Positions 1-64,000 of a DNA stretch of 64,000 bases are shown here, one piece after another; positions within the stretch are counted from its first letter, which is position 1; each line of letters begins with the position of its first letter. Both the position numbers and the translations under genes were made by a program. The notes beneath the pieces are model-generated. The model was not told the origin of the DNA, searched no databases, and saw only the letters and a list, made by a program, of their open reading frames with translations. The stretch comes from Holosporales bacterium (GTDB lineage: Bacteria; Pseudomonadota; Alphaproteobacteria; Holosporales; CAZGKG01), in contig JBIKIF010000001.1 in assembly GCA_044361745.1 (NCBI GenBank), positions 90,274-154,273 on the forward strand, written 5' to 3'.

Positions 1-8678: not shown

Positions 8679-9583
8679 TTCTGACTGGACGGTGTGTCCT
8701 TAAAATCCGGGGCGGAGACGCCAAGGCTTTTCTCCAAAAGCTCATCACAAGAGATTTAGGAACTTTGTCAGAGACCCAAACATGCTACGGAAGTTTACTC
8801 ACCCCCCAGGGGCGCTACGTCTCAGACTTTTTTGTGAGCCAGACACAGGACGGCCTGTTGCTTGATCTGCCAACCCCCCATGCAGAAACCGTTCTGCGGC
8901 AGTTTTCTCTCTACCGCATGCGCATGGACGTAGAGTGTTCTCTCACAGAAAACGTGGTTTGGGTCCACACAGAGGGGGAGTTTTCAAACGATCTCCCCGA
9001 CACATTAGGGGAAACCCTTGCCTATCGGGGGGGCATTCTTTTCAGAGATCCACGCCTCAAAAGCTTGGGTCTTCGGGCGATCCTGCCTAAAGGACAGCCC
9101 TTATGTAATCTCTCAACCTTGGACAGCGGAGATGATCCCTACAGGCATTTTTCCATGGACCAAGGAATCAGCCAAGCCCCCCAGAGCCTGATTTCTGGGG
9201 CGTCGATTATCCTTGAGCATGGGTTCTTAGAGCTTGGTGCCGTCAGCCTCCAGAAAGGGTGTTACCCAGGGCAAGAGCTCATTGCCCGCACGGTGTATCG
9301 GGGGGAACTCCGTAAGCGTGTATTTCCTGTGAGAATCATCCGCCCAAGGGAACGCAGCGAAACAGAAGCACTCTCAGAAGACATAATCTCTTTGCCCCCG
9401 GTGTGTTTTCAGGAAGAGCCGGTGGGGCGCCTTCTCGACACCCTCCAAGAATCCGGTTTGATTCTTGCATCTGTTTCCAGTGTTCTGGCCAGCCTTGCTT
9501 CCGGCGAGCTTCTGTCCTGGGGAACTTCCAGACTGAGGCCTTCGGTTCCCGACTGGATGACGCTTCCAGAAGCGTCTTTATGA
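8675..9583 (+). CDS. ygfZ: YgfZ-type folate-binding protein (Fe-S cluster repair / tRNA modification family)
   Basis: ATG at 8675 overlaps the upstream stop (ATGA). N-terminal LKIRGGDAKAFLQKLITRDL and the KGCYPGQE motif. Confidence 0.75.
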   Translation: MILTGRCVLKIRGGDAKAFLQKLITRDLGTLSETQTCYGSLLTPQGRYVSDFFVSQTQDGLLLDLPTPHAETVLRQFSLYRMRMDVECSLTENVVWVHTEGEFSNDLPDTLGETLAYRGGILFRDPRLKSLGLRAILPKGQPLCNLSTLDSGDDPYRHFSMDQGISQAPQSLISGASIILEHGFLELGAVSLQKGCYPGQELIARTVYRGELRKRVFPVRIIRPRERSETEALSEDIISLPPVCFQEEPVGRLLDTLQESGLILASVSSVLASLASGELLSWGTSRLRPSVPDWMTLPEASL

Positions 9584-10633
9584 CTTCTGTTTTAAAAATT
9601 GAACAAAAAACGAAAGACCGCTCGGGTCGTCTGCCCATCTGCTGTAAATATCGGGTAGGGACTTGTCTTCCCAGCTTAAAATTTGACGCAGTACGTAGGG
9701 TGTTGGACTGTGGGGATCGTGATTTTGTAAAAAATCTGTAATGTTTCGAAGCAAGCGATACGCATCTTGACGGGTTCTGAGGCTTCCTGTAGGGGCATCG
9801 TCCTTTTCCAGAAAATCAGGATCTTCAAGTGCCGTCGTTTTTGAAGATGGGCTCAGAGGCTTTTGGACCATTTTTTTCCAAACAGCAACCTGACGACTCA
9901 ATTGATTCAATTGACGCGGGAGATCATAGAACACAACACATTCTTTGCCGGCTTTTTCCCGGGTTGTCTCCTCAATCTGCTTAAGCCCATTTTTGACATT
10001 TTGAATTTGAAATTCAAGGGCTTCATAAAAGGAGGCTGGTGTTTGCTGAACGCTTGACATGACCTGTTGAAGAGTCGGTTTCTTCAGAGACTCCAGAAAC
10101 TGTTTCGGATCTTTTTGCTTTTGACTGAGAAGATCAAAATGTTGAGCGTCAATCCAATCCCCAAAAAAGTAAGGTAATCCAAGAGAATTTTTAGGGAAAA
10201 TAACAGGGAGCTTCAAAAGATTTGTGGCCATTTGTTTATCCAGCCATTCATAAGGTGCGAGGCGGAACTCCTCATCTTGAGTGTCCATGGGATAGAGGGT
10301 GGGCCAAAAATTTTTGGATAAGGCATCCACCAAAAACAGACCTTCGCTTAATCCTTCCAGCCCTTTCATCGACATCCACGCTTCTGTCAGCCAGGCAGCG
10401 ATTTGAAGATCCTTGGTTTTTTTTGCGAGAGCGTCCGTGCACAACTGTTCAACCTGGAGCCAATCAGATTTTTTTTCATCCAGTTCCCAAACTCCTTCAG
10501 GGAGATCACTTGGATCACTTGAGGAGCGAGCTTCCTGAATCAGATCGTAAGTTTCTGTATAGCGGAGAAAGCTCCCAGAGGGATTGCTTCCCGGGAAGGG
10601 CGACAGAAGTGTTTTCAACTCATGTTTTGCCAT
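9578..10633 (-). CDS. tssA: type VI secretion system protein TssA (ImpA N-terminal domain family)
   Basis: 351 aa. The N-terminus PFPGSNPSGSFLRYTETYDLIQEARS matches the ImpA_N pattern. Directly downstream of tssM. Confidence 0.75.
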   Translation of the reverse strand: MAKHELKTLLSPFPGSNPSGSFLRYTETYDLIQEARSSSDPSDLPEGVWELDEKKSDWLQVEQLCTDALAKKTKDLQIAAWLTEAWMSMKGLEGLSEGLFLVDALSKNFWPTLYPMDTQDEEFRLAPYEWLDKQMATNLLKLPVIFPKNSLGLPYFFGDWIDAQHFDLLSQKQKDPKQFLESLKKPTLQQVMSSVQQTPASFYEALEFQIQNVKNGLKQIEETTREKAGKECVVFYDLPRQLNQLSRQVAVWKKMVQKPLSPSSKTTALEDPDFLEKDDAPTGSLRTRQDAYRLLRNITDFLQNHDPHSPTPYVLRQILSWEDKSLPDIYSRWADDPSGLSFFVQFLKQKS

Positions 10634-10645
10634 TTGTGCAATCCT

Positions 10646-13600
10646 TTAAGTCTTAGAAGCGGTTTTTGGGGTGGCTTTTGCTTTGGCCGGTTGGGGTTTG
10701 TGATCTTTAGGTGGGCAAGGCCCTCCGCTTCCGCAGGGGTCGGGGACGAGACTTTTGAGAGGTCTTTTGACAACCACAGGCTCTGACGGTTCGAGTGCCT
10801 CTAAATCTGGTGCCTCCGTAGGGAATGGGGAAAGCGCCAGTGGTTCAAAGCTCTCTGCTCCCTCTTTTTGAGTCTTTACACTCATAAAGATAAGAGCACT
10901 GGAAGGGGTTGCAGGGGAGGGATTGTCCGGAAGATCCTCGGGAGGATAGGAAAGATTTTTCAAAACCGTTGGGATTCGGAAGCGCAGGGTTGTTGGATCC
11001 GGATCTTCATTTTTTGTAAAATCAGAACCCTTAGCTTTTTGAAGGTCGAGCATCCGGAGGAGAGACCAGCATCCCTTAAATGTATAGGTTGCGCTTTGTG
11101 CATCCACACTCAAGGCCGACTGGGTTGAATCAATCGTTGGGCGGTAGGAGCTGCCCAAGGCCCAGCGCATCCCAACAGTGATTGGTGCGCCAGAAGCCCA
11201 ACGGGTCAGCGCCTTTTCTTTGGAGAAGTCAAAAGTTTCCTCTCCGATAGTGACAGTCCATGCAATGATCTGGTTCCCATTTTTTTCAGTGTCTTTGTTG
11301 GTACGGAAAATGACCTGAAGTGGCAGAGACGGTTCGACTGTTTTGTCACTGGGGCTTGTGGTCAAAGGCCTAAAGAATTTCCTCAGCTCAGTCATTTGCT
11401 TGATAAACAGCAGGGCTTTTTCAAGATGGGGTTTTGAAGCTTTTTGTTTTTTCAAAAATTCCTGAGCAAACAAAGCATTTTTATCAAATAAACTGTAAAA
11501 GGCGGCCACTTGATCCGGCTGTGCATCTGGATAATTCACAAATCCTTTAGGAACAAAAGGATAGCGGCCAGACAGATTTTTATTAAAGAAGTTTGCAATT
11601 TTGACGTAGCCGTCTTGAGCTGATTTTTGGCTGACATTTTTACACTGGCCCTCAAGGGATGCGCGAATGGTTTGCAAAACGTCCATGAAAAAGTTTTTCC
11701 GAGGACCTTTCACAACGCGCAGCATCAGAGGGCAATTCGCGAGAGTCATGTTCGGCAAATCTTTTAAAATAAATCCTTCGAGGGCATGAATAGAATTCGG
11801 GGATTTTTGGTCTAGCAAAGTCAACTGTCCAAGAATACTTTGCCATTTCCGTGCGACTCCAGGGAGTGAGCCATGCTCGTTGAGAAATCCCAGAAGTTTG
11901 AGAGGTGGATCAATAAATTCTCTCGCGATATAACGAATCCGGTTTCGCGTCATGAGCAAGCGATCTCTCAGCTCATTTTCATTCTGGACGCCAAACACAT
12001 GAAACATAGATCCCTTGCCCCCTTTCCAGCGGCTGAGGGCGGTGAGGTTCAATTGGTAAGGACCCTCTTCTTCTACAATGAAATCAATCCGTTCCAAAAT
12101 AGAAAGGGTTTGCTGGGTAAGAATTTCTTTTAATTGTCCTGCAAGGTGGGTTTCCCCCAACGTTTCAAGGCTTTTGAGGATTTCTATAAACAAAGGCGTT
12201 GTGGCCCGCAAATTTTGAACCATCGGTAGGTAAACGGCCTCAGGCGTTGTTTTTGAAACGAATGGATCGAGCGGCCCCTTTTGTTGGGCGGCGGCAAGCT
12301 TTTTTTGGGCAGCTTGAGCAAGGCTTTTCAAGCAAATCGAACGGAGAGTTATCTGAGTTCTTTTTGGCAGTGCAGACGTTTTTTTTATAAAAAAGTCTTG
12401 GAACTCTTTAATAAGAGTCGTTACGTCTCTCAGAATTGCATAATTCCAGATGATTTCCTCACCCGGATCAATTGTGGTATCAAAATGCGCAGAGCCTTGA
12501 ACAGACATAAAGGATTGAGCCAAAAGCAGGTTCAAAAACCCTTGTAAATTCGAAACAGATGGCGCAATGGAAGAGCCCGCACTTTGTTTGAAATCAAAAA
12601 GGGATCCGGTCAGAGGCGTTTTATAGGCAACTAAGCCTCCTCGGAATCCTTGAAAAGCCGTTTCACATCTTTTGAGGAAATCATCTGTGACTGATGATGA
12701 GAAAAAATTAGAACTGACAATATTCTTCACCAAAAGATCAAAATCAGGGCCTGGGAGAAATGTCTTGCGTGTCATCCATTTGGAGTCTTGATTGGTGAAC
12801 AAGGCAATGGAGTCTGTTAAATTTTCGACTAAATAACGGAGCTGTTCCATTTTGTAGGATGATGTGGCCCGATAAAATTCATCCAGTGCTTTTTTTAAGG
12901 ATTCAATCTGAGGGGTCAGCTTTGAAGGGCTGAGGCTTTCGACCAAGAAATCTTTAATGAGCTTCTCGAGGCGTTCATTCGCTTTGGATGAGTATTCATA
13001 GAACCCGATCGGTTCAATCTGAATATGGCTTAAAGCGCTTCGATACAGTTCCCCATTATTTTGGTAGAACTCTTTAGGCAGGGGAGTTTTAAATAATTGC
13101 TCTACAATGAAGCCAAAATCTTCAAGACTCGCTGTGTCTTTGAGTTCATTAAATTTAAGGATCATTTTCTGGGCATTTGTGAGGGTGTCTACGTACTGTT
13201 TAAGAATCAAAAAGGGAAGCGTACGGATTGGGTTCACCCCTTCTGTCTGTTTTTGAGGTGATTGCAAGGTTGGGAGATGCCCAGAGATCGCTTCATCAAT
13301 CTGATCTCTGATACGAGCAGAAATGGCTTTGAGAATGACCACATTGTAGGCGACTGTGAGAACCTTGCTCAAACGATTTTCGAGAGGGCTGAGCCAAGAG
13401 GCTGGGATAAGAGGGAGAAACAGATGCTCTGTTCGGACGTTTTGCATAGACCGAATGATGAGTTGAGCTTGCTGTTGAAAGAACGCATGGTCAGACGCGA
13501 GATAATTCTTATCTGAGAGAGATCTTTGAATGCCATACCCAATGCGGTTCAGGCTTGGTAGAATCGCCATCCGGGTTTCCACAAGGCGATTGTAAGAGTA

Positions 13601-14935
13601 GATGAGCCCCACAAAGCCCAACAATGAAAAGAATCCAACGCCCATTTGGAAAAATCGCAAGGCCCGGTTGTTGGATAAAATTCTTTGACGCACAAATTGA
13701 ACCAAGCCTTTTTCAGGAAAAATCTTCCCCCGAAACAGGGCCGTTGAAAAATAAATGGATCGTTTTTGGAGTTTGATTTGAGGGCTGGTCTCCCCGTCTT
13801 CCTTCGTGGTCTGCAATGCGTTGCCCAGAGACTCCTCCATCGTTCTTTGAAGTGTGGTGTCGACATTCGTGTCGACAGTTCCATCTCCGGTAAAGTAAAC
13901 ACCTCTAAAAAAGAAATGTTCGCTGAGCTTGCTAATCTGAAAAAGATGATTCAGGCAGAGGCTGAGAGGTTCGTGAAGATTTGCAAATTCTCTGGGAAAC
14001 AGCAGAACCCCATCTCGTTCGGCATAAACTTTCCCCCGGGTAAAAATCTCCTGCTGGAGATAAATGAGTTGCTCAGAGAGGGAGTGGAACAATTCGTCAC
14101 ACCAAATAGGTTGATAGGGCATTTCGAGAGGGTAAGGATTTGACCAGCCGAAGGCATTATCCCGGTTCTCCGGTGGGATTTCGTGACAAAAGCTCGTAAA
14201 GCCTGGAATCAAATCGCAGTGGGTGACAATGATGAATACAGGAATCTTCAGCCCTAAGACTCTTTGAATCTGCCACAATTTTGAATACAGAACCTCGGCG
14301 CGTGCTGCAAGTTCATCACTGGAGCAGTTCTTGAGTTCATGGGCCGAGAGCGTTAGGACAATGCCATCCATCGGGCGGTTTGAACGATGGTTTTGGAGAA
14401 GATCAAGGAGCAACCGCCATTCTTCTTCCCGAGAAAAGAGTCCATCTTTTTGGAGAACCAGCTGACCGCTGACGTCTAAGACCACCGCTTGATCAAAGAA
14501 CCACCAGTTACAAAGAGCGCTTCGATCAACAGTCGCGGGTGCGCCGACAGGAAGGGGGAGTCGTAGGCTTTCAATGAGGGTTGTTTTGCCGGCTCCTTCG
14601 GCGCCAACCATCACAAACCAAGGGAGCCGATACCGATAGCCTCGCCCCCCGACAATTTCCCGCATTAATCGCAACGCATAGGCAAAAGATTGGCTCAGGG
14701 GATCTTTTGGAAAATATCCCAATCTAGCAAAAAAATACCCAATGCTCTTCTTGCGTTTCTGCCAAGGTGTGAGCTCTTGAGGGGACTCCTCAGAGGCACT
14801 GTCTTGTTCTAAAGTTTGAGGGTGTAATAGGCCTCTCAAAAACCAAAACAGCCATCCGCATAAAACAAAACCAATGACTAGGGAGCTAACCCAGACCCAG
14901 AATGTTGTAGAGCTCAAAAACGTCACCAAATTCAT
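10646..14935 (-). CDS. tssM: type VI secretion system membrane subunit TssM (IcmF)
   Basis: 1429 aa. N-terminal TM segments, Walker A GAEGAGKTTLIES, a third TM near residue 430, a large periplasmic region and a Pro/Lys-rich tail. Confidence 0.9.
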   Translation of the reverse strand: MNLVTFLSSTTFWVWVSSLVIGFVLCGWLFWFLRGLLHPQTLEQDSASEESPQELTPWQKRKKSIGYFFARLGYFPKDPLSQSFAYALRLMREIVGGRGYRYRLPWFVMVGAEGAGKTTLIESLRLPLPVGAPATVDRSALCNWWFFDQAVVLDVSGQLVLQKDGLFSREEEWRLLLDLLQNHRSNRPMDGIVLTLSAHELKNCSSDELAARAEVLYSKLWQIQRVLGLKIPVFIIVTHCDLIPGFTSFCHEIPPENRDNAFGWSNPYPLEMPYQPIWCDELFHSLSEQLIYLQQEIFTRGKVYAERDGVLLFPREFANLHEPLSLCLNHLFQISKLSEHFFFRGVYFTGDGTVDTNVDTTLQRTMEESLGNALQTTKEDGETSPQIKLQKRSIYFSTALFRGKIFPEKGLVQFVRQRILSNNRALRFFQMGVGFFSLLGFVGLIYSYNRLVETRMAILPSLNRIGYGIQRSLSDKNYLASDHAFFQQQAQLIIRSMQNVRTEHLFLPLIPASWLSPLENRLSKVLTVAYNVVILKAISARIRDQIDEAISGHLPTLQSPQKQTEGVNPIRTLPFLILKQYVDTLTNAQKMILKFNELKDTASLEDFGFIVEQLFKTPLPKEFYQNNGELYRSALSHIQIEPIGFYEYSSKANERLEKLIKDFLVESLSPSKLTPQIESLKKALDEFYRATSSYKMEQLRYLVENLTDSIALFTNQDSKWMTRKTFLPGPDFDLLVKNIVSSNFFSSSVTDDFLKRCETAFQGFRGGLVAYKTPLTGSLFDFKQSAGSSIAPSVSNLQGFLNLLLAQSFMSVQGSAHFDTTIDPGEEIIWNYAILRDVTTLIKEFQDFFIKKTSALPKRTQITLRSICLKSLAQAAQKKLAAAQQKGPLDPFVSKTTPEAVYLPMVQNLRATTPLFIEILKSLETLGETHLAGQLKEILTQQTLSILERIDFIVEEEGPYQLNLTALSRWKGGKGSMFHVFGVQNENELRDRLLMTRNRIRYIAREFIDPPLKLLGFLNEHGSLPGVARKWQSILGQLTLLDQKSPNSIHALEGFILKDLPNMTLANCPLMLRVVKGPRKNFFMDVLQTIRASLEGQCKNVSQKSAQDGYVKIANFFNKNLSGRYPFVPKGFVNYPDAQPDQVAAFYSLFDKNALFAQEFLKKQKASKPHLEKALLFIKQMTELRKFFRPLTTSPSDKTVEPSLPLQVIFRTNKDTEKNGNQIIAWTVTIGEETFDFSKEKALTRWASGAPITVGMRWALGSSYRPTIDSTQSALSVDAQSATYTFKGCWSLLRMLDLQKAKGSDFTKNEDPDPTTLRFRIPTVLKNLSYPPEDLPDNPSPATPSSALIFMSVKTQKEGAESFEPLALSPFPTEAPDLEALEPSEPVVVKRPLKSLVPDPCGSGGPCPPKDHKPQPAKAKATPKTASKT

Positions 14936-14966
14936 CTAGAACACCTTGTTGAAGTCGATGGATAGA

Positions 14967-15791
14967 TCATGTAAGGGTTGCTGCATCTTCAAGGATCGCG
15001 TCCGTTGTACGAGAGAGGGTGTAGGTTGTCCCATACCAAATCCCGGAAGATAAAATGAGGTACCCCAGAAACGCGCACAAGAAGACAAGTGTCCATTTGC
15101 GTGCATCTTGGTTGTCTTGTTCCACCCCCCCTTCGAGTGTGGATCGCATGGCATTGGGAAAAATAAGCCCGTTGTAATCAAATAAGGCGGGTCGCCTGTG
15201 GTACACGAAAGTAAAAATTTGTTCCCTGTAATGTTTGAGAGTTTCTCCCTCATCAAAACCTCGATACTGGCCTCGAAATCCTAAGCCTAAAGTGGTGAGA
15301 TAAAGGATCCCAACCTCTTGTTTCAGAGGATCTCGCTCTTTGAGGAAGCTCTCAAGATTTTTGAAAAATTGAGAGCCAGCAATGTGTGTCCCAAAGAGCC
15401 GTTGTTCCAGCAAAGACTTTTCCCAATAGCGGCGTCCCTCCCATTTCATGCCGAGAAAAATCTCGTCCGCTAAAGCTGCCATAATGTACTGAGCTTCCCT
15501 GTAGCAAGCGGCCCCAAAGGCACCTCCTTCGGCGTTCGCTTCAAGGGCTTGGGAGGTGAGGAGATTTTGAAGAGAGTTCAGAATCTGATCTGCTTTCTCA
15601 TCCCATGGGGACAGAACATCGGAGCCCTCATTTTTTTCTGCCTCCTGTTCCGTGAGTGTGGGGCGCAAGCTTCCTGAAAGGATCCGTTCTTTGTGGCGCA
15701 GGAGAAGATAATAAAAATCTTGAAAAAATTGGAGCAAGAATCGGGTGTGCTGAGCGTCCGTCTGGGGTATCTCCAAAGATCCGTACAACAT
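14967..15791 (-). CDS. tssL: type VI secretion system protein TssL (DotU family)
   Basis: 274 aa. DotU-like core (YIMAALADEIFL, LTTLGLGFRGQY) and a single C-terminal TM WTLVFLCAFLGYLILSSGIWYG. No peptidoglycan-binding extension. Confidence 0.8.
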   Translation of the reverse strand: MLYGSLEIPQTDAQHTRFLLQFFQDFYYLLLRHKERILSGSLRPTLTEQEAEKNEGSDVLSPWDEKADQILNSLQNLLTSQALEANAEGGAFGAACYREAQYIMAALADEIFLGMKWEGRRYWEKSLLEQRLFGTHIAGSQFFKNLESFLKERDPLKQEVGILYLTTLGLGFRGQYRGFDEGETLKHYREQIFTFVYHRRPALFDYNGLIFPNAMRSTLEGGVEQDNQDARKWTLVFLCAFLGYLILSSGIWYGTTYTLSRTTDAILEDAATLT

Positions 15792-15986
15792 TTTTTACCC
15801 CGGTTGATTCATGTTTAATTTCCAACGAATACACACACATGTACCCCCCAATGGTAAATTTTTATATAAGTTTTTTGCGCACAAATGAGAAAAGTCAGAA
15901 TCCTGAACACATCAGAAATTCATTGAAAATTACTTTTTTGGGCTATGATTGACAGGAGGGCATTAATCTGAAAGAGGGCAAAGTTT

Positions 15987-16346
15987 GTGAAGAAAAATAT
16001 AAAAACCAGATTTTTAAGGGTGGTGATCGGAATAATTTGTCTTTTTTGGGGGCGCGAAGTCTCTTGGGCTGATTCATCTGTGTCCCCAGGGCCAGTTTGT
16101 TGTGGCATCTGTGACACTTTTAACCCTCAAGATGAGACAAGTTTTTTCCAGGCCCATGACTGCCCTGAAGGAGTTTATAGCAATCCTAAGTTGGACAAAA
16201 AAGCCTTAGATATTCGAAAAATGAATCGGCCTGATAGCCGCAATGATGAAGACCACACCCGGAGTCTACTAACCAAATCTATTACAATGCGCAGCCCAAA
16301 TGAGGGTCCAGGTGATTTACCAAAAAATTTATTTGAGTGGGGATAA
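15987..16346 (+). CDS. hypothetical small secreted protein
   Basis: 119 aa. Signal-peptide-like N-terminus and a CCGIC motif. Divergent from tssL. Confidence 0.4.
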   Translation: MKKNIKTRFLRVVIGIICLFWGREVSWADSSVSPGPVCCGICDTFNPQDETSFFQAHDCPEGVYSNPKLDKKALDIRKMNRPDSRNDEDHTRSLLTKSITMRSPNEGPGDLPKNLFEWG

Positions 16347-16349
16347 GCC

Positions 16350-16568
16350 ATGAAAGAAAAAATCACATACTTATGGATTTTAAGTATCTTATGGATCGGT
16401 TTTGATTCAAAGGGATATGCAGCCGATTTTCTTGATCCGCTTCAAAAGGAATTCGTTTCCGGGACTCTGACTGATTTTGCAAAAAAAACAACTGAAAACC
16501 ATAAATTCGCAGAAAAAAAAGTCCCCCCCAAAAAAAAAGAAGCCTTAGAGCAAGAAAGCTCTGACTGA
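16350..16568 (+). CDS. hypothetical small secreted protein
   Basis: 72 aa. Signal-peptide-like LWILSILWIGFDSKGYA and a Lys-rich C-terminus. Starts 4 nt after the previous ORF. Confidence 0.4.
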   Translation: MKEKITYLWILSILWIGFDSKGYAADFLDPLQKEFVSGTLTDFAKKTTENHKFAEKKVPPKKKEALEQESSD

Positions 16569-16655
16569 GAAGACTGTTGGGGAGAAAGAGGGTGTTTCCT
16601 CTCCCAAAGGTCCGTCTGAGGTGGGTGATCACAACTAATTCCTTGTTTGTTTTCT

Positions 16656-16936
16656 TTAAAAAACAGGCGGCACGGATCGAATCGCCCAATCGCCATGATC
16701 CTCTTGAACTTCCAACCGGCCTCGGTCTAAAAGCACCGTATGAAACACGGCTTCTTCAGAATCCTGCCATGGGCAGGACTGTGAGGATCCCTAACAATAG
16801 GATCCAGACGATCCGGGGTTGCCTGCTTTAACTTTGCCGCCACCTCTGGAATTTCCCTTACAATATCTTTAAAATTTTCACTCTGTCCGAGCGATTGAAA
16901 TCTAATCAGCGAGTGCAGGTTTTGAGAGCGCATCAC
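16656..16936 (-). pseudogene. possible decayed small gene (weak resemblance to the alphaproteobacterial NDUFS4-like ETC complex I subunit family)
   Basis: A 69-aa frame (LIRFQSLGQSE...VREIPE...LDPIVRD) followed in another frame by WQDSEEAVFHTVLLDRGRLEVQED. The resemblance is from memory only. Confidence 0.25.
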
Positions 16937-16951
16937 TCAAAATTGAGAGGA

Positions 16952-17890
16952 TTAGCTATGCAACCCCAAAATCTGTGTCAACTCAGCCCATTCTCGGGCG
17001 CCAAGACCCACGTCGCTGGCGCTGACTGTCTCGCCACGGATGAGGCGACGGACCGCCTCCAGGCCCCCTTTAGAGAGCAGGGTGCCGCCCATTCGGTAGG
17101 CTTCAAAGGCTTCTGCTGCCAGGGGGACCCAGCGGGCTACCATCTGGTACATGGTTTCCGCATAGGCGCGAATTTCGTACTGGGCATGGGAATCTGCCCG
17201 GAGCTTCAGGAAATGAAACAGGTTGTGCAGGTCAATCTTCCAATACCACTGGGTGTAGGTGCTGAGGGGGAGATTCATGCGGGCTAGCTCGCGCGCAAGC
17301 GGGGTGCGTTCCTCATCTTTCCGTGCTCCGTCTCCCCCGTCATTGAGCAAAAAATCGTAGGTGTCAAAACACTGCTGGGCATCCCGCTTGAGCAACTCCA
17401 GAACGTGGGCGGATTCTTCTGCTCCCAACGGGGCTCCTCGACCCTGGTTGTTGATTTCTGACTGTGTGGCCAGATGGGCCGTTTCGGGCAGATAAAATTC
17501 TCGGTCTAAAATAGAATAGCGGGCGGAATACTCGTTGACATTGGCGGTGCGATGGCGAATCCACTGGCGTGCAATAAAGATGGGGAGTTTGATGTGAAAT
17601 TTGATCTCACACATTTCAAAGGGGGTGGAATGCTGGTGCCGCATCAAATATTGAATCAGCCCTTTGTCCGCAGTGACCCGTTTGGTTCCTTTGCCATAAG
17701 AGACTCGAGCAGCCTGAACAATCGCCTGGTCATCCCCCATATAATCAATGACGCGGACAAATCCATGATCGAGAACCGGGAAAGGGGTGAAGAGAATCTC
17801 CTCTAAAGCAGGCGCCACAGGCCTACGGGTGGGGGCTTGGGTGCTCCGGGCAGCTTCAATGGCCTCCATTTGGTCTAGCGTCAGATGCAT
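16952..17890 (-). CDS. thyX: FAD-dependent thymidylate synthase ThyX
   Basis: ThyX motif [17 protein letters not shown] at 17890 is preceded by AAGGAAG. The longer ORF (to 17953) would abut the tRNA. Confidence 0.9.
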
Positions 17891-17957
17891 GGTATGCCCT
17901 TCCTTTTCCTGGGTTCGGATCATTTGTCCTGGGCGATCGAGCCGTCTTGGCAAAGGA

Positions 17958-18032
17958 TGGTGGGTGCTACAGGGATTGAACCTGTGACCCCTGCCGTGTG
18001 AAGGCAGTGCTCTCCCGCTGAGCTAAGCACCC
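17958..18032 (-). tRNA. tRNA-Val (anticodon CAC)
   Basis: Reverse complement reads GGGTGCTTAGCTCAGCGGGAGAGCACTGCCTTCACACGGCAGGGGTCACAGGTTCAATCCCTGTAGCACCCACCA. It has a 7-bp acceptor stem, anticodon loop TTCACAC, a GGTTCAATCC T-arm and an encoded CCA. Confidence 0.9.
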
Positions 18033-18244
18033 GATCCTCTCGAATTTCCTGGAGAGGTTGAAAAATGTCAAGGATTCTCTTTTGTTTTTTTTGAAACAGA
18101 GCTAAAATCCGGTCTCGTGTTTGAGAGGGTGTGAGGAGGAGCTCGAATGTCTCCCAGGGACAGTCGCAGTTGGGGCCTCTTAGGCCTCTTTTTAACAATC
18201 AGCTTTGTATTTTATGGCATTGCCTGGGTACGGATGGGGGGCGT

Positions 18245-19861
18245 GTGAGTGAGCTTCTGTTTGATTTGCCTGCTTTGAGCCCCTCCGATGGAGGTTACCG
18301 TGTGCTTGCCCGCAAGTATCGCCCCCGTCGTTTTCAGGATGTGGTGGGTCAGGAATCTTTGGTCAGGCTTTTAACCCAGGCTTTGCGTCAGAACCGTTTG
18401 CCCCACGGGTTTTTATTTTCAGGCATTCGGGGGATCGGTAAAACAACCACAGCCCGGCTTCTGGCTTGTGCTCTCAATTGTTCCGATCTGGGAGCTCGCC
18501 CAGGGAAAGAGGCAGAGCCCTGTGGTTGCTGCCCTTCATGCCTCGCTTTTGCCCAAGACAAGCATCTGGATATTGTGGAGATGGACGCCGCCAGTCACAC
18601 AGGCGTAGATGATATTCGGGAGATTTTAGAGTCTTGTCGTTATCAACCGTTGGTGGGAAAATACAAAATCTTCCTGATTGACGAAGTGCATATGCTTTCT
18701 AAGAGCGCGTTTAATGCCCTCCTCAAAACCTTGGAGGAGCCTCCCCACCACGTCAAATTTATTTTTGCAACTACGGAGGTCCACAAGATCCCTGCGACGG
18801 TGATCTCCCGTTGTTTGCGTTTTGAACTGAAGCGGATGGATCCGGATGTTCTGGTGCCATATTTAGCAAACATTTGTGCTCAAGAAGGGTTCTCGGCGGA
18901 GGAGGATGCGTTGTTTCTCCTGGCCCGCTCAGGGGGCGGGTCTGCGCGGGATAGTTTGTCCTTGCTCGATCAGGCAATGATTGTGGCGCAGGGGGGGGGA
19001 GAGACGGAGACGCCTTCTGTTCTCAAGACTTTAGACGTTGTCTCCATGCTGGGTCTTCTGGACCGGCAAGCTTTAGGCGTTTTGTTCGAAGCGGTTTTGA
19101 AGGGGGAGGTCTCTCAGGCCCTTGCCCAAGCTGATTTTCTGGCGACGCAAGGGGCAGACCCTCAGAGCATTCTGGGGGAACTGACGGTATTTGCGCACCA
19201 ATTATCTTGCCTCAAAGTGGGGGCAAAGGAAATTTTAAAAGGGCTCACAGAGGGGGAGCAAGGGTTCTTGGAAACCTGGGCGCCGCAGGTGTCCCTTCCT
19301 GCGTTGGGCCGGCTTTGGCAAATGCTTCTGAAGGGTTCGGAGGAGCTGGCTGTGGCGCTCTTTCCCCAGAAAGCCTTGGAAATGGTTTTGATTCGTTTGG
19401 CCTATGTCTCCCCCCTTCCCACACCTGATGTGCTCCTGAAGGAAGGGGTTTCTCCTCTGTCTTTTGCATCTCCAGAACAAGAGACCCGAGATGGAGCTCC
19501 TCTTTTTCCGACATTTGAATCGGTCATTCTGGCGGCCCAGAAGGACCGGGAGGCCCTTTTAAGTGCCTATTTACAAGATCACGTGATGATCCACCATTGG
19601 GCGCAGGGGCATCTCACCCTTTCCTTGACGCAAGGGGCTCCTGCAGACTTGGTGCGGCGTCTTGAGCGGTTTTTGCATCAAAAAACTGGGGCGCGTTGGC
19701 AGGTGACAGTTGGGTCAGGAGGGGCTTCTGGAGAAACAGTTGGACAACAAGCCCGCAATGCCCAACAAAAGCTGAAGGACAATGCGCTTCTAAACCCTGT
19801 TTTGCAAGAGGCCCAGTCCCACTTCCCCGGCCTGATCCTCGAGGAGATTCAAAATGACTAA
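18245..19861 (+). CDS. dnaX: DNA polymerase III subunit gamma/tau
   Basis: YRVLARKYRPRRFQDVVGQ, Walker A GIRGIGKTTTARLLA, a CxxC zinc module and DEVHMLS. I prefer the GTG start at 18245 over the track start at 18131. Confidence 0.9.
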   Translation: MSELLFDLPALSPSDGGYRVLARKYRPRRFQDVVGQESLVRLLTQALRQNRLPHGFLFSGIRGIGKTTTARLLACALNCSDLGARPGKEAEPCGCCPSCLAFAQDKHLDIVEMDAASHTGVDDIREILESCRYQPLVGKYKIFLIDEVHMLSKSAFNALLKTLEEPPHHVKFIFATTEVHKIPATVISRCLRFELKRMDPDVLVPYLANICAQEGFSAEEDALFLLARSGGGSARDSLSLLDQAMIVAQGGGETETPSVLKTLDVVSMLGLLDRQALGVLFEAVLKGEVSQALAQADFLATQGADPQSILGELTVFAHQLSCLKVGAKEILKGLTEGEQGFLETWAPQVSLPALGRLWQMLLKGSEELAVALFPQKALEMVLIRLAYVSPLPTPDVLLKEGVSPLSFASPEQETRDGAPLFPTFESVILAAQKDREALLSAYLQDHVMIHHWAQGHLTLSLTQGAPADLVRRLERFLHQKTGARWQVTVGSGGASGETVGQQARNAQQKLKDNALLNPVLQEAQSHFPGLILEEIQND

Positions 19862-19903
19862 GGACACCAATTTGCAATATATCAACCCAAGGATTTTCGG
19901 CTG

Positions 19904-20206
19904 ATGGATCTTTTTTTTATTCCGTTGTGCGCAGTTTTGCGCATTGTGCTTCAAATGTATACCTGGATTTTGCTTGTCACTATTGTGCTTAATTGGCTTG
20001 TCATTTATCAGATTGTAAACACCTATCACTCTTTTGTCCGCCAGCTTGGGGATTTTTGTTTTCAGGTGACCGATCCGCTGTTCAGGCCTTTGCGTCGGGC
20101 TCTCCCCTTTGTGAAAGGGGTTGATCTGGCTCCATTTGTCGTTTTGTTGGCTGTTTATTTTCTCCAAGTGTTTGTTGAGCGCGTCATCAATTTTTGGGCA
20201 TCCTAG
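19904..20206 (+). CDS. YggT family membrane protein
   Basis: 100 aa, two TM segments. The central pattern ...FCFQVTDPLFRPLRRALPFVKGVDLAPFV is typical of YggT. Confidence 0.75.
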   Translation: MDLFFIPLCAVLRIVLQMYTWILLVTIVLNWLVIYQIVNTYHSFVRQLGDFCFQVTDPLFRPLRRALPFVKGVDLAPFVVLLAVYFLQVFVERVINFWAS

Positions 20207-20227
20207 GGGGATGCGGGGAGAAATGAT

Positions 20228-20908
20228 TTGTCTTTTTTGCAAACGTGTGAAACCGTTGATGTCATTTTAAAAGCCCCTTGGTTTTCCGTTGTTGATAGCG
20301 TCGGGACTTTTGCTTTTGCGTTTTATGGCGCTTTGCGTGCTGTCCGTTTGAAGGCTCCCATCGGGGGGGTTGTGTTATTGGCTGCTTTTCCTGCTGTGGG
20401 AGGGGGGCTGATGCGGGATCTGATCCTGTGTCGGCATCCTGTGGCTTTTCTGACAACGCCTCTGTATGGATTCATTATTCTCCTGGCGGTATATTTTGTG
20501 CGTTTCATTGACAGGAAAACAAACAATCCGTCTCTCTTTGAAGAGTCTTTTTGGATGCGTTGGGTGTTTCCCGCAATGGACGCTTTGGGCCTTGCGGCCT
20601 TTACAGTCTTGGGAATTGCGGTTTCTTCTTTAAAGGGCCTCTGTCCTCTTTGGGTTTGGGGGCCCTTTTTTGGGTGTCTCACCAGTTGTGGAGGAGGGAT
20701 TCTTTCAGGACTTTTGATGGAGGGGTCTGCTTTTTTGGTGCGGCCGAATCAGGATCTTCGTGTCGCCGTTCCTGGGTCAATCTTATTATCTGGCCTCTTT
20801 TGTTATTTCAATACAAGCGGTACTTCCGTCAGTGTGAATTTGATAGTGGCTTTGGGCATGATTGGAATTTTTGCGTCTCGTTTTTTTATATTTTTGATGA
20901 AACGGTAG
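20228..20908 (+). CDS. UPF0126 / TRIC-type cation channel family membrane protein
   Basis: Two UPF0126-like halves. GTFAFAFYGALRAV...GGGLMRDLIL and GLAAFTVLGIAVS...GGGILSGLL. Confidence 0.7.
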   Translation: MSFLQTCETVDVILKAPWFSVVDSVGTFAFAFYGALRAVRLKAPIGGVVLLAAFPAVGGGLMRDLILCRHPVAFLTTPLYGFIILLAVYFVRFIDRKTNNPSLFEESFWMRWVFPAMDALGLAAFTVLGIAVSSLKGLCPLWVWGPFFGCLTSCGGGILSGLLMEGSAFLVRPNQDLRVAVPGSILLSGLFCYFNTSGTSVSVNLIVALGMIGIFASRFFIFLMKR

Positions 20909-21079
20909 GATAAAATAATCTATCAGGTGTTATCATGATGATGTGAGATATGTTTTTAAATAGGTTTGATTGATCACCAGAGAATTTTTTCGGCAAAATT
21001 TTTCTTTTGAATTTGTAATCAGAAAAAGCGTAGAATGAAAAATGTCTCAAGCTAGCGGTAACCAGGATAGAGTTTTTAA

Positions 21080-22234
21080 ATGTTTCGAATGATTATGGAA
21101 GATTCCGTTAAGAAATGGGGCGTTTTGGCTTTGGTTTCTGTGACCTTTGTGTCTGCAATGGGCTGGTGGTTTTGGCCACGAACACCCAATCAAACTGTGG
21201 ATTTCAGGGCACCTATTCTGGTGGAAGCCGAACCCGTTAAAATTGGCCCGATCAGTCGCCAAGTGTCGACCAATGGATCTTTGGTGGCCTCCCAATCTGT
21301 TGTGGTTTTCCCCCAAATGGACGGAAAAATTTCCGAAATCGTTTTTGATCAGGGGTCTGTCGTCAAGAAAGACGACATCTTGGTGCGCTTAGACGATAGT
21401 ATTGTTCAAGCCCAGTTTCGCGAGGCCCAAGCCCGTCTCAGCGTGGCGCAAAACGAACACAAAAGACAAAAATATCTTTATGAGCGCAATTTTTCTGCAA
21501 AAGCCGCGATGGAAAAAGCTCAGGCAGAGATGAATGTCCAAGAAGCGGCCCTCAAGGTGGCTCAGGTTCATTTGGACCAAACGGTCATTCGTGCTCCTTT
21601 TGACGGGACTGTTGGCCTGAAAAATATTAGCCCCGGAAGCACGGTGGCACGAAACACAGAATTGCTCACCATCGTGGCCCTTGAGCCTATTTATATTGAT
21701 TTTCCTGTTCCGGACTCCTTCTTAAAAGATCTGCATGTGAGTGACAAAGTCGATGTCATGGTGGAAGGATTTGATAGCTTGCCCATGGAAGCAACAATTG
21801 TTGCGATTGACGCGGAGGCTAATCCGGGAACTCATAGTGTGAAAGTGCGGGCAGAGATGGCCAATCCTTCAGAGGCTCTGAAGCCAGGGCAATTTGCTCG
21901 GGTGACCCTGAATCTTGGGGAAGAAGAAAGCGCTGTTCTCATTCCCATCGTTGCTGCGGAAAAAGAAGGAGACAGCTATTTTGTGTACAAAATTGTTGAT
22001 CATGTGGCTGTGATGACAGAGGTGAGTCTAGGTCTCCGGGAAAATGGGGCTGTTCAGGTCACAGATGGGCTGTCCAAAGGGGATGTTGTTGTCGTGGTTG
22101 GCCAGACAAAACTGGTGGACGGTGCACGGGTTAGGCTGGCTTCTGAAGAGAAACAACTGGCCACTATGAGTGGAAAAGAAGACAAATCAGCCCAAGAGGG
22201 TTCGTGGCTTTTACGCTTCTTAAAGCGTGGGTAG
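21080..22234 (+). CDS. efflux RND transporter periplasmic adaptor subunit
   Basis: 384 aa. N-terminal TM, a coiled-coil hairpin (QAQFREAQARL...AALKVAQVHLDQTVIRAPFDGTVG) and a barrel domain. Upstream of the RND pump. Confidence 0.85.
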   Translation: MFRMIMEDSVKKWGVLALVSVTFVSAMGWWFWPRTPNQTVDFRAPILVEAEPVKIGPISRQVSTNGSLVASQSVVVFPQMDGKISEIVFDQGSVVKKDDILVRLDDSIVQAQFREAQARLSVAQNEHKRQKYLYERNFSAKAAMEKAQAEMNVQEAALKVAQVHLDQTVIRAPFDGTVGLKNISPGSTVARNTELLTIVALEPIYIDFPVPDSFLKDLHVSDKVDVMVEGFDSLPMEATIVAIDAEANPGTHSVKVRAEMANPSEALKPGQFARVTLNLGEEESAVLIPIVAAEKEGDSYFVYKIVDHVAVMTEVSLGLRENGAVQVTDGLSKGDVVVVVGQTKLVDGARVRLASEEKQLATMSGKEDKSAQEGSWLLRFLKRG

Positions 22235-22285
22235 GGGCTCCTCGTGAGGAGATTTTGTTTTTCTGATAGATGATGGCTGGGGTGT

Positions 22286-25200
22286 ATGAATAATTCCTCT
22301 TTTTCTTATTTTAGTGAGCGTTTTATTCAGCGCCCCGTTCTCGCATGGGTTTTGAATATTGTTGTCATTATCCTGGGAATGCTTGCTTTTTCGAAGCTTC
22401 CAGTGCGCCAATACCCCCAAGTTGAGTTCCCAGTCGTCACGGTCATGACGCAATTTGATGGAGCCGGACCTGATCTGATTGAGTCTCAGATTACCCGTCC
22501 CCTCGAAGAAAGTCTTGCCGGTTTAGAGGGTTTGGACAGCATGACCTCTTCCAGCGAAGTGGGTCAGAGCAAAATCAAACTTCATTTTAAACCAAGTCGC
22601 TCCATTGATGCAGCCGCCGCTGATATTCGGGACCGTCTTGCCCGTGACGATAAGTTGCCTCAGGAAGCGACCCGTCCCCGCGTCACGAAAGCGGATGTGG
22701 ATTCGGATGCAGTGGTCTCTCTGTCTCTTTACGGAAAGGATCATTCGGTTCCGAAATTGTACGATTATGCCACCCGATACGTTCAAAATGAATTTGAGGC
22801 GATTCAAGGGGTCGCGAGTTTGGATATGTATGGAGGGGCCAGCTATGAAATGCATATTGTTCTGGATCCTGTCCGTCTTGCATCCTATAACCTTACGGCG
22901 TCCGACGTTTCGGAGGCCTTGCGTCAGCAAAACATTAATAAGCCTGCTGGAAGTATTGGGGGGGACGAGCGTTCCTTTTTGGTGAGTACAAAAGCCCAGC
23001 TGATGAAACCAGATGATTTTAATAAAATCGTCTTGGCAGAGCGGAGCGGATATGTAGTTCGTCTGGCGGATGTAGGTCGTGCAGAACTGAGCTCAGATGA
23101 TAAAAAATTTCGGGTGCGCTATAATGGGCAGGACGCCATTATGCTGGGAATTGTAGCCCAATCCCGCTCGAACCCCATCGACATTTCAAAAGCTGTTCAA
23201 GAAAAATTGGCTCACGTCCGTGAAAGCCTTCCGAGGGGGATGTTTCTTGAGGTGGCCAATGACCGGTCGATCTTTATCGAGAAATCCATCGACCAAGTGT
23301 ACAGGTCCATTTGGGAAGCTATTGCCCTGGTTATTTTTGTGGTGTTCTTTTTTCTCAGGTCATTTAAGGCGTCCTTAATTCCACTGATCACGATTCCTAT
23401 TTCTCTTCTGGGGGCGTTTTTTGTCATTTATACCCTTGATTTCACCATTAATACCCTGACATTGCTGGCGATTGTTTTGGCTATTGGTCTTGTGGTGGAC
23501 GATGCTATTGTGGTGTTGGAAAATATTTATCGCCATATTGAGGAAGGTCTCTCGCCTCTGAAGGCTTCCTTTAAAGGAATTCGAGAGATCCAGTTCTCCA
23601 TTATTGCGATGACATTGACCTTGGCTGCGGTGTACACGCCTATTGCCTTGGCTTCAGGAGTGACGGGTAAACTGTTTACAGAGTTCGCCCTGACTCTTGT
23701 CGGTGCTGTTTTGTGGTCTGGGTTTGTGGCGCTTGTGCTGTCTCCCATGATGTGCTCCCGTCTCTTGCGGCATGTGCCTCCTGAAGACGTTCACCCGAAA
23801 ACATCCATGGGCCGTTCTATCCATGGAATGAATCTCTGGATTGGTCGTTTTCTAGATCGGTTGGATACGTCTTACGCGTCTCTTTTAGAAAAACTCTTTC
23901 AGGCAAAACGTTGGGTTCTTTTGGGGGCGACTTTGTTTGGGCTCAGTGGGTATGGTGTCAGCTTGCTTTTACCGGCGGAGCTTGCCCCGCGGGAGGATCA
24001 GGGTCTCATTCGTGTCACAGCCCAGCCCCCCACAGGCGCCACGCTGAATTATCTGGATAAATATGCCACAGAGATGGACGATATTGTGGGCAGCTTGCCG
24101 GAAGTTCAGAGCCGTTTATTGTTGATTCAAGCGGGAGACGACACCTTTACAAAAGCGACCCTGACGCCTTGGGGAACACGTCCGGCGTGTGCGACATTGG
24201 TTCCTCAAATTCAGACAAAACTGGATGATATTTTGGGCTTTAGGGCGATTGCTTACTGTCCAAGCCGCTCTCTGATGGGGGGGGCCTCGGAGAGACCTTT
24301 GGAGTTTGTGATCCAAACCTCCCGATCATTTAAGGAATTGGTGGGTGTGGCCCGTCGTGTACGCTCTCTCATTGCGAAAAATTCAGGAGTGAATCGGGTG
24401 ACGATGGACTGGGACCTGGCAGCGGATACCAAGGAATACCTGGTTAATGTAAAACGGGATGTGGCAGCGTCTTCTGGTGTGAGCATTCAGAATTTGGCCA
24501 CTACCTTGGACTTGCTTGTCAGTGGACGGAAGGCAACGTCGTTTGAGCGGGAATCGAAGCTCTATCCTGTTAAAATTTGGATGGGAGATATGAACAAACG
24601 GTCTCCGCAAGATCTCAAAGCATTGATGGTGCGGGGGAGTCGCAACAACAAAGAATTCATGGTGCCTCTCCAGGATTTGGTTGACATTGAAGAAAAAACA
24701 TCGAACCCATCCCTCAGCCATACGGGCGGTATGCGCTCGGTCACCATTTATGCGGGGCTGAATCCAGGTGTGGGGCTTGGCAATGTTTACAAAGATCTGA
24801 AAAAAGACATTCTTGAGCTTCTGCCTGCGGGATTTCGTGTCACAGAGGGGGGTGAGTTGAAGAGATTCCTCACAGAGCAATCGACAATCTTGCTGATTTT
24901 TGGTTTGGCTCTTGCGTTTATTTTTCTGGTTCTTGCAGGTCAATTTGAAAGTTTTAGGGACCCCTTCATCATTATTTTAAGTGTTCCCTTAGCCTTGGCG
25001 GGTGCGGTCTTTACCCTCAAAATCATCCCCCAAGGGACGCTGAATATTTACAGCCAAATCGGATGTGTGACGCTCATTGGGCTGATTACGAAGCATGGGA
25101 TTCTCATCGTTGATTTTGCCAATGCTTTGAGGGACAGAGGGGCGGCGATTGAAGCAGCTGTTTTGGAGGCGTGTCGCTTAAGGCTGCGACCCATTTTGAT

Positions 25201-25408
25201 GACCACCTTGGCCATGGCCTTGGGGGCTATTCCTCTTGCCATGGCGTCAGGCCCTGGGTTTGAGGCACGGCGGCAAATTGGATGGGTCATCGTTGGGGGC
25301 ATGTCTTTAGGAACACTGTTTACGCTTTTTGTGATTCCGGTGGTCTATCTTGTGATCTCCAAGAAACACCGTGCCCCTTTAGAGGAGGCTTTCCCAGAGG
25401 ATCATTGA
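22286..25408 (+). CDS. efflux RND transporter permease (AcrB/HAE1-like)
   Basis: 1040 aa, 12-TM architecture. FIQRPVLAWVLNIVVIILG N-terminus and GLVVDDAIVVLENI motif. Confidence 0.92.
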   Translation: MNNSSFSYFSERFIQRPVLAWVLNIVVIILGMLAFSKLPVRQYPQVEFPVVTVMTQFDGAGPDLIESQITRPLEESLAGLEGLDSMTSSSEVGQSKIKLHFKPSRSIDAAAADIRDRLARDDKLPQEATRPRVTKADVDSDAVVSLSLYGKDHSVPKLYDYATRYVQNEFEAIQGVASLDMYGGASYEMHIVLDPVRLASYNLTASDVSEALRQQNINKPAGSIGGDERSFLVSTKAQLMKPDDFNKIVLAERSGYVVRLADVGRAELSSDDKKFRVRYNGQDAIMLGIVAQSRSNPIDISKAVQEKLAHVRESLPRGMFLEVANDRSIFIEKSIDQVYRSIWEAIALVIFVVFFFLRSFKASLIPLITIPISLLGAFFVIYTLDFTINTLTLLAIVLAIGLVVDDAIVVLENIYRHIEEGLSPLKASFKGIREIQFSIIAMTLTLAAVYTPIALASGVTGKLFTEFALTLVGAVLWSGFVALVLSPMMCSRLLRHVPPEDVHPKTSMGRSIHGMNLWIGRFLDRLDTSYASLLEKLFQAKRWVLLGATLFGLSGYGVSLLLPAELAPREDQGLIRVTAQPPTGATLNYLDKYATEMDDIVGSLPEVQSRLLLIQAGDDTFTKATLTPWGTRPACATLVPQIQTKLDDILGFRAIAYCPSRSLMGGASERPLEFVIQTSRSFKELVGVARRVRSLIAKNSGVNRVTMDWDLAADTKEYLVNVKRDVAASSGVSIQNLATTLDLLVSGRKATSFERESKLYPVKIWMGDMNKRSPQDLKALMVRGSRNNKEFMVPLQDLVDIEEKTSNPSLSHTGGMRSVTIYAGLNPGVGLGNVYKDLKKDILELLPAGFRVTEGGELKRFLTEQSTILLIFGLALAFIFLVLAGQFESFRDPFIIILSVPLALAGAVFTLKIIPQGTLNIYSQIGCVTLIGLITKHGILIVDFANALRDRGAAIEAAVLEACRLRLRPILMTTLAMALGAIPLAMASGPGFEARRQIGWVIVGGMSLGTLFTLFVIPVVYLVISKKHRAPLEEAFPEDH

Positions 25409-25523
25409 GTCTTTTGCAGGTTGCGATCCAAAGCTCTGTAGGGTTTGTGATCCGTGATCAGGAGGGCCAACCCTTGCCAATGCTGCTCCTTTTTGCTTGA
25501 ATCATTTCAGATAGAGAGTATCC

Positions 25524-26567
25524 ATGGAGAACAAACAACCTGTGACGAACCGCGCGAGCCATCAAAAATCTTCGACCTCAGAGTCTGTTCTTGGGGCTGT
25601 GACCCCTGATTTGCTGAGGCATTTCCACCGTCAGATGCTTCTGATCCGCCGTTTTGAGGAACGGGCAGGTCAGCTCTACAGTATGGGACATATTTCCGGG
25701 TTTTGCCATTTGTACATTGGGCAGGAGGCAGTCGCTGTGGGCACCTATGCCGCCATGAATCCTCAAGACACCATGGTGACCGCTTACCGGGACCATGGTC
25801 ATATGTTGGTGGCGGGTATGGATCCCAGAGGGGTCATGGCAGAGCTGACGGGACGTCGGGACGGCTGCTCCAAAGGCAAGGGTGGGTCCATGCACATGTT
25901 CAGCCGGGAAAAGAATTTCTTTGGCGGACATGGGATTGTAGGCGGCCAAGTGCCTTTGGGAACAGGGATTGGCTTTGCCCATCAATATAAAGAAGATGGA
26001 GGCGTTTGCCTTGTGTTCATGGGAGACGGGGCTTCGAACCAAGGTCAGGTTTATGAATCCTTTAACATGGCGTCCCTCTGGAAATTGCCTGTCCTCTTTG
26101 TGATTGAAAACAATCATTACGCCATGGGAACCTCGGTGGAAAGGGCCTGCGCGGGGGAAGGTCTTTGGCGCCGGGGAGAAGGATTTGCGATTCCCGGAAA
26201 GCGAGTGGACGGTAAGGATGTTCTGGCGGTGCGAGAGGCCACCTTCGCTGCTCTTGAGCGGGCGCGGGCGGGAGAAGGCCCGTCTCTTCTCGAGTTTGAT
26301 ACCTACCGTTACCGGGGTCATTCCATGTCCGATCCTGCCCAGTACCGGAGTCGTGATGAGGTGGAGGATCGCAAAAAGCACGCAGATCCCATTGAACATT
26401 GCTTAGGGTTGATGCGGGACTACGGGATTTCTGAGGAAGACATTCAAGGGTGTGAAAAAGAAATTAAGGAGCTGATCGCAGAGGTGGTGACTTTTGCTCA
26501 GAATGCGCCGCTTCCAGATGAAAGTGAATTGTGGACAGATGTTTTGATCGAGGAGACAGCCCAGTGA
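25524..26567 (+). CDS. pdhA: pyruvate dehydrogenase E1 component subunit alpha
   Basis: TPP-binding GDGASNQG...NN region and [11 protein letters not shown] motif. Confidence 0.92.
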
Positions 26568-27538
26568 TCACCGTCAGAGAAGCCCTCAGAGACGCCATGG
26601 CGGAAGAGATGCGGACCCATCCGGATGTGTTCTTGATGGGAGAGGAAGTGGCTCAGTATCAAGGGGCTTACAAAGTCAGCCAAGGACTGCTGGCAGAGTT
26701 TGGTCCCCGTCGGGTTATTGACACCCCTATTACGGAATCCGGTTTTGCCGGTATCGGGGTGGGCGCCGCCTTTGCGGGCCTGAGACCCATTATAGAGTTC
26801 ATGACATTTAACTTTGCCATGCAGGCCATTGATCACCTGGTCAACTCTGCAGCTAAGACGCTTTACATGTCTGGCGGCCAGATTTCTTGCCCGATTGTGT
26901 TTCGAGGTCCGAATGGAGCTGCGTCTCGGGTGGGGGCCCAGCATTCCCAATGTTTTGCCAGCTGGTATGCCCATTGTCCTGGTCTCAAAGTGATAGCGCC
27001 CTATGACAGCGCCAGTGCGAAAGCTCTTTTGAAGGCAGCGATTCGAGATCCCAATCCAGTGATTTTCCTTGAGAATGAGCTGATGTATGGAAAATCTTTC
27101 GACGTTCCAGAGACGAACGAGGTTCTTCCCATTGGCCGGGCAGCTGTGATTCGGGCGGGGGCGGATGTCACTCTCACCGCCTTTTCCATTGGGGTTTCCT
27201 ATGCCCTTGAGGCAGCGGATGTTTTGGCGGAAAAAGGGATCTCTGTGGAGGTGATTGATCTGCGCACCTTGCGCCCCCTGGATACGGAGACAATCCTGAC
27301 CTCTTTGCGGAAAACCAACCGGCTTGTAAGCGTGGAGGAGGGCTGGCCCTTTGCAGGGATTGGATCGGAGATCGCAGCGCTTGCGATGGAACAAGCGTTC
27401 GATGATCTCGATGCGCCTATTTTGCGGGTGACAGGGGCGGATGTGCCGATGCCCTATGCCAGCAATTTGGAGAAGCTTGCCTTGCCCACTGTCCAGCAAA
27501 TCGTTGAAGCCTGTCGCAAGGTGTGTTACAGAGCCTAG
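26564..27538 (+). CDS. pdhB: pyruvate dehydrogenase E1 component subunit beta
   Basis: GTG at 26564 overlaps the pdhA stop (GTGA). [30 protein letters not shown]. Confidence 0.92.
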
Positions 27539-27575
27539 AAGAGCCGAAGCTATCTAAGAACGGATAAAAAACCCC

Positions 27576-28832
27576 ATGGCCATTCCTCTTTTAATGCCCG
27601 CCCTTTCTCCCACGATGACAGAAGGTAATCTCGTCAAGTGGTATAAAAAGCAGGGAGACCCTGTGAAAGCTGGGGAAATTTTGGCGGAAATTGAAACAGA
27701 CAAGGCCACCATGGAGGTGGAAGCGGTGGATGAAGGGACGCTTGGCGCCATCTTGATCCCTGCGGGAACCCAGGGAGTTGCGGTCAATCAAACTATTGGT
27801 ATTTTGCTGGAAGCGGGGGAAGGAGAGGCGGAGCTGAAGGCGGCGCTTACCTCCGCACCCTCTGCCTCTGGCCCGGCACAAGCACCCTCTGCTCCAGGAG
27901 GAGATCCCATCAAGATTCCAGAGGTCTTGGCTGTCAAAGAAAACTCAGATTCCTCTCCGGCGGAGACCTCTCGGGTTCACGCCTCCCCCTTAGCCCGTCG
28001 GATTGCGGCCCGAGATGGCATTGACTTGACCCAACTCAAAGGGTCGGGCCCTCGGGGGCGCATCGTTAAGCAAGACGTTTTGGAGGCGGCCCATCAGTCT
28101 CCCACTCAAGCCCAAAGACCCGCGTCTCTCCGTGACCTTGAGAGTCCGGAGACGCCCTTTTATGACACCCCTGTGTCCTCCATGCGGAAAATTATTGCCC
28201 GTCGTCTCACAGAATCAAAACAGACCGTTCCCCATTTTTATTTGACACGGGAGGTTCAAATTGACGCCCTTCTGGAGGCGCGGGTGCAGCTGAATCAAGA
28301 GCGTGACCAGAAGATTTCCATCAATGATCTCGTCATTTTTGCAACGGCTCGGGCTCTTGCAGCCCATCCTGCCATGAATGTGGCTTGGCAAGGAGACACG
28401 CTTCGCTGTTTTGAGCGGGTGGATCTGGCGATGGCAGTGTCTTTGGAGGACGGCCTGATTACCCCGATTCTGAGGGGCGCGTGCACCAAAGGTCTGGATG
28501 CCCTGTCCTTAGAAGCCAAATCTTTGATCGTCAAAGCCCGGGCGTCCAAGCTGAAACCGGAAGAATTTCAGGGGGGCACATTTTCCGTGTCCAACCTTGG
28601 GATGTTCGGAGTGGACCATTTCGCCGCCATTGTGAACCCGCCCCACGCCGGGATTCTGGCCATTGGATCTGCCGTCCAAAAGCCGGTTGTGCGTGAAGGG
28701 GAAATCGTTGTGGGGACCTGTCTCACTCTCACCTTGTCTGTGGATCACCGGGCTGTGGACGGGGTCGTCGGTGCCCAGTTTCTGAAAACCCTTCAAGGAT
28801 TTCTCACCCACCCTGTGCGGATGCTTTTGTGA
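27576..28832 (+). CDS. pdhC: pyruvate dehydrogenase E2 dihydrolipoamide acetyltransferase
   Basis: Lipoyl domain [14 protein letters not shown]3-binding segment ASPLARRIA and the catalytic DHRAVDG motif. Confidence 0.9.
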
Positions 28833-29308
28833 TGAGGAAATTGCTTCTGGGTGTTTCGGTTGTTTTGGCTTGCAATGATGTGTTTGCCCTGTCCATGCTT
28901 GGAGATTCGATGCGTGTTGGGCAGATCCAATCAGACATTCAAATGAAAAAAAAGGATTTGGTGTCTGCTTGTTCGTTGCAAGAGGCTTTGATCGCCAGCA
29001 TTCGCCAGAGGCGCTCTCAGCTTTTGGCCCACAGTTATCTCCTCGCCCGTGTTTTGCGTTTGCGGAACACTTATGGTGGAGAAGCGACGCCTCAGCAAGA
29101 AGGCTACCTGAAACTGACTTTGGCTGCTCTTCTGAGGGGTGCAGCTCAGGAGGAAGCCCAAGCCATCAAAGCCTTTGATTTATTTAAAGCTGAGCAAGAA
29201 CGCTTGCAAGCTGCGGATACTGTTTTCCGATTTAAAATGAGATTTTTTTTAGAGAAATTTCAATCTCCTTCTGATGAGGGCCAAAATGATTTCTCACGTT
29301 CTCCATAA
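28829..29308 (+). CDS. hypothetical lipoprotein, coiled-coil-like
   Basis: ATGA overlap with the pdhC stop. Lipobox VVLAC after a basic N-terminus. No family recognised. Confidence 0.45.
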
Positions 29309-29435
29309 GTCCTCACTCTCTCTTGGGATCCCCTGCTGCGGTGCGCTGCAACAGAGCCCCATAGAGATCCCTGATCCATATAGTTGATCACACCCCTTAT
29401 GGGGGGGTCTATCAATGGGACTTGGGATAAGACCC

Positions 29436-29885
29436 TCAGGCGCGGTACACACGCTCATAGCGTTCACGACGTTCTTGGGCTTCGATACTCAGGGTGGCAA
29501 CGGGTCTTGCTTCCAGTCTTCTGAGGTTGATCGGCTCCCCTGTTTCTTCGCAGTATCCATAAGATCCATCATCAATGCGATGGAGAGCCTCTTCAATTTT
29601 GACAATCAGCTTGCGTTCGCGATCTCTGGCTCTGAGCTCTGAAAGAAGCTCCTCCTCAACGGAGGCTTTATCCGCGAAATCCGGCCCAGAGGCGGCGCTT
29701 GTTTCTTGCAGATGGTGAAACGTTTCAAGAGAGTTGTGCATCAACTCTTCCCGCCAACGCAATAATTTGTTACGGAAATATTTTTTCTGATTGGGGTTCA
29801 TAAAAGGTTCGTCTTCTGAGGGGGCATAATCATCTGACAAAACCGATTGAGGGGTTGGGGTCTCTTCAAAAAAACGATTACGCAT
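29436..29885 (-). CDS. dksA: RNA polymerase-binding transcription factor DksA (degenerate zinc finger)
   Basis: Coiled-coil tip DFADKA (DxxDxA). C-terminal YGYCEETGEPINLRRLEARPVATLSIEAQ. Confidence 0.85.
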   Translation of the reverse strand: MRNRFFEETPTPQSVLSDDYAPSEDEPFMNPNQKKYFRNKLLRWREELMHNSLETFHHLQETSAASGPDFADKASVEEELLSELRARDRERKLIVKIEEALHRIDDGSYGYCEETGEPINLRRLEARPVATLSIEAQERRERYERVYRA

Positions 29886-30114
29886 TCAGGATTCTCCTTC
29901 GTAGGTCGAAAAGTCAAATTTTTATTTTTTGTCAATTTCGATTATTTTGAATTAAAAAAATTAAAGAAGCGTTTCCTTGTCTATTGAGCTTTTTTACAAA
30001 GAAAAATTTAATAAATCTTATTTTTCAGATTTTATTGGACATTTTGTTTTTATTCAAAAAAATCTAAAGAAGATGTTGACAATTTCGTAGAAGCGGGGTA
30101 CCGACAGAAAGAGA

Positions 30115-30201
30115 GCCCTGGTGGCGGAATTGGTAGACGCGCTAGCTTCAGGTGCTAGTGGACGTAAGTCCGTGGAAGTTCGAGTCTTCTCCAGGGCACC
30201 A
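30115..30201 (+). tRNA. tRNA-Leu (anticodon CAG)
   Basis: GCCCTGGTGGCGGAATTGGTAGACGCGCTAGCTTCAGGTGCTAGTGGACGTAAGTCCGTGGAAGTTCGAGTCTTCTCCAGGGCACCA. It has a long variable arm, anticodon loop TTCAGGT and an encoded CCA. Confidence 0.9.
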
Positions 30202-30296
30202 TAAGAGTCGGCTCTCTTGTCTCTGTTTTGGAGGCAGTTTGAAAGATTTTTTCAGTCTGGCCTGAACTCCAACTGATATGATTTAAAAAATGGAGG

Positions 30297-30947
30297 TTGG
30301 CGCGCGTGAGTATACACCATTTTTGGGGGGACCTTCCGGAAAACCATCCCCGTTCAGAAGCGGTGGCTATTGATACGGAAACCTTAGGTCTGCGCACATC
30401 GAGGGATCGCTTGTGCCTTGTTCAGCTTTCATGGGGAGATGGTGTCACCTATTTGGTTCAGTTGCCAGCCCCCTCTCAAAATCCCTCAAGCATTCGGGCA
30501 TCCACCCCTGCACCACGGTTGTCTGCCTTACTTACAGACCCCTCCGTCACAAAGATCTTTCATTTCGCTCGTTTTGACGTGGCGGTTTTGTATCAGGCTT
30601 TAGGTGTTCTTTGTGCCCCTATTTATTGTACTAAGATTGCTTCACGGTTTGCTCGGACCTATACAGATCGCCATGGACTCAAAGATGTGTGTCGGGAATT
30701 GCTTGGGATAGAGATCTCCAAATCAGAGCAAAGTTCTGATTGGGGGGCACCTCAATTGTCTGAAGATCAGAAGAAATATGCGGCAAGGGATGTGTTGTAC
30801 CTTCATGCTCTTCGGAAAAAATTGGATGTTATGCTGGCGCGTGAGGGGCGCCTTGACCTGGCAACAGCCTGCTTTGATTTCTTGCCTCACCGAGCCCTCC
30901 TCGACTGCGCCGGTTGGGAGGAAGATATTTTTAGCCATAGCGTCTGA
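30297..30947 (+). CDS. rnd: ribonuclease D-like 3'-5' exonuclease (short alphaproteobacterial form)
   Basis: DEDD motifs AIDTETLGL, LVQLS, KIFHFARFDV and YAARDVLYLH. The start codon (TTG/GTG) is uncertain. Confidence 0.75.
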   Translation: MARVSIHHFWGDLPENHPRSEAVAIDTETLGLRTSRDRLCLVQLSWGDGVTYLVQLPAPSQNPSSIRASTPAPRLSALLTDPSVTKIFHFARFDVAVLYQALGVLCAPIYCTKIASRFARTYTDRHGLKDVCRELLGIEISKSEQSSDWGAPQLSEDQKKYAARDVLYLHALRKKLDVMLAREGRLDLATACFDFLPHRALLDCAGWEEDIFSHSV

Positions 30948-30976
30948 AGTCTTATAAGATGACGAGCTCCAAAGCC

Positions 30977-32959
30977 TCAGTCAAATCCATAAGGATCAAC
31001 GTCTATATGAAGGCGGCCTTGGGGTGGAGGCGAGACGCCTTCTAGCCAAGCTTTGAGAAAGGGTTGGAGAGGGATGTCTCGGGGCCCTTGAATCAAGAAG
31101 CGCCACCGGTACTGCCGCCTCACTTGAAAGAGGGGGGCGGGGATCGGGCCTAACACCCGGATGTCCTGATGGACTGGGGCTTTTCTAGCCAAGGCGAGAG
31201 CATGAGCCTGAACCTTAGAAGCATCAGGGCCGGAGAGAATAAGAGCCGCCAGGCGACCGTAAGGGGGCCAGCCGTGGTGTTCCCGCTCTGCCAGCTCGTC
31301 CCCCACCCAAGCCTCGCGAGACTGCTTGAGAAAAGCCTTCAGAAGAGGACTCTCTGGGGCATGGGTCTGGATGAACACGTCCCCAAGGGCTTGGGCGCGT
31401 CCCGCCCGGCCTGCCACCTGGGTCAGCATTTGGTAGGTCCGCTCAGGGGCCCGGAAATCTAGACTTTGGCTCCCGCCGTCTCCATCGATGACGCCCACAC
31501 AGGTGAGCCCAGGAAAATGGTGCCCTTTCGCAACCATTTGGGTCCCCACCAGGACATCGATGGTCCGCGCTTCGAGATCTCGGATCAAGCCCTCCAATTT
31601 TTTGGGAGAGGTCATGTGGTCGCTGCTCATCACGCCCACCCGGGCGCTGGGGAAGAGAGCGGAAACCTCTTCTGCCAGTTTTTCCACCCCCATGCCTTGA
31701 AAAACAGCCGGTTCACTTTTTCTGCATTTCTGGCACGGGGCAGCAGGCGAACGGCTCTGCCCACAAAAATGGCACAAAAGCCCTCGCATTTTCTGATGAA
31801 AGACCAATCCTTGGTTGCAGTCAGGGCAGGTGGCCACATGAGCACACGCCTGACACAGGATGACGGGGGCGTAGCCGCGCCGGTTGAGAAACAGGAGAGA
31901 TTGCTCTCCCCGCTCAAAGGTGGCTGCAAGGGCTTGGCGGAGCCTGGGAGAGATGGCTTCTCCCGTTCGTTTCAGGGGAATGACTTCCAGTCGGGGGAGG
32001 GCTGCCTGAAACCGTTGGTTGAGGCGAACCCGACGGTAGCGGTTTTGCTCCACATTCCAGAGGGTTTCTAAAGAGGGTGTGGCGGAGGAGAGAATGATGG
32101 GGATCTTCTCAATAGACGCTTTCAAAACCGCCATATCTCGGCCCTGATAGCGGACAGCCCCTTCCTCTTGCTTGTACGCCCCCTCATGCTCCTCATCTAC
32201 AACGATCAGACCCAGGTTGGAGGAGGGAAGAAACAATGCGGATCGCGCGCCGAGGACCACCTTGTTTTCTCCCCTCAAGACAGAGCGCCAGATGGATTTC
32301 CGCCGGGCCTCTGGAACATCGGCATGCCAAACTGCAGGGGCAAAACCAAAGCGTGCCTCAAAGCGTTTGAGCATTTGAGAGGTCAGCGCAATCTCTGGCA
32401 ATAAAACTAACACCTGCTTGCCAGCCTTAAGGGCTCTGTCCACCGCTTCACAATAAACCTCTGTTTTACCGGAGCCTGTGAGGCCTTCTAAAACAAGTGG
32501 GGTGAACGTTCCGTCGTCTACCGCCTCCATCAAAAGAGACGCGGCTTCCTGTTGCTCAGGGGAGAGGGTCGGGGCTTTTCCAGGGATTGGGTGTGCTGCA
32601 AGACTCTTGAGACGGCGTTTCGGGGTCTGGAAAAGGGTCTCCGCCGCCCGGCCCAAAACCATTTTCAGGACACTCCCTAAGGGAGCCAGGGTATAGGCCG
32701 CCATACGCTCAATGAAAATCAGAAGACTGGGAGGTAAACAGTCTGGGGCAATGGCGTTCAGGGTCTTAAGTTCTGGAAGGGGCGTGGACGGTGGCTGCCC
32801 TTCCCAGACGACGCCCACTATGGTGCGATGCCCAAAGGGGACTTGAACAATCTGACCAATAGAAGGGGTCGGGCTGTCTTCCGGAACCCGATAGGTATAA
32901 GGATGAGACAGCGGGACAGGCAGCAAGACTTGTACAGACAGAACAGAATCTCTGGTCAC
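30977..32959 (-). CDS. priA: primosomal replication restart helicase PriA
   Basis: Walker A LEGLTGSGKTEVY, DEEHE and the Cys-rich zinc region CQACAHVATCPDCNQGLVFH...CHFCG. Confidence 0.92.
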   Translation of the reverse strand: MTRDSVLSVQVLLPVPLSHPYTYRVPEDSPTPSIGQIVQVPFGHRTIVGVVWEGQPPSTPLPELKTLNAIAPDCLPPSLLIFIERMAAYTLAPLGSVLKMVLGRAAETLFQTPKRRLKSLAAHPIPGKAPTLSPEQQEAASLLMEAVDDGTFTPLVLEGLTGSGKTEVYCEAVDRALKAGKQVLVLLPEIALTSQMLKRFEARFGFAPAVWHADVPEARRKSIWRSVLRGENKVVLGARSALFLPSSNLGLIVVDEEHEGAYKQEEGAVRYQGRDMAVLKASIEKIPIILSSATPSLETLWNVEQNRYRRVRLNQRFQAALPRLEVIPLKRTGEAISPRLRQALAATFERGEQSLLFLNRRGYAPVILCQACAHVATCPDCNQGLVFHQKMRGLLCHFCGQSRSPAAPCQKCRKSEPAVFQGMGVEKLAEEVSALFPSARVGVMSSDHMTSPKKLEGLIRDLEARTIDVLVGTQMVAKGHHFPGLTCVGVIDGDGGSQSLDFRAPERTYQMLTQVAGRAGRAQALGDVFIQTHAPESPLLKAFLKQSREAWVGDELAEREHHGWPPYGRLAALILSGPDASKVQAHALALARKAPVHQDIRVLGPIPAPLFQVRRQYRWRFLIQGPRDIPLQPFLKAWLEGVSPPPQGRLHIDVDPYGFD

Positions 32960-33199
32960 AGTGGAATCATCTCCTCAAGTCAAGCGCCGCCCGTCTCAGA
33001 GAGTCAAGGCTTTCTCAAGAGCAGTCTTTCAAGCTATCTGGAAAAGGGCCTCTGATCAATGGCGGCGGGGAGAGGGGTTGGTTTAAGGCTTTTTGGCCTC
33101 TTTTTTTTTACGTTATTTCTCAGCAATTTAGGAGACAGTTGGGGGAGATCCTGCATGAATTTCCTTCCATTCCTTTGGTTGTATGATGCTAAGGGAGAT

Positions 33200-36100
33200 C
33201 TAGGCATCTTTTCGGGAGTCTTTCTCTAGACTTCTAAATATTTGTTTAAATGGTCCAGGGGTCAGCATTTGAAAAGGATTCACGCTGAGAGAGGGGGCGT
33301 CAAGCGGACCAGTGACATAGAAGCGACTTGCTGCAAATCCGTCGTCCTCTCCCCCTGTCAGCAAATTGCCGATGAAGGGAATCATACTGAGGGGCTTATT
33401 GAGCCAGTATAGAGGGATGAGATTCCCCTTGAGGGACAGGGTTTTTTCTTTTCGGTTAATGCGTCCATAGAACGTGACCCCTGTGCTCATATTCTGCATC
33501 CGACATTTGCGCAGTCGCAAGAGGTCTGGAGACAAAATAAAACGACCCTCAAAGGAGGAGAACTGACTTTTCCCTCCTGAGAACAAGGAAAGAAAGCTGG
33601 TGGGCGAGGTGAGGGTCATAAAGAGCTGGCTCAGAAACGGGGTTTCGACAATGGTAAAAGACCCCATGTGGATCTCCCCTTCAAAGAGGTCTGTGGAGGT
33701 TTTTTCTGTGGCTGTGATGCTGAGCTGACCTCCCCGAAGGTTGGACATGAGGCCAAGGCTGCGCATGAGCCTGCCCGCGTTATCTGTTTCCAGGGCAAAA
33801 TGTCTCTCAGGAGATTTTGAGCTGAGTTGGAGAAAGAAAGTCCCTTCTGAAGCTCTGCCTTTTGTCTCTTGGGCTGGTGTTTTTTGTGTCGCCTTTGGCC
33901 TGTTTTGAAAGAGTTTTCCCCCCAAAAGAATGGTTTCGATGCGAAGGCCATCTGGGTTTTGGACGGCCGTCAGAGACCCTTGGGCGTTGTGCAGGGGGGC
34001 TTTCCCCCCGAGGAAAACGTCGTCAAGGCTGAGGGAAATTTTCAGCCTGTCCCCTGGGGATAGAAGAGACTCAGAGGGGGTGCTCTCTGGCTTGAGGAGC
34101 CAAGAGAGTGTAGCTTTTCTTCCCGATAGGGCAAGAGAGAGCTCCTGAGGCTTCCGTATCATCACCAGGGCGCAATCGTTTGCGGCATTTTGGATGCGGG
34201 GCAACTCAAGGCGTTCAATCTGCCATTTTGAGGAGAGGGCGAGGAGGCCCTGAATGTTCAGAGACTCAGACTTGAAATTCATATGAGGTAAAGTGATCCC
34301 TTGACGAAAACTTTTGGGCAGGGCAAAACCCTGATCCGTCTCTCCGATGGAAAGAGTCGCTTTCACCCCTGCTTTTTTGGACCAGCTCAGGGCCGGGATA
34401 TCTAAAGATGCTTGGGTGAAATCCGCTTCTGCTTTGAGGGGGTTTTTCTGTTGCGGGCTATAGGTGACACGCAGAGGGAACGTCCCGATCAGGGATGGCG
34501 CCAAGTCAATGTTCCAGCTTTTCAGAAGATCCCGTGTGACCTGTATTTCAAGAGAGAGCTCCCGGGATTTTTTATGGGCAAACACTTCTGACCATCCAAA
34601 AGTCACGGGCTTATCAAAAAGCTTTGCCTCCCCTATGAGGTTAAGTTTCTTAGTAGTCGTTTCTAAGGTCAGAGATCCTTTTTTGAACGGGAGAACGCTA
34701 TCCCCCAGGGGGAAAGCGCATGCAACATCTGTGAGCTTTGATGTGGCCTTCAAATCAACTTGGGTGAGTGTGAGGTCTTTGGTCAAAGGAAACTGAAGTT
34801 CCAGGGTGTTGGCGGTGGTCCCTGTGAACAATTCTGCTGGCAGGCCAATTTCTTGGGTGTACTCTAGGGGCTTGTGGGACAAAGTCTTCAGCAAATGGGG
34901 CAGGGAGCCATGGAAAGACAGAGTGGTTTTCAGGTCTTGGTCTATTTGGTCGAGACCTGTGATCTCAACGCGGCCTTTCTGAATGATCAGATCCTCAAGG
35001 ACGCCACTCAAGACAGTAATATCAAAATGCTTGTGGGTAAAATCTGCCTTAGCATTCATTTTGGTGATAGGAGGCATACCCTCAAGAAAGGAGAGCTGGA
35101 GATCAGAAAGATGAAGAACGCCCCGACAGGCGGGGCTGCTCCAACCGTCTGGGCCCTGATGCCCACTTAAATGAATCTTTGCCTTGTGGATCAGACCTTT
35201 CGGAATATTGCGAACAATCCAAGAGCGGGCCTCCACAGCAAGATGAGACGGCCAAAGGCTGGGAAGGGTTTCCACGGGGACGTTCTGGGTGGAAGCGGTG
35301 AACATGTAACTTGGGTGATCGGACAGGGTATAGACCCCTTGGAGACGGACGGGGACTTCTCGGATGGAGAGTGTTCCTTTCGCCAGAGAAATCACCTTCT
35401 GGTCAAAGGTTCCTTTCAGAGAAAGCGTGTCCATGAAAGCGGACTGGGTAGTGCCAGTCGCTTCAAAGTGGCCTTGAAATGTTTGGGCTGTTTGAAAATC
35501 GGCCTTGATCTGGCCGCTGGTGATCGGTAAAAGGCTTTTGAGAAAATCGTCCATCCCTTCCTGCGGGATGAGGGTCTGAAGATCAAGATGAGCCCAAGAC
35601 ATATCTGCGTGAACCGGATTCTGCGCATCCTGATAACGCAGGGTGATCTGGCACTCAAATCCTTTGGAATCTCTGGACTCTAAGAAAAGATTCCCTGGGT
35701 TATGGGTCATCTCCATCGTGAGCTTGGGCCAGACATGAGGCAACGGATCCACTAAGGTGATTTTTTTAAAAGGAATTTGGGGCAGAGCCGCCAAGATCAT
35801 CGGCTTCAAATTGTTGAGCCGCTCTGAAAGATGGGTGGTGGATGGGCCTGCGTTCGGGAGAGTCCATTGCGGACGAATGAGTGTCAGTGCTTTGGGGCGA
35901 ATGTGTCCCCACATCAGATCCGTTGTATGAATGGAAAGATAGGCTTGAGCCACTTTGAAGGTCAGGGGGCCAGAAGGGGTTTGGATCACCGTTTCCAGGG
36001 CTTCCATCTGAAGTTCGGGAGGCGTGTTAAATGCCCGCCAAGTGAGATGGAGATTTTTGATCTCAAGAGGATAAGGGATGGATTGGCGAATGAGGGGAAG

Positions 36101-36262
36101 AAAACCGTTCAGAGGCAGGGGGAACTGGGAGAGATAGAGGAAAAAACCCAAAATGAAAAATGCAAGAATGCAAATAATTTGTAAGGGAATCCGCACCCAA
36201 ACAGCGCTCATAAACTTTCGGAAACGCATAAGCCTACTTTCTGGAGGGTAGGGAATAGACAA
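33200..36262 (-). CDS. AsmA/YhdP-like large envelope protein (DUF3971-type)
   Basis: 1020 aa, single N-terminal TM, long beta-rich body. The C-terminal pattern SRFYVTGPLDAPSLSVNPFQMLTPGPFKQIF is as in YhdP/AsmA-like proteins. Confidence 0.6.
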   Translation of the reverse strand: MSIPYPPESRLMRFRKFMSAVWVRIPLQIICILAFFILGFFLYLSQFPLPLNGFLPLIRQSIPYPLEIKNLHLTWRAFNTPPELQMEALETVIQTPSGPLTFKVAQAYLSIHTTDLMWGHIRPKALTLIRPQWTLPNAGPSTTHLSERLNNLKPMILAALPQIPFKKITLVDPLPHVWPKLTMEMTHNPGNLFLESRDSKGFECQITLRYQDAQNPVHADMSWAHLDLQTLIPQEGMDDFLKSLLPITSGQIKADFQTAQTFQGHFEATGTTQSAFMDTLSLKGTFDQKVISLAKGTLSIREVPVRLQGVYTLSDHPSYMFTASTQNVPVETLPSLWPSHLAVEARSWIVRNIPKGLIHKAKIHLSGHQGPDGWSSPACRGVLHLSDLQLSFLEGMPPITKMNAKADFTHKHFDITVLSGVLEDLIIQKGRVEITGLDQIDQDLKTTLSFHGSLPHLLKTLSHKPLEYTQEIGLPAELFTGTTANTLELQFPLTKDLTLTQVDLKATSKLTDVACAFPLGDSVLPFKKGSLTLETTTKKLNLIGEAKLFDKPVTFGWSEVFAHKKSRELSLEIQVTRDLLKSWNIDLAPSLIGTFPLRVTYSPQQKNPLKAEADFTQASLDIPALSWSKKAGVKATLSIGETDQGFALPKSFRQGITLPHMNFKSESLNIQGLLALSSKWQIERLELPRIQNAANDCALVMIRKPQELSLALSGRKATLSWLLKPESTPSESLLSPGDRLKISLSLDDVFLGGKAPLHNAQGSLTAVQNPDGLRIETILLGGKLFQNRPKATQKTPAQETKGRASEGTFFLQLSSKSPERHFALETDNAGRLMRSLGLMSNLRGGQLSITATEKTSTDLFEGEIHMGSFTIVETPFLSQLFMTLTSPTSFLSLFSGGKSQFSSFEGRFILSPDLLRLRKCRMQNMSTGVTFYGRINRKEKTLSLKGNLIPLYWLNKPLSMIPFIGNLLTGGEDDGFAASRFYVTGPLDAPSLSVNPFQMLTPGPFKQIFRSLEKDSRKDA

Positions 36263-36376
36263 AACCCAATGAAAATAAGGCTAGGGAAGGATGGCTGCTG
36301 CGTCAAGGCAAATCATACAAAAACGATTTCAGAGAGCCTGTTGTTCAGGCCCTCTTTTGATTGTACATTTTATGGT

Positions 36377-37363
36377 TTATTCTTTTTCAAAAGTAAAAAA
36401 GGATTTTTCTTGCAATAGTACGGTAAAAATTAAATCGAGTTGTTTGTCAGATTTTTTGATTGTTTTGTATTCTGTTGCTATGCGCCGCTTTTCCGTTTTA
36501 ACATATTTGAAGCCGTCAATTGTGAATACATTAGATATGCCTGAAACCTTTTCGTCGCAAGGCGCAAGTATGAGTTTGCCCCCTGGTTTGATGAGCTTAT
36601 TCGCCTCTCGAATGAGCTTCGCCCAATTTGTATCTTGCCCTGCGTTACATGCCTAATTCCCTGGGAGCATCATACACATATTAATCAAATAAACCGAATT
36701 GACTGTTGGCGGGTTCCCAAGTTTGTTTTTGATGAACTCTGTTGTTGTTTCGTCTCCGAACCAAAGTTTGTTTTGAGAACGTTCTCCCTGCAGATCTATA
36801 TACAGAGCTTGGGATGGTGGGAAGAAAAATAAATCTAATGGAGCTTTTGAAAATTCACCTTCTACACGAAACCTGAAGACGCATTCTTCTTGTCCATTTT
36901 TTTGAGCTAGAGAATTTTCTCCAAAAAGCAAATATTCTTTTTCTTGTAATTCTTTAAATGAAAGAGTCTCTTTTCCAGTCCATCCTCGGCGCATCAGCGG
37001 ATTATTGTTGACACCTTCATCGTTAAACGAGGGCGTTTGAAGAATTATTTTCTCTAAAAAGTCTTGAGCGCCTTGAGTTAAGGGGCTAGAGACGCCCACA
37101 ATGATCTCCTTAAATTCAGAAGGTTTGCGTTTTATTTCCTCCTCTATCGCAGTTTTTATGCTATTTTGGATTGCTTTGTCTAAATCTTTGTCGAATTTTG
37201 CTTTATCTCCAGCAAATTGATCGCTTCTCGCTGGGAGCTTTGCTCCTCTTCTGTTGTACTCTTGTGCTCTGCGCGGGTCAGGTCCCTGAGCATGAGCGTT
37301 GGAGAGCAGAGTCAAAAAGATTATTACGCAATTTAAAATATAAAACATTTTCTCTAATACCAA
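36377..37363 (-). pseudogene. secreted methyltransferase-like gene interrupted by an in-frame TAG
   Basis: A 236-codon ORF with signal peptide (FYILNCVIIFLTLLSNAHA) ends at TAG 36653-36655. The same frame stays open for 91 more codons to TAA 36377-36379. That tail contains NWAKLIREANKLIKPGGKLILAPCDE, a SAM-methyltransferase-like segment. Local sequence is AT-rich. Confidence 0.5.
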
Positions 37364-37395
37364 AAATTATAAAAAAATAATAATTCAATAAAACT

Positions 37396-38145
37396 TTAAA
37401 ATGGCATGATTTGATTGATAAATTTTTGTCCATAGGGGGTGTCTTTGAGGTCTGAGAGTTGACCTCGGCCTCCATAAGAGATTCGGGCTTCCGCAATTTT
37501 CTTGAGATCAACCGTGTTTTGAGAGCTAATATCTTCAGGGCGAACGACTCCTGTAATAGCCAAGTCTCGAACTTCGAAATCAACGCGCATTTCTTGGCGT
37601 CCAGAAATCACAAGATTTCCGTTGGGAAGGATCTGGATCACGGTGACAGCGACAGAAAATTTAACCGTCTCCCCACGCTTCATTTCTCCGTTAGACTCTG
37701 TTTTAGGTTGATTGCTAAAGCCTAATACATTGTTTGGGTTCAATGTTTTGGGCAAAATATCTCTGAGTTTGTTTTCGTATCCAAAGAGACCGGTGATGGA
37801 GGCAGCGTTTGTGCTTGTACGATCTGTGCTGACCCCCGTCTTCATTTCGGCGTTGTCTTTAACATCCACCAGGACGGTCAGAATGTCTCCAATGCGATTA
37901 GCCCGTTGATCTTTAAAGAACGTTCGGGAGCCGGCGCGCCAAAGAGCGTTAGGCTTATAGAGTATATTTGAGGGCTCTGGCATGGGCATATGGACAGGTT
38001 GATAGTCTGGGTAAGCGGTTGGGTCTTGCGTCCGTGTCAAGGGAGGGGCATCGCTTCCGTCATAAAGACGCACTCCTTTCTGGGCGCATCCGCAGAGAAA
38101 ACAACAGAGGAGGAGGGAGAAAGAGCGATTCATGACAGAGTCCAT
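37396..38145 (-). CDS. flgH: flagellar L-ring lipoprotein FlgH
   Basis: Lipobox FLCGC. FFKDQRANRIGDILTVLV and ISYGGRGQLSD motifs. Confidence 0.9.
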   Translation of the reverse strand: MDSVMNRSFSLLLCCFLCGCAQKGVRLYDGSDAPPLTRTQDPTAYPDYQPVHMPMPEPSNILYKPNALWRAGSRTFFKDQRANRIGDILTVLVDVKDNAEMKTGVSTDRTSTNAASITGLFGYENKLRDILPKTLNPNNVLGFSNQPKTESNGEMKRGETVKFSVAVTVIQILPNGNLVISGRQEMRVDFEVRDLAITGVVRPEDISSQNTVDLKKIAEARISYGGRGQLSDLKDTPYGQKFINQIMPF

Positions 38146-38153
38146 TCGATCAC

Positions 38154-38924
38154 CTAAGAAGCTTGAATTGAGACGTGACCGCGCGCTTCAACAACACCCC
38201 ACAAAGGGGGAAGTCGATCTTTAGAGCGTGTGGGGTTCGTCACGGGGATCAGGTCTCCCTTTTTGCCGCTGGCAAGGGCTCGGGCCCCTGTGTTTCGAAT
38301 CGAGAGATTCTTGATCTGATAGGTGACTTCCACAGGGTCACCGCGATCAATCCGTGTGGCCGTTTTTAAATAACGGCTTTGGGGCATGTCACCGACATGA
38401 AGAGACCTCTTCAGAATGGCTCCAGTCAGTTCCTGAGGGTCTAAAATCACGTCATTGACACGATAATCATCCTCAAGGACAACCCAATCGAGATGATGGG
38501 GGAGAAGAGTTTCTCCGGCGTTCAAGCTTTGCTTTAAAACAGGGACGCGTTTGAGAAATCGCACGTTCCCCTCCACGGGAATGGTTCTGCCCCCATTTGT
38601 CAGAGTGAGCAAGGAAGAAAACCTCTTTGTTCTGGGGTCAAAATAAACAGAGGAGACCGTAAAAGGGGTCTCTGCTGGAATGGGGCTTCGGGCGACGGAA
38701 AACTGGAGTTGAATGTCTTGAGAAAACTTCTTCTGCAGCTCACCAGAAATTTTTTCTGTGGCTTGAAGCCAGAAATCTTTGGGGGCTTGTGGGGGCTCAT
38801 CTGTCGGAGAGACGGACGCAAGAACCTGATCAATGTCGGAGATTGCCCAAGAGGGAGATGCCTCTAGGAGCAGAAGCCCAAAGAAAGCAACAGTGACTCT
38901 GGACGCGAGAGTGTCTGATTTCAT
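38154..38924 (-). CDS. flgA: flagellar basal-body P-ring formation chaperone FlgA
   Basis: Signal peptide MKSDTLASRVTVAFFGLLLLEASPSWA and C-terminal GKKGDLIPVTNPTRSK...GHVSI. I chose the start at 38924 to avoid overlapping flgG; the track gives 39005. Confidence 0.75.
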   Translation of the reverse strand: MKSDTLASRVTVAFFGLLLLEASPSWAISDIDQVLASVSPTDEPPQAPKDFWLQATEKISGELQKKFSQDIQLQFSVARSPIPAETPFTVSSVYFDPRTKRFSSLLTLTNGGRTIPVEGNVRFLKRVPVLKQSLNAGETLLPHHLDWVVLEDDYRVNDVILDPQELTGAILKRSLHVGDMPQSRYLKTATRIDRGDPVEVTYQIKNLSIRNTGARALASGKKGDLIPVTNPTRSKDRLPPLWGVVEARGHVSIQAS

Positions 38925-38931
38925 GGTGAGA

Positions 38932-39738
38932 TTATGCGCTGATTTGAGAAAGCTGACGAACATCTTCGTTTTCCTTACTTTGGGCAATGCGAAGAGCGGT
39001 GGCATTCGCGTTACTAAATTTTTGGATCATCGCAGCGCGTATGAGCTCTGTTGGGCCATCTACGTTAGAGCGCTCGATGGATCCTTGAATCATGGACCCA
39101 AAGCCAGGGTCTCCAGGCCTCCCTTCAATGGGGTCTCCTGCCTCGGGGCTCCAAGTGAACAGGGTGTCCTCATGGGCGATGAGGCCTGCAGGGTTGATAA
39201 AATTAACGAGACTCAGCTGCCCGAGTTCGTCTTGCGTTCCTTCTGGGGTAAGCCCAAGAATTTTCCCATCTTTTTCGACAAGAAAACTCACGTATTTCCC
39301 TGGGTCAATTTTGATTTCATTCGTGAGGGGATAATCTGTAATCAGCCTGAGAATGCCCTCTGAGTCTGTTTTGAGGTGCAGGGCTCGTGTGTATCCCTTC
39401 ATGTCGTTCCCCATGTCCACCTCTAGAAATCCTGGGCCGTTAATAAAAAGGTCGTATTTATTTTTCGTAGAGTCAGCGACGCCTTGACGAAAATCCCGCA
39501 TCGTGGCGGCGACGTAGACGCCGCTACCTGTTTGCAAAGAAGGGATCCCTTGGTTTTGTCGTTTTCCCGTAGGCCCCTCTGTTTTTCCTAAAACATCTTG
39601 GAAAACGGTGTTGGTGAGAATGGCATCGCTGCGATAAAACCCATCTGTCAGTTGGTTTGAGAGATTCGTTGCGACCGTTTGAAGGGCAAAATCGCTGGCG
39701 GCAATAGCAGAGGCGGAGACAAAGGTGGATGTACTCAT
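38932..39738 (-). CDS. flgG: flagellar basal-body rod protein FlgG (divergent)
   Basis: N-terminal rod motif TVATNLSNQLTDGFYR and C-terminal GSIERSNVDGPTELIRAAMIQKF. Position between flgF and flgA. Confidence 0.8.
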   Translation of the reverse strand: MSTSTFVSASAIAASDFALQTVATNLSNQLTDGFYRSDAILTNTVFQDVLGKTEGPTGKRQNQGIPSLQTGSGVYVAATMRDFRQGVADSTKNKYDLFINGPGFLEVDMGNDMKGYTRALHLKTDSEGILRLITDYPLTNEIKIDPGKYVSFLVEKDGKILGLTPEGTQDELGQLSLVNFINPAGLIAHEDTLFTWSPEAGDPIEGRPGDPGFGSMIQGSIERSNVDGPTELIRAAMIQKFSNANATALRIAQSKENEDVRQLSQISA

Positions 39739-39762
39739 GGATTCGTCCTTTTATCAAGAAAG

Positions 39763-40500
39763 CTAGGCAGTGACATGGAGAAGTTGGTTCACGAGCCGAC
39801 TCGAACGTTCGTAGTATTTGCGCACAAGGTCACCGGTCATTTGGGCATCGGTTTTAATTTGGGTCATTTTTGCCAGTGTTTGGGTGATGGAGACATTGGA
39901 TCCTTCGAGGTGCCCTTGCAGAACTGTTGGATTCTCAGAGGGTGTCAGAGTGTTGGGCTCTTTAGGGGTGTAACGGTTTTTCCCTGTGTCCTCTAATGTA
40001 TTCAGGTCGTTCACAGTCATAATTTTGAATTCTCCGATCAGAGAATTGTTTTGATCAAAAATGCGCCCGTCCCGTTCAATACGAATATTGTGCGTTTCCT
40101 CTGGAAGCTGGATGGGCTCTCCAGAGGTATCAAGAAAGGGGACTTGGTCGAAGGTCCTCAACGTATTGTCGTCTGGGTTTAAAAACAAATGACCATCCCG
40201 TGTTACGGTCCCATCGGCGACACTCAAAAAATCTTTTCCATTGAGAGCAACATGAAATGCATTCCCTGTTTTTTCTAAAGGGCCTTGGCTGGCATCTGTC
40301 CAAGAGGCTCCTAAGGCGGGGTAGGCAAGACCATTCATGGGGCCTGTTGCCGCACCGCCAAAACTCATCTCATGGGTGTTGATGCTTTTGTATCGTCCTT
40401 TGTGGCCTGGAATGACAGCGTTGGCGAGCTCGCTTGCAAGATTTTCGATTTCATGGGAATGGGTAAATTGGCGAGATCCAAGAAGAGGTTGAATAGACAT
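39763..40500 (-). CDS. flgF: flagellar basal-body rod protein FlgF (divergent)
   Basis: C-terminal LQGHLEGSNVSITQTLAKMTQIKTDAQM and a weak N-terminal rod motif. Position upstream of flgG. Confidence 0.75.
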   Translation of the reverse strand: MSIQPLLGSRQFTHSHEIENLASELANAVIPGHKGRYKSINTHEMSFGGAATGPMNGLAYPALGASWTDASQGPLEKTGNAFHVALNGKDFLSVADGTVTRDGHLFLNPDDNTLRTFDQVPFLDTSGEPIQLPEETHNIRIERDGRIFDQNNSLIGEFKIMTVNDLNTLEDTGKNRYTPKEPNTLTPSENPTVLQGHLEGSNVSITQTLAKMTQIKTDAQMTGDLVRKYYERSSRLVNQLLHVTA

Positions 40501-40683
40501 GCAGTTTGTCCCCTAAGGCAAATGACAGACAGACCCTATAAGACAAACAATAAGAAAACCATAATTTAGAAAAAATTTGAAATAGGCATCGTTTTTCAAG
40601 ACACAAGAGCATTTTTTTTGTCAATTTTTTAAGGGTTTGTGGGGTTCTCTGTAGAGCATAATTTATGTTCAAGGAAAACGTCT

Positions 40684-41211
40684 ATGGCTGGTCCTTCTCG
40701 TCCCTCTTCCCAGGATTCCCCGAACAAGGAGCTGGATCCTCAGAAACAGACGTCCTCTCATCGGACTCTCTGGATTTCTTTAGGGGTTATTGCTCTCGCA
40801 GGCGCTGGTGCGTTATTCTTCACGTCCGCAGGGAAAGCGTTGTTAGGGATTGACTCCCTCCCTCAAGAGGCAGGGAAAAAATCCAAAGGATCAGCCCCGA
40901 ATACCCAAAAATTTTATGTGAACGTGCCTGATATTTTGATTAATTTGCGTGCAAGCAAGTCAAAAACACATTTTTTAAAGCTTTGTTTAACGCTTGAGCT
41001 TAAAAGTGAGAAAGATGTCAAATATATCAAAGATATTATGCCAAAAATTGTTGACGGATTTCAGGTCTATCTTCGTGAGCTTCATCCAGACGATTTGAAG
41101 GGTGCGGAAGGTATTTACAGCTTGAAGCAACATCTTCTTGCGCGGGTGAATGCAGAAACAGCGCCTGTCATGGTCGACGAAATTCTCTTCCGAGATATGT
41201 TTGTACAATAA
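40684..41211 (+). CDS. fliL: flagellar basal body-associated protein FliL
   Basis: Single TM, then FYVNVPDILINLRASKSKTHFLKLCLTLELKSEKDV, typical of FliL. ATG at 40684. Confidence 0.8.
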   Translation: MAGPSRPSSQDSPNKELDPQKQTSSHRTLWISLGVIALAGAGALFFTSAGKALLGIDSLPQEAGKKSKGSAPNTQKFYVNVPDILINLRASKSKTHFLKLCLTLELKSEKDVKYIKDIMPKIVDGFQVYLRELHPDDLKGAEGIYSLKQHLLARVNAETAPVMVDEILFRDMFVQ

Positions 41212-41240
41212 TAATTTTTTTGGACAAAAGATGGTCTGCT

Positions 41241-42146
41241 ATGGAAAAACCTAAAAAAAATGCAGAAGGAATTGAAGTACTTCTCAGAAAACCGGTGATG
41301 TATGAGCGATTTCCAGTTCTGGAAGCGATTTTAGGACGGTCTGCGTTGTTGTTTATGGGAAGGCTTTATTCCCTTTTGATGGTCCCTCTGGAGGTGCGTC
41401 TTGAGTCGACGCAGACTATTCGCTACGGGGAATACATAAGCTCTCTGGAAAATGGCGCTTTGATGGGCGTTTTTCATACTGAAGAATGGGACAATGATGG
41501 CTATCTGATGATGATGCCTGAGCTCACCCTGTATCTCATAGAGCTGATGCTTGGGGGGCAGCCAGACGATAAGAGCGCGGGCAAGCAGCCAGACGTCAGT
41601 CGTTTGTCTTATACATCGCTTGAGCAGCATCTGATTAAGCAGTTGGCAGGTTACCTTCTGGGGGCCCTTCAGGAATCTTTTTCTGCTATTACATCGGTGA
41701 GCTTTCAATTGGATCGTCTGGAAAACCATACGCACGCCACTTCTTTTATGAGAGAAGATAGTCCTTGTGTTGTTGCCCATTTTTCTGTGTCTATTGGCCA
41801 GTCAAACAGTGTGTTTCAAGTGGTTCTCCCCCATACTTTGATTCAGCCGATCCGCCATTTACTTTCGGATGGTTTTGTGGGTGAAAAGCTGGGTCGTGAT
41901 TCTCTTTGGCTGGCCCATATGGAGCGAGAGCTTCCCAATGCGCCCGTGACTCTCCATGCAGTCCTCGATGAAATGACTGTCTCTTTGAGAGAGGTGATGG
42001 CTTGGGAGAAAGGAACTTCTTTTTATTTGACGGTGCATCCTGATTCTTCTGTGACCCTTCAATGTGGTGGGAGGTCCGTATTCGCTGTTAAAATGGGACA
42101 AAAGCAAGGGGATCTTGCGTTTGTGATTGAGGACACGCTCCTTTAA
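41241..42146 (+). CDS. fliM: flagellar motor switch protein FliM (divergent, short N-terminus)
   Basis: ERFPVLEAILGRSALLFMGRLYSLL aligns with the E. coli FliM ERLQALEIINERFARHFRMGLFNLL segment. LIELMLGG and the C-terminal SpoA-like LREVMAWEKGTSFYL...FAVKMGQKQGDLAFVI are present. Confidence 0.75.
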   Translation: MEKPKKNAEGIEVLLRKPVMYERFPVLEAILGRSALLFMGRLYSLLMVPLEVRLESTQTIRYGEYISSLENGALMGVFHTEEWDNDGYLMMMPELTLYLIELMLGGQPDDKSAGKQPDVSRLSYTSLEQHLIKQLAGYLLGALQESFSAITSVSFQLDRLENHTHATSFMREDSPCVVAHFSVSIGQSNSVFQVVLPHTLIQPIRHLLSDGFVGEKLGRDSLWLAHMERELPNAPVTLHAVLDEMTVSLREVMAWEKGTSFYLTVHPDSSVTLQCGGRSVFAVKMGQKQGDLAFVIEDTLL

Positions 42147-42167
42147 ACCGAAGACAGGTGAATAATT

Positions 42168-42671
42168 ATGTCTCTAATTTTAATATTAGATATCTTTGCA
42201 GGATTTTTTTTGTTAATGGGTTTTTTTTACATTATCTGGTTCAACAAAAAATTAGTTGCCGTTCAGGGGAGTCATCAAAAATTCCAAAGCTTGTTTGATA
42301 CCATCTCAAAAGCTCTGGATCGAGGGCAATCCAGCCTTAAGCAACTGGAAGATATGAACGCAAACATTTCTGGAGCTCTGGATGAAAAAATGGCCTCTGC
42401 TTCTCGTCTGATCCAAGATCTAAACTTTTTTCTTGGCCGTGCGGAGGGGTTGGTTTCTCAATTAGAAGAAAGCGCCCGAGAGGCAAGATCTCTTCAGAAA
42501 ACTTTTCCGACCATGGGGGATCATACAGGAGCTATGTCTCTCCATTCTTTGAGTGAGATGGAGGAGCAGGACTTCACTATGGTGCCGTTTTGTTATGAAG
42601 AGGCCTCATCCGCTCATAATTTGACCATCGGAAAAGATTACAACTCTGTGAAAAGGAGTGGACGTCTGTGA
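42168..42671 (+). CDS. bitopic membrane coiled-coil protein in the position of Caulobacter PflI (DUF6468-like)
   Basis: 167 aa. N-terminal TM ILDIFAGFFLLMGFFYIIWF followed by a coiled coil. The assignment rests on synteny (after fliM, before motE) as I recall it. Confidence 0.4.
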   Translation: MSLILILDIFAGFFLLMGFFYIIWFNKKLVAVQGSHQKFQSLFDTISKALDRGQSSLKQLEDMNANISGALDEKMASASRLIQDLNFFLGRAEGLVSQLEESAREARSLQKTFPTMGDHTGAMSLHSLSEMEEQDFTMVPFCYEEASSAHNLTIGKDYNSVKRSGRL

Positions 42672-43414
42672 CCGTCGCTTTGAGGAGTATTCTGGCCTGG
42701 TTTTTTCAGGGGCGTCCCGCCACCCTGGGATTGTTTGGCATTTTGATGATGATGGGGGTTCATGTGCATCACATGAACCAAGAGGGTGGTGTTTCCTTGG
42801 GTGGGACCATTCTTTCATTGAATGGGTCGAGCGCTCACGGTGCTTCTTCAAAAAACGCTCCTGTTCCGTCCTCCGTTGTTGCAGGAGGCCAGTCTTCAGA
42901 ATTGGTTAGTGCGAAAACCTCAGCGAGCTCCTCTCCTCAAGAAAAGGATTTGATCCAATCGGATGGGGAGATTGATCTTCTGAACTTAAGTCCCGAAGAT
43001 TTTCGTGTGCTTCAGTTCCTGGTGTCTCATCGGAATGATTTACAAAAAAAAGAAAAGGAGCTCACCCTTCAGAATGATCGCCTACAAGCTTTTAGAAAGC
43101 TTCTTCAACAAAAACTGACCCAGCTTAAAAAGTTGCATCTTCAACTCAAGAATCAAATTACAACTTTGGAAAAAAGAAATCAAAAAGATCTCCAGGATCT
43201 AGGAAAAATGTTTGAGGGAATGAAGCCTCAAGAAGCAGCTCAGATTTTTTTAACTCTTGATATTCAAATTGCTCTTCGTTTGATTCGTCATATGAAAAGT
43301 GCAAAGGCCTCAGCTATTTTGACCAGCCTGCCACCCGAACAAGCTGCACAGCTAACGGTCGCCCTTGCACACAGTGCATCTGCCCTTAAACCCACTCGAG
43401 ACGCGGAAGGATAG
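42668..43414 (+). CDS. motE: MotE-family flagellar protein (MgtE_N-like C-terminal domain), membrane-anchored copy
   Basis: GTGA overlap with the upstream stop. N-terminal TM, coiled coil, then FEGMKPQEAAQIFLTLDIQIALRLIRHMKSAKASAILTSLPPEQAAQLT. Confidence 0.65.
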   Translation: MTVALRSILAWFFQGRPATLGLFGILMMMGVHVHHMNQEGGVSLGGTILSLNGSSAHGASSKNAPVPSSVVAGGQSSELVSAKTSASSSPQEKDLIQSDGEIDLLNLSPEDFRVLQFLVSHRNDLQKKEKELTLQNDRLQAFRKLLQQKLTQLKKLHLQLKNQITTLEKRNQKDLQDLGKMFEGMKPQEAAQIFLTLDIQIALRLIRHMKSAKASAILTSLPPEQAAQLTVALAHSASALKPTRDAEG

Positions 43415-43418
43415 AACA

Positions 43419-43934
43419 ATGACGTCTGTGTATTCTATGATCCCCTGGATATCTAAAAAAAATAAAGATTTTCTTGCGTGTGATACAGAAGTTGATTTTC
43501 TGAATTTGAGCCCTGAACATTCTGAGATTGTTCAGTCTTTGGTCTCGGATCGCAATGATCTGCAAGAAAAAGAAGAGAGGTTAACACTTCAGAATGCTCA
43601 ATTACAAGCTTTTGGTAATCTTCTTAAGGGGAAAGTTTCTCAGCTTAAAAAATTACAATTTCACCTGAAATCTCAAATTGTAAGCCTCGAGAATCAGCAT
43701 CACAAAGGTTTAAAAGATCTTGCAAAAATCTTTGAGGGGATGAAGCCTCAAGAAGCGGCTCAGATTTTTTTAACTCTGGATTCGAACAGTGCTATTCATT
43801 TAATTCGTCAGATGAAAAGAGCCAAGGCTTCCGCGATCCTGACCAGTCTGCCACCAAAGCAAGCTGCCCAGTTAACGGTCGCATTCGTGCAAAATGCATC
43901 GATGATTCAACCTATGCGTCAAGCAGAAAGATAA
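43419..43934 (+). CDS. MotE-family paralog lacking the N-terminal membrane anchor
   Basis: ATG at 43419 preceded by GGAAGG. The C-terminal ~150 aa are highly similar to the previous gene (FEGMKPQEAAQIFLTLDSNSAIHLIRQMKRAKASAILTSLPPKQAAQLT). Confidence 0.6.
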   Translation: MTSVYSMIPWISKKNKDFLACDTEVDFLNLSPEHSEIVQSLVSDRNDLQEKEERLTLQNAQLQAFGNLLKGKVSQLKKLQFHLKSQIVSLENQHHKGLKDLAKIFEGMKPQEAAQIFLTLDSNSAIHLIRQMKRAKASAILTSLPPKQAAQLTVAFVQNASMIQPMRQAER

Positions 43935-43938
43935 ACCT

Positions 43939-44388
43939 ATGGTGTCTCCGTATTGTATGATTTTTTCCATGCTTTTGGTTGTTGCGACGTCTTCCCCAAT
44001 GGCCTCCAAAACGACTATCCCTGCGAAATTGGCGCCAGGCTGGGCTCTTGAGGACAAGCAGATCTGCAACCTGCCCAAGCAACTCATTTCTTTTATGCGC
44101 GCCATTGAAAAATTTGGCTGGGAAGAGATCAAGTCTCCTGAGACAGCAGAGGATTGCAAGGACTTAAAGGAGGCCAAAAAGTTTTCAAAATGCGAATGGG
44201 CTAGGGATAAACAAATTGCAAGTAGTTTTCTTTTAGAAAGTATTTCAAAGCTACCTAAGGACAACGAAGTGAAAATAGAATGTTGCTCTTTGTTTAAAAA
44301 TGATATTGTGCGTGATTTTTTTACAGAGAGTCAGCAGTTTATTTTAGGTCTTAGTTGTGGCGATGTTTCATTTATTAGTGAGTCTTAA
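43939..44388 (+). CDS. hypothetical secreted Cys-containing protein
   Basis: 149 aa. Signal-like MIFSMLLVVATSSPMA. Last gene of the fliL-side operon. No family recognised. Confidence 0.4.
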   Translation: MVSPYCMIFSMLLVVATSSPMASKTTIPAKLAPGWALEDKQICNLPKQLISFMRAIEKFGWEEIKSPETAEDCKDLKEAKKFSKCEWARDKQIASSFLLESISKLPKDNEVKIECCSLFKNDIVRDFFTESQQFILGLSCGDVSFISES

Positions 44389-45088
44389 AAGCGCAGACCC
44401 CTCGAGGAAGGGAAAACATGTGGGGATCTTTCATGAGATCTGAGAGGTGTCCTGGGACGCGCTTCTGCATGTGGAGAAGGATTGCCCCAGAAGGGCAGAA
44501 AAAACCCTTGGTCAAAAGGCCAAACAGTTCCACAGCGGGACAGATCCAGGGGATGTTCTGCAGAAGAAAAGGAGGGCTAAACAAAACAGGTGTCTTGGAT
44601 AGAAACGTCAAAGATGTGTCCGGGAGGGCTTGCTTGATTTCTCTGCTCAGGTGTTTTGCATTGGTGTAGAGTTTATTTTTTGTTTGCCAAACCCGCTGCC
44701 AGGAACTGGACTGTTTCAGAATCAGAAGAATAAACTCTCCTTCCGGCTTGAGGACGCGCTCAAAGTCATACAAAAGACGCTGGAGAGACGGGGGCTTTTG
44801 CACCGAAAAAAGAATGCGGTCAAAACTTTGATCTGGGAATGGCAGTAGGTTGGAGGCTAGCCACATATTTTTTTTTGATGGGCGATAGTGAAGACATAGA
44901 CGATTAAATAGCTTGGCTTGTGTACCAAGGAACATGTCATAGCTACGGGGTAAATTCACCCCCAAGATCCGCTCTGTAGGGACTTGATTGATCCAGAGTG
45001 AACTGATTTGTTTTGTGATTGTTTGCATGGAGAAATAGTCAAGGGCTTCCTTCGTTCCTTCTTGAGACGGCTGCTTTTTTGAATCCAT
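44375..45088 (-). CDS. class I SAM-dependent methyltransferase-like protein (conserved alphaproteobacterial type, weak motif I)
   Basis: LLPFPDQSFDRILFS...LYDFERVLKPEGEFILLILKQSS resembles Methyltransf_11 proteins. The 3' end overlaps the convergent ORF by 14 nt. Confidence 0.5.
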   Translation of the reverse strand: MDSKKQPSQEGTKEALDYFSMQTITKQISSLWINQVPTERILGVNLPRSYDMFLGTQAKLFNRLCLHYRPSKKNMWLASNLLPFPDQSFDRILFSVQKPPSLQRLLYDFERVLKPEGEFILLILKQSSSWQRVWQTKNKLYTNAKHLSREIKQALPDTSLTFLSKTPVLFSPPFLLQNIPWICPAVELFGLLTKGFFCPSGAILLHMQKRVPGHLSDLMKDPHMFSLPRGVCAFKTH

Positions 45089-45270
45089 TGTGACTCAACC
45101 TCACCCATTCACTTTTTTTAAAGGGTTTTTCCTTGCTCTCTCACGTCCATTTTGATCTGTATTGTTTCTTTTGTCAAAAAATTAAAGAATGGTGGCGCTT
45201 GGGTTTGCTGAGGGAATTAACTCACAAGCCTTTGCGGGTCGTAAACTTCTTTTGAAGAAGTGTGAATTTT

Positions 45271-46368
45271 TTAGAGGGATGTCTGTCTGTTTGTGGGTTT
45301 TCTGTGGGATGGTTTCATGACGTACCGGATCACATCTGCAACCGCCTGATAATGGGCTGGATGGATGGCGTCTCCAAGTTTGACGCTGGCATAGAGAAGA
45401 CGGGCGAGAGGGGGATTTTCAACAATGGGAATATAGTTTTTTTGCGCAAGGTCTCGAATCCGACGTGCCACACGATCTGTTCCTTTGGCAATGACTAAAG
45501 GAGCGGTCATGGTGCGGGGGGTCCAGCGCAATGCAACGGCGTAGTGAGACGGGTTTGTTAAAATAACGGTAGCTTCAGGAATCGTCTCAGGAAGATTCCG
45601 CATTTGAGAGAACTCTTTTTGAAGTTGTTTTTGCCTTGAATTGCTTAAAGGATCTCCTTCTTGGTCTTTGTACTCTTCTTTGATTTCTTGGCGAGACATA
45701 AAGAGTCCGCGAAATACTTTGTACCATTCGTAGCTATAATCTAGGATTGTGACAATGACCATCGCCCCAATTAAGCCCCAGAGAAATCGTATGAATAATT
45801 GGTTTGTGTGCTCTAAGATGAGTTCGGGCGCGCTCATGGACCTTAAAAAGGCTTCAGGGCTTTTGCCAAAAAGAAAAAAAGATATTAAAACAATCAGCCC
45901 TAATTTTGCGAGTCCTTTTAAAAACTCCACCAGGGATTTGCTTGAAAAAAGGCGTTTGAGCCCTGAAATAGGGGAGATCCGTTCGATCTTTGGTTTGAGA
46001 GACTTGAAAGTCATGGACCATTGGGTTTGAAGACTGCCACTGAGGAAGATCGCCCCCATAAACAAGACAATAAAACCAGCACACAACAGGCCTGTCTGGG
46101 CCAGGATATCCCGTGTGAGGAAAGTCAACGTTTGGGGGTCACAGTCCACTTGTGCTGCAGATTCAATGAGAGGTTTTAAAAGGGAGATGAGACCCTTCCC
46201 CACAGAGCCAACCACCCACCCTAAGCCGCCTAACAACGCCGATAGCATCAAAAAATGGGTGACTTCCCGAGATTGGGCGATCGTTCCCGATTCCCGGGCC
46301 TTCTCTTTTTTGCGTGGGGTTGGGTGTTCTGTTTGACTTGAAGGATCGGGTTTTTCTTGCTCTGACAC
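45271..46368 (-). CDS. flhB: flagellar type III export protein FlhB
   Basis: N-terminal TEHPTPRKKEKARESGTIAQSREV, four TM segments, autocleavage-site variant NPSHYAVALRW. Confidence 0.9.
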   Translation of the reverse strand: MSEQEKPDPSSQTEHPTPRKKEKARESGTIAQSREVTHFLMLSALLGGLGWVVGSVGKGLISLLKPLIESAAQVDCDPQTLTFLTRDILAQTGLLCAGFIVLFMGAIFLSGSLQTQWSMTFKSLKPKIERISPISGLKRLFSSKSLVEFLKGLAKLGLIVLISFFLFGKSPEAFLRSMSAPELILEHTNQLFIRFLWGLIGAMVIVTILDYSYEWYKVFRGLFMSRQEIKEEYKDQEGDPLSNSRQKQLQKEFSQMRNLPETIPEATVILTNPSHYAVALRWTPRTMTAPLVIAKGTDRVARRIRDLAQKNYIPIVENPPLARLLYASVKLGDAIHPAHYQAVADVIRYVMKPSHRKPTNRQTSL

Positions 46369-46373
46369 GGCCT

Positions 46374-47120
46374 CTATCCCAAAAATCCATTAAAGAGTCT
46401 CATGATTTGCCCTTGCAACAAGCTACTCATGGGCATCAGCGCCGTTAAAAAAACCATCAATCCCACCGAAATTTCGAGAGGGCGTCCGACAAAAAACAAG
46501 GGGATTTGTGGGATCAGGCGGTTTAACAAACCAAGAACGCCATAATAGAAAAGACTGCAAATGAAAAAGGGCGTACTCATTTCAACAGCGACTTGAAACC
46601 CGTCCCTGACCCAACGAATCACGGTCGTTGTCATGTCACTCAAGAACAAAGAGCCACCCGGTGGGAATAGTGTGTAGCTTTGATAGATAGACTTTAGAAA
46701 AATAAAATGAAGGTCATTGGTGAAAACAAGGTTGACAAAAAAAAGATAAAGGAAGCCCTTCATGATATCTTGTTGCTCTGTTTGAACGAGTAAACTCATG
46801 ACATTTGAAAAGGCGATTTGATGGCTAATAAAGCTGCCAGATGTGCTTGCAAGCTCAACAAAAATCCGCACAAGAATTCCTAGGAAGAGACCTACAAACA
46901 ACTCTCCTGCAAAAAACTCCATGGAGACCGTTGCTGGAATGAGGGTCTGTTGAACAAGGGTTGGTGTGATGCACATACTGAGGCTCAAGGCCAGAAGCAG
47001 GCGAATTTTTGCAGGAATAAAGAGCTCACCCGTTCCCGGGAGGATGAGAAAAAAAGAAAGCCAGCGGGTGCAAGAAATGCTATAGGGCCAAAGATTGTGC
47101 AAATGCGTGAGATCAGTCAC
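46374..47120 (-). CDS. fliR: flagellar type III export protein FliR
   Basis: 248-aa polytopic membrane protein. The start overlaps the fliQ stop. Position between fliQ and flhB. Confidence 0.85.
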   Translation of the reverse strand: MTDLTHLHNLWPYSISCTRWLSFFLILPGTGELFIPAKIRLLLALSLSMCITPTLVQQTLIPATVSMEFFAGELFVGLFLGILVRIFVELASTSGSFISHQIAFSNVMSLLVQTEQQDIMKGFLYLFFVNLVFTNDLHFIFLKSIYQSYTLFPPGGSLFLSDMTTTVIRWVRDGFQVAVEMSTPFFICSLFYYGVLGLLNRLIPQIPLFFVGRPLEISVGLMVFLTALMPMSSLLQGQIMRLFNGFLG

Positions 47121-47413
47121 AGGTGGCCCAAAGGTGTGTTCTGAGCGCTTTCAATCATGACAATCTTGTCGAACAGAAACCCTGAGAACACTTCAAGAGT
47201 GTGGCCAAAAAAAGGCAGAAGAATAAATAGAAGGCTGAACAAAGCAATAATTTTGGGAATGAATGTCAGGGTCATCTCTTGAATTTGAGTGATAGCCTGG
47301 AAAAAAGACACAACCAGCCCCACCAACAGAGAAATGAGAAGCAAGGGGCCGGCAATTTTGAGGGTGACCCAAAGAGCCTCTCTCGCCACGTCGACCACTT
47401 CGATGCCATTCAT
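47117..47413 (-). CDS. fliQ: flagellar type III export protein FliQ
   Basis: Two-TM protein with GLVVSFFQAITQIQEMTLTFIPK motif. ATG at 47413 preceded by GAGGGA. Confidence 0.85.
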   Translation of the reverse strand: MNGIEVVDVAREALWVTLKIAGPLLLISLLVGLVVSFFQAITQIQEMTLTFIPKIIALFSLLFILLPFFGHTLEVFSGFLFDKIVMIESAQNTPLGHL

Positions 47414-47472
47414 CAATTCATCCCTCAAATCAGTTTTTTTTCAGATCGATCCTTGCATCGATCTTAGGTTGT

Positions 47473-48231
47473 TTAGGACACAAGGCGCACATGGTGTGAG
47501 TCCTGCAAAGCTAAGACCTTGTCCCTGTGTCCGTAAAATGGACCTGTCTCTTTTCTGTCCTGTGTTCTCAGGCATTTGATTTCTTCTATAGGAGCCACTT
47601 GCACAAACTGTCCCTGATACAAAACAGCCCCTAGGGTCGCGATCTCCCGTGCTTCTTCGGGCTTCGAGACAATCATAAGAGTTGTGAGCTGAAACGTGTG
47701 GTGCATTTCCTTGAGAAACAGACAAATATTTTCTCTCTCCTCTTCGTTTAAAAAAGCGAACGGCTCATCAAGCAGCAGAAGAGGTTTCTCCCGGAGTAAA
47801 GATCTGGCAATCGCGGTTTTTTGCTGTGCATAGTGTGAAACATTGTCAGGCTTCTGATGCATCAAACTTCCGAGGCCAATAAATTGAAAAAGCTCTGTAA
47901 TCATCGCATGATCTTGATGAGACAAACGCAAAGTAGAACGCAAAGCAAGCGCGACATTGTCGAACAAAGACAAAGAACCGAACAGGTTGTCCTTTTCAAA
48001 GACAATGGTCAGTGGACGCTCTGATGGAAGAAGAGAGCCAAATTCCTCACCTTTCCAGAGCATCTGTCCTTGCGTTGGAATCTCAAAACCCGAAATCACG
48101 TGAAGGAGAGAACTTTTGCCGCTACCACTCTCTCCCAGAATAGCCACAAAAGAATTTTCAGGCGCTATCAGCGTGTAGCTTAAGTTGACTATGGGTCTAG
48201 AAAGTGTCACATCTTTCAGAACGAGCGCCAT
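47473..48231 (-). CDS. orphan ThiQ-like ABC transporter ATP-binding protein with degenerate catalytic motifs
   Basis: Walker A GESGSGKSS and Walker B LLLLDEP are intact. The Q-loop reads IVFEKDNLF, the signature position reads VSHYAQQKTAIARS instead of LSGGQ, and the H-loop position reads IVSKP. I chose the start at MALVLKD (48231). Confidence 0.7.
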   Translation of the reverse strand: MALVLKDVTLSRPIVNLSYTLIAPENSFVAILGESGSGKSSLLHVISGFEIPTQGQMLWKGEEFGSLLPSERPLTIVFEKDNLFGSLSLFDNVALALRSTLRLSHQDHAMITELFQFIGLGSLMHQKPDNVSHYAQQKTAIARSLLREKPLLLLDEPFAFLNEEERENICLFLKEMHHTFQLTTLMIVSKPEEAREIATLGAVLYQGQFVQVAPIEEIKCLRTQDRKETGPFYGHRDKVLALQDSHHVRLVS

Positions 48232-48305
48232 TTCTATTTTCCTTTGTGGACGGTTCATGTCCAGATATTGATTTATTTCAACGGCTTGAGTGTTCAAAAA
48301 AATTC

Positions 48306-48321
48306 TTAAAAAAATGTTAAC
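48306..48321. promoter_or_regulatory. CtrA-box-like motif TTAA-N7-TTAAC
   Basis: TTAAAAAAATGTTAAC in the intergenic region, 75 nt upstream of the ABC-ATPase/fliQ-fliR-flhB transcription unit. Confidence 0.3.
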
Positions 48322-48653
48322 AAGAGGGCTCTCAGACCTTTCCGGAGTTAAAATATTTTTCCTGTGGGTCATTGTTTCTCATCTTTTGGGTGTTCGATTC
48401 GCCATTGTGAAAAATGTGGGGATTTTGATTCTATTTTTTTCGTTCCTATTCAAGCTTTTATTAGGAAACAGGAAATGATGGATTTCAAAAAGTCGTTTAA
48501 ATTTTTAAAAATATTCACAAAGCTTTCAGTGGGAGTGCGTAGCCTTATCAAAAAAATTCTGCACAGAGCCTCACAAGTTATTCACCGAATGTCCTTTCAT
48601 GTATATATTTCTAGAATGACTCTTCTTAGAAACGGAATGAAGGACCTTTTCAG

Positions 48654-49454
48654 ATGAAAAACGGTTGTATGCACACTGCCGGCCCTCACGTTCATACCCG
48701 TGAGGGAATAGTGCTGCTTCATGGCCCTGAAGATTTTGTTTCGATGCGCAGGGCGGGTCAGCTTGCGTCTCAGGTTCTTGATTTTATTCAGCCCCATGTG
48801 AAGCCAGGGAAGACTACAGATGCTTTGAACACCCTTTGCCACGATTTTATTGTTGCAGCGGGAGCAGTTCCGGCGCCTTTAGGATATCGGGGGTTCCCTA
48901 AATCCATCTGTACATCTCTGAACAATGTGGTGTGTCACGGAATCCCTGGAGATGTACATCTCAAATCTGGAGATATTTTAAACATCGATGTGACCGTTAT
49001 TTTGGACGGTTGGCATGGGGATACGAACCGTACATTTTTTGTTGGACCGAGTACCCCCCGCATTGAAAAGCTTGTGAATGTCACCTATGAAGCGATGATG
49101 GCCGGAATCGATCAGGTGAAACCGGGGGCAACTTTGGGTGATATTGGGTATGCTATTCAGACGCTTGCCCATAAGAATGGGTTTTCTGTTGTGGAGGATT
49201 TTTGTGGACATGGGATCGGAAAGCTGTTTCACGATGCGCCTTCCGTTTTGCATTTTGGAAAACCAAACACAGGCCTTGTGCTGCAGCCGGGAATGTTTTT
49301 TACCATAGAGCCTATGATCAATATGGGGAAGGCAGGGACCCGTGTTCTCGCAGATGGATGGACAGCTGTGACACGTGATAGTAGCCTTTCTGCCCAATTC
49401 GAACATACAGTGGCTGTGACCGAAACAGGTGTTGAGATTTTTACCCTCTCTTGA
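48654..49454 (+). CDS. map: type I methionine aminopeptidase
   Basis: VCHGIPG, DVTVILDGWHGD, FCGHGIG and SAQFEHTVAVT motifs. Confidence 0.92.
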   Translation: MKNGCMHTAGPHVHTREGIVLLHGPEDFVSMRRAGQLASQVLDFIQPHVKPGKTTDALNTLCHDFIVAAGAVPAPLGYRGFPKSICTSLNNVVCHGIPGDVHLKSGDILNIDVTVILDGWHGDTNRTFFVGPSTPRIEKLVNVTYEAMMAGIDQVKPGATLGDIGYAIQTLAHKNGFSVVEDFCGHGIGKLFHDAPSVLHFGKPNTGLVLQPGMFFTIEPMINMGKAGTRVLADGWTAVTRDSSLSAQFEHTVAVTETGVEIFTLS

Positions 49455-49473
49455 GCATCGTCTGGAGTCTGCC

Positions 49474-50586
49474 ATGATCAAAAGTCAAGGAATTGTAGGG
49501 CGTTATTGGACGCGTCATCTCGTGTTCACTACGATCGGCGTCACTGTTCTTTTGACTTTAGCAGTCTGGATGACCCAATCTTTAAGATTTATGTCGATGA
49601 TTTTGCTGAAGGGAATCTCTCTTTCGGCTTTTTTCATGTTTATGCTCTGGGTTTTGCCCGATTTGATTTTGTTGACACTTCCCATTGGTTTTCTCGCGAG
49701 CGTTTTGTTCCTCTATAATAAATGGATCGGAGACCACAGTTTTGTTTCTCTGAAAACCATGGGGTGTTCTCCGGTTTTCTTCTTGCGCCCTGTGTTACTG
49801 ATTGGAGGGATCGGAACTTTTTTTCTGTACACCGTGAGTCTCTATCTGATGCCTCTCTCTTTCCAACAATTTCGTCTTCAAGAAAAAGCGTTTCGAAGCC
49901 ATTTTTCTCAAGCGATGATCCATGAGGGGGAATTCAATGCGCTCGGATCCGTCATGGTATACGCCCATGATTGTGAGGGGGATGGGACCATCAAGGGCCT
50001 TTTTGTTTATGATGCCAGAAAAAGTGAAGCGCCCGTCACCTTCATGGCAGAGAAAGCCGTGATCCTGGATGGTTCTTTAGGTCTTCGGATTGTTCTTCAA
50101 AATGGAACCCGAGTGTCGTTGGATAGAGGTCAGGGCATTCCAAGCCTTCTGCAGTTTGATCGCTATACGGTCACGCTCGAGCGTGAGAAAACCGAGCCCT
50201 ATATCCGAAAACCCTACGAGATGTTTCTTCCAGAACTTCTGGATTCTACCTCGAAAGACCGTTCTCGAAATTATTCTGAAGCCTATCAAAGGCTTTTAAT
50301 GCCTCTTTATATGCTGAGTTTTGGAGTTCTCGCGGCTTTAATTCTCATTTGCTCTCCTGAAAGCCGTGGGGGTCGACAAAAAGCAATTCTGATCAGTTGT
50401 GTCAGCGCTTTTGGAATCGAGATTTTCTCTCTTCTGGCGATTCAGTCAGCAGCCCTTGATTTATGGGGGTTCTTGTTGGGGGGAATTCTCACGTGTCTTC
50501 CCCTCTTCTGGGCGCTCTCATTAACCTTGAGGACGCAAAGGACTCTCAAGCGTCTTGGGTCTCACATCCATCTTTATGAAAGCTAA
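49474..50586 (+). CDS. lptF: LPS export ABC transporter permease LptF
   Basis: LptF/LptG family architecture (3 TM, periplasmic beta-jellyroll, 3 TM). First of the pair. ATG at 49474. Confidence 0.8.
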   Translation: MIKSQGIVGRYWTRHLVFTTIGVTVLLTLAVWMTQSLRFMSMILLKGISLSAFFMFMLWVLPDLILLTLPIGFLASVLFLYNKWIGDHSFVSLKTMGCSPVFFLRPVLLIGGIGTFFLYTVSLYLMPLSFQQFRLQEKAFRSHFSQAMIHEGEFNALGSVMVYAHDCEGDGTIKGLFVYDARKSEAPVTFMAEKAVILDGSLGLRIVLQNGTRVSLDRGQGIPSLLQFDRYTVTLEREKTEPYIRKPYEMFLPELLDSTSKDRSRNYSEAYQRLLMPLYMLSFGVLAALILICSPESRGGRQKAILISCVSAFGIEIFSLLAIQSAALDLWGFLLGGILTCLPLFWALSLTLRTQRTLKRLGSHIHLYES

Positions 50587-51703
50587 GAGATTTATGGGGC
50601 TCTGTCTTTTTTCCTATCTTGCGCGGTTGTATCTCCGTTGGTTTGCGGGTGTGCTTGGGGTTTTTAGCTTGTTCGCATTCCTGATAGATTTTTTTGAACT
50701 CCAACGCAGAACGATTGCGGGGTCTCCTCTCTCGATCTTCACAAAATGTTTTTTGGTTTGCTTGAAAATTCCCTTTATTTTAGAGCAACTGATGCCATTT
50801 TTAACGTTTGTCGCAGCGCTTGGGATTTTGTGGCGTTTGAATCATGGAAATGAAATTCTTATTTTGCGCAGTTTTGGACTGTCTTCCTGGCGCATCGCTA
50901 GTCCATTTCTTGCGGTTGCCCTTCTTTTAGGTGTGGTCAACTTAACGGCTTTTCAGCCCTTTAGTGTTTTTCTTTTTCAAAATTATCAGCGCCAGGAAGC
51001 AGAGATTTTTCAACGAAACCCCAGTGCAATTTTCCAGGTTCTTCCTTCTGGGTTTTGGATAAAAAAAAGGAAACAGGGAAAAGATTTTATGTATCATATC
51101 CAGAACATTCGTCCTGAAACTTCTGTGTTAGAAGGGTTTTCAGTGTATGTTCTCGATGAATCTTTAGGTTTTCAGGCGTCCTATAGTGCGCAGAAAGCGG
51201 TTTTATCTTCTCATAAAATTGCGATGACGGATGTATGGATTATGGAAAAAGACGCACCTGTTCAGCATTTAGACTCTCACACCCTGCCACTCCATTTGAC
51301 CTTAAAGGATCTCTACAAGAATAGCCCGAATCCCCAATGGATTAGTTTTTGGAGGCTGCCTTCTTTGATCCGTTGGATGGAGAAAGCGGGTCTTTCTCCC
51401 CACAAATACCAATTGGAGCTTCAGCGCCTGATCGCTTTGAGTGTGTGGTTTTCTGGGATGGTTTTACTGGCCGTCTCTTGTGGGCTGCGTTCTCAAAAAC
51501 GCGGAAGTTCTCTGTTGCTTCTGTTGTGTGGACTTGCGGGATCGTTGGTTTTGTATTTTATTCGAGATGTGGCTTATGCTCTTGGGAGTGCGCGGTATTT
51601 GCCGATGGTTCTCGCGTCATGGACCCCTTGTATTTTGACTTTTTTGATTGCGTTCTTGTTTTTGTTATTTTTAGAAGAGGGGCAAAGGTCCCGTCTTATT
51701 TAG
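50576..51703 (+). CDS. lptG: LPS export ABC transporter permease LptG
   Basis: LptF/LptG family, second of the pair. The start (50576 or 50594) overlaps or abuts the lptF stop. Confidence 0.8.
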   Translation: MKAKRFMGLCLFSYLARLYLRWFAGVLGVFSLFAFLIDFFELQRRTIAGSPLSIFTKCFLVCLKIPFILEQLMPFLTFVAALGILWRLNHGNEILILRSFGLSSWRIASPFLAVALLLGVVNLTAFQPFSVFLFQNYQRQEAEIFQRNPSAIFQVLPSGFWIKKRKQGKDFMYHIQNIRPETSVLEGFSVYVLDESLGFQASYSAQKAVLSSHKIAMTDVWIMEKDAPVQHLDSHTLPLHLTLKDLYKNSPNPQWISFWRLPSLIRWMEKAGLSPHKYQLELQRLIALSVWFSGMVLLAVSCGLRSQKRGSSLLLLLCGLAGSLVLYFIRDVAYALGSARYLPMVLASWTPCILTFLIAFLFLLFLEEGQRSRLI

Positions 51704-51724
51704 GGAGATGCGGATTTGCACGCG

Positions 51725-54010
51725 ATGTTTCGAAGGCTTCTCCTGAAAGGGTCTAGTTTCTGCCTTCTGGTTTTTTTGTCTGATATTTCCCCCACATCTG
51801 CTGCTCAAAAGGGCACTCTTGATCCAGAAAAGGCGGTTGTTTTTTATGCCGATACATTTTCTTACGACAAGATTTTAGGCGTTTGGGTGGCTTCTGGGCA
51901 TGTAGAGTTTTCGCAAGAGGGGCGGACTCTGGAGGCAGATTATTTAACATACAATGAGCAAATGAATCTGGTGACTGCGACCGGTAGTGTGCGCCTGCGA
52001 GAGCCGGAGGGGGAGGTTGTTGAGGCTGATTATGTTGAGCTGACAGGAGATTTGAAAGAAGGTCTTTTAAGAAACGTGAAAGTTTTGATGGCGGACAAAA
52101 GTCGCCTTGTCGCCAATGCGGCGGTTCGGACAGATCAGGGGCGACAGAGCACATTTAAACAAGCTGTTTACAGCCCTTGTTATCCTTGTGCCGAGAAAAA
52201 CAAAGCGCCGACCTGGAAAATTAGTGCGGAGGAAATTACACGCAATGAAGAAAAAAAAGAATTAATTGTCAAGAATCCCTTTCTGGATTTTTTTGGGGTG
52301 ACGGTGGGGTATCTCCCCTTCTTAAGGCTTTCAACCCAACGATCGACGGGGTTCTTGTCTCCAGTCTTTGCGAATTCCACCGCTTTAGGGGTGACAGTTG
52401 GGTTGCCCTATTATTGGGCCATTGACCCGACATCAGATCTGACGGTCACGCCTTTTGTCATGGTGAAGAAAGGGATTTTGGTCGGAGGACAATACAGAAA
52501 AATTTGGGGGAGAACAACGTTTGAGGTAGACGGGAGTGTGAAGAGTCCGTCTTCTCAGAAAATTCCTGTGCCATCCAAGAGCGAACCTGAAAAAAAAGAG
52601 AAAATTCAAGGCCTGAGGGGGCATTTTTTCTTTCGAGGAGAGTCTCATTTAACAGACAAATGGCGTCTCAAGTGGAACGGACTTTATACAAGTGACAAGA
52701 CATATGGGCGGATGTATAGAGAATTGAGTCCATTCAGCCATTGGTGGGCACTTCCTTTTTTGCAATCCGATATTACATTGGAGAGATTCTCTGCCAATGA
52801 CTATTTAAGTGTGTCTGCCATGACATACCAAGGACTCCAAGACAAGGATGAGTCGAAGCATACTCCTCATGTGGCGCCATCTGTTTCTTATCGCAAAACA
52901 ACAGGTCCTCTTTGGAAGGGAAGCTTCGTCACGTTCCAGGGAAATGGGACGTCTTTGTACCGTCGAGAAGGCAATCATTACCAACGATTGATTGCAGAGG
53001 GCGCTTGGACTCTGCCGCACACGTTTTCAGGGGGGCAAATAGTTACAACTTTTGCCAGCGTTCGGGGGGATTTTTATCATACGCGGGTGACAGATCCTCA
53101 CGATCGTAAAAAAGCTCTGTATCAGGGGAATGTGGAACGTTTGTTTCCTCAGGCAGGGGTGTCTTGCCAGTGGCCTTTGCGTTTTGTGAATCATCTGATG
53201 GTGATGACGCCAATGATTCAAATGATTACGTCTCCGAACAAAGATCCCTCTTCAAAAATTCCTGTCGAAGATAGTTCTGGGTTTGAGTTGAATGACGGCA
53301 ATCTTTTCAATCGGAATCGTTTGCCGGGATACGATCGCCTCGATGCTGGAACACGGGCCACTTGGGGGGTCTCTTTTCTTTTCATGGCCCTGAAAAACAC
53401 GCGTTTTTTCTTTGGGCAAAGTCATGCGTTTTCTAAAGTCCCTCAAGATCTTCAAACCAAAGGCCTTCAGGAGAAATCCTCTGATATTGTGGGGCGTGTC
53501 CAGTCGGACCCCCATCCTTGGGTGAGCTTGGATTACCGTTTTCGGTTTTCTTCGAAAAATGGCCGTGCAAGATTTAATGAATTTTTTGCAAAATTGGGTC
53601 CAGAGATCAGTCGCTTGAATGTGAACTATGTTCATGTGCATGGGGGAAAACCTGTTCCGGGTGAACCCCATTTCGTGCGCCCTTTAGAGCAGCTAGGCTT
53701 GGGTGTAAGCTCTCAATTTAATAAAAATTGGATGTGTTCCGTCGATCAAGTCCGCAGCCTTAAAGAGGGGGGTCTGTTATCCCAGAGTGTCGGTGTGACA
53801 TTTAAAAATGAATGTTTAACGGCGCGCTTTAATATAGCGAAAACCTACTATAAAGACCGGGATGTGCGGCCAGGGACAAGTTTTGTCATTCTGGTTTCTT
53901 TTTTAAACATGGGGCAAATTCAACATAATTTTGGAGAGTTTGGAGGTGGTCCTGGAACTTTAAAAAAAGCTGATACAACCCCATTTGCACCCCTCGGTCA
54001 ATTCGGTTAG
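51725..54010 (+). CDS. lptD: LPS-assembly outer membrane protein LptD
   Basis: Signal peptide, an OstA-like N-terminal domain (ADTFSYDKILGVWVASGHVEF...) and a large C-terminal beta-barrel. Confidence 0.85.
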   Translation: MFRRLLLKGSSFCLLVFLSDISPTSAAQKGTLDPEKAVVFYADTFSYDKILGVWVASGHVEFSQEGRTLEADYLTYNEQMNLVTATGSVRLREPEGEVVEADYVELTGDLKEGLLRNVKVLMADKSRLVANAAVRTDQGRQSTFKQAVYSPCYPCAEKNKAPTWKISAEEITRNEEKKELIVKNPFLDFFGVTVGYLPFLRLSTQRSTGFLSPVFANSTALGVTVGLPYYWAIDPTSDLTVTPFVMVKKGILVGGQYRKIWGRTTFEVDGSVKSPSSQKIPVPSKSEPEKKEKIQGLRGHFFFRGESHLTDKWRLKWNGLYTSDKTYGRMYRELSPFSHWWALPFLQSDITLERFSANDYLSVSAMTYQGLQDKDESKHTPHVAPSVSYRKTTGPLWKGSFVTFQGNGTSLYRREGNHYQRLIAEGAWTLPHTFSGGQIVTTFASVRGDFYHTRVTDPHDRKKALYQGNVERLFPQAGVSCQWPLRFVNHLMVMTPMIQMITSPNKDPSSKIPVEDSSGFELNDGNLFNRNRLPGYDRLDAGTRATWGVSFLFMALKNTRFFFGQSHAFSKVPQDLQTKGLQEKSSDIVGRVQSDPHPWVSLDYRFRFSSKNGRARFNEFFAKLGPEISRLNVNYVHVHGGKPVPGEPHFVRPLEQLGLGVSSQFNKNWMCSVDQVRSLKEGGLLSQSVGVTFKNECLTARFNIAKTYYKDRDVRPGTSFVILVSFLNMGQIQHNFGEFGGGPGTLKKADTTPFAPLGQFG

Positions 54011-54025
54011 AATCTCGATGGACGT

Positions 54026-55348
54026 GTGTGTTGTTTTGCTCAAAATCCGATCGACGTCAGGGGATCGAGCTTTCCCGCCTTGAAAATCATAGGACTCATT
54101 AAAATTAAGACTTTTGCTCAAACGCCTCTTCAGAATCGATCTATTCCCTTTGGTTGGGTTGGAGGTCTTCTTGTCTTTGTTTTGGGCATTGTTGAGTGCG
54201 CAACAGACATCTATTTGCCAAGCTTGCCGACCCTGGTGTCAGAGTTCAAAACTACGGAAGAATCGATTGGTCTAACCATTAGCGCCTACTTCTTATCGTT
54301 CTGTTTGATGGGACCCATTTACGGACCTCTCTCGGATGCGTTGGGGCGACGCTATATCTTGATTGCGGGGATTGCTCTGTTCTCCGTTTTTTCGTTCTTT
54401 TGTGCGTTTGCGACCAGTGTCCCCCAGTTGATTATCTACCGAGTTCTCCAAGGAATGGGGGCCAGTGTTGCATGGGTTGTGGGCCTTGCCATTGTGAAGG
54501 ATGTGTACACCGGAAAAGACCGGATTAATATGTTATCTCTCATGGGGACCATGGTGGCGGTTTCTCCTGGGATTGCGCCCATTCTGGGGGGCTATATTAC
54601 GACCTTATGGGGATGGCGTCCCGTTTTTTGGGTGGTGGGAATTTTTTCGACTCTCTCTGTTATTCTTCTCATTTGGCATTTAGACGAAACCCATCCTCCT
54701 GCCAAGCGTCAGAAACTTCAATTCAAAGTAGCGATTCACAATTACAAACGTCTTCTCCAAACCTTCCAATTCTATGGATACGCCCTCATTTCAGCTTTGA
54801 TGTATTCAGGAATTATGATTTATGTAGTGATTAGCCCTTTTTATTATATTGAATACTTGGGAATCTCTACGGAAGTTTTTGGATGTACTCAGGCGGCTCT
54901 GATTCTGGCCTATATGCTGGGGACTTATGTGAACCGTCGTGCCATTCATCATTGGAAAAGCCGGTGGCTTCTGGGCTTTGGATTGCTCTCTGCCCTGGCA
55001 GGAGCCATCATTTTTTCCATCTTCACGTTGCTCTTTCCCAAGTTCCCCGCCCTTCTTACGGCAAGTATGGCGCTGTATTCATTTGGTGCGGGTGTTGTGT
55101 TTTCGAATACGTCGAACTACGCCCTGGAAGCACTTCCAGAAGCGGGAGGAGCGTCGGCCGCTCTTTTAGGGGTTTTTGAAATGACGCTGGTGGCTTTCGG
55201 GGTTTGGCTTGCGGGCATCTTGTATGTCCATTGCTTGTTCCCCATCAGCCTCTGTATTCTGGTCTGTGTTCTTCTCAGTCTGTTTCTTTTGGTGCGTCTT
55301 GAGAAAAAAACCAAAGACCCACTCAGCCCGATGCAAGCGCCGAACTGA
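54026..55348 (+). CDS. MFS transporter, Bcr/CflA drug-resistance subfamily
   Basis: 12-TM MFS. DIYLPSLPTLVSEF, GPLSDALGRR and RVLQGMGAS motifs. The true start is probably downstream of the track GTG. Confidence 0.8.
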   Translation: MCCFAQNPIDVRGSSFPALKIIGLIKIKTFAQTPLQNRSIPFGWVGGLLVFVLGIVECATDIYLPSLPTLVSEFKTTEESIGLTISAYFLSFCLMGPIYGPLSDALGRRYILIAGIALFSVFSFFCAFATSVPQLIIYRVLQGMGASVAWVVGLAIVKDVYTGKDRINMLSLMGTMVAVSPGIAPILGGYITTLWGWRPVFWVVGIFSTLSVILLIWHLDETHPPAKRQKLQFKVAIHNYKRLLQTFQFYGYALISALMYSGIMIYVVISPFYYIEYLGISTEVFGCTQAALILAYMLGTYVNRRAIHHWKSRWLLGFGLLSALAGAIIFSIFTLLFPKFPALLTASMALYSFGAGVVFSNTSNYALEALPEAGGASAALLGVFEMTLVAFGVWLAGILYVHCLFPISLCILVCVLLSLFLLVRLEKKTKDPLSPMQAPN

Positions 55349-55356
55349 GTCAATTA

Positions 55357-55665
55357 TCAGCTAATCATTGGTCCTGATCCATAAGGATTACAAGCTTTTT
55401 GGCATGAGCTGAAGTCTGATGCACATCCAAGGCCACCTCCCAGCATGTTGGAACCAGCGGACACTTCGCATCCCACCATCGTTGAAAAACATCTTTTAAG
55501 GCACTTCTGAGACGATTCAGTTTCTGGTTGGGTATCTTCCGTCCAAGAATGAGGTGATAGAAATGGTATTTTTGAGGAGCTTGAACATTTTTCCAGTAAG
55601 ATCCCTGAAAACACCCCAGAAACAAAGAAAACAACAGAAAGTGACCAAAAAGTACTTTTTTTCAT
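55357..55665 (-). CDS. hypothetical small secreted Cys-rich protein
   Basis: 102 aa. Signal peptide MKKSTFWSLSVVFFVSGVFSG. Eight Cys residues, including CLKRC and SCQKAC. Confidence 0.4.
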   Translation of the reverse strand: MKKSTFWSLSVVFFVSGVFSGILLEKCSSSSKIPFLSPHSWTEDTQPETESSQKCLKRCFSTMVGCEVSAGSNMLGGGLGCASDFSSCQKACNPYGSGPMIS

Positions 55666-55784
55666 GAATCCTCCCCTATTTTAAAGGTCATAAATCATTA
55701 TAACAGATATTTTTTCGTGACGCATCGGCATTTTTAAAAGCGTAATGGAAAGAGGGGGGAAGGCTCAAGGAGGAGAACTTATGA

Positions 55785-56135
55785 AGCAGAGGCTGGGAAC
55801 GCACAGAACACGGGCTCGAATCTATAGACAGCGCTTACCGTGGAGGTTCCATTGAGGAATTTGTGGAGGAGAAGCTTCTGACGAACAAGCGGCAGAAACG
55901 GGCGTATCGGGGCAAGCCGCTCAAGGGGCATCAAAAGCGCGCCAACACATCTCGGGGCAAAGTTCGGGCTAAGATGGAGCCCGTGTTTGCGTGGAACAAA
56001 AACGGGCGACAACGGTTCTAGAGTCCCAGTATTGGCCTGGTGCGTGCGGGATTTGCCATCGGCCCGCACACCTTGATTGATCATATGCGCCGGCTGGCAT
56101 TCTTGTCTTTGAAAGATATTGATTGGAATTCTTGA
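55785..56135 (+). mobile_element. IS5-family (DDE_Tnp_1) transposase C-terminal remnant with internal TAG
   Basis: The frame reads ...IDSAYRGGSIEEFVEEKLL...AYRGKPLKGHQKRANTSRGKVRAKMEPVFAWNKNGRQRF(TAG)SPSIGLVRAGFAIGPHTLIDHMRRLAFL. This matches the D.AY / R.RVEHVF..K / GL.R......L.YN..R pattern of IS5-type transposases. The N-terminal two thirds are absent. Confidence 0.65.
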
Positions 56136-56183
56136 GCCAGACCCCCCTTAAATCAATCTTAAAAAAATATAAAACACCCAAAC

Positions 56184-56205
56184 AAAGGGGAAAAATTCCC
56201 CTTTT
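56184..56205. terminator. bidirectional intrinsic terminator hairpin
   Basis: AAAGGGGAA aaa TTCCCCTTT, a perfect 9-bp stem flanked by A- and T-runs. It lies 3' of the repeat-lipoprotein gene and of the IS remnant. Confidence 0.55.
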
Positions 56206-56245
56206 CAAACATTTTTAGTCTGCCTCTGCAGGTGAAGACTCAGAA

Positions 56246-57028
56246 TCACGGGGTACTATCAGGCATCGCAAGAAGATTATTTTTGTTTTGGATTGTTTTT
56301 ACAATGTCACCGTATGTATCGATAGGTCCGACAGTGTTTATCAACGATTCGATGGCTTCTGCGAGGGTTGTTGTATCTGAGTTAATCTTATTGATGGCAC
56401 CGAGGTTCCCGGTGAGTTGTTTGTAGACGTCATCGGCCTCTCCCCCAGTGACGTTTCCGATAGCGCTTTGCACAGCGGTGACAGCTGTGGCCAAAACGGT
56501 TCCTCCGGCTTGTAACGCCGTTGTGGAAGTATTGACATTGGTGAAAACGTCACTTGTTGCTAACCCACCGACAGCGTCTTTCACATCGGTGACAGCTGTG
56601 GCCAAAACGGTTCCTCCGGCTTGTAACGCCGTTGTGGAAGTATTGACATTGGTGAAAACGTCACTTGTTGCTAACCCACCGACAGCGTCTTTCACACCGG
56701 CGACAGCTGTGGCCAAATCGGTTGCTCTGGTGTTTAACGCCGTTGTGGAAGTACTGACATTGGCGACAACGTCACTTGCTACTCCACCGACAGCGTCTTT
56801 CACAGCGGTGACAGCTTTTATGAGTTTAGCCTCTAATACGAGAATACTTGCTTGGGCGCCGATTGTTTGTGCAATGTCACTGTCGTCATCGATAGATCCG
56901 ATCTTTGTGATCACAGCTTGGACAGATTCTGTAAGGTTATTATTTGGTGGGGTGCCTTTGACAGGCGTGAGAGACGATCCGCAAGCCAAAAGCGCCATGG
57001 TCCATAAAATTTTGTGATGTGTGTGCAT
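56246..57028 (-). CDS. repeat-containing surface lipoprotein
   Basis: Lipobox LLACGSS. Central 37-aa units TAVTDVKDAVGGLATSDVFTNVNTSTTALQAGGTVLA. The N- and C-terminal flanks resemble each other (SVQAVITKIGSIDDDSDIAQTI versus AIESLINTVGPIDTYGDIVKTI). Confidence 0.7.
   Translation of the reverse strand: MHTHHKILWTMALLACGSSLTPVKGTPPNNNLTESVQAVITKIGSIDDDSDIAQTIGAQASILVLEAKLIKAVTAVKDAVGGVASDVVANVSTSTTALNTRATDLATAVAGVKDAVGGLATSDVFTNVNTSTTALQAGGTVLATAVTDVKDAVGGLATSDVFTNVNTSTTALQAGGTVLATAVTAVQSAIGNVTGGEADDVYKQLTGNLGAINKINSDTTTLAEAIESLINTVGPIDTYGDIVKTIQNKNNLLAMPDSTP
56477..56806 (-). repeat. in-frame tandem repeat, units of 111, 111 and 108 bp
   Basis: Unit 1 (56477-56587) and unit 2 (56588-56698) differ at one base by direct comparison. 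Unit 3 (56699-56806) is diverged and one codon shorter. Confidence 0.9.
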
Positions 57029-57192
57029 TCTGATATCCCCCTACAAGATTTAATTTTTAAAAGACTTATTTTTGTCTGATTTATACAAAATTATCTATAA
57101 AAGTCAATATATTATTTTTTTAAATAAAATTTTGGGATCGCCAGGGGGGGGAGAGATGCAACGGCGCTGAAAGGGCTTTTGCAAAAAGAGGG

Positions 57193-57224
57193 TGTGGACT
57201 GGCTGTGGATAAGTTTGTGGACAG
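57193..57224. promoter_or_regulatory. DnaA-box cluster (one perfect, two degenerate)
   Basis: TGTGGATAA at 57204-57212 is the exact complement of TTATCCACA. It is flanked by TGTGGACTG (57193) and TGTGGACAG (57216) at 11-12 bp spacing. Confidence 0.4.
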
Positions 57225-57228
57225 GGTA

Positions 57229-57273
57229 TCCATAAACTCCCATTGACACCCATAAGATCCCATGATAACCCAG
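57229..57273. promoter_or_regulatory. phased pentamer array (candidate MraZ operator) overlapping a TTGACA -35 box
   Basis: TCCAT, CCCAT, CCCAT, CCCAT and CCCAG start at 57229, 57239, 57249, 57259 and 57269, exactly 10 bp apart. TTGACA lies at 57243-57248. mraZ starts at 57345. Confidence 0.5.
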
Positions 57274-57344
57274 AATTATAGGGTTCTTAAGACCCACAAT
57301 TTCTTATTTTTCAGTATCTTGATTCAGGGGATAACTCAGAAAAA

Positions 57345-57812
57345 ATGGCCATTTTCTTAGGGTCCTACACGAATAAAATCGACAAAAAGGGACGGGTGTC
57401 TGTGCCTGCCTCTTTTCGCGCCGTCCTGTCGGAGCAGACGTTTCAAGGGTTTGTGGCGTTTCGGTCTGTGACAGTGCCTGCGGTTGAAGGTTTTGGAATG
57501 GACCGGATGGAGCGTTTGAGTTCCCAGATCGATACCCTGGATCCGTTTTCCCAAGATCAAGATGATTGGACCGCCAGCATTTTTGCAGAAGCCCAGCCTC
57601 TGGCTTTTGATGGGGAGGGGCGCATTTTGCTTCCGGAGAAACTGATTGTGCACGCCAGCCTTCAGGAGACTGTTGCGTTTGTAGGCCGAGGCGCAACGTT
57701 CCAGCTTTGGAATCCAGGTCTTTTTGAGGCCCACCAAGAGCAGGCGCGGAAGCGTTTACTGGAACGGAAGCCTTCTCTACCGTCTCTGAAAGGGCTGGAG
57801 TCTTCCTCATGA
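57345..57812 (+). CDS. mraZ: division/cell wall cluster transcriptional regulator MraZ
   Basis: MAIFLGSYTNKIDKKGRVSVPASFR and a second SpoVT/AbrB-like half with DGEGRILLP. Confidence 0.92.
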   Translation: MAIFLGSYTNKIDKKGRVSVPASFRAVLSEQTFQGFVAFRSVTVPAVEGFGMDRMERLSSQIDTLDPFSQDQDDWTASIFAEAQPLAFDGEGRILLPEKLIVHASLQETVAFVGRGATFQLWNPGLFEAHQEQARKRLLERKPSLPSLKGLESSS

Positions 57813-58777
57813 GTGACCATGTGCCTGTGATGCGGGATCAGGTGCTTGCTTTGATAGACCCAAAGCCGGGCATTTATGTGGACAGCACTTTCGGTCGGGG
57901 CGGCTATACGAAGGCGCTGCTCGACAGCCATCCAGAGGTCCAGGTGATTGGGATCGACAGGGATCCAGACGCCATAGCTTGGGGCAGAGCCCACTTAGAG
58001 CCCTTGTATGGGTCCAGGCTCACCCTTGCTCATGACAAATTCAGTGCTATTCAGGCTGTTTTAACAAATCTTAATATTTCGTCTATTCAAGGAATTATGT
58101 TTGATTTGGGGGTGTCCTCTCCCCAGCTGGATCAGGCGCACCGTGGATTTTCCTTCTCGCAAGAGGGGCCTTTGGATATGGGTATGGGCCTCAATGATCA
58201 AACGGCTTCCGATGTTCTCAACCACATGCCTGCGGAAGATTTATCAAATCTTCTCTACACGTTGGGGGGAGAGAAATATGCTCGTGTCATTGCCCGTCAT
58301 GTGGAGTCTTATCGGAAGAGCGCCCCCTTTGAGACCACCCTTGAATTTGCCGAATTGATTGGGCGGGTGATCAAGCGGAGAGACCCCTCTGGGATTCATC
58401 CTGCCACCCGGTCTTTTCAGGCGCTGCGTATGCATGTGAATCAAGAACTTGAAGAATTAACTCTGGCTCTGGAGGCCGCTGTCCCTGCCCTAGCCCCTGG
58501 GGGACGGCTGGTGGTTGTCTCTTTCCATTCCCTAGAGGACGGTCTGACGAAACGTTTTTTACGGACTCAAAGTGCGCATCCCCAAAGCCCGAATCGTCAT
58601 GGGTTCCCACAGATGGGGGCGGCTGATGCGAGTGTTCTCACGCTGTCTGTGCCAGGAAAGCAGCCTCTGTCTCCGACGCGGGAGGAGACGATGGGAAATC
58701 CGAGGGCGCGCTCAGCCCGTCTGCGTTGGGCCGTGCGTCTTGGGTCTTTGGGGGAGGAAGGTGGTTTGTGCAAATAA
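57809..58777 (+). CDS. rsmH: 16S rRNA (cytosine1402-N4)-methyltransferase RsmH
   Basis: HVPVM...DSTFGRGGYT, FDLGVSSPQLD, SFHSLEDGLTK and NPRARSARLR motifs. Confidence 0.92.
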   Translation: MSDHVPVMRDQVLALIDPKPGIYVDSTFGRGGYTKALLDSHPEVQVIGIDRDPDAIAWGRAHLEPLYGSRLTLAHDKFSAIQAVLTNLNISSIQGIMFDLGVSSPQLDQAHRGFSFSQEGPLDMGMGLNDQTASDVLNHMPAEDLSNLLYTLGGEKYARVIARHVESYRKSAPFETTLEFAELIGRVIKRRDPSGIHPATRSFQALRMHVNQELEELTLALEAAVPALAPGGRLVVVSFHSLEDGLTKRFLRTQSAHPQSPNRHGFPQMGAADASVLTLSVPGKQPLSPTREETMGNPRARSARLRWAVRLGSLGEEGGLCK

Positions 58778-59064
58778 TCTGGACTCTTGGGCTTTTGGTG
58801 TTGATTGTGTGTAGTGGAGCTCTGTTCCATGTGAAATACCAGGCGGTGTATCTGGAGGGGGAGCTTCAGTCTATTGAGCGGAGACGAAAGGAAGCCATCC
58901 AGACGACTCGTCTCTTAAGAGCAGAATGGGCGTGTCTGAATGAGCCAGAGCGACTGGAGCATCTGGCAAAGAAATATTTGCCTGACTTTGCAACCCCCAT
59001 GGCGGGGCAGATTTTTACAGCGAAAGACATTGGTCTTGTGGATGCCCCTTCGGAGGAGCCATGA
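58768..59064 (+). CDS. ftsL: cell division protein FtsL (alphaproteobacterial type)
   Basis: Single TM IIWTLGLLVLIVCSGALF, then a coiled coil ending AEWACLNEPERLEHLAKKYL. GTG start at 58768 is uncertain; the track gives 58726. Confidence 0.7.
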   Translation: MQIIWTLGLLVLIVCSGALFHVKYQAVYLEGELQSIERRRKEAIQTTRLLRAEWACLNEPERLEHLAKKYLPDFATPMAGQIFTAKDIGLVDAPSEEP

Positions 59065-60734
59065 ATCATTTGTCGTCTCCGCAAAAACGTCTTAGTGTTC
59101 TGATGGTTGGATTGACCTTTATCTTTTTGATGTTGACAGGTCGCCTGTGGCAATTGACGGTGGGGGCTTTTGATGGGGATGAGGTCGCGCGGGTTAAGGC
59201 CCAGACAGAGCAACCCAGGGCTGTTTTTGTGGACCGAAAAGGTGTGCTTCTGGCAACGAATATTCGTACATTTTCTCTGTATGCAAACCCTAAGTGCATT
59301 CCTGACAAGACCCAAGCGGCCCAAAAGCTTTGTCATTTGTTTCCCCAGTTGGACCGGGTCGCGTTCTTAAATCGCCTCCAAAAAAACAAACAATTTGTTT
59401 GGGTCGCTCGTCATATTTCCCCCCAAACAAAAGAGGATGTGTTGAGACTGGGAATCCCTGGTCTCGAATTAATGGAGGACCAACGGCGCATTTGGCCTCA
59501 CGGTATTTTATGCTCGGAATTTCTGGGGCTTACGAATTTGGATTGTGCGGGTATTTCTGGTCTTGAATTAGGGTTGGATTCGCAGCTTCGCCAAGCCAGC
59601 GACGCCGTCTCTTTAAGTGTTGATCTGAGGGTGCAGCACATTGCCCGCGATGCCCTTCAGGAATCCATCAATCTTTTCAAAGCAGAGGCAGGAAACGTTC
59701 TTCTGATCAAAGTCAAAACGGGAGAGATTATTGCCAGTGTTTCTCTTCCAGATAAGGATCCTTATGCCAAGACGGGCTCCCAAAACCAAAACCTTTTCAA
59801 CAGCAACACGAATGCGGTGATTGAGTTCGGCTCTCTGCTGAAAATTCACAATACGGCGATGGCTCTGGATTCCGGGGTTTCCAATTTGAATTCCCTGTAT
59901 GATGCATCGTGCCCCATCCGCATTGGGCGTTTTAGTGTCAAAGATTTTAAGGGAAAGAATCGTGAATTGACAGTGACAGAAGCATTTTTGTTTTCTTCCA
60001 ACATTGCGAATGCAAAAATGGCTCTTCAAGCAGGCAGTCATCGGCAGCGGGCGTTTTTTGAAAAGATGGGATTTTATGAGGCTGTTGCTTTAGAGATCCC
60101 AGAGCGTGCTAAGCCTTTAATGCCCAAAGCCTGGGGTGTGCCTACCCAGATTACGGCGTCTTATGGGTATGGGTTAGCGGTGACACCTCTTCATATTGTG
60201 CAAAGCCTGAGTACGATGTTAACGGGGATCAAGCGTCCATTGACGTTTTTGAAACAAGACAAACCGATTCCTGGGAAACGCCTTCTCAAAGAAAAAACTG
60301 TGCAGCAAATGCGGTTTTTACTTCATGAGGCGACCCTGAATGGGCAAGCAAAAAAAGCAGTGGTTCCAGGGATTCATGTGGGGGCGAAAACAGGGACTGC
60401 AAACATGCGGAATGCCCGCGGTCAATATGTTGAGAAACAAAATATGGTGTCTTGTTTGGGGGCCTTTCCCATCGAGGATCCTGAATATGTTTTGTTGGTC
60501 ACCGTTCAAAGGCCAAAACCGAATGCGTTGACTCATGGGTATGCGACGGCTGGATGGATTGCCGCTCCTTTGTTTAGCAACATTGTCCAGCGTGCAGCTC
60601 CTCTTTTAAATGTGTTTCCCAGCCAAACAAAAGAATCCTGTGAAAAAGCTGAGTTGTTTTTAAGGCAGGATGAACCGTCTGGAGGGACAATGATTGACAC
60701 TCTTTTAGCCAGTTTGGTTTCTGAGGTTGAGTAA
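59061..60734 (+). CDS. ftsI: peptidoglycan D,D-transpeptidase FtsI (class B PBP)
   Basis: N-terminal TM. SxxK as GSLLK, SSN and KTGT motifs. Position after ftsL. Confidence 0.88.
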   Translation: MNHLSSPQKRLSVLMVGLTFIFLMLTGRLWQLTVGAFDGDEVARVKAQTEQPRAVFVDRKGVLLATNIRTFSLYANPKCIPDKTQAAQKLCHLFPQLDRVAFLNRLQKNKQFVWVARHISPQTKEDVLRLGIPGLELMEDQRRIWPHGILCSEFLGLTNLDCAGISGLELGLDSQLRQASDAVSLSVDLRVQHIARDALQESINLFKAEAGNVLLIKVKTGEIIASVSLPDKDPYAKTGSQNQNLFNSNTNAVIEFGSLLKIHNTAMALDSGVSNLNSLYDASCPIRIGRFSVKDFKGKNRELTVTEAFLFSSNIANAKMALQAGSHRQRAFFEKMGFYEAVALEIPERAKPLMPKAWGVPTQITASYGYGLAVTPLHIVQSLSTMLTGIKRPLTFLKQDKPIPGKRLLKEKTVQQMRFLLHEATLNGQAKKAVVPGIHVGAKTGTANMRNARGQYVEKQNMVSCLGAFPIEDPEYVLLVTVQRPKPNALTHGYATAGWIAAPLFSNIVQRAAPLLNVFPSQTKESCEKAELFLRQDEPSGGTMIDTLLASLVSEVE

Positions 60735-61773
60735 GAGTTCTTTTTCAGAAGCCCTTCTGGATTGGTATGATCGTGAAGCTCGCGTGCTTCCGTGGAGATC
60801 TTTGCCGGGTGGTCCCCTTCCCAACCCTTATCCTATCTGGGTGAGTGAGATTATGTTGCAGCAAACGACTGTGCAAGCGGTTGTGCCTTATTTTCAAAGA
60901 TGGATGAATCGTTTGCCAACTTTGGAGGCCCTTGCTCAGGCGTCTTCAGATGAGATGATGGATCTTTGGCAGGGGCTTGGGTATTACAGTCGGGTCCGCA
61001 ATATGCACCGCACCGCCCAAATCCTTGTCGCGCAGGGAGGGAAATTCCCAAAAACTGAGAAAGAATTGCGCTCGTTGCCTGGCATTGGTCCCTATACAGC
61101 TGGTGCGCTTCTGACGATTGCCTTCGGTCAAGAAGCGGTCGCTTTGGACGGAAACATTGTGCGTGTGCTCAGCCGTTATTTTGCCCGTCCTGGGATCGGT
61201 GAGGATTTAAAAAAATGTCTGAAGCCCCTCGCCCAAAGCCTTTTGCCCCCCCAAAGATTTGGGGACTATACCCAGGGCCTAATGGATCTGGGGGCACGGA
61301 TCTGCACGCCTCAAGCGCCTCAATGCAGCCAGTGTCCAGTTTCGGAGACCTGTCAGGCGTTTCTTGCGGGAACGCCCCGCGCATTCCCGCAGAAAGCCCC
61401 TAAGCTTATCAGACCTACAAAATATCGACATGCTTTTTGGATGAGCCGTCCTGCAGATGGGGCGATGTTTTTGGAGTGTGAGACAACGGAGCGACTTCTT
61501 CGGGGGCTCTGGCGTTTTCCATTCTCAGGCATGACAACGGATCCGGATGCCCCTGTCATATTCCCCATTCTAGGGAATTGGACTCCTTTAGACCAAACGG
61601 TCCGCCATGTCTTTACTCACTTTACGCTGTGCCTTCGTATTTGGAAGCTCGAGTGGGCCGACTCTCCCTTCGACAAACCGGGAGCTTGGGTTCTTCCGGA
61701 AAATGTTTTTTGTTACGCAACGTCAAGCCTTATGAAAAAAATTTTAGGAATCATTGGTGCGGAATCAAAGTGA
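60727..61773 (+). CDS. mutY: A/G-specific adenine DNA glycosylase MutY
   Basis: LDWYDREARVLPWR, WVSEIMLQQT, GLGYYSRVRN and the Fe-S cluster CTPQAPQCSQCPVSETC. A C-terminal NUDIX-like domain is present. Confidence 0.9.
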   Translation: MSKSSFSEALLDWYDREARVLPWRSLPGGPLPNPYPIWVSEIMLQQTTVQAVVPYFQRWMNRLPTLEALAQASSDEMMDLWQGLGYYSRVRNMHRTAQILVAQGGKFPKTEKELRSLPGIGPYTAGALLTIAFGQEAVALDGNIVRVLSRYFARPGIGEDLKKCLKPLAQSLLPPQRFGDYTQGLMDLGARICTPQAPQCSQCPVSETCQAFLAGTPRAFPQKAPKLIRPTKYRHAFWMSRPADGAMFLECETTERLLRGLWRFPFSGMTTDPDAPVIFPILGNWTPLDQTVRHVFTHFTLCLRIWKLEWADSPFDKPGAWVLPENVFCYATSSLMKKILGIIGAESK

Positions 61774-61903
61774 GAGCTCAAATTCTTGCCTGTTTAGCAT
61801 GGGTTTTCGGGCCTCAAAAGCATTATTGCAAATAAAGTGCTAATAATGCTAGAGTCAGCTCCTTAATAGGAAATATGATAAATCCTAAACTAGGGTATAG
61901 GTT

Positions 61904-62380
61904 ATGGGCATGAAGATTCCAATGACACAGCAGGGGTTTCGTAAACTGCAGGATGAGTTGCTCCATCTCAAAATGACGGAGCGGCCTCGCGTAATTCAAG
62001 AAATTGCGGACGCGCGTCGTCATGGGGATTTGTCTGAGAATGCGGAATATCATGCGGCACGGGAAAAACAATCCTTTGTTGAAAATCGGATCGTTGAAAT
62101 TGAAGATCGCTTGTCTCGGGCGGAGGTGATTGATGTCACAAAGCTCTCAGGGGCGCAAATTCTTTTTGGAGCGACGGTGACGCTTGTGGATGAAGAAACA
62201 GAAGAAAAATTGACTTACCAGATTGTTGGGGAAGACGAAGCGGATATTAAAAGCGGACGCCTTTCGATCACAGCTCCCCTGGCCCGTTCTCTTGTGGGTA
62301 AAAATGCGGGGGATGTTTTGGAAGTCACGACGCCTCGGGGTCATAAAGTTTACGAAATTTTGGGCGTTGCGTACAGTTAA
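61904..62380 (+). CDS. greA: transcription elongation factor GreA
   Basis: [15 protein letters not shown]...[16 protein letters not shown] and the C-terminal [22 protein letters not shown]. Confidence 0.92.
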
Positions 62381-62403
62381 CCTTCGTATGCGGGGATCCT
62401 TCC

Positions 62404-62889
62404 ATGCGGTGTCCTTTTTGTGGTCATGAAGAAAGTGTTGTCAAAGATTCACGCCCTACGGACGAGAACACCACCATTCGAAGGCGCCGTCTGTGTGTGA
62501 CCTGTGGCTCTCGTTTTTCCACAGTGGAGCGGGTGAGCCTGAGAGAGCTCACGGTTCTTAAAAAGAATGGTGTCACAGAACCGTTTAAAGCGGATAAATT
62601 GGGACGTTCCGTTCGTTTGGCCCTTCATAAACGCCCCATTCCGCCTGAACAAACGGATAAAATCTTAAACAGTCTGATCCGACAACTTGAAATGCTTGGG
62701 GAAGGAGACGTTCCCTCTCATGTGATTGGGGAGAAGGTGATGGACGTTTTATCAACCCTTGATTCTGTCGCTTATATCCGTTTCGCTTCTATTTACCGAA
62801 ATTTCCAAGAGGCGAAAGATTTTGAAACGTGGGTGCAGAAAGTCAGCCCAGAGGGTGGAGAGCCCTTGGAGAGTTCTCAAAACTCCTAG
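62404..62889 (+). CDS. nrdR: transcriptional repressor NrdR
   Basis: MRCPFCGHEESVVKDSRP...RRRRLCVTCGSRFST zinc ribbon plus an ATP-cone. Confidence 0.92.
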   Translation: MRCPFCGHEESVVKDSRPTDENTTIRRRRLCVTCGSRFSTVERVSLRELTVLKKNGVTEPFKADKLGRSVRLALHKRPIPPEQTDKILNSLIRQLEMLGEGDVPSHVIGEKVMDVLSTLDSVAYIRFASIYRNFQEAKDFETWVQKVSPEGGEPLESSQNS

Positions 62890-63076
62890 AGCGACCTCGA
62901 CATGACATTCAAATGTCACGCCTCATCTTGTCCCCCTGGCAAAACTGATTTTAGGGCCGCCTCTAGAGGCCGGTTAAGGTTGTTTCAGGCGGGGTTTTAG
63001 CATCGACCAAGGTTAAAAGGGTTTTTTATTGGGCTGGCCTTGGTTTGCCTCGTGTCAAGTTTTTTTTGAACGAAAC

Positions 63077-63121
63077 CACAATATTTTGCGTCTTGTCTTT
63101 TGCAAACCACTATATATAGTG
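63077..63121. promoter_or_regulatory. tandem NrdR boxes
   Basis: Perfect 14-bp palindrome CACTATATATAGTG (63108-63121) and an imperfect copy CACAATATTTTGCG (63077-63090), centres 31 bp apart. Both are preceded by AAAC. They lie upstream of the reductase gene. Confidence 0.7.
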
Positions 63122-63266
63122 TGCCCATAGGGAGAGTTCTCCCCAGAATGTTCACCTCTCTGCGCCTTCAAAATGGATGCTTTTGGGCCAAATTTGTGCT
63201 GATGAGCGGTTCATTTTTGTGCGCCGAACACTATTGTTTTTTGACAAGATGGCCAAGGATGGGTAT

Positions 63267-64000
63267 ATGATTGACTATGGTGTGCCAACGCGCCTAGAAC
63301 GGAATGATCTCCTGACGGATTTCGGGAAGAAAACCCTTGAAAACCAGTATCTTTTGCCGGGGGAATCCTACCAGGATCTCTTTGCCCGTGTTGCGCGGAC
63401 CTATGGTGATAATGAGGCGCACAGCCATCGCATGTACGATTATATTTCCCGCCATTGGATGATGCCGGCCACACCGATTCTTGCGAACGGCGGCAGTGAT
63501 CGGGGGCTTCCCATCTCATGCTTTCTGAACGAAGCATCGGATAGTATGCAGGGGATCGTGGATTTGTGGGTTGAAAATGTCTGGCTTGCCTCGCGGGGTG
63601 GGGGGATTGGAAGTTATTGGGGAAACCTGAGAGCCATTGGAGAAAAGATCAAGAGCAACGGAGAGACGACAGGGGTGATTCCCTTCATCAAGGTGATGGA
63701 TAGTATGACCTTGGGGATTTCACAGGGATCTTTGCGCCGAGGATCGGCGGCCATCTATCTGCCGATCAATCACCCAGAAATCGAAGAGTTCCTTGAAATC
63801 CGTAAGCCGACGGGGGGGGATCACAACCGCAAAGCCCTCAATCTCCATCACGGCATCGCGATTACGGATGGGTTTATGGAGGCTGTCGAAGCGGACGCGC
63901 TTTGGTCTCTGGTCAGCCCCCGAACGGGAGAAACCCTGAGACAAGTTCAGGCGCGCGTTTTGTGGAGCAAGATTTTATCTATGCGGGTTGAAACGGGCGA
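63267..64000 (+). CDS. ribonucleotide reductase large (alpha) subunit, N-terminal part; runs off the window, not in the ORF track
   Basis: My own translation gives MIDYGVPTRLERNDLLTDFGKKTLENQYLLPGESYQDLFARVA...MMPATPILANGG...GLPISCFLN...SRGGGIGSYWGNLRAIGE...SLRRGSAAIYLPINHPEIEEFLEIRKP. ATG at 63267 follows AAGGA. In-frame ATGs also occur at 63249 and 63177. No ATP-cone is seen, and the class cannot be determined from this fragment. Confidence 0.85.
   Translation, partial: MIDYGVPTRLERNDLLTDFGKKTLENQYLLPGESYQDLFARVARTYGDNEAHSHRMYDYISRHWMMPATPILANGGSDRGLPISCFLNEASDSMQGIVDLWVENVWLASRGGGIGSYWGNLRAIGEKIKSNGETTGVIPFIKVMDSMTLGISQGSLRRGSAAIYLPINHPEIEEFLEIRKPTGGDHNRKALNLHHGIAITDGFMEAVEADALWSLVSPRTGETLRQVQARVLWSKILSMRVETG

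What the first reader, a model, noticed from the sequence alone, without database searches (positions are those of the whole stretch)
9578..15791. Membrane-complex-only T6SS operon (tssL-tssM-tssA) detached from all sheath, tube and baseplate genes
In 64 kb I recognise TssL, TssM, TssA, VgrG and a PAAR-like protein. I find no TssB/TssC, Hcp, TssE/F/G/K, TssJ or ClpV. Canonical clusters keep tssJ-tssK-tssL-tssM together. Here tssL is preceded by a 195-bp intergenic region and divergent small ORFs. The vgrG module lies 2.5 kb away, separated by HU, a VUT transporter and ygfZ. Either the apparatus is unusually dispersed, or it is a reduced or repurposed system.
Basis: partly seen in the sequence, partly recalled or inferred. 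Interest (0 to 1): 0.6.

Follow-up and report, generated by a model that had tools for sequence, protein, structure and literature searches.

The report
Split-off module of scattered T6SS
These three genes are the membrane anchor and assembly cap of a type VI secretion "nano-syringe" whose genes are scattered around the chromosome; this layout is already described for this group of protist-dwelling bacteria (Holosporales), so the finding is real but largely ordinary.

Summary
Window 15791..9578 (minus strand) is a tight tssL-tssM-tssA operon. A vgrG–ywqK(MORN)–DUF4280(PAAR-like) module lies 2.5 kb downstream. Pfam scans and HMMs built from this same T6SS subtype find no sheath, tube or baseplate gene in the 64 kb.

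It is not a reduced or repurposed system. The closest relatives are Holosporales MAGs. Midha et al. [quoted passage not shown]

Across 140 related loci I see a series. Other phyla have one contiguous cluster, lipoprotein-tssK-L-M-A-B-C-hcp-E-F-G-vgrG. Most Holosporales have lipoprotein-tssK-L-M-A. The window's sub-clade has tssL-M-A only.

A TssK (P0355) matches the window's TssA and TssM in sources, contig count and longest contig (224,868 bp). It therefore lies elsewhere on the same contig. dN/dS is 0.04–0.17, which indicates purifying selection.

TssM is a 1429-aa variant. Its N-terminal and C-terminal domains are homologous to canonical TssM, and its middle helical region is expanded and unmatched.

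I could not retrieve this organism's own sheath or tube genes.

Verdict: a new member of a known kind. The only new detail is the extra tssK/tssL split.

The parts
14967..15791 (-). tssL (DotU family, short form, 274 aa). It has a cytoplasmic domain and one C-terminal transmembrane helix (WTLVFLCAFLGYLILSSGIWYG), and no peptidoglycan-binding extension.
   Evidence: Pfam DotU 1.4e-24. TIGR03349 scores 83 bits, just under the cutoff of 90, and the type IVB IcmH/DotU model scores only 20 bits. The subtype-specific TssL HMM gives E 1.3e-97. dN/dS is 0.04 against strain L003.
10646..14935 (-). tssM, long variant (1429 aa). In order it has N-terminal transmembrane segment(s), a cytoplasmic NTPase domain with Walker A GAEGAGKT (residues 111-118), a transmembrane helix at about 428-448, an all-helical periplasmic region of about 650 aa, a C-terminal beta domain and a disordered Pro/Lys tail.
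   Evidence: PF14331 2.6e-52. TIGR03348 matches only residues 14-450. hhalign against canonical TssM gives residues 79-551 at probability 100% and the C-terminal roughly 215 aa at probability 95%, E 4e-8. The AF2 model of residues 450-1429 has pLDDT 83. The family comprises about 90 proteins of 1310-1505 aa carrying only PF14331. dN/dS is 0.15.
9578..10633 (-). tssA (ImpA_N family cap/assembly protein, 351 aa).
   Evidence: TIGR03363 scores 218 bits, above the cutoff of 161. PF06812 6.8e-32. The subtype HMM gives E 4.7e-116. dN/dS is 0.16.
4862..7024 (-). vgrG (spike). The start is TTG at 7024 (720 aa) or ATG at 7006 (714 aa, the start used in the public gene call).
   Evidence: TIGR03361 scores 468 bits. 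Phage_GPD, Phage_base_V and Gp5_trimer_C domains are present. dN/dS is 0.17.
4152..4784 (-). MORN-repeat (YwqK-family) protein directly downstream of vgrG. It corresponds to the 'ywqK' of the published [ywqK-vgrG] module.
   Evidence: PF07661 MORN_2 5.6e-16. The module is described in PMC8163844 and bioRxiv 10.1101/719211.
3761..4150 (-). DUF4280 (PAAR-like) spike-tip protein, 129 aa. Its start codon is 1 bp after the ywqK stop.
   Evidence: PF14107 2.5e-24, with a weak PAAR_motif hit.
15792..15986 (.). 195-bp intergenic region upstream of tssL, presumed to hold the promoter. No promoter was recognised.
   Evidence: No sigma-70-like site and no sigma-54 consensus falls in it.

Best explanation
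The three genes are the inner-membrane anchor (TssL and TssM) and the assembly cap (TssA) of a functional type VI secretion system. The other parts of that system are encoded at other places on the chromosome of an uncultured Holosporales-like alphaproteobacterium.

Inferred mechanism, taken from what is established for T6SS. TssL and TssM, together with a lipoprotein encoded elsewhere next to tssK, form the envelope-spanning channel. TssA docks on it and primes the recruitment of the baseplate (TssK, E, F, G and VgrG-PAAR) and the polymerisation of the tube and sheath. Contraction then drives out the VgrG/DUF4280 spike encoded 2.5 kb away, with its cargo.

The scattered layout comes from stepwise break-up of an ancestral contiguous cluster during the evolution of this host-associated lineage. 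The window's sub-clade has gone one step further than the published Holosporales pattern by also separating tssK, with its lipoprotein, from tssL.

Shown here: the gene identities, the operon structure, purifying selection, the graded series of arrangements, and a TssK elsewhere on the same contig.

Inferred: the presence of sheath, tube and remaining baseplate genes in this particular genome, co-expression of the modules, and the secretion function itself.
For: Identities.

The long TssM family belongs to a genuine T6SS. In an 8-Mb genome (L004) it sits in tssK-tssL-tssM-tssA-tssB-tssC-hcp-tssE-tssF-tssG-vgrG. The same contiguous order is seen in Acidobacteriota, Nitrospinota, Nitrospirota, Desulfobacterota and other loci.

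Graded arrangements:
- Most Holosporales-like loci have lipoprotein-tssK-L-M-A only. These include Caedimonas and the complete 1.46-Mb chromosome OY969900.
- The window, L001-3, L005/6 and L008-L014 have tssL-M-A only, with up to 10 kb of upstream sequence free of tssK.

TssK elsewhere:
- P0355 shares sources, contig count and the 224,868-bp longest contig with the window's TssA and TssM and is absent from the window.
- Within single MAGs, TssK and TssM accessions fall in the same NCBI blocks: MGL4426855 vs MGL4426928 (contigs of 178 kb vs 43 kb), MGL5720511 vs MGL5720035, MGL4371788 vs MGL4371989, MGL4824867 vs MGL4825841, and MGL6188346 vs MGL6188301.
- A detached SPOR-lipoprotein-tssK module is seen in L150, in the sister TssK clade.

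Selection: dN/dS is 0.04 to 0.17 against a strain 97% identical in TssM. Intact full-length orthologues persist down to 35% identity.

Literature: the four-locus arrangement in Holosporales and its transcription in the Bodo symbiont (PMC8163844); T6SS conserved in almost all Holosporales genomes (PMC11909080); Holosporaceae retain most core components, with YwqK next to VgrG (10.1101/719211).
Against: No TssB, TssC, Hcp, TssE, TssF or TssG of this organism was retrieved. Their presence rests on relatives and the literature.

The same-contig inference for TssK rests on identical contig-length, source and count metadata. I did not read the contig.

TssL falls just under, and TssM well under, the NCBIfam cutoffs.

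Most of the periplasmic region of TssM has no detectable similarity to canonical TssM, and Foldseek did not recover solved TssM structures.

No promoter was recognised upstream of tssL.
Confidence: 0.8

Rival explanations
1. Non-functional remnant. The organism has lost the contractile parts, and tssL-tssM-tssA are leftovers on their way to decay.
For: No sheath, tube or baseplate gene occurs in 64 kb. Holospora species, in the same order, have lost the T6SS altogether (PMC11909080). This organism's sheath genes were not found here.
Against: All three ORFs are intact and tightly spaced. dN/dS is 0.04 to 0.17. The same three-gene module is conserved intact across lineages only 35-49% identical in TssM. 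An intact TssK maps to the same contig. An intact vgrG-ywqK-DUF4280 module lies next door.
Confidence: 0.05
2. Repurposed membrane complex. DotU and IcmF-like proteins would work without a sheath, for example as accessory stabilisers of a type IVB (Dot/Icm) system as in Legionella, or as a stand-alone envelope machine.
For: DotU and IcmF homologues do serve T4BSS in Legionella (established knowledge). The periplasmic part of TssM is atypical.
Against: The type IVB models score far below their cutoffs: IcmF_IVB 27 bits against 1000, and IcmH/DotU_IVB 20 bits against 50. The operon includes TssA, which is specific to T6SS and passes its equivalog cutoff. The same TssM variant sits inside complete T6SS clusters. 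VgrG and a PAAR-like protein lie 2.5 kb away. No Dot/Icm gene is in the window.
Confidence: 0.05
3. Redundant fragment. A complete canonical T6SS cluster with its own tssL and tssM exists elsewhere, and this operon is a duplicated or horizontally acquired extra piece.
For: Not excluded, because the rest of the genome was not available.
Against: The window proteins' nearest relatives are other Holosporales, in an order that mirrors the TssK tree. TssM identities are 45, 38 and 35%, against TssK identities of 51, 39 and 47%, for the same MAG groups. That argues for vertical inheritance with the rest of the system. The single TssK linked to the contig belongs to the same subtype. GC content is unremarkable against the window as a whole. 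Published Holosporales genomes carry one dispersed set.
Confidence: 0.05

Closest known systems
Dispersed T6SS of Holosporales (Bodocaedibacteraceae, Paracaedibacteraceae, Caedimonadaceae; Midha et al. 2021, ISME J, PMC8163844), also the 'modified T6SS' of Holosporaceae diplonemid symbionts (George et al., bioRxiv 10.1101/719211)
   Same: Core genes are split over several loci. The membrane-complex genes are followed by tssA as one unit. A separate vgrG module carries a YwqK/MORN protein. The nearest sequence relatives are Holosporales MAGs. Standard HMMs detect no TssJ.
   Different: The published unit is [tssK-tssL-tssM-tssA]. Here, and in the window's sub-clade (L005-L014), tssK and its upstream lipoprotein are not there. 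In relatives they form their own SPOR-lipoprotein-tssK locus (L150). The vgrG module here also carries a DUF4280 PAAR-like gene and lies only 2.5 kb from tssA.
Contiguous T6SS clusters with the long TssM variant in Acidobacteriota, Nitrospinota, Nitrospirota, Desulfobacterota, Longimicrobiales and Sphaerotilus (for example L004, L046, L052, L054, L055)
   Same: They share the TssM architecture (about 1350-1500 aa, only PF14331 detected) and the same TssL, TssA, TssK and lipoprotein families. The local order tssL-tssM-tssA is identical.
   Different: There all 12 genes are contiguous: lipoprotein-tssK-L-M-A-B-C-hcp-E-F-G-vgrG.
Canonical T6SS-i membrane complex TssJ-TssL-TssM (EAEC Sci-1; PDB 6HS7, 6IXH, 4Y7M)
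   Same: TssL is a DotU-family protein. The TssM N-terminal transmembrane segments, the NTPase domain and the start of the periplasmic domain are homologous (hhalign probability 100%). The C-terminal domain is also homologous (probability 95%, AGRFPF/GRYPF motif). A lipoprotein gene is linked to tssK-tssL-tssM in the ancestral arrangement.
   Different: The periplasmic region is about 250-300 aa longer. Its middle roughly 550 aa has no detectable similarity to PF06761. PF06744 and PF06761 are not detected by Pfam. A PDB profile search and Foldseek do not recover the solved TssM. The lipoprotein does not match PF12790, apart from one weak hit at E 0.02.
IcmF/DotU of the Legionella type IVB (Dot/Icm) secretion system
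   Same: They belong to the same two protein superfamilies.
   Different: The type IVB-specific models score far below their cutoffs. TssA, VgrG and a PAAR-like protein accompany the genes. No dot/icm genes are nearby.

Membership tests
T6SS core component TssL (DotU family) | DotU domain followed by a C-terminal transmembrane anchor | tested here: met
   PF09850 scores 87 bits against a cutoff of 27. The subtype HMM gives E 1e-97. A hydrophobic helix lies at about residues 232-253. TIGR03349 scores 83 bits, slightly under its cutoff of 90.
T6SS core component TssM | N-terminal transmembrane segments plus a cytoplasmic NTPase domain (IcmF-related_N) with Walker A | tested here: met
   PF14331 scores 178 bits. 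GAEGAGKT lies at residues 111-118, with G111 invariant and G116/K117 nearly invariant. hhalign against canonical TssM gives probability 100% over residues 79-551.
T6SS core component TssM | Periplasmic IcmF-related helical domain (PF06761) | tested here: not met
   There is no Pfam or NCBIfam hit beyond residue 450. hhalign on trimmed alignments finds nothing for the middle region. The AF2 model shows a long all-helical region there, so the architecture is comparable but homology is not detectable.
T6SS core component TssM | C-terminal domain (IcmF_C, PF06744), which contacts TssJ in canonical systems | tested here: met
   Pfam does not detect it. hhalign between profiles trimmed to the periplasmic parts gives probability 95%, E 4e-8 over 182 columns, including the GRYPF-type motif. 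Foldseek of a model with pLDDT 89.6 did not list solved TssM in its top 50. The support is therefore remote sequence homology only.
T6SS core component TssM | Equivalog-level score for the whole protein (TIGR03348) | tested here: not met
   234 bits against a cutoff of 388, with only the N-terminal third matching.
T6SS core component TssA | ImpA_N domain plus a TssA C-terminal region, scoring at equivalog level | tested here: met
   TIGR03363 scores 218 bits against a cutoff of 161 over residues 5-337.
Complete T6SS (13 core components in one genome) | TssK present in the same genome | tested here: met
   P0355 (452 aa, PF05936 family) has the same sources, contig count and longest contig (224,868 bp) as the window's TssA and TssM. 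It is not in the window. The link is indirect, because the contig itself was not read.
Complete T6SS (13 core components in one genome) | TssB/TssC sheath, Hcp tube, TssE/F/G baseplate in the same genome | not testable with these tools
These genes are present in relatives according to PMC8163844 and 10.1101/719211.
Complete T6SS (13 core components in one genome) | TssJ outer-membrane lipoprotein | tested here: inconclusive
   None is in the window. Across the subtype, a lipobox lipoprotein is encoded directly upstream of tssK; 81 ORFs were collected. Only one of them gives a weak PF12790 hit, at E 0.02.
Holosporales-type dispersed T6SS (Midha et al. 2021) | Membrane-complex genes plus tssA as a stand-alone locus, away from sheath and baseplate loci | tested here: met
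   for the window. for the definition.
Holosporales-type dispersed T6SS (Midha et al. 2021) | tssK directly upstream of tssL ([tssK-tssL-tssM-tssA]) | tested here: not met
   No tssK is found within the window, or within up to 10 kb upstream of tssL in L005, L008, L009, L011 and L014.
Holosporales-type dispersed T6SS (Midha et al. 2021) | [ywqK-vgrG] module | tested here: met
   VgrG is followed by a MORN_2/YwqK-type protein.
Type IVB secretion IcmF/DotU pair | Match to the IcmF_IVB and IcmH/DotU_IVB equivalog models | tested here: not met
   27 bits against a cutoff of 1000, and 20 bits against a cutoff of 50.

The most novel reading that the evidence does not exclude
The long TssM variant has an expanded, unmatched periplasmic helical region of about 550 aa. 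It is always partnered with a lipoprotein that is not recognisable as TssJ, and in Holosporales with a SPOR-domain protein. Together these could define a structurally distinct, so far uncharacterised T6SS membrane complex. It would be shared by Acidobacteriota, Nitrospinota, Nitrospirota, Desulfobacterota and Holosporales. That would also explain why Holosporales T6SSs are reported as lacking TssJ: the gene is present but unrecognised. The stepwise break-up of this cluster in endosymbionts (12 genes, then 5, then 3) would then be a natural experiment on which subunits must stay co-encoded.
Probability: 0.3. Interest if true: 0.5.

Novelty: new member of a known kind. Interest (0 to 1): 0.25.

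Why it matters
For genome annotation, it shows that an isolated tssL-tssM-tssA operon in a Holosporales-like genome should not be scored as an incomplete or degenerate T6SS. The apparatus is encoded in pieces.

It adds one further step, the tssK/tssL separation, to a published pattern of cluster fragmentation in obligate symbionts. tssL-tssM-tssA is the unit that stays together longest, which fits tight stoichiometric or co-translational coupling of these three proteins.

The side observations may interest T6SS structural biologists, but I did not establish them here. These are the long TssM variant and the conserved lipoprotein upstream of tssK, which may be the 'missing' TssJ of Holosporales.

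Tried and rejected
1. Finding this organism's own TssK, TssB and TssC by context look-ups. Six TssK candidates were checked: P0212, P0237, P0202, P0196, P0197 and P0208. None came from the window's samples. Four were ordinary tssK-tssL-tssM loci. Two (L061, L150) were detached tssK modules from other organisms. The link was finally made only through cluster metadata.

2. A JGI metagenome scan with a TssK alignment. It returned 80 loci but none from the window's metagenome, so the collection appears not to include 3300059473. It was still useful for mapping arrangements.

3. L110 as a possible TssK locus of the window clade, because it has the same GC (0.48) and a detached SPOR-lipoprotein-tssK. 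I rejected it because its TssK groups with non-alphaproteobacterial types.

5. The first hhalign runs on whole-length alignments showed only the N-terminal match. Trimming the alignments was needed to reveal the C-terminal homology.

6. Searches for a sigma-54 or sigma-70 promoter upstream of tssL found nothing above chance.

7. An anti-phage defence reading. The PADLOC library gave no hits.

It was rerun with 11 sequences.
Full report
**What is there.**
The reported interval is exactly three minus-strand ORFs.
- 15791..14967 encodes a 274-aa DotU-family protein, TssL (Pfam 1.4e-24).
- 14935..10646 encodes a 1429-aa protein. Its first 450 residues match the TssM/IcmF N-terminal domain (PF14331 2.6e-52; TIGR03348 residues 14-450). 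Nothing beyond residue 450 is recognised.
- 10633..9578 encodes a 351-aa TssA that passes its NCBIfam equivalog cutoff (218 bits against 161).

The gaps between the genes are 31 and 12 bp, so this is one operon. The 195-bp upstream gap and the divergent small ORFs are as described.

Three genes lie downstream, between the operon and the spike module: a YgfZ-like protein, a Vut_1 transporter and HU. After them comes a spike module on the same strand:
- VgrG at 7024/7006..4862,
- a MORN/YwqK protein at 4784..4152,
- a DUF4280 PAAR-like protein at 4150..3761.

**Is anything else from a T6SS in the window?**
No. The rest of the 64 kb encodes housekeeping and flagellar functions. These include ThyX, DnaX, an RND pump, pyruvate dehydrogenase, PriA, FliM/FliL/FlgH/FlhB/FliR/FliQ, LptFGD, MraW and PBP.

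tblastn with a complete cluster of the same subtype found only TssL, TssM, TssA and VgrG.

I then built HMMs from 15-125 homologues per component, taken from related loci. They recover TssA, TssL and VgrG at E 1e-97 to 1e-258. They give nothing better than E 0.17 for TssB, TssC, Hcp, TssE, TssF, TssG, TssK or the TssJ-like lipoprotein.

**Whose genome is it?**
The window is part of a metagenomic contig of about 221-225 kb (IMG 3300059473, also in Logan and ENA assemblies).

The nearest TssM relatives, at 35-49% identity, come from MAGs labelled Holosporales, Holosporaceae, 'uncultured Rickettsiales' or Alphaproteobacteria. More distant ones include Caedimonas.

**The TssM variant belongs to a real T6SS.**
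About 90 proteins of roughly 1310-1505 aa share the window protein's full-length architecture and carry only PF14331.

In an 8-Mb genome the orthologue lies in tssK-tssL-tssM-tssA-tssB-tssC-hcp-tssE-tssF-tssG-vgrG, preceded by a lipoprotein gene. The same contiguous order recurs in Acidobacteriota, Nitrospinota, Nitrospirota, Desulfobacterota, Longimicrobiales and others.

Profile-profile comparison with canonical TssM gave three results:
- Residues 79-551 align at probability 100%.
- After trimming both alignments to the periplasmic part, the C-terminal roughly 215 residues align at probability 95%, E 4e-8. This stretch includes the AGRFPF/GRYPF motif.
- The roughly 550 residues between them have no detectable counterpart.

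I therefore treat it as a genuine but divergent TssM with an expanded periplasmic helical region.

**A graded series of arrangements.**
- Outside the Alphaproteobacteria, all twelve genes are contiguous.
- In most Holosporales-like genomes only lipoprotein-tssK-tssL-tssM-tssA remain together. This group includes Caedimonas and a complete 1.46-Mb chromosome.
- In the window's sub-clade only tssL-tssM-tssA remain. This sub-clade comprises the window, three strain-level contigs, L005/6 and L008-L014. Up to 10 kb of upstream sequence contains housekeeping genes and no tssK.

**This is already in the literature.**
Midha et al. [quoted passage not shown] They also report that these genes are transcribed in the Bodo symbiont.

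The 2025 Holosporales review calls the T6SS conserved in almost all genomes of the group and "probably a non-standard one" (PMC11909080).

George et al. report that Holosporaceae symbionts retain most core components, with YwqK next to VgrG. They did not detect Hcp or TssJ (10.1101/719211).

The window shows two of the published modules. The one difference is that tssK is not upstream of tssL.

**Is the rest of the machine present in this organism?**
I could not read the rest of the genome, and most attempts to find its other genes failed (see 'tried and rejected').

One test succeeded. I searched with a profile of TssK proteins that form the sister group of the main Holosporales TssK clade. 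I then listed the cluster members.

That gave a 452-aa TssK, P0355. It has the same sources (NCBI, JGI, Logan, ENA), the same number of contigs (2) and the same longest contig (224,868 bp) as the window's own TssA and TssM. It has no match in the window. So tssK lies elsewhere on the same contig.

In related MAGs with the three-gene layout, TssK and TssM carry accessions from the same NCBI block. In one case the contigs are known to differ, 178 kb against 43 kb.

A related organism shows the detached module directly: a SPOR protein, a lipobox lipoprotein and TssK, followed by an unrelated convergent gene (L150).

TssK identities between these groups (51, 47 and 39%) run parallel to the TssM identities (45, 35 and 38%). 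This is consistent with vertical co-inheritance of the separated modules.

**Functional state.**
Against a strain 97% identical in TssM, dN/dS is 0.04 for tssL, 0.15 for tssM, 0.16 for tssA and 0.17 for vgrG. Intact orthologues of all three genes persist across the whole sub-clade. This does not fit a decaying remnant.

The type IVB-specific IcmF and DotU models score far below their cutoffs. TssA, VgrG and a PAAR-like protein accompany the genes. A Dot/Icm-type repurposing is therefore unlikely.

**Verdict.**
The operon is the membrane-anchor-plus-cap module of a dispersed, probably functional Holosporales T6SS.
- The 'dispersed' reading is supported.
- The 'reduced or repurposed' reading is not supported.
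- The phenomenon is published for this order.

The new details are minor. This sub-clade has an extra split between tssK and tssL, and the vgrG module carries a DUF4280 gene.

It is the long TssM variant with its conserved lipoprotein partner, which may be the unrecognised TssJ of these systems.

Still missing is direct demonstration of sheath, tube and TssE/F/G genes in this genome. That needs the full contig and genome bin.

Noticed in passing
window 3665-4285 (+) versus 3761-4150 (-): The public gene call for this stretch is a 192-aa ORF on the plus strand with no family hit. The opposite strand carries a clear DUF4280 PAAR-like ORF (2.5e-24) that starts 1 bp after the ywqK stop. The public call is probably on the wrong strand.
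   Followed up: partly
window 15987-16346 (+) and 16350-16568 (+): Two small ORFs of 119 and 72 aa run divergently from tssL. Both have signal-peptide-like N-termini and neither hits Pfam or NCBIfam. The pair is called in all strain-level contigs. The 119-aa ORF differs by a single non-synonymous change from strain L003. Their function is unknown, as is any link to the T6SS.
   Followed up: partly
L004 7305-7814; L029 6909-7772; L032 6889-7434; L044 7255-7734; L150 2461-3264 and about 75 other loci: A lipoprotein with a lipobox cysteine and a conserved core (D..V(V/I)Y......L.......YF......WxWE(L/W)(V/T)PGQ) is encoded directly upstream of tssK throughout this T6SS subtype. Pfam does not recognise it as TssJ; there is one weak PF12790 hit at E 0.02. 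It may be the TssJ that the literature reports as missing in Holosporales.
   Followed up: partly
L061 1897-2784; L065 8763-9416; L066 4626-5642; L110 4454-5041; L150 1594-2457: A SPOR-domain (peptidoglycan-binding) protein is encoded just upstream of the lipoprotein-tssK pair in several loci, most of them Holosporales-like. It could substitute for the peptidoglycan-anchoring extension that the short TssL lacks.
   Followed up: no
window 10646-14935 (-), residues about 550-1100 of TssM: This roughly 550-aa all-helical periplasmic segment has no detectable sequence or fold match to canonical TssM or to anything in the PDB. The C-terminal beta domain gives only weak C2-domain-like Foldseek matches at E 0.01. 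The last roughly 45 residues form a disordered Pro/Lys-rich tail with a CGSGGPC motif.
   Followed up: partly
L110 (Ga0075156_10002317) 4454-6965: A detached SPOR-lipoprotein-tssK module is followed by a STAS-domain gene and no tssL. Its TssK groups with non-alphaproteobacterial types (53% identity to L091). This suggests that cluster fragmentation happened independently outside Holosporales.
   Followed up: partly
L065 (GCA_004196315.1, SDBT01007811.1) 2640-16127: An intermediate arrangement. tssF-tssG lies 5 kb upstream of SPOR-lipoprotein-tssK-tssL-tssM, separated from it by three unrelated genes. The TssM here is called at only 1214 aa.
   Followed up: no
window about 36650-47430: A substantial set of flagellar genes (FlgH, FlgA, a rod protein, FliL, FliM, MgtE_N/FliG-like, FlhB, FliR, FliQ) lies in this Holosporales-like genome, along with an ABC ATPase and LPS-transport genes. 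The genome is therefore not extremely reduced.
   Followed up: no
window 9578-9583: The YgfZ-like ORF on the plus strand (8543..9583) and tssA on the minus strand (10633..9578) converge, and their ends overlap by 6 bp. There is no room for a terminator between them.
   Followed up: no
L004 1-24218: No ClpV or AAA+ gene lies within or next to the contiguous 12-gene cluster of this subtype (Pfam listing). ClpV may therefore not belong to the subtype's cluster, which makes its absence from the window uninformative.
   Followed up: no

Follow-up and report, generated by a model that had tools for sequence, protein, structure and literature searches.

The window, i.e., the whole 64-kb stretch of DNA that was analysed, contains a locus with the syntenic order mraZ, lipoprotein gene, 102-aa ORF, MFS and lptD, in which the second gene encodes a probable lipoprotein of 260 aa (Table 1). 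A scan with PdhB, whose best matches reached 76% identity to assorted alphaproteobacterial MAGs, placed the source lineage at the level of Alphaproteobacteria. The predicted protein begins with MHTHHKILWTMALLAC followed by GSS and ends with ...LLAMPDSTP, while its mature part comprises 244 aa (24 kDa, pI 4.2), half of which is made up of Thr, Ala, Val and Gly. The cysteine of a lipobox is expected near residues 15-35, and here an LLAC motif ending at Cys16, consistent with [LVI]-x-[GAS]-C, follows a basic n-region and a hydrophobic stretch (MHTHHK-ILWTMALLA-C16). The stricter PROSITE-style pattern {DERK}(6)-[LIVMFWSTAG](2)-[LIVMFYSTAGCQ]-[AGS]-C is missed by one residue, because K6 sits in the six-residue uncharged stretch, and the sequence passes if five uncharged residues are required instead of six. 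The lipoprotein-type signal sequence proposed in an earlier, sequence-only reading of this DNA is supported by conservation, as ALLACGS.LTPVK, including Cys16, is invariant in 10/10 members of the family described below; the product is presumably lipid-modified. In E. coli, Lol sorting favours outer-membrane targeting when Asp is absent at position +2. Since Gly-Ser follows the cysteine here and Asp is absent at +2, outer-membrane targeting is favoured and the protein is probably anchored in this membrane.

Upstream of the gene, the Shine-Dalgarno-like site is kept as GGAG/GGGA across alleles and paralogs. The promoter-like element was not called by a consensus promoter scanner, because its second-hexamer rule requires T at position 6. 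The 3' box is conserved in two alleles of the orthologous locus, L001 and L002, and is present in two copies in a third, L094. The gene is presumably expressed. A plus-strand ORF (56448-57017, 189 aa) was treated as a shadow of the repeat, because it is the minus-strand ORF that has an SD-like site, a signal peptide, a terminator and homologs. Just downstream of the gene, an IS5-like remnant was seen by eye; being frameshifted and without Pfam match, it was rejected as a functional partner.

Table 1. Features of the lipoprotein gene, its repeat array and its modules (positions within the window)
Feature	Position	Strand	Basis or remark
Complete gene, 260-aa probable lipoprotein	56246-57028	-	ORF list, translation, composition, identical public product P0001
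Signal peptide with lipobox, MHTHHKILWTMALLA-C16	56981-57028	-	Read from sequence; conservation
Shine-Dalgarno-like GGGGGA, 7 nt 5' of ATG	57036-57041	-	Read from sequence; putative function
Promoter-like TTGACT-16 nt-TATAAA	57080-57107	-	By eye; conserved in seven 5' regions; putative
Conserved 3' box (TGATTCTGAGTCTTCACCTGCAGAGG...) with terminator-like hairpin (56188-56201)	56150-56248	-	Terminator scan, allele conservation
Tandem array	56457-56816		TRF, period 111, 3.3 copies
Perfect 110-nt direct-repeat pair	56476-56696		56476-56585 and 56587-56696
16-nt direct repeat CACAGCGGTGACAGCT, proximal copy	56471-56486		Repeat match; brackets array with distal copy
16-nt direct repeat, distal copy	56801-56816		Repeat match; brackets array with proximal copy
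Module R1 (aa 35-71), type 'SDIAQTIGAQ...'	56816-56926	-	Anchor motif at aa 35; resembles R6
Module R2 (aa 72-107), diverged 108-nt unit	56708-56815	-	85.6-86.5% identity to R3 and R4, gap allowed
Module R3 (aa 108-144), duplicated 111-nt unit, first copy	56597-56707	-	98.2% identity to R4
Module R4 (aa 145-181), duplicated unit, second copy	56486-56596	-	R3/R4 junction ACC-GAT
Module R5 (aa 182-224), type 'ADDVYKQLT...GAINKINSD..TLAEAI'	56357-56485	-	Anchor motif and R2 similarity
Module R6 and C-terminal tail (aa 225-260)	56249-56356	-	Anchor motif and R1 similarity
Junction R2/R3			GTCGCC/GGTGTGAAAGAC
Junction R3/R4			GTCACC/GATGTGAAAGAC
Junction R4/R5			GTCACC/GCTGTGCAAAGC
Zero-unit junction			CTCATAAA/AGCTGTCACCGCTGTGCAAGG; L002
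5' cassette sequence			ACATCACAAAATTTTATGGA[C/G]CAT[G/A]GCGCTTTTGGCTTGCGG

TRF identified a single array (91% matches, score 578), which a separate repeat search recovered as repeat family D1 and which is in frame with the minus-strand ORF. The sequence-only reading had described two near-identical units and a diverged third one, and this description proved accurate: units 56477-56587 and 56588-56698 differ by a single mismatch (T/C at 56586, Asp vs Gly), and the third (56699-56806) measures 108 nt, one codon short of 111. Its 37-aa unit length was likewise correct, but the module sequence that it quoted has 35 residues, the unit being [G/D]V plus those 35. The longest perfect match at period 111 spans 110 nt, a repeat beyond chance, and the 16-nt direct repeat that brackets the array was found twice for 0 matches expected. 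No short-unit tract was detected by TRF inside the gene, which differs from a simple-sequence contingency locus (unit of 1-9 nt, shifting the frame or the promoter spacing) in that it has a 111-nt unit, which invariably preserves the frame.

The repetition extends well beyond this array, as the whole mature protein consists of six degenerate modules of ~37 aa behind the signal sequence, in which the anchor motif A[VI]xx[VL]xxx[VI]G recurs from module to module (aa 35, 72, 108, 145, 182 and 225). The similarity between N- and C-terminal segments that had been noticed previously is borne out by shuffling (R1, aa 35-71, vs R6, aa 225-260: z = 7.2, 500 shuffles), and R2 and R5 are related in the same manner (z = 7.0, 500 shuffles). 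Modules of the R5 type are amplified in the paralogs P0005, P0006 and P0008. The one-unit duplication that gave R3 and R4 appears to be very recent in the source genome, because R3 is 98.2% identical to R4 and 94.6% identical to the orthologous unit U2 of the L001 allele, the latter value being about the flank divergence. AlphaFold, run once on an alignment of 7 sequences and once on just the mature protein, returned helices only, at low confidence (pLDDT 46.5 and 52.9), and when the second, low-confidence model was compared with the PDB by Foldseek, nothing matched at E <= 0.001 and only generic helical bundles came up. Structure prediction, advocated in the sequence-only reading, thus supports an all-helical protein but not a fold assignment.

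This protein belongs to a remarkably narrow family of only 10 proteins among 5.8 billion clusters, and a profile search of 1.84 billion representatives yielded these 10 members and weak repeat proteins only. As anticipated from the sequence, it falls in no known family, sequence-profile searches of Pfam, NCBIfam, PHROG and PDB being without match above threshold. Pfam PF04513 (Baculo_PEP_C) recurs below its gathering cut-off of 38 bits, with 24.7 bits for the window protein, 26.4 for P0005 and 32.5 for P0009; membership was rejected on these scores, and the matches, which cover a helical repeat-like region, are probably due to composition and periodicity rather than to homology. No relatives were found in GTDB species representatives, and DNA-pattern and protein-profile searches of JGI metagenome contigs likewise yielded none.

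A search for silent cassettes or paralogs, also proposed earlier, found none in the window but uncovered at least five paralogs in a related population, P0005-P0010 coming from one set of metagenomes. Each paralog has its own tandem array, with units of 150, 108 or 111 nt, and protein lengths range from 149 to 408 aa within one lineage. Seven 5' regions are near-identical from about -95 to +90, defining a cassette of ~185 nt which encompasses the promoter-like region, the RBS and the signal peptide. While the mature parts are saturated (dS 0.69), hardly any change is seen in the promoter-like region, the RBS and the signal peptide.

Comparison of the orthologous mraZ-adjacent loci, all of them metagenome-derived and compared between assemblies or populations, showed that module number and content differ from allele to allele. 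While the source window encodes 3 units (260 aa), the P0002 allele has 2 units (223 aa) and is otherwise identical to the window protein, minus exactly one 37-aa unit, as judged from protein sequences and gene coordinates. P0002 was obtained by MetaHipMer, an iterative short-read de Bruijn co-assembly, from 471 Lake Mendota metagenomes (PRJNA1056043), and its 2-unit state may be a repeat collapse, since assemblies of this type can fuse perfect repeats of 110 nt; the default k series of MetaHipMer may end at k = 99. The L001 allele (227 aa) carries 2 diverged units, 92% identical to each other, and the L002 allele (149 aa) has 0 units, its deletion junction lying precisely within the 16-nt direct repeat present at both ends of the array. 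Since a zero-unit allele exists, the array is dispensable. Copy-number variation, the central proposal of the sequence-only reading, is thereby found between assemblies at the orthologous locus, with 3, 2 (P0002, possibly collapsed), 2 (L001) and 0 (L002) units.

Alleles also differ by mosaicism and replacement. The N-terminal mature part of L002 matches L001 at 135/137 bases, and its C-terminal tail matches the window at 72/72 bases, as does its 3' flank; between L001 and the window, by comparison, 26/66 aligned bases of this tail differ, with 15 additional gap columns. In L094, the lipoprotein is only 36.8% identical to that of the window beside MraZ, RsmH, FtsI, GreA and NrdR proteins that are 97.8-100% identical, and its mature region appears to have been replaced wholesale; behind the gene lie 57 nt left over from an earlier 3' coding end, as well as the second 3' box. 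For the locus as a whole, the flanks show ~95% DNA identity and neighbouring housekeeping proteins about 98-100% identity.

The substitution pattern sets the gene apart from its neighbours in a similar way. Its dN is 15-20x the flank value, and counts of nonsynonymous to synonymous changes are 62:18 for the gene and 8:30 for its flanks (Fisher p = 6e-9). In the flanks, dN/dS is 0-0.21 at dS 0.02-0.10; it reaches 1.25 for the mature region vs L001, 2.0 for the whole ORF vs L002, 2.45 for the array and 2.85 for R1. In several comparisons the overall ratio is 0.9-1.4, and at the available counts dN/dS is not significantly above 1, so that a protein under little constraint and drifting neutrally has to be considered. 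The ORF is intact in 10/10 family members, and length differences always amount to whole codons.

Collectively, these data are best explained if the gene encodes a variable envelope lipoprotein that is specific to this lineage and owes its diversity to cassette exchange and to unequal recombination or slippage between modules, a reading to which a probability of about 0.6 can be given. The protein, predicted to be all-helical, would probably be surface-exposed. The 110-nt direct repeats are proposed to let neighbouring modules recombine unequally or slip during replication, whereby whole 111-nt units would be gained or lost in frame; we infer that this is how copy number changes. Homologous recombination between alleles and paralogs would lead to mosaic genes and to replacement of whole mature regions, for which the invariant 5' cassette and the conserved 3' box could act as crossover anchors, and the rapid build-up of amino-acid substitutions would represent a third diversifying process. 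Diversifying selection would be imposed by an agent recognising the cell surface; for a lake bacterium, one would think of phages, grazers or eukaryotic hosts, not of antibodies. Of the size or antigenic variation suggested initially, the first is observed between assemblies, but calling it 'antigenic' in the immunological meaning of the word is questionable, given that the sources include at least one freshwater lake. The observed variation goes further than this suggestion, as it includes mosaics, mature-region replacement, dN/dS of at least 1 and paralogs with a conserved 5' cassette.

The same variation could be a by-product of recombination-prone sequence in a dispensable orphan gene encoding low-complexity helical filler, i.e., neutral churn, which we regard as a possible but rather doubtful explanation. 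It would account for overall dN/dS values that do not significantly exceed 1, for a family restricted to 10 proteins, for the dispensability of the array and for searches that assigned neither family nor fold. It is hard to reconcile with the intact ORFs of all ten members and their whole-codon length differences, with an almost invariant 5' region and signal peptide next to saturated mature parts, with at least five copies of the family in one population, and with dN/dS of 2.4-2.9 in R1 and the array.

A more elaborate possibility, to be entertained only tentatively, is that the mraZ-adjacent gene is the expression site of a programmed cassette exchange, in which 5' (~185 nt) and 3' (~95 nt) anchors would mediate swaps with paralogs. 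Mature-region cassettes as well as single helical modules of 36-50 aa would be swapped, with some of the paralogs residing on mobile elements, and the duplicated 3' box and leftover 3' coding fragment of L094 would be scars of such exchange. If true, programmed surface variation, so far tied to animal pathogens, would operate in a free-living or protist-associated freshwater alphaproteobacterium.

In enterobacteria, the length of Braun's lipoprotein tunes envelope spacing, and the protein could similarly be an inward-facing helical rod of the outer membrane whose module number sets this spacing. The Gly-Ser following the lipobox cysteine, the low-confidence all-helical prediction and the changes of length in discrete modules agree with a periplasmic structural role. 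Nevertheless, such a role is improbable: the protein, which ends in ...MPDSTP, has no C-terminal Lys for peptidoglycan linkage and no match to the Lpp models of Pfam or NCBIfam, and differs in both respects from Braun lipoprotein (Lpp); its near-complete replacement in L094 beside 98-100% identical housekeeping genes and a dN 15-20x that of the flanks are difficult to reconcile with an internal strut, and spacings would have to vary enormously if set by proteins that range from 149 to 408 aa within a single lineage.

Even less convincing is a mobile-element exclusion or immunity lipoprotein, which would act, for instance, against conjugative entry, phage superinfection or T6SS and track a variable attacker. 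P0005 does sit 4 kb from a MobA/MobL relaxase gene, P0006 and P0008 adjoin an IS66 transposase, the window also encodes the T6SS parts VgrG and TssM, and the IS5-like remnant lies close by. However, the gene and its orthologs occupy a stable chromosomal site between mraZ and the MFS gene, and no effector, relaxase or phage gene is adjacent to the window copy or the orthologs; searches gave no match above noise in PHROGs and no relatives in 72,556 plasmids, 50,697 phages and IMG/VR. To our knowledge, exclusion and immunity lipoproteins known so far are not built of tandem helical modules, which also counts against this function.

Finally, it is hardly credible that metagenome assembly produced the repeat or the copy-number differences: although every sequence is a metagenome assembly, P0002 is the product of iterative de Bruijn co-assembly, the L002 contig begins with a Nextera adapter and many paralog contigs end ~134 nt upstream of the ATG, the R3/R4 junction ACC-GAT is only possible in alleles with at least 3 units and could not arise from reads of an allele that has two, the L001 units are too diverged and the L002 16-nt repeat too short to collapse, and the gene architecture agrees across independent assemblies from different projects.

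Variable lipoprotein families that combine conserved export signals with expandable repeats are textbook examples of immune evasion in Mycoplasma, Ureaplasma and Borrelia, and tandem repeats in putative surface proteins are, taken alone, a common finding. If the variable envelope lipoprotein proposed here is confirmed, a non-homologous system following the same logic would exist in an uncultured lake alphaproteobacterium, extending this logic to environments in which phages, grazers and protist hosts are the selective agents. The locus is also a sharp natural marker, a hypervariable gene within flanks of ~95% DNA and 98-100% protein identity, which could be tracked over the 20-year Lake Mendota series in order to measure the rate of turnover of alleles and repeat numbers in a wild population.

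Among known systems, the protein was compared with the Mycoplasma lipoproteins Vlp (M. hyorhinis), Vsa (M. pulmonis) and Vsp (M. bovis), and also with MBA of Ureaplasma. Vlp, Vsa and Vsp are multigene lipoproteins with a conserved 5' region and signal peptide, in which in-frame repeats of the mature part vary the protein length. In Mycoplasma variable lipoproteins, repeat length modulates shielding vs adhesion (PMC12815946, PMC7954426). The family described here similarly combines a conserved 5' cassette and signal peptide with divergent mature regions, one copy being present in the window, and has in-frame arrays of 3, 2, 2 and 0 units (P0002 possibly collapsed) as well as paralogs with their own arrays. 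In contrast to the Mycoplasma families, with which it shares no sequence similarity (Pfam and NCBIfam, searched up to E = 10, gave no match to a Mycoplasma variable-lipoprotein family), its host is a freshwater diderm alphaproteobacterium, not a wall-less animal pathogen, and its units are 36-50 aa long, predicted to be helical and few (0-3), whereas those of Mycoplasma are short, extended and numerous. The 16-nt spacer between the -35 and -10 elements contains no homopolymer, unlike a Vlp/Vsa-type ON/OFF switch, variable homopolymers being present upstream of -35 in the 5' regions of alleles and paralogs, and no inverted repeats or invertible element were found around the gene, unlike in Vlp/Vsa-type inversion.

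Long near-identical in-frame tandem repeats are likewise found in the streptococcal M protein and alpha C/Rib proteins, which are fibrillar and located at the surface, and the helices predicted here with low confidence recall the alpha-helical M protein. Intragenic recombination in these streptococcal genes reportedly deletes or duplicates units, changing both size and recognition. These proteins, with which no homology was found, are attached by an LPXTG Gram-positive wall anchor, not by a lipid, and are encoded by single genes, not by a family sharing a 5' cassette. Campylobacter fetus sap and Borrelia vmp/vls have a common conserved 5' segment, the variable remainder being swapped by recombination at an expression site, and rely on promoterless silent cassettes or on a single invertible promoter. 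Unlike in sap and vmp/vls, every paralog seen has its own promoter-like region, and the 64-kb window holds no silent cassette. Like in these two systems, the mature region is replaced between 5' and 3' boxes, with a 3' remnant still present in L094.

A single tandem array was found in the window by TRF, and the same array family was recovered by a second, general repeat search. As the sequence-only reading had described, its first two units are near-identical and in frame, differing at a sole base, and the third is shorter and diverged, with 85.6-86.5% identity to the other two and one 3-nt gap. The array is real and chance is excluded as its explanation; a tandem repeat by itself is an ordinary find.

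Features of the probable lipoprotein gene and of its surroundings (positions within the window)
Feature	Position	Strand	Remarks
Lipoprotein gene, 260-aa ORF	56246-57028	minus	array in frame inside ORF
GGGGGA motif	7 nt upstream of ATG	minus	read from sequence
Promoter-like TTGACT-16-TATAAA	57107-57080	minus	read from sequence; no call by consensus promoter scanner
GC hairpin and T-run	56201-56188	minus	3' of stop codon; terminator scan
Tandem array	56457-56816		period 111 nt, 3.3 copies, 91% matches, score 578
First and second units	56477-56587, 56588-56698		mismatch at 56586 (T/C)
Third unit	56699-56806		108 nt
Longest perfect period-111 match	56476-56585 = 56587-56696		110 nt
16-nt repeat CACAGCGGTGACAGCT	56471-56486, 56801-56816		copies bracket array
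ORF	56448-57017	plus	treated as shadow of repeat
102-aa ORF	55357-55665	minus	N-terminal hydrophobic segment, nine Cys; no Pfam family
IS5-like transposase piece	55780-56100	plus	by eye; no Pfam match
Homopolymers A7, C8 (gene strand)	57115-57121, 57144-57151		upstream of -35
T6SS genes: VgrG (Phage_GPD, Gp5_C), 1429-aa TssM/IcmF-like	4862-7024, 10646-14935	minus	

The product starts with MHTHHKILWTMALLAC-GSSLTPVKGTPPNNN, in which the n-region is basic, the hydrophobic core spans nine residues, and LLAC is followed by a Gly/Ser/Thr/Pro-rich tether. Lipidation is likely, a grading kept no firmer because the strict PROSITE-style lipobox pattern is missed by one residue, K6 being too close. The mature protein (244 aa, 24 kDa, pI 4.2) is devoid of Cys, Trp and His, and half of its residues are T, A, V or G. 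Six modules of 36-43 aa (R1-R6) are defined by the recurrence of A[VI]xx[VL]xxx[VI]G at residues 35, 72, 108, 145, 182 and 225; R3 and R4 form the near-identical pair and R2 is their diverged sibling. The resemblance previously noticed between the segments flanking the array holds against 500 shuffles (R1 and R6, z = 7.2; R2 and R5, z = 7.0), since both are older copies of the same module type.

The gene occupies the same site in four other assemblies, with mraZ, rsmH, ftsL and ftsI at one end and the 102-aa ORF, an MFS transporter gene and lptD at the other. Across these alleles, the anticipated size variation was borne out, with three units in the window, two in P0002, two in locus L001 and none in locus L002. 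P0002 (223 aa) is the window protein minus exactly one 37-aa unit, otherwise identical, and the intergenic distances of both loci are the same. The two units of L001 (P0003, 227 aa) share 92% identity, the junction in L002 (P0004, 149 aa) falls exactly within the 16-nt repeat, and locus L094 (P0009, 210 aa) differs in module set and has a 108-nt array of its own. Window R3 and the second unit of L001 (U2) are 94.6% identical, near the flank divergence figure of 95%, and unit orthology is kept between the two loci. As R3 and R4 are closer to each other (98.2%) than R3 is to U2, their duplication is younger than the split from the L001 lineage.

The surroundings of the gene are conserved at the syntenic loci. 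Every syntenic contig has the 102-aa ORF in the corresponding position, with hardly any change in its sequence (dN 0 vs L001). Between it and the lipoprotein gene sits what is, by eye, a frameshifted C-terminal piece of an IS5-like transposase (…SAYRGG…RGKVRAKMEPVFAWNKNGRQRF, then a stop), also conserved. The upstream homopolymers differ among alleles (C6 in L001 and L084; a 10-nt A-rich insertion in L001); they lie outside the promoter spacer, and any effect on expression is speculative.

L002 is a mosaic allele: in the N-terminal mature part, 135 of 137 bases agree with L001 (121 with the window); in the C-terminal tail, 72/72 agree with the window (40/66 with L001), and the 3' flank is window-like (98/99). 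Between L094 and the window, identity is 97.8-100% for the neighbouring proteins but 36.8% for the lipoprotein. Directly after the gene's own 3' box, a conserved post-gene segment, L094:8102-8260 contains 57 nt left over from the end of the coding region of an L001-type allele (…QRDALSNLIEGISINP, then a stop), followed by a second copy of this box and terminator, which looks like the scar of a cassette replacement. Modules would be gained or lost through unequal recombination or slippage, and the mature region would be shuffled by recombination anchored in the conserved 5' and 3' boxes.

By the Nei-Gojobori method, dN/dS is 0-0.21 in flanking genes (dS 0.02-0.10, dN <= 0.009). Between the window and L001, it amounts to 1.25 in the mature region (dN 0.159), 2.85 in R1, 2.45 in the array and 1.06 in R5+R6; the whole ORF gives 2.0 against L002, and the mature region is saturated against L094 (dS 0.69, dN 0.59). 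Nonsynonymous and synonymous changes number 62:18 in the gene vs 8:30 in the flanks (Fisher p = 6e-9). Because the excess of dN/dS over 1 is not significant at these counts, positive selection is suggested, not proven. That the gene is a dispensable orphan undergoing neutral churn would be compatible with such ratios and is unlikely; pseudogene-like decay is likewise unlikely, since ORFs are intact in 10/10 family members, the signal peptide does not vary, and lengths differ by whole codons in every case. The best-supported reading is that of a predicted lineage-specific, variable envelope lipoprotein.

Both AlphaFold runs returned helices only, broken near GG-x-x-SD turns, at low confidence (pLDDT 46.5 and 52.9), and a Foldseek search with the predicted model gave no meaningful match. 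A periplasmic helical strut, to which such helices could belong, is very improbable.

Eight proteins were recovered from 5.8 billion protein clusters. With a profile, 1.84 billion representatives yielded two further members, the remaining matches being weak and repeat-like; when the 5.8 billion clusters were searched again by profile, the same 10 proteins and no others were returned. No entry exceeded threshold in Pfam, NCBIfam, PHROG or PDB, Baculo_PEP_C being recurrent but sub-threshold (24.7-32.5 bits, cut-off 38), and no relatives were found in GTDB representatives, JGI metagenome contigs, IMG/VR, plasmids or phages. The protein belongs to an orphan family, in line with the initial failure to recognise one. 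In an unrelated metagenome, P0012 (L095, JGI 3300012732; 327 aa) shows a similar periodic motif (…TVLNTALTDLGSAIGGVSG…), its own 144-nt tandem array and a weak match to the family profile (E = 1.5e-5); either a distant analogue or convergence towards a helical repeat may explain it.

The ENA metagenome set with prefix GROS21-1 contains P0005 (408 aa), P0006 (321 aa), P0007 (183 aa), P0008 (259 aa) and P0010, along with the locus ortholog P0009. The amplified module type varies by member (150-nt units in P0008, 108-nt in P0009), and the region from about -95 to +90, comprising promoter-like region, RBS and signal peptide, is almost identical in all paralogs. Many short contigs break off ~134 nt before the ATG, a pattern that a multi-copy sequence would give. 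The paralogs seen are not silent cassettes, since each has its own promoter-like region, and the window holds a single copy and no silent cassette. P0008 and P0006 lie in tandem, adjoining an IS66 transposase, and a MobA/MobL relaxase gene is found ~4 kb away from P0005; the family may be carried on a conjugative or mobilisable element. At L003:1973-10780, P0005 stands beside an 835-aa ORF (no Pfam family) and the 1657-aa MobA/MobL-helicase-Toprim relaxase. A role as mobile-element exclusion or immunity lipoprotein, which this neighbourhood might evoke, is very improbable.

The P0002 contig (IMG 3300059473) stems from a co-assembly in which 471 Illumina metagenomes of Lake Mendota were combined with MetaHipMer. 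This assembler builds de Bruijn graphs iteratively, its default k series probably ending at 99. A tandem repeat that is perfect over 110 nt can be collapsed in this way whenever the largest k is below its length, and the two-unit count of P0002 is exposed to that risk. The three-unit form is not exposed in the same manner, because its R3-R4 junction (ACC-GAT) is absent from a two-unit allele. An assembly artefact is the remotest of the explanations, the differences of L001, L002 and L094 involving sequences too diverged or too short for collapse. A Nextera mosaic-end adapter (GATGTGTATAAGAGACAG) was left at the start of the L002 contig (L002:1-18, ENA k119_57497).

Besides the T6SS genes, the window encodes DnaX with a DUF3646 C-terminal domain, pyruvate dehydrogenase, ThyX, Lpt proteins and flagellar export proteins. 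Among GTDB species representatives, no PdhB exceeds 76% identity to that of the window, and the best matches are alphaproteobacterial MAGs. The sequence-only reading is partly supported, being borne out and extended as to size variation and the lack of a known family. It had also invoked antigenic variation; in its antibody-directed sense this framing is unlikely, since sources include eutrophic lake surface water (at least one). Phage, grazers or a eukaryotic host would be more plausible selective agents.

What deserves attention is the extreme locus-specific hypervariability, together with a conserved-cassette family, in a freshwater alphaproteobacterium. The lipoprotein bears a resemblance to streptococcal M and alpha C proteins. 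It stands outside these families, as it does outside Vlp/Vsa/Vsp and MBA, without homology to any of them; its gene has neither a promoter-spacer homopolymer nor an invertible element, and its allelic differences are differences between assemblies. In working logic, however, it is akin to the mollicute Vlp/Vsa/Vsp and MBA lipoproteins, in which repeat number alters protein length and shielding (PMC12815946, PMC7954426).
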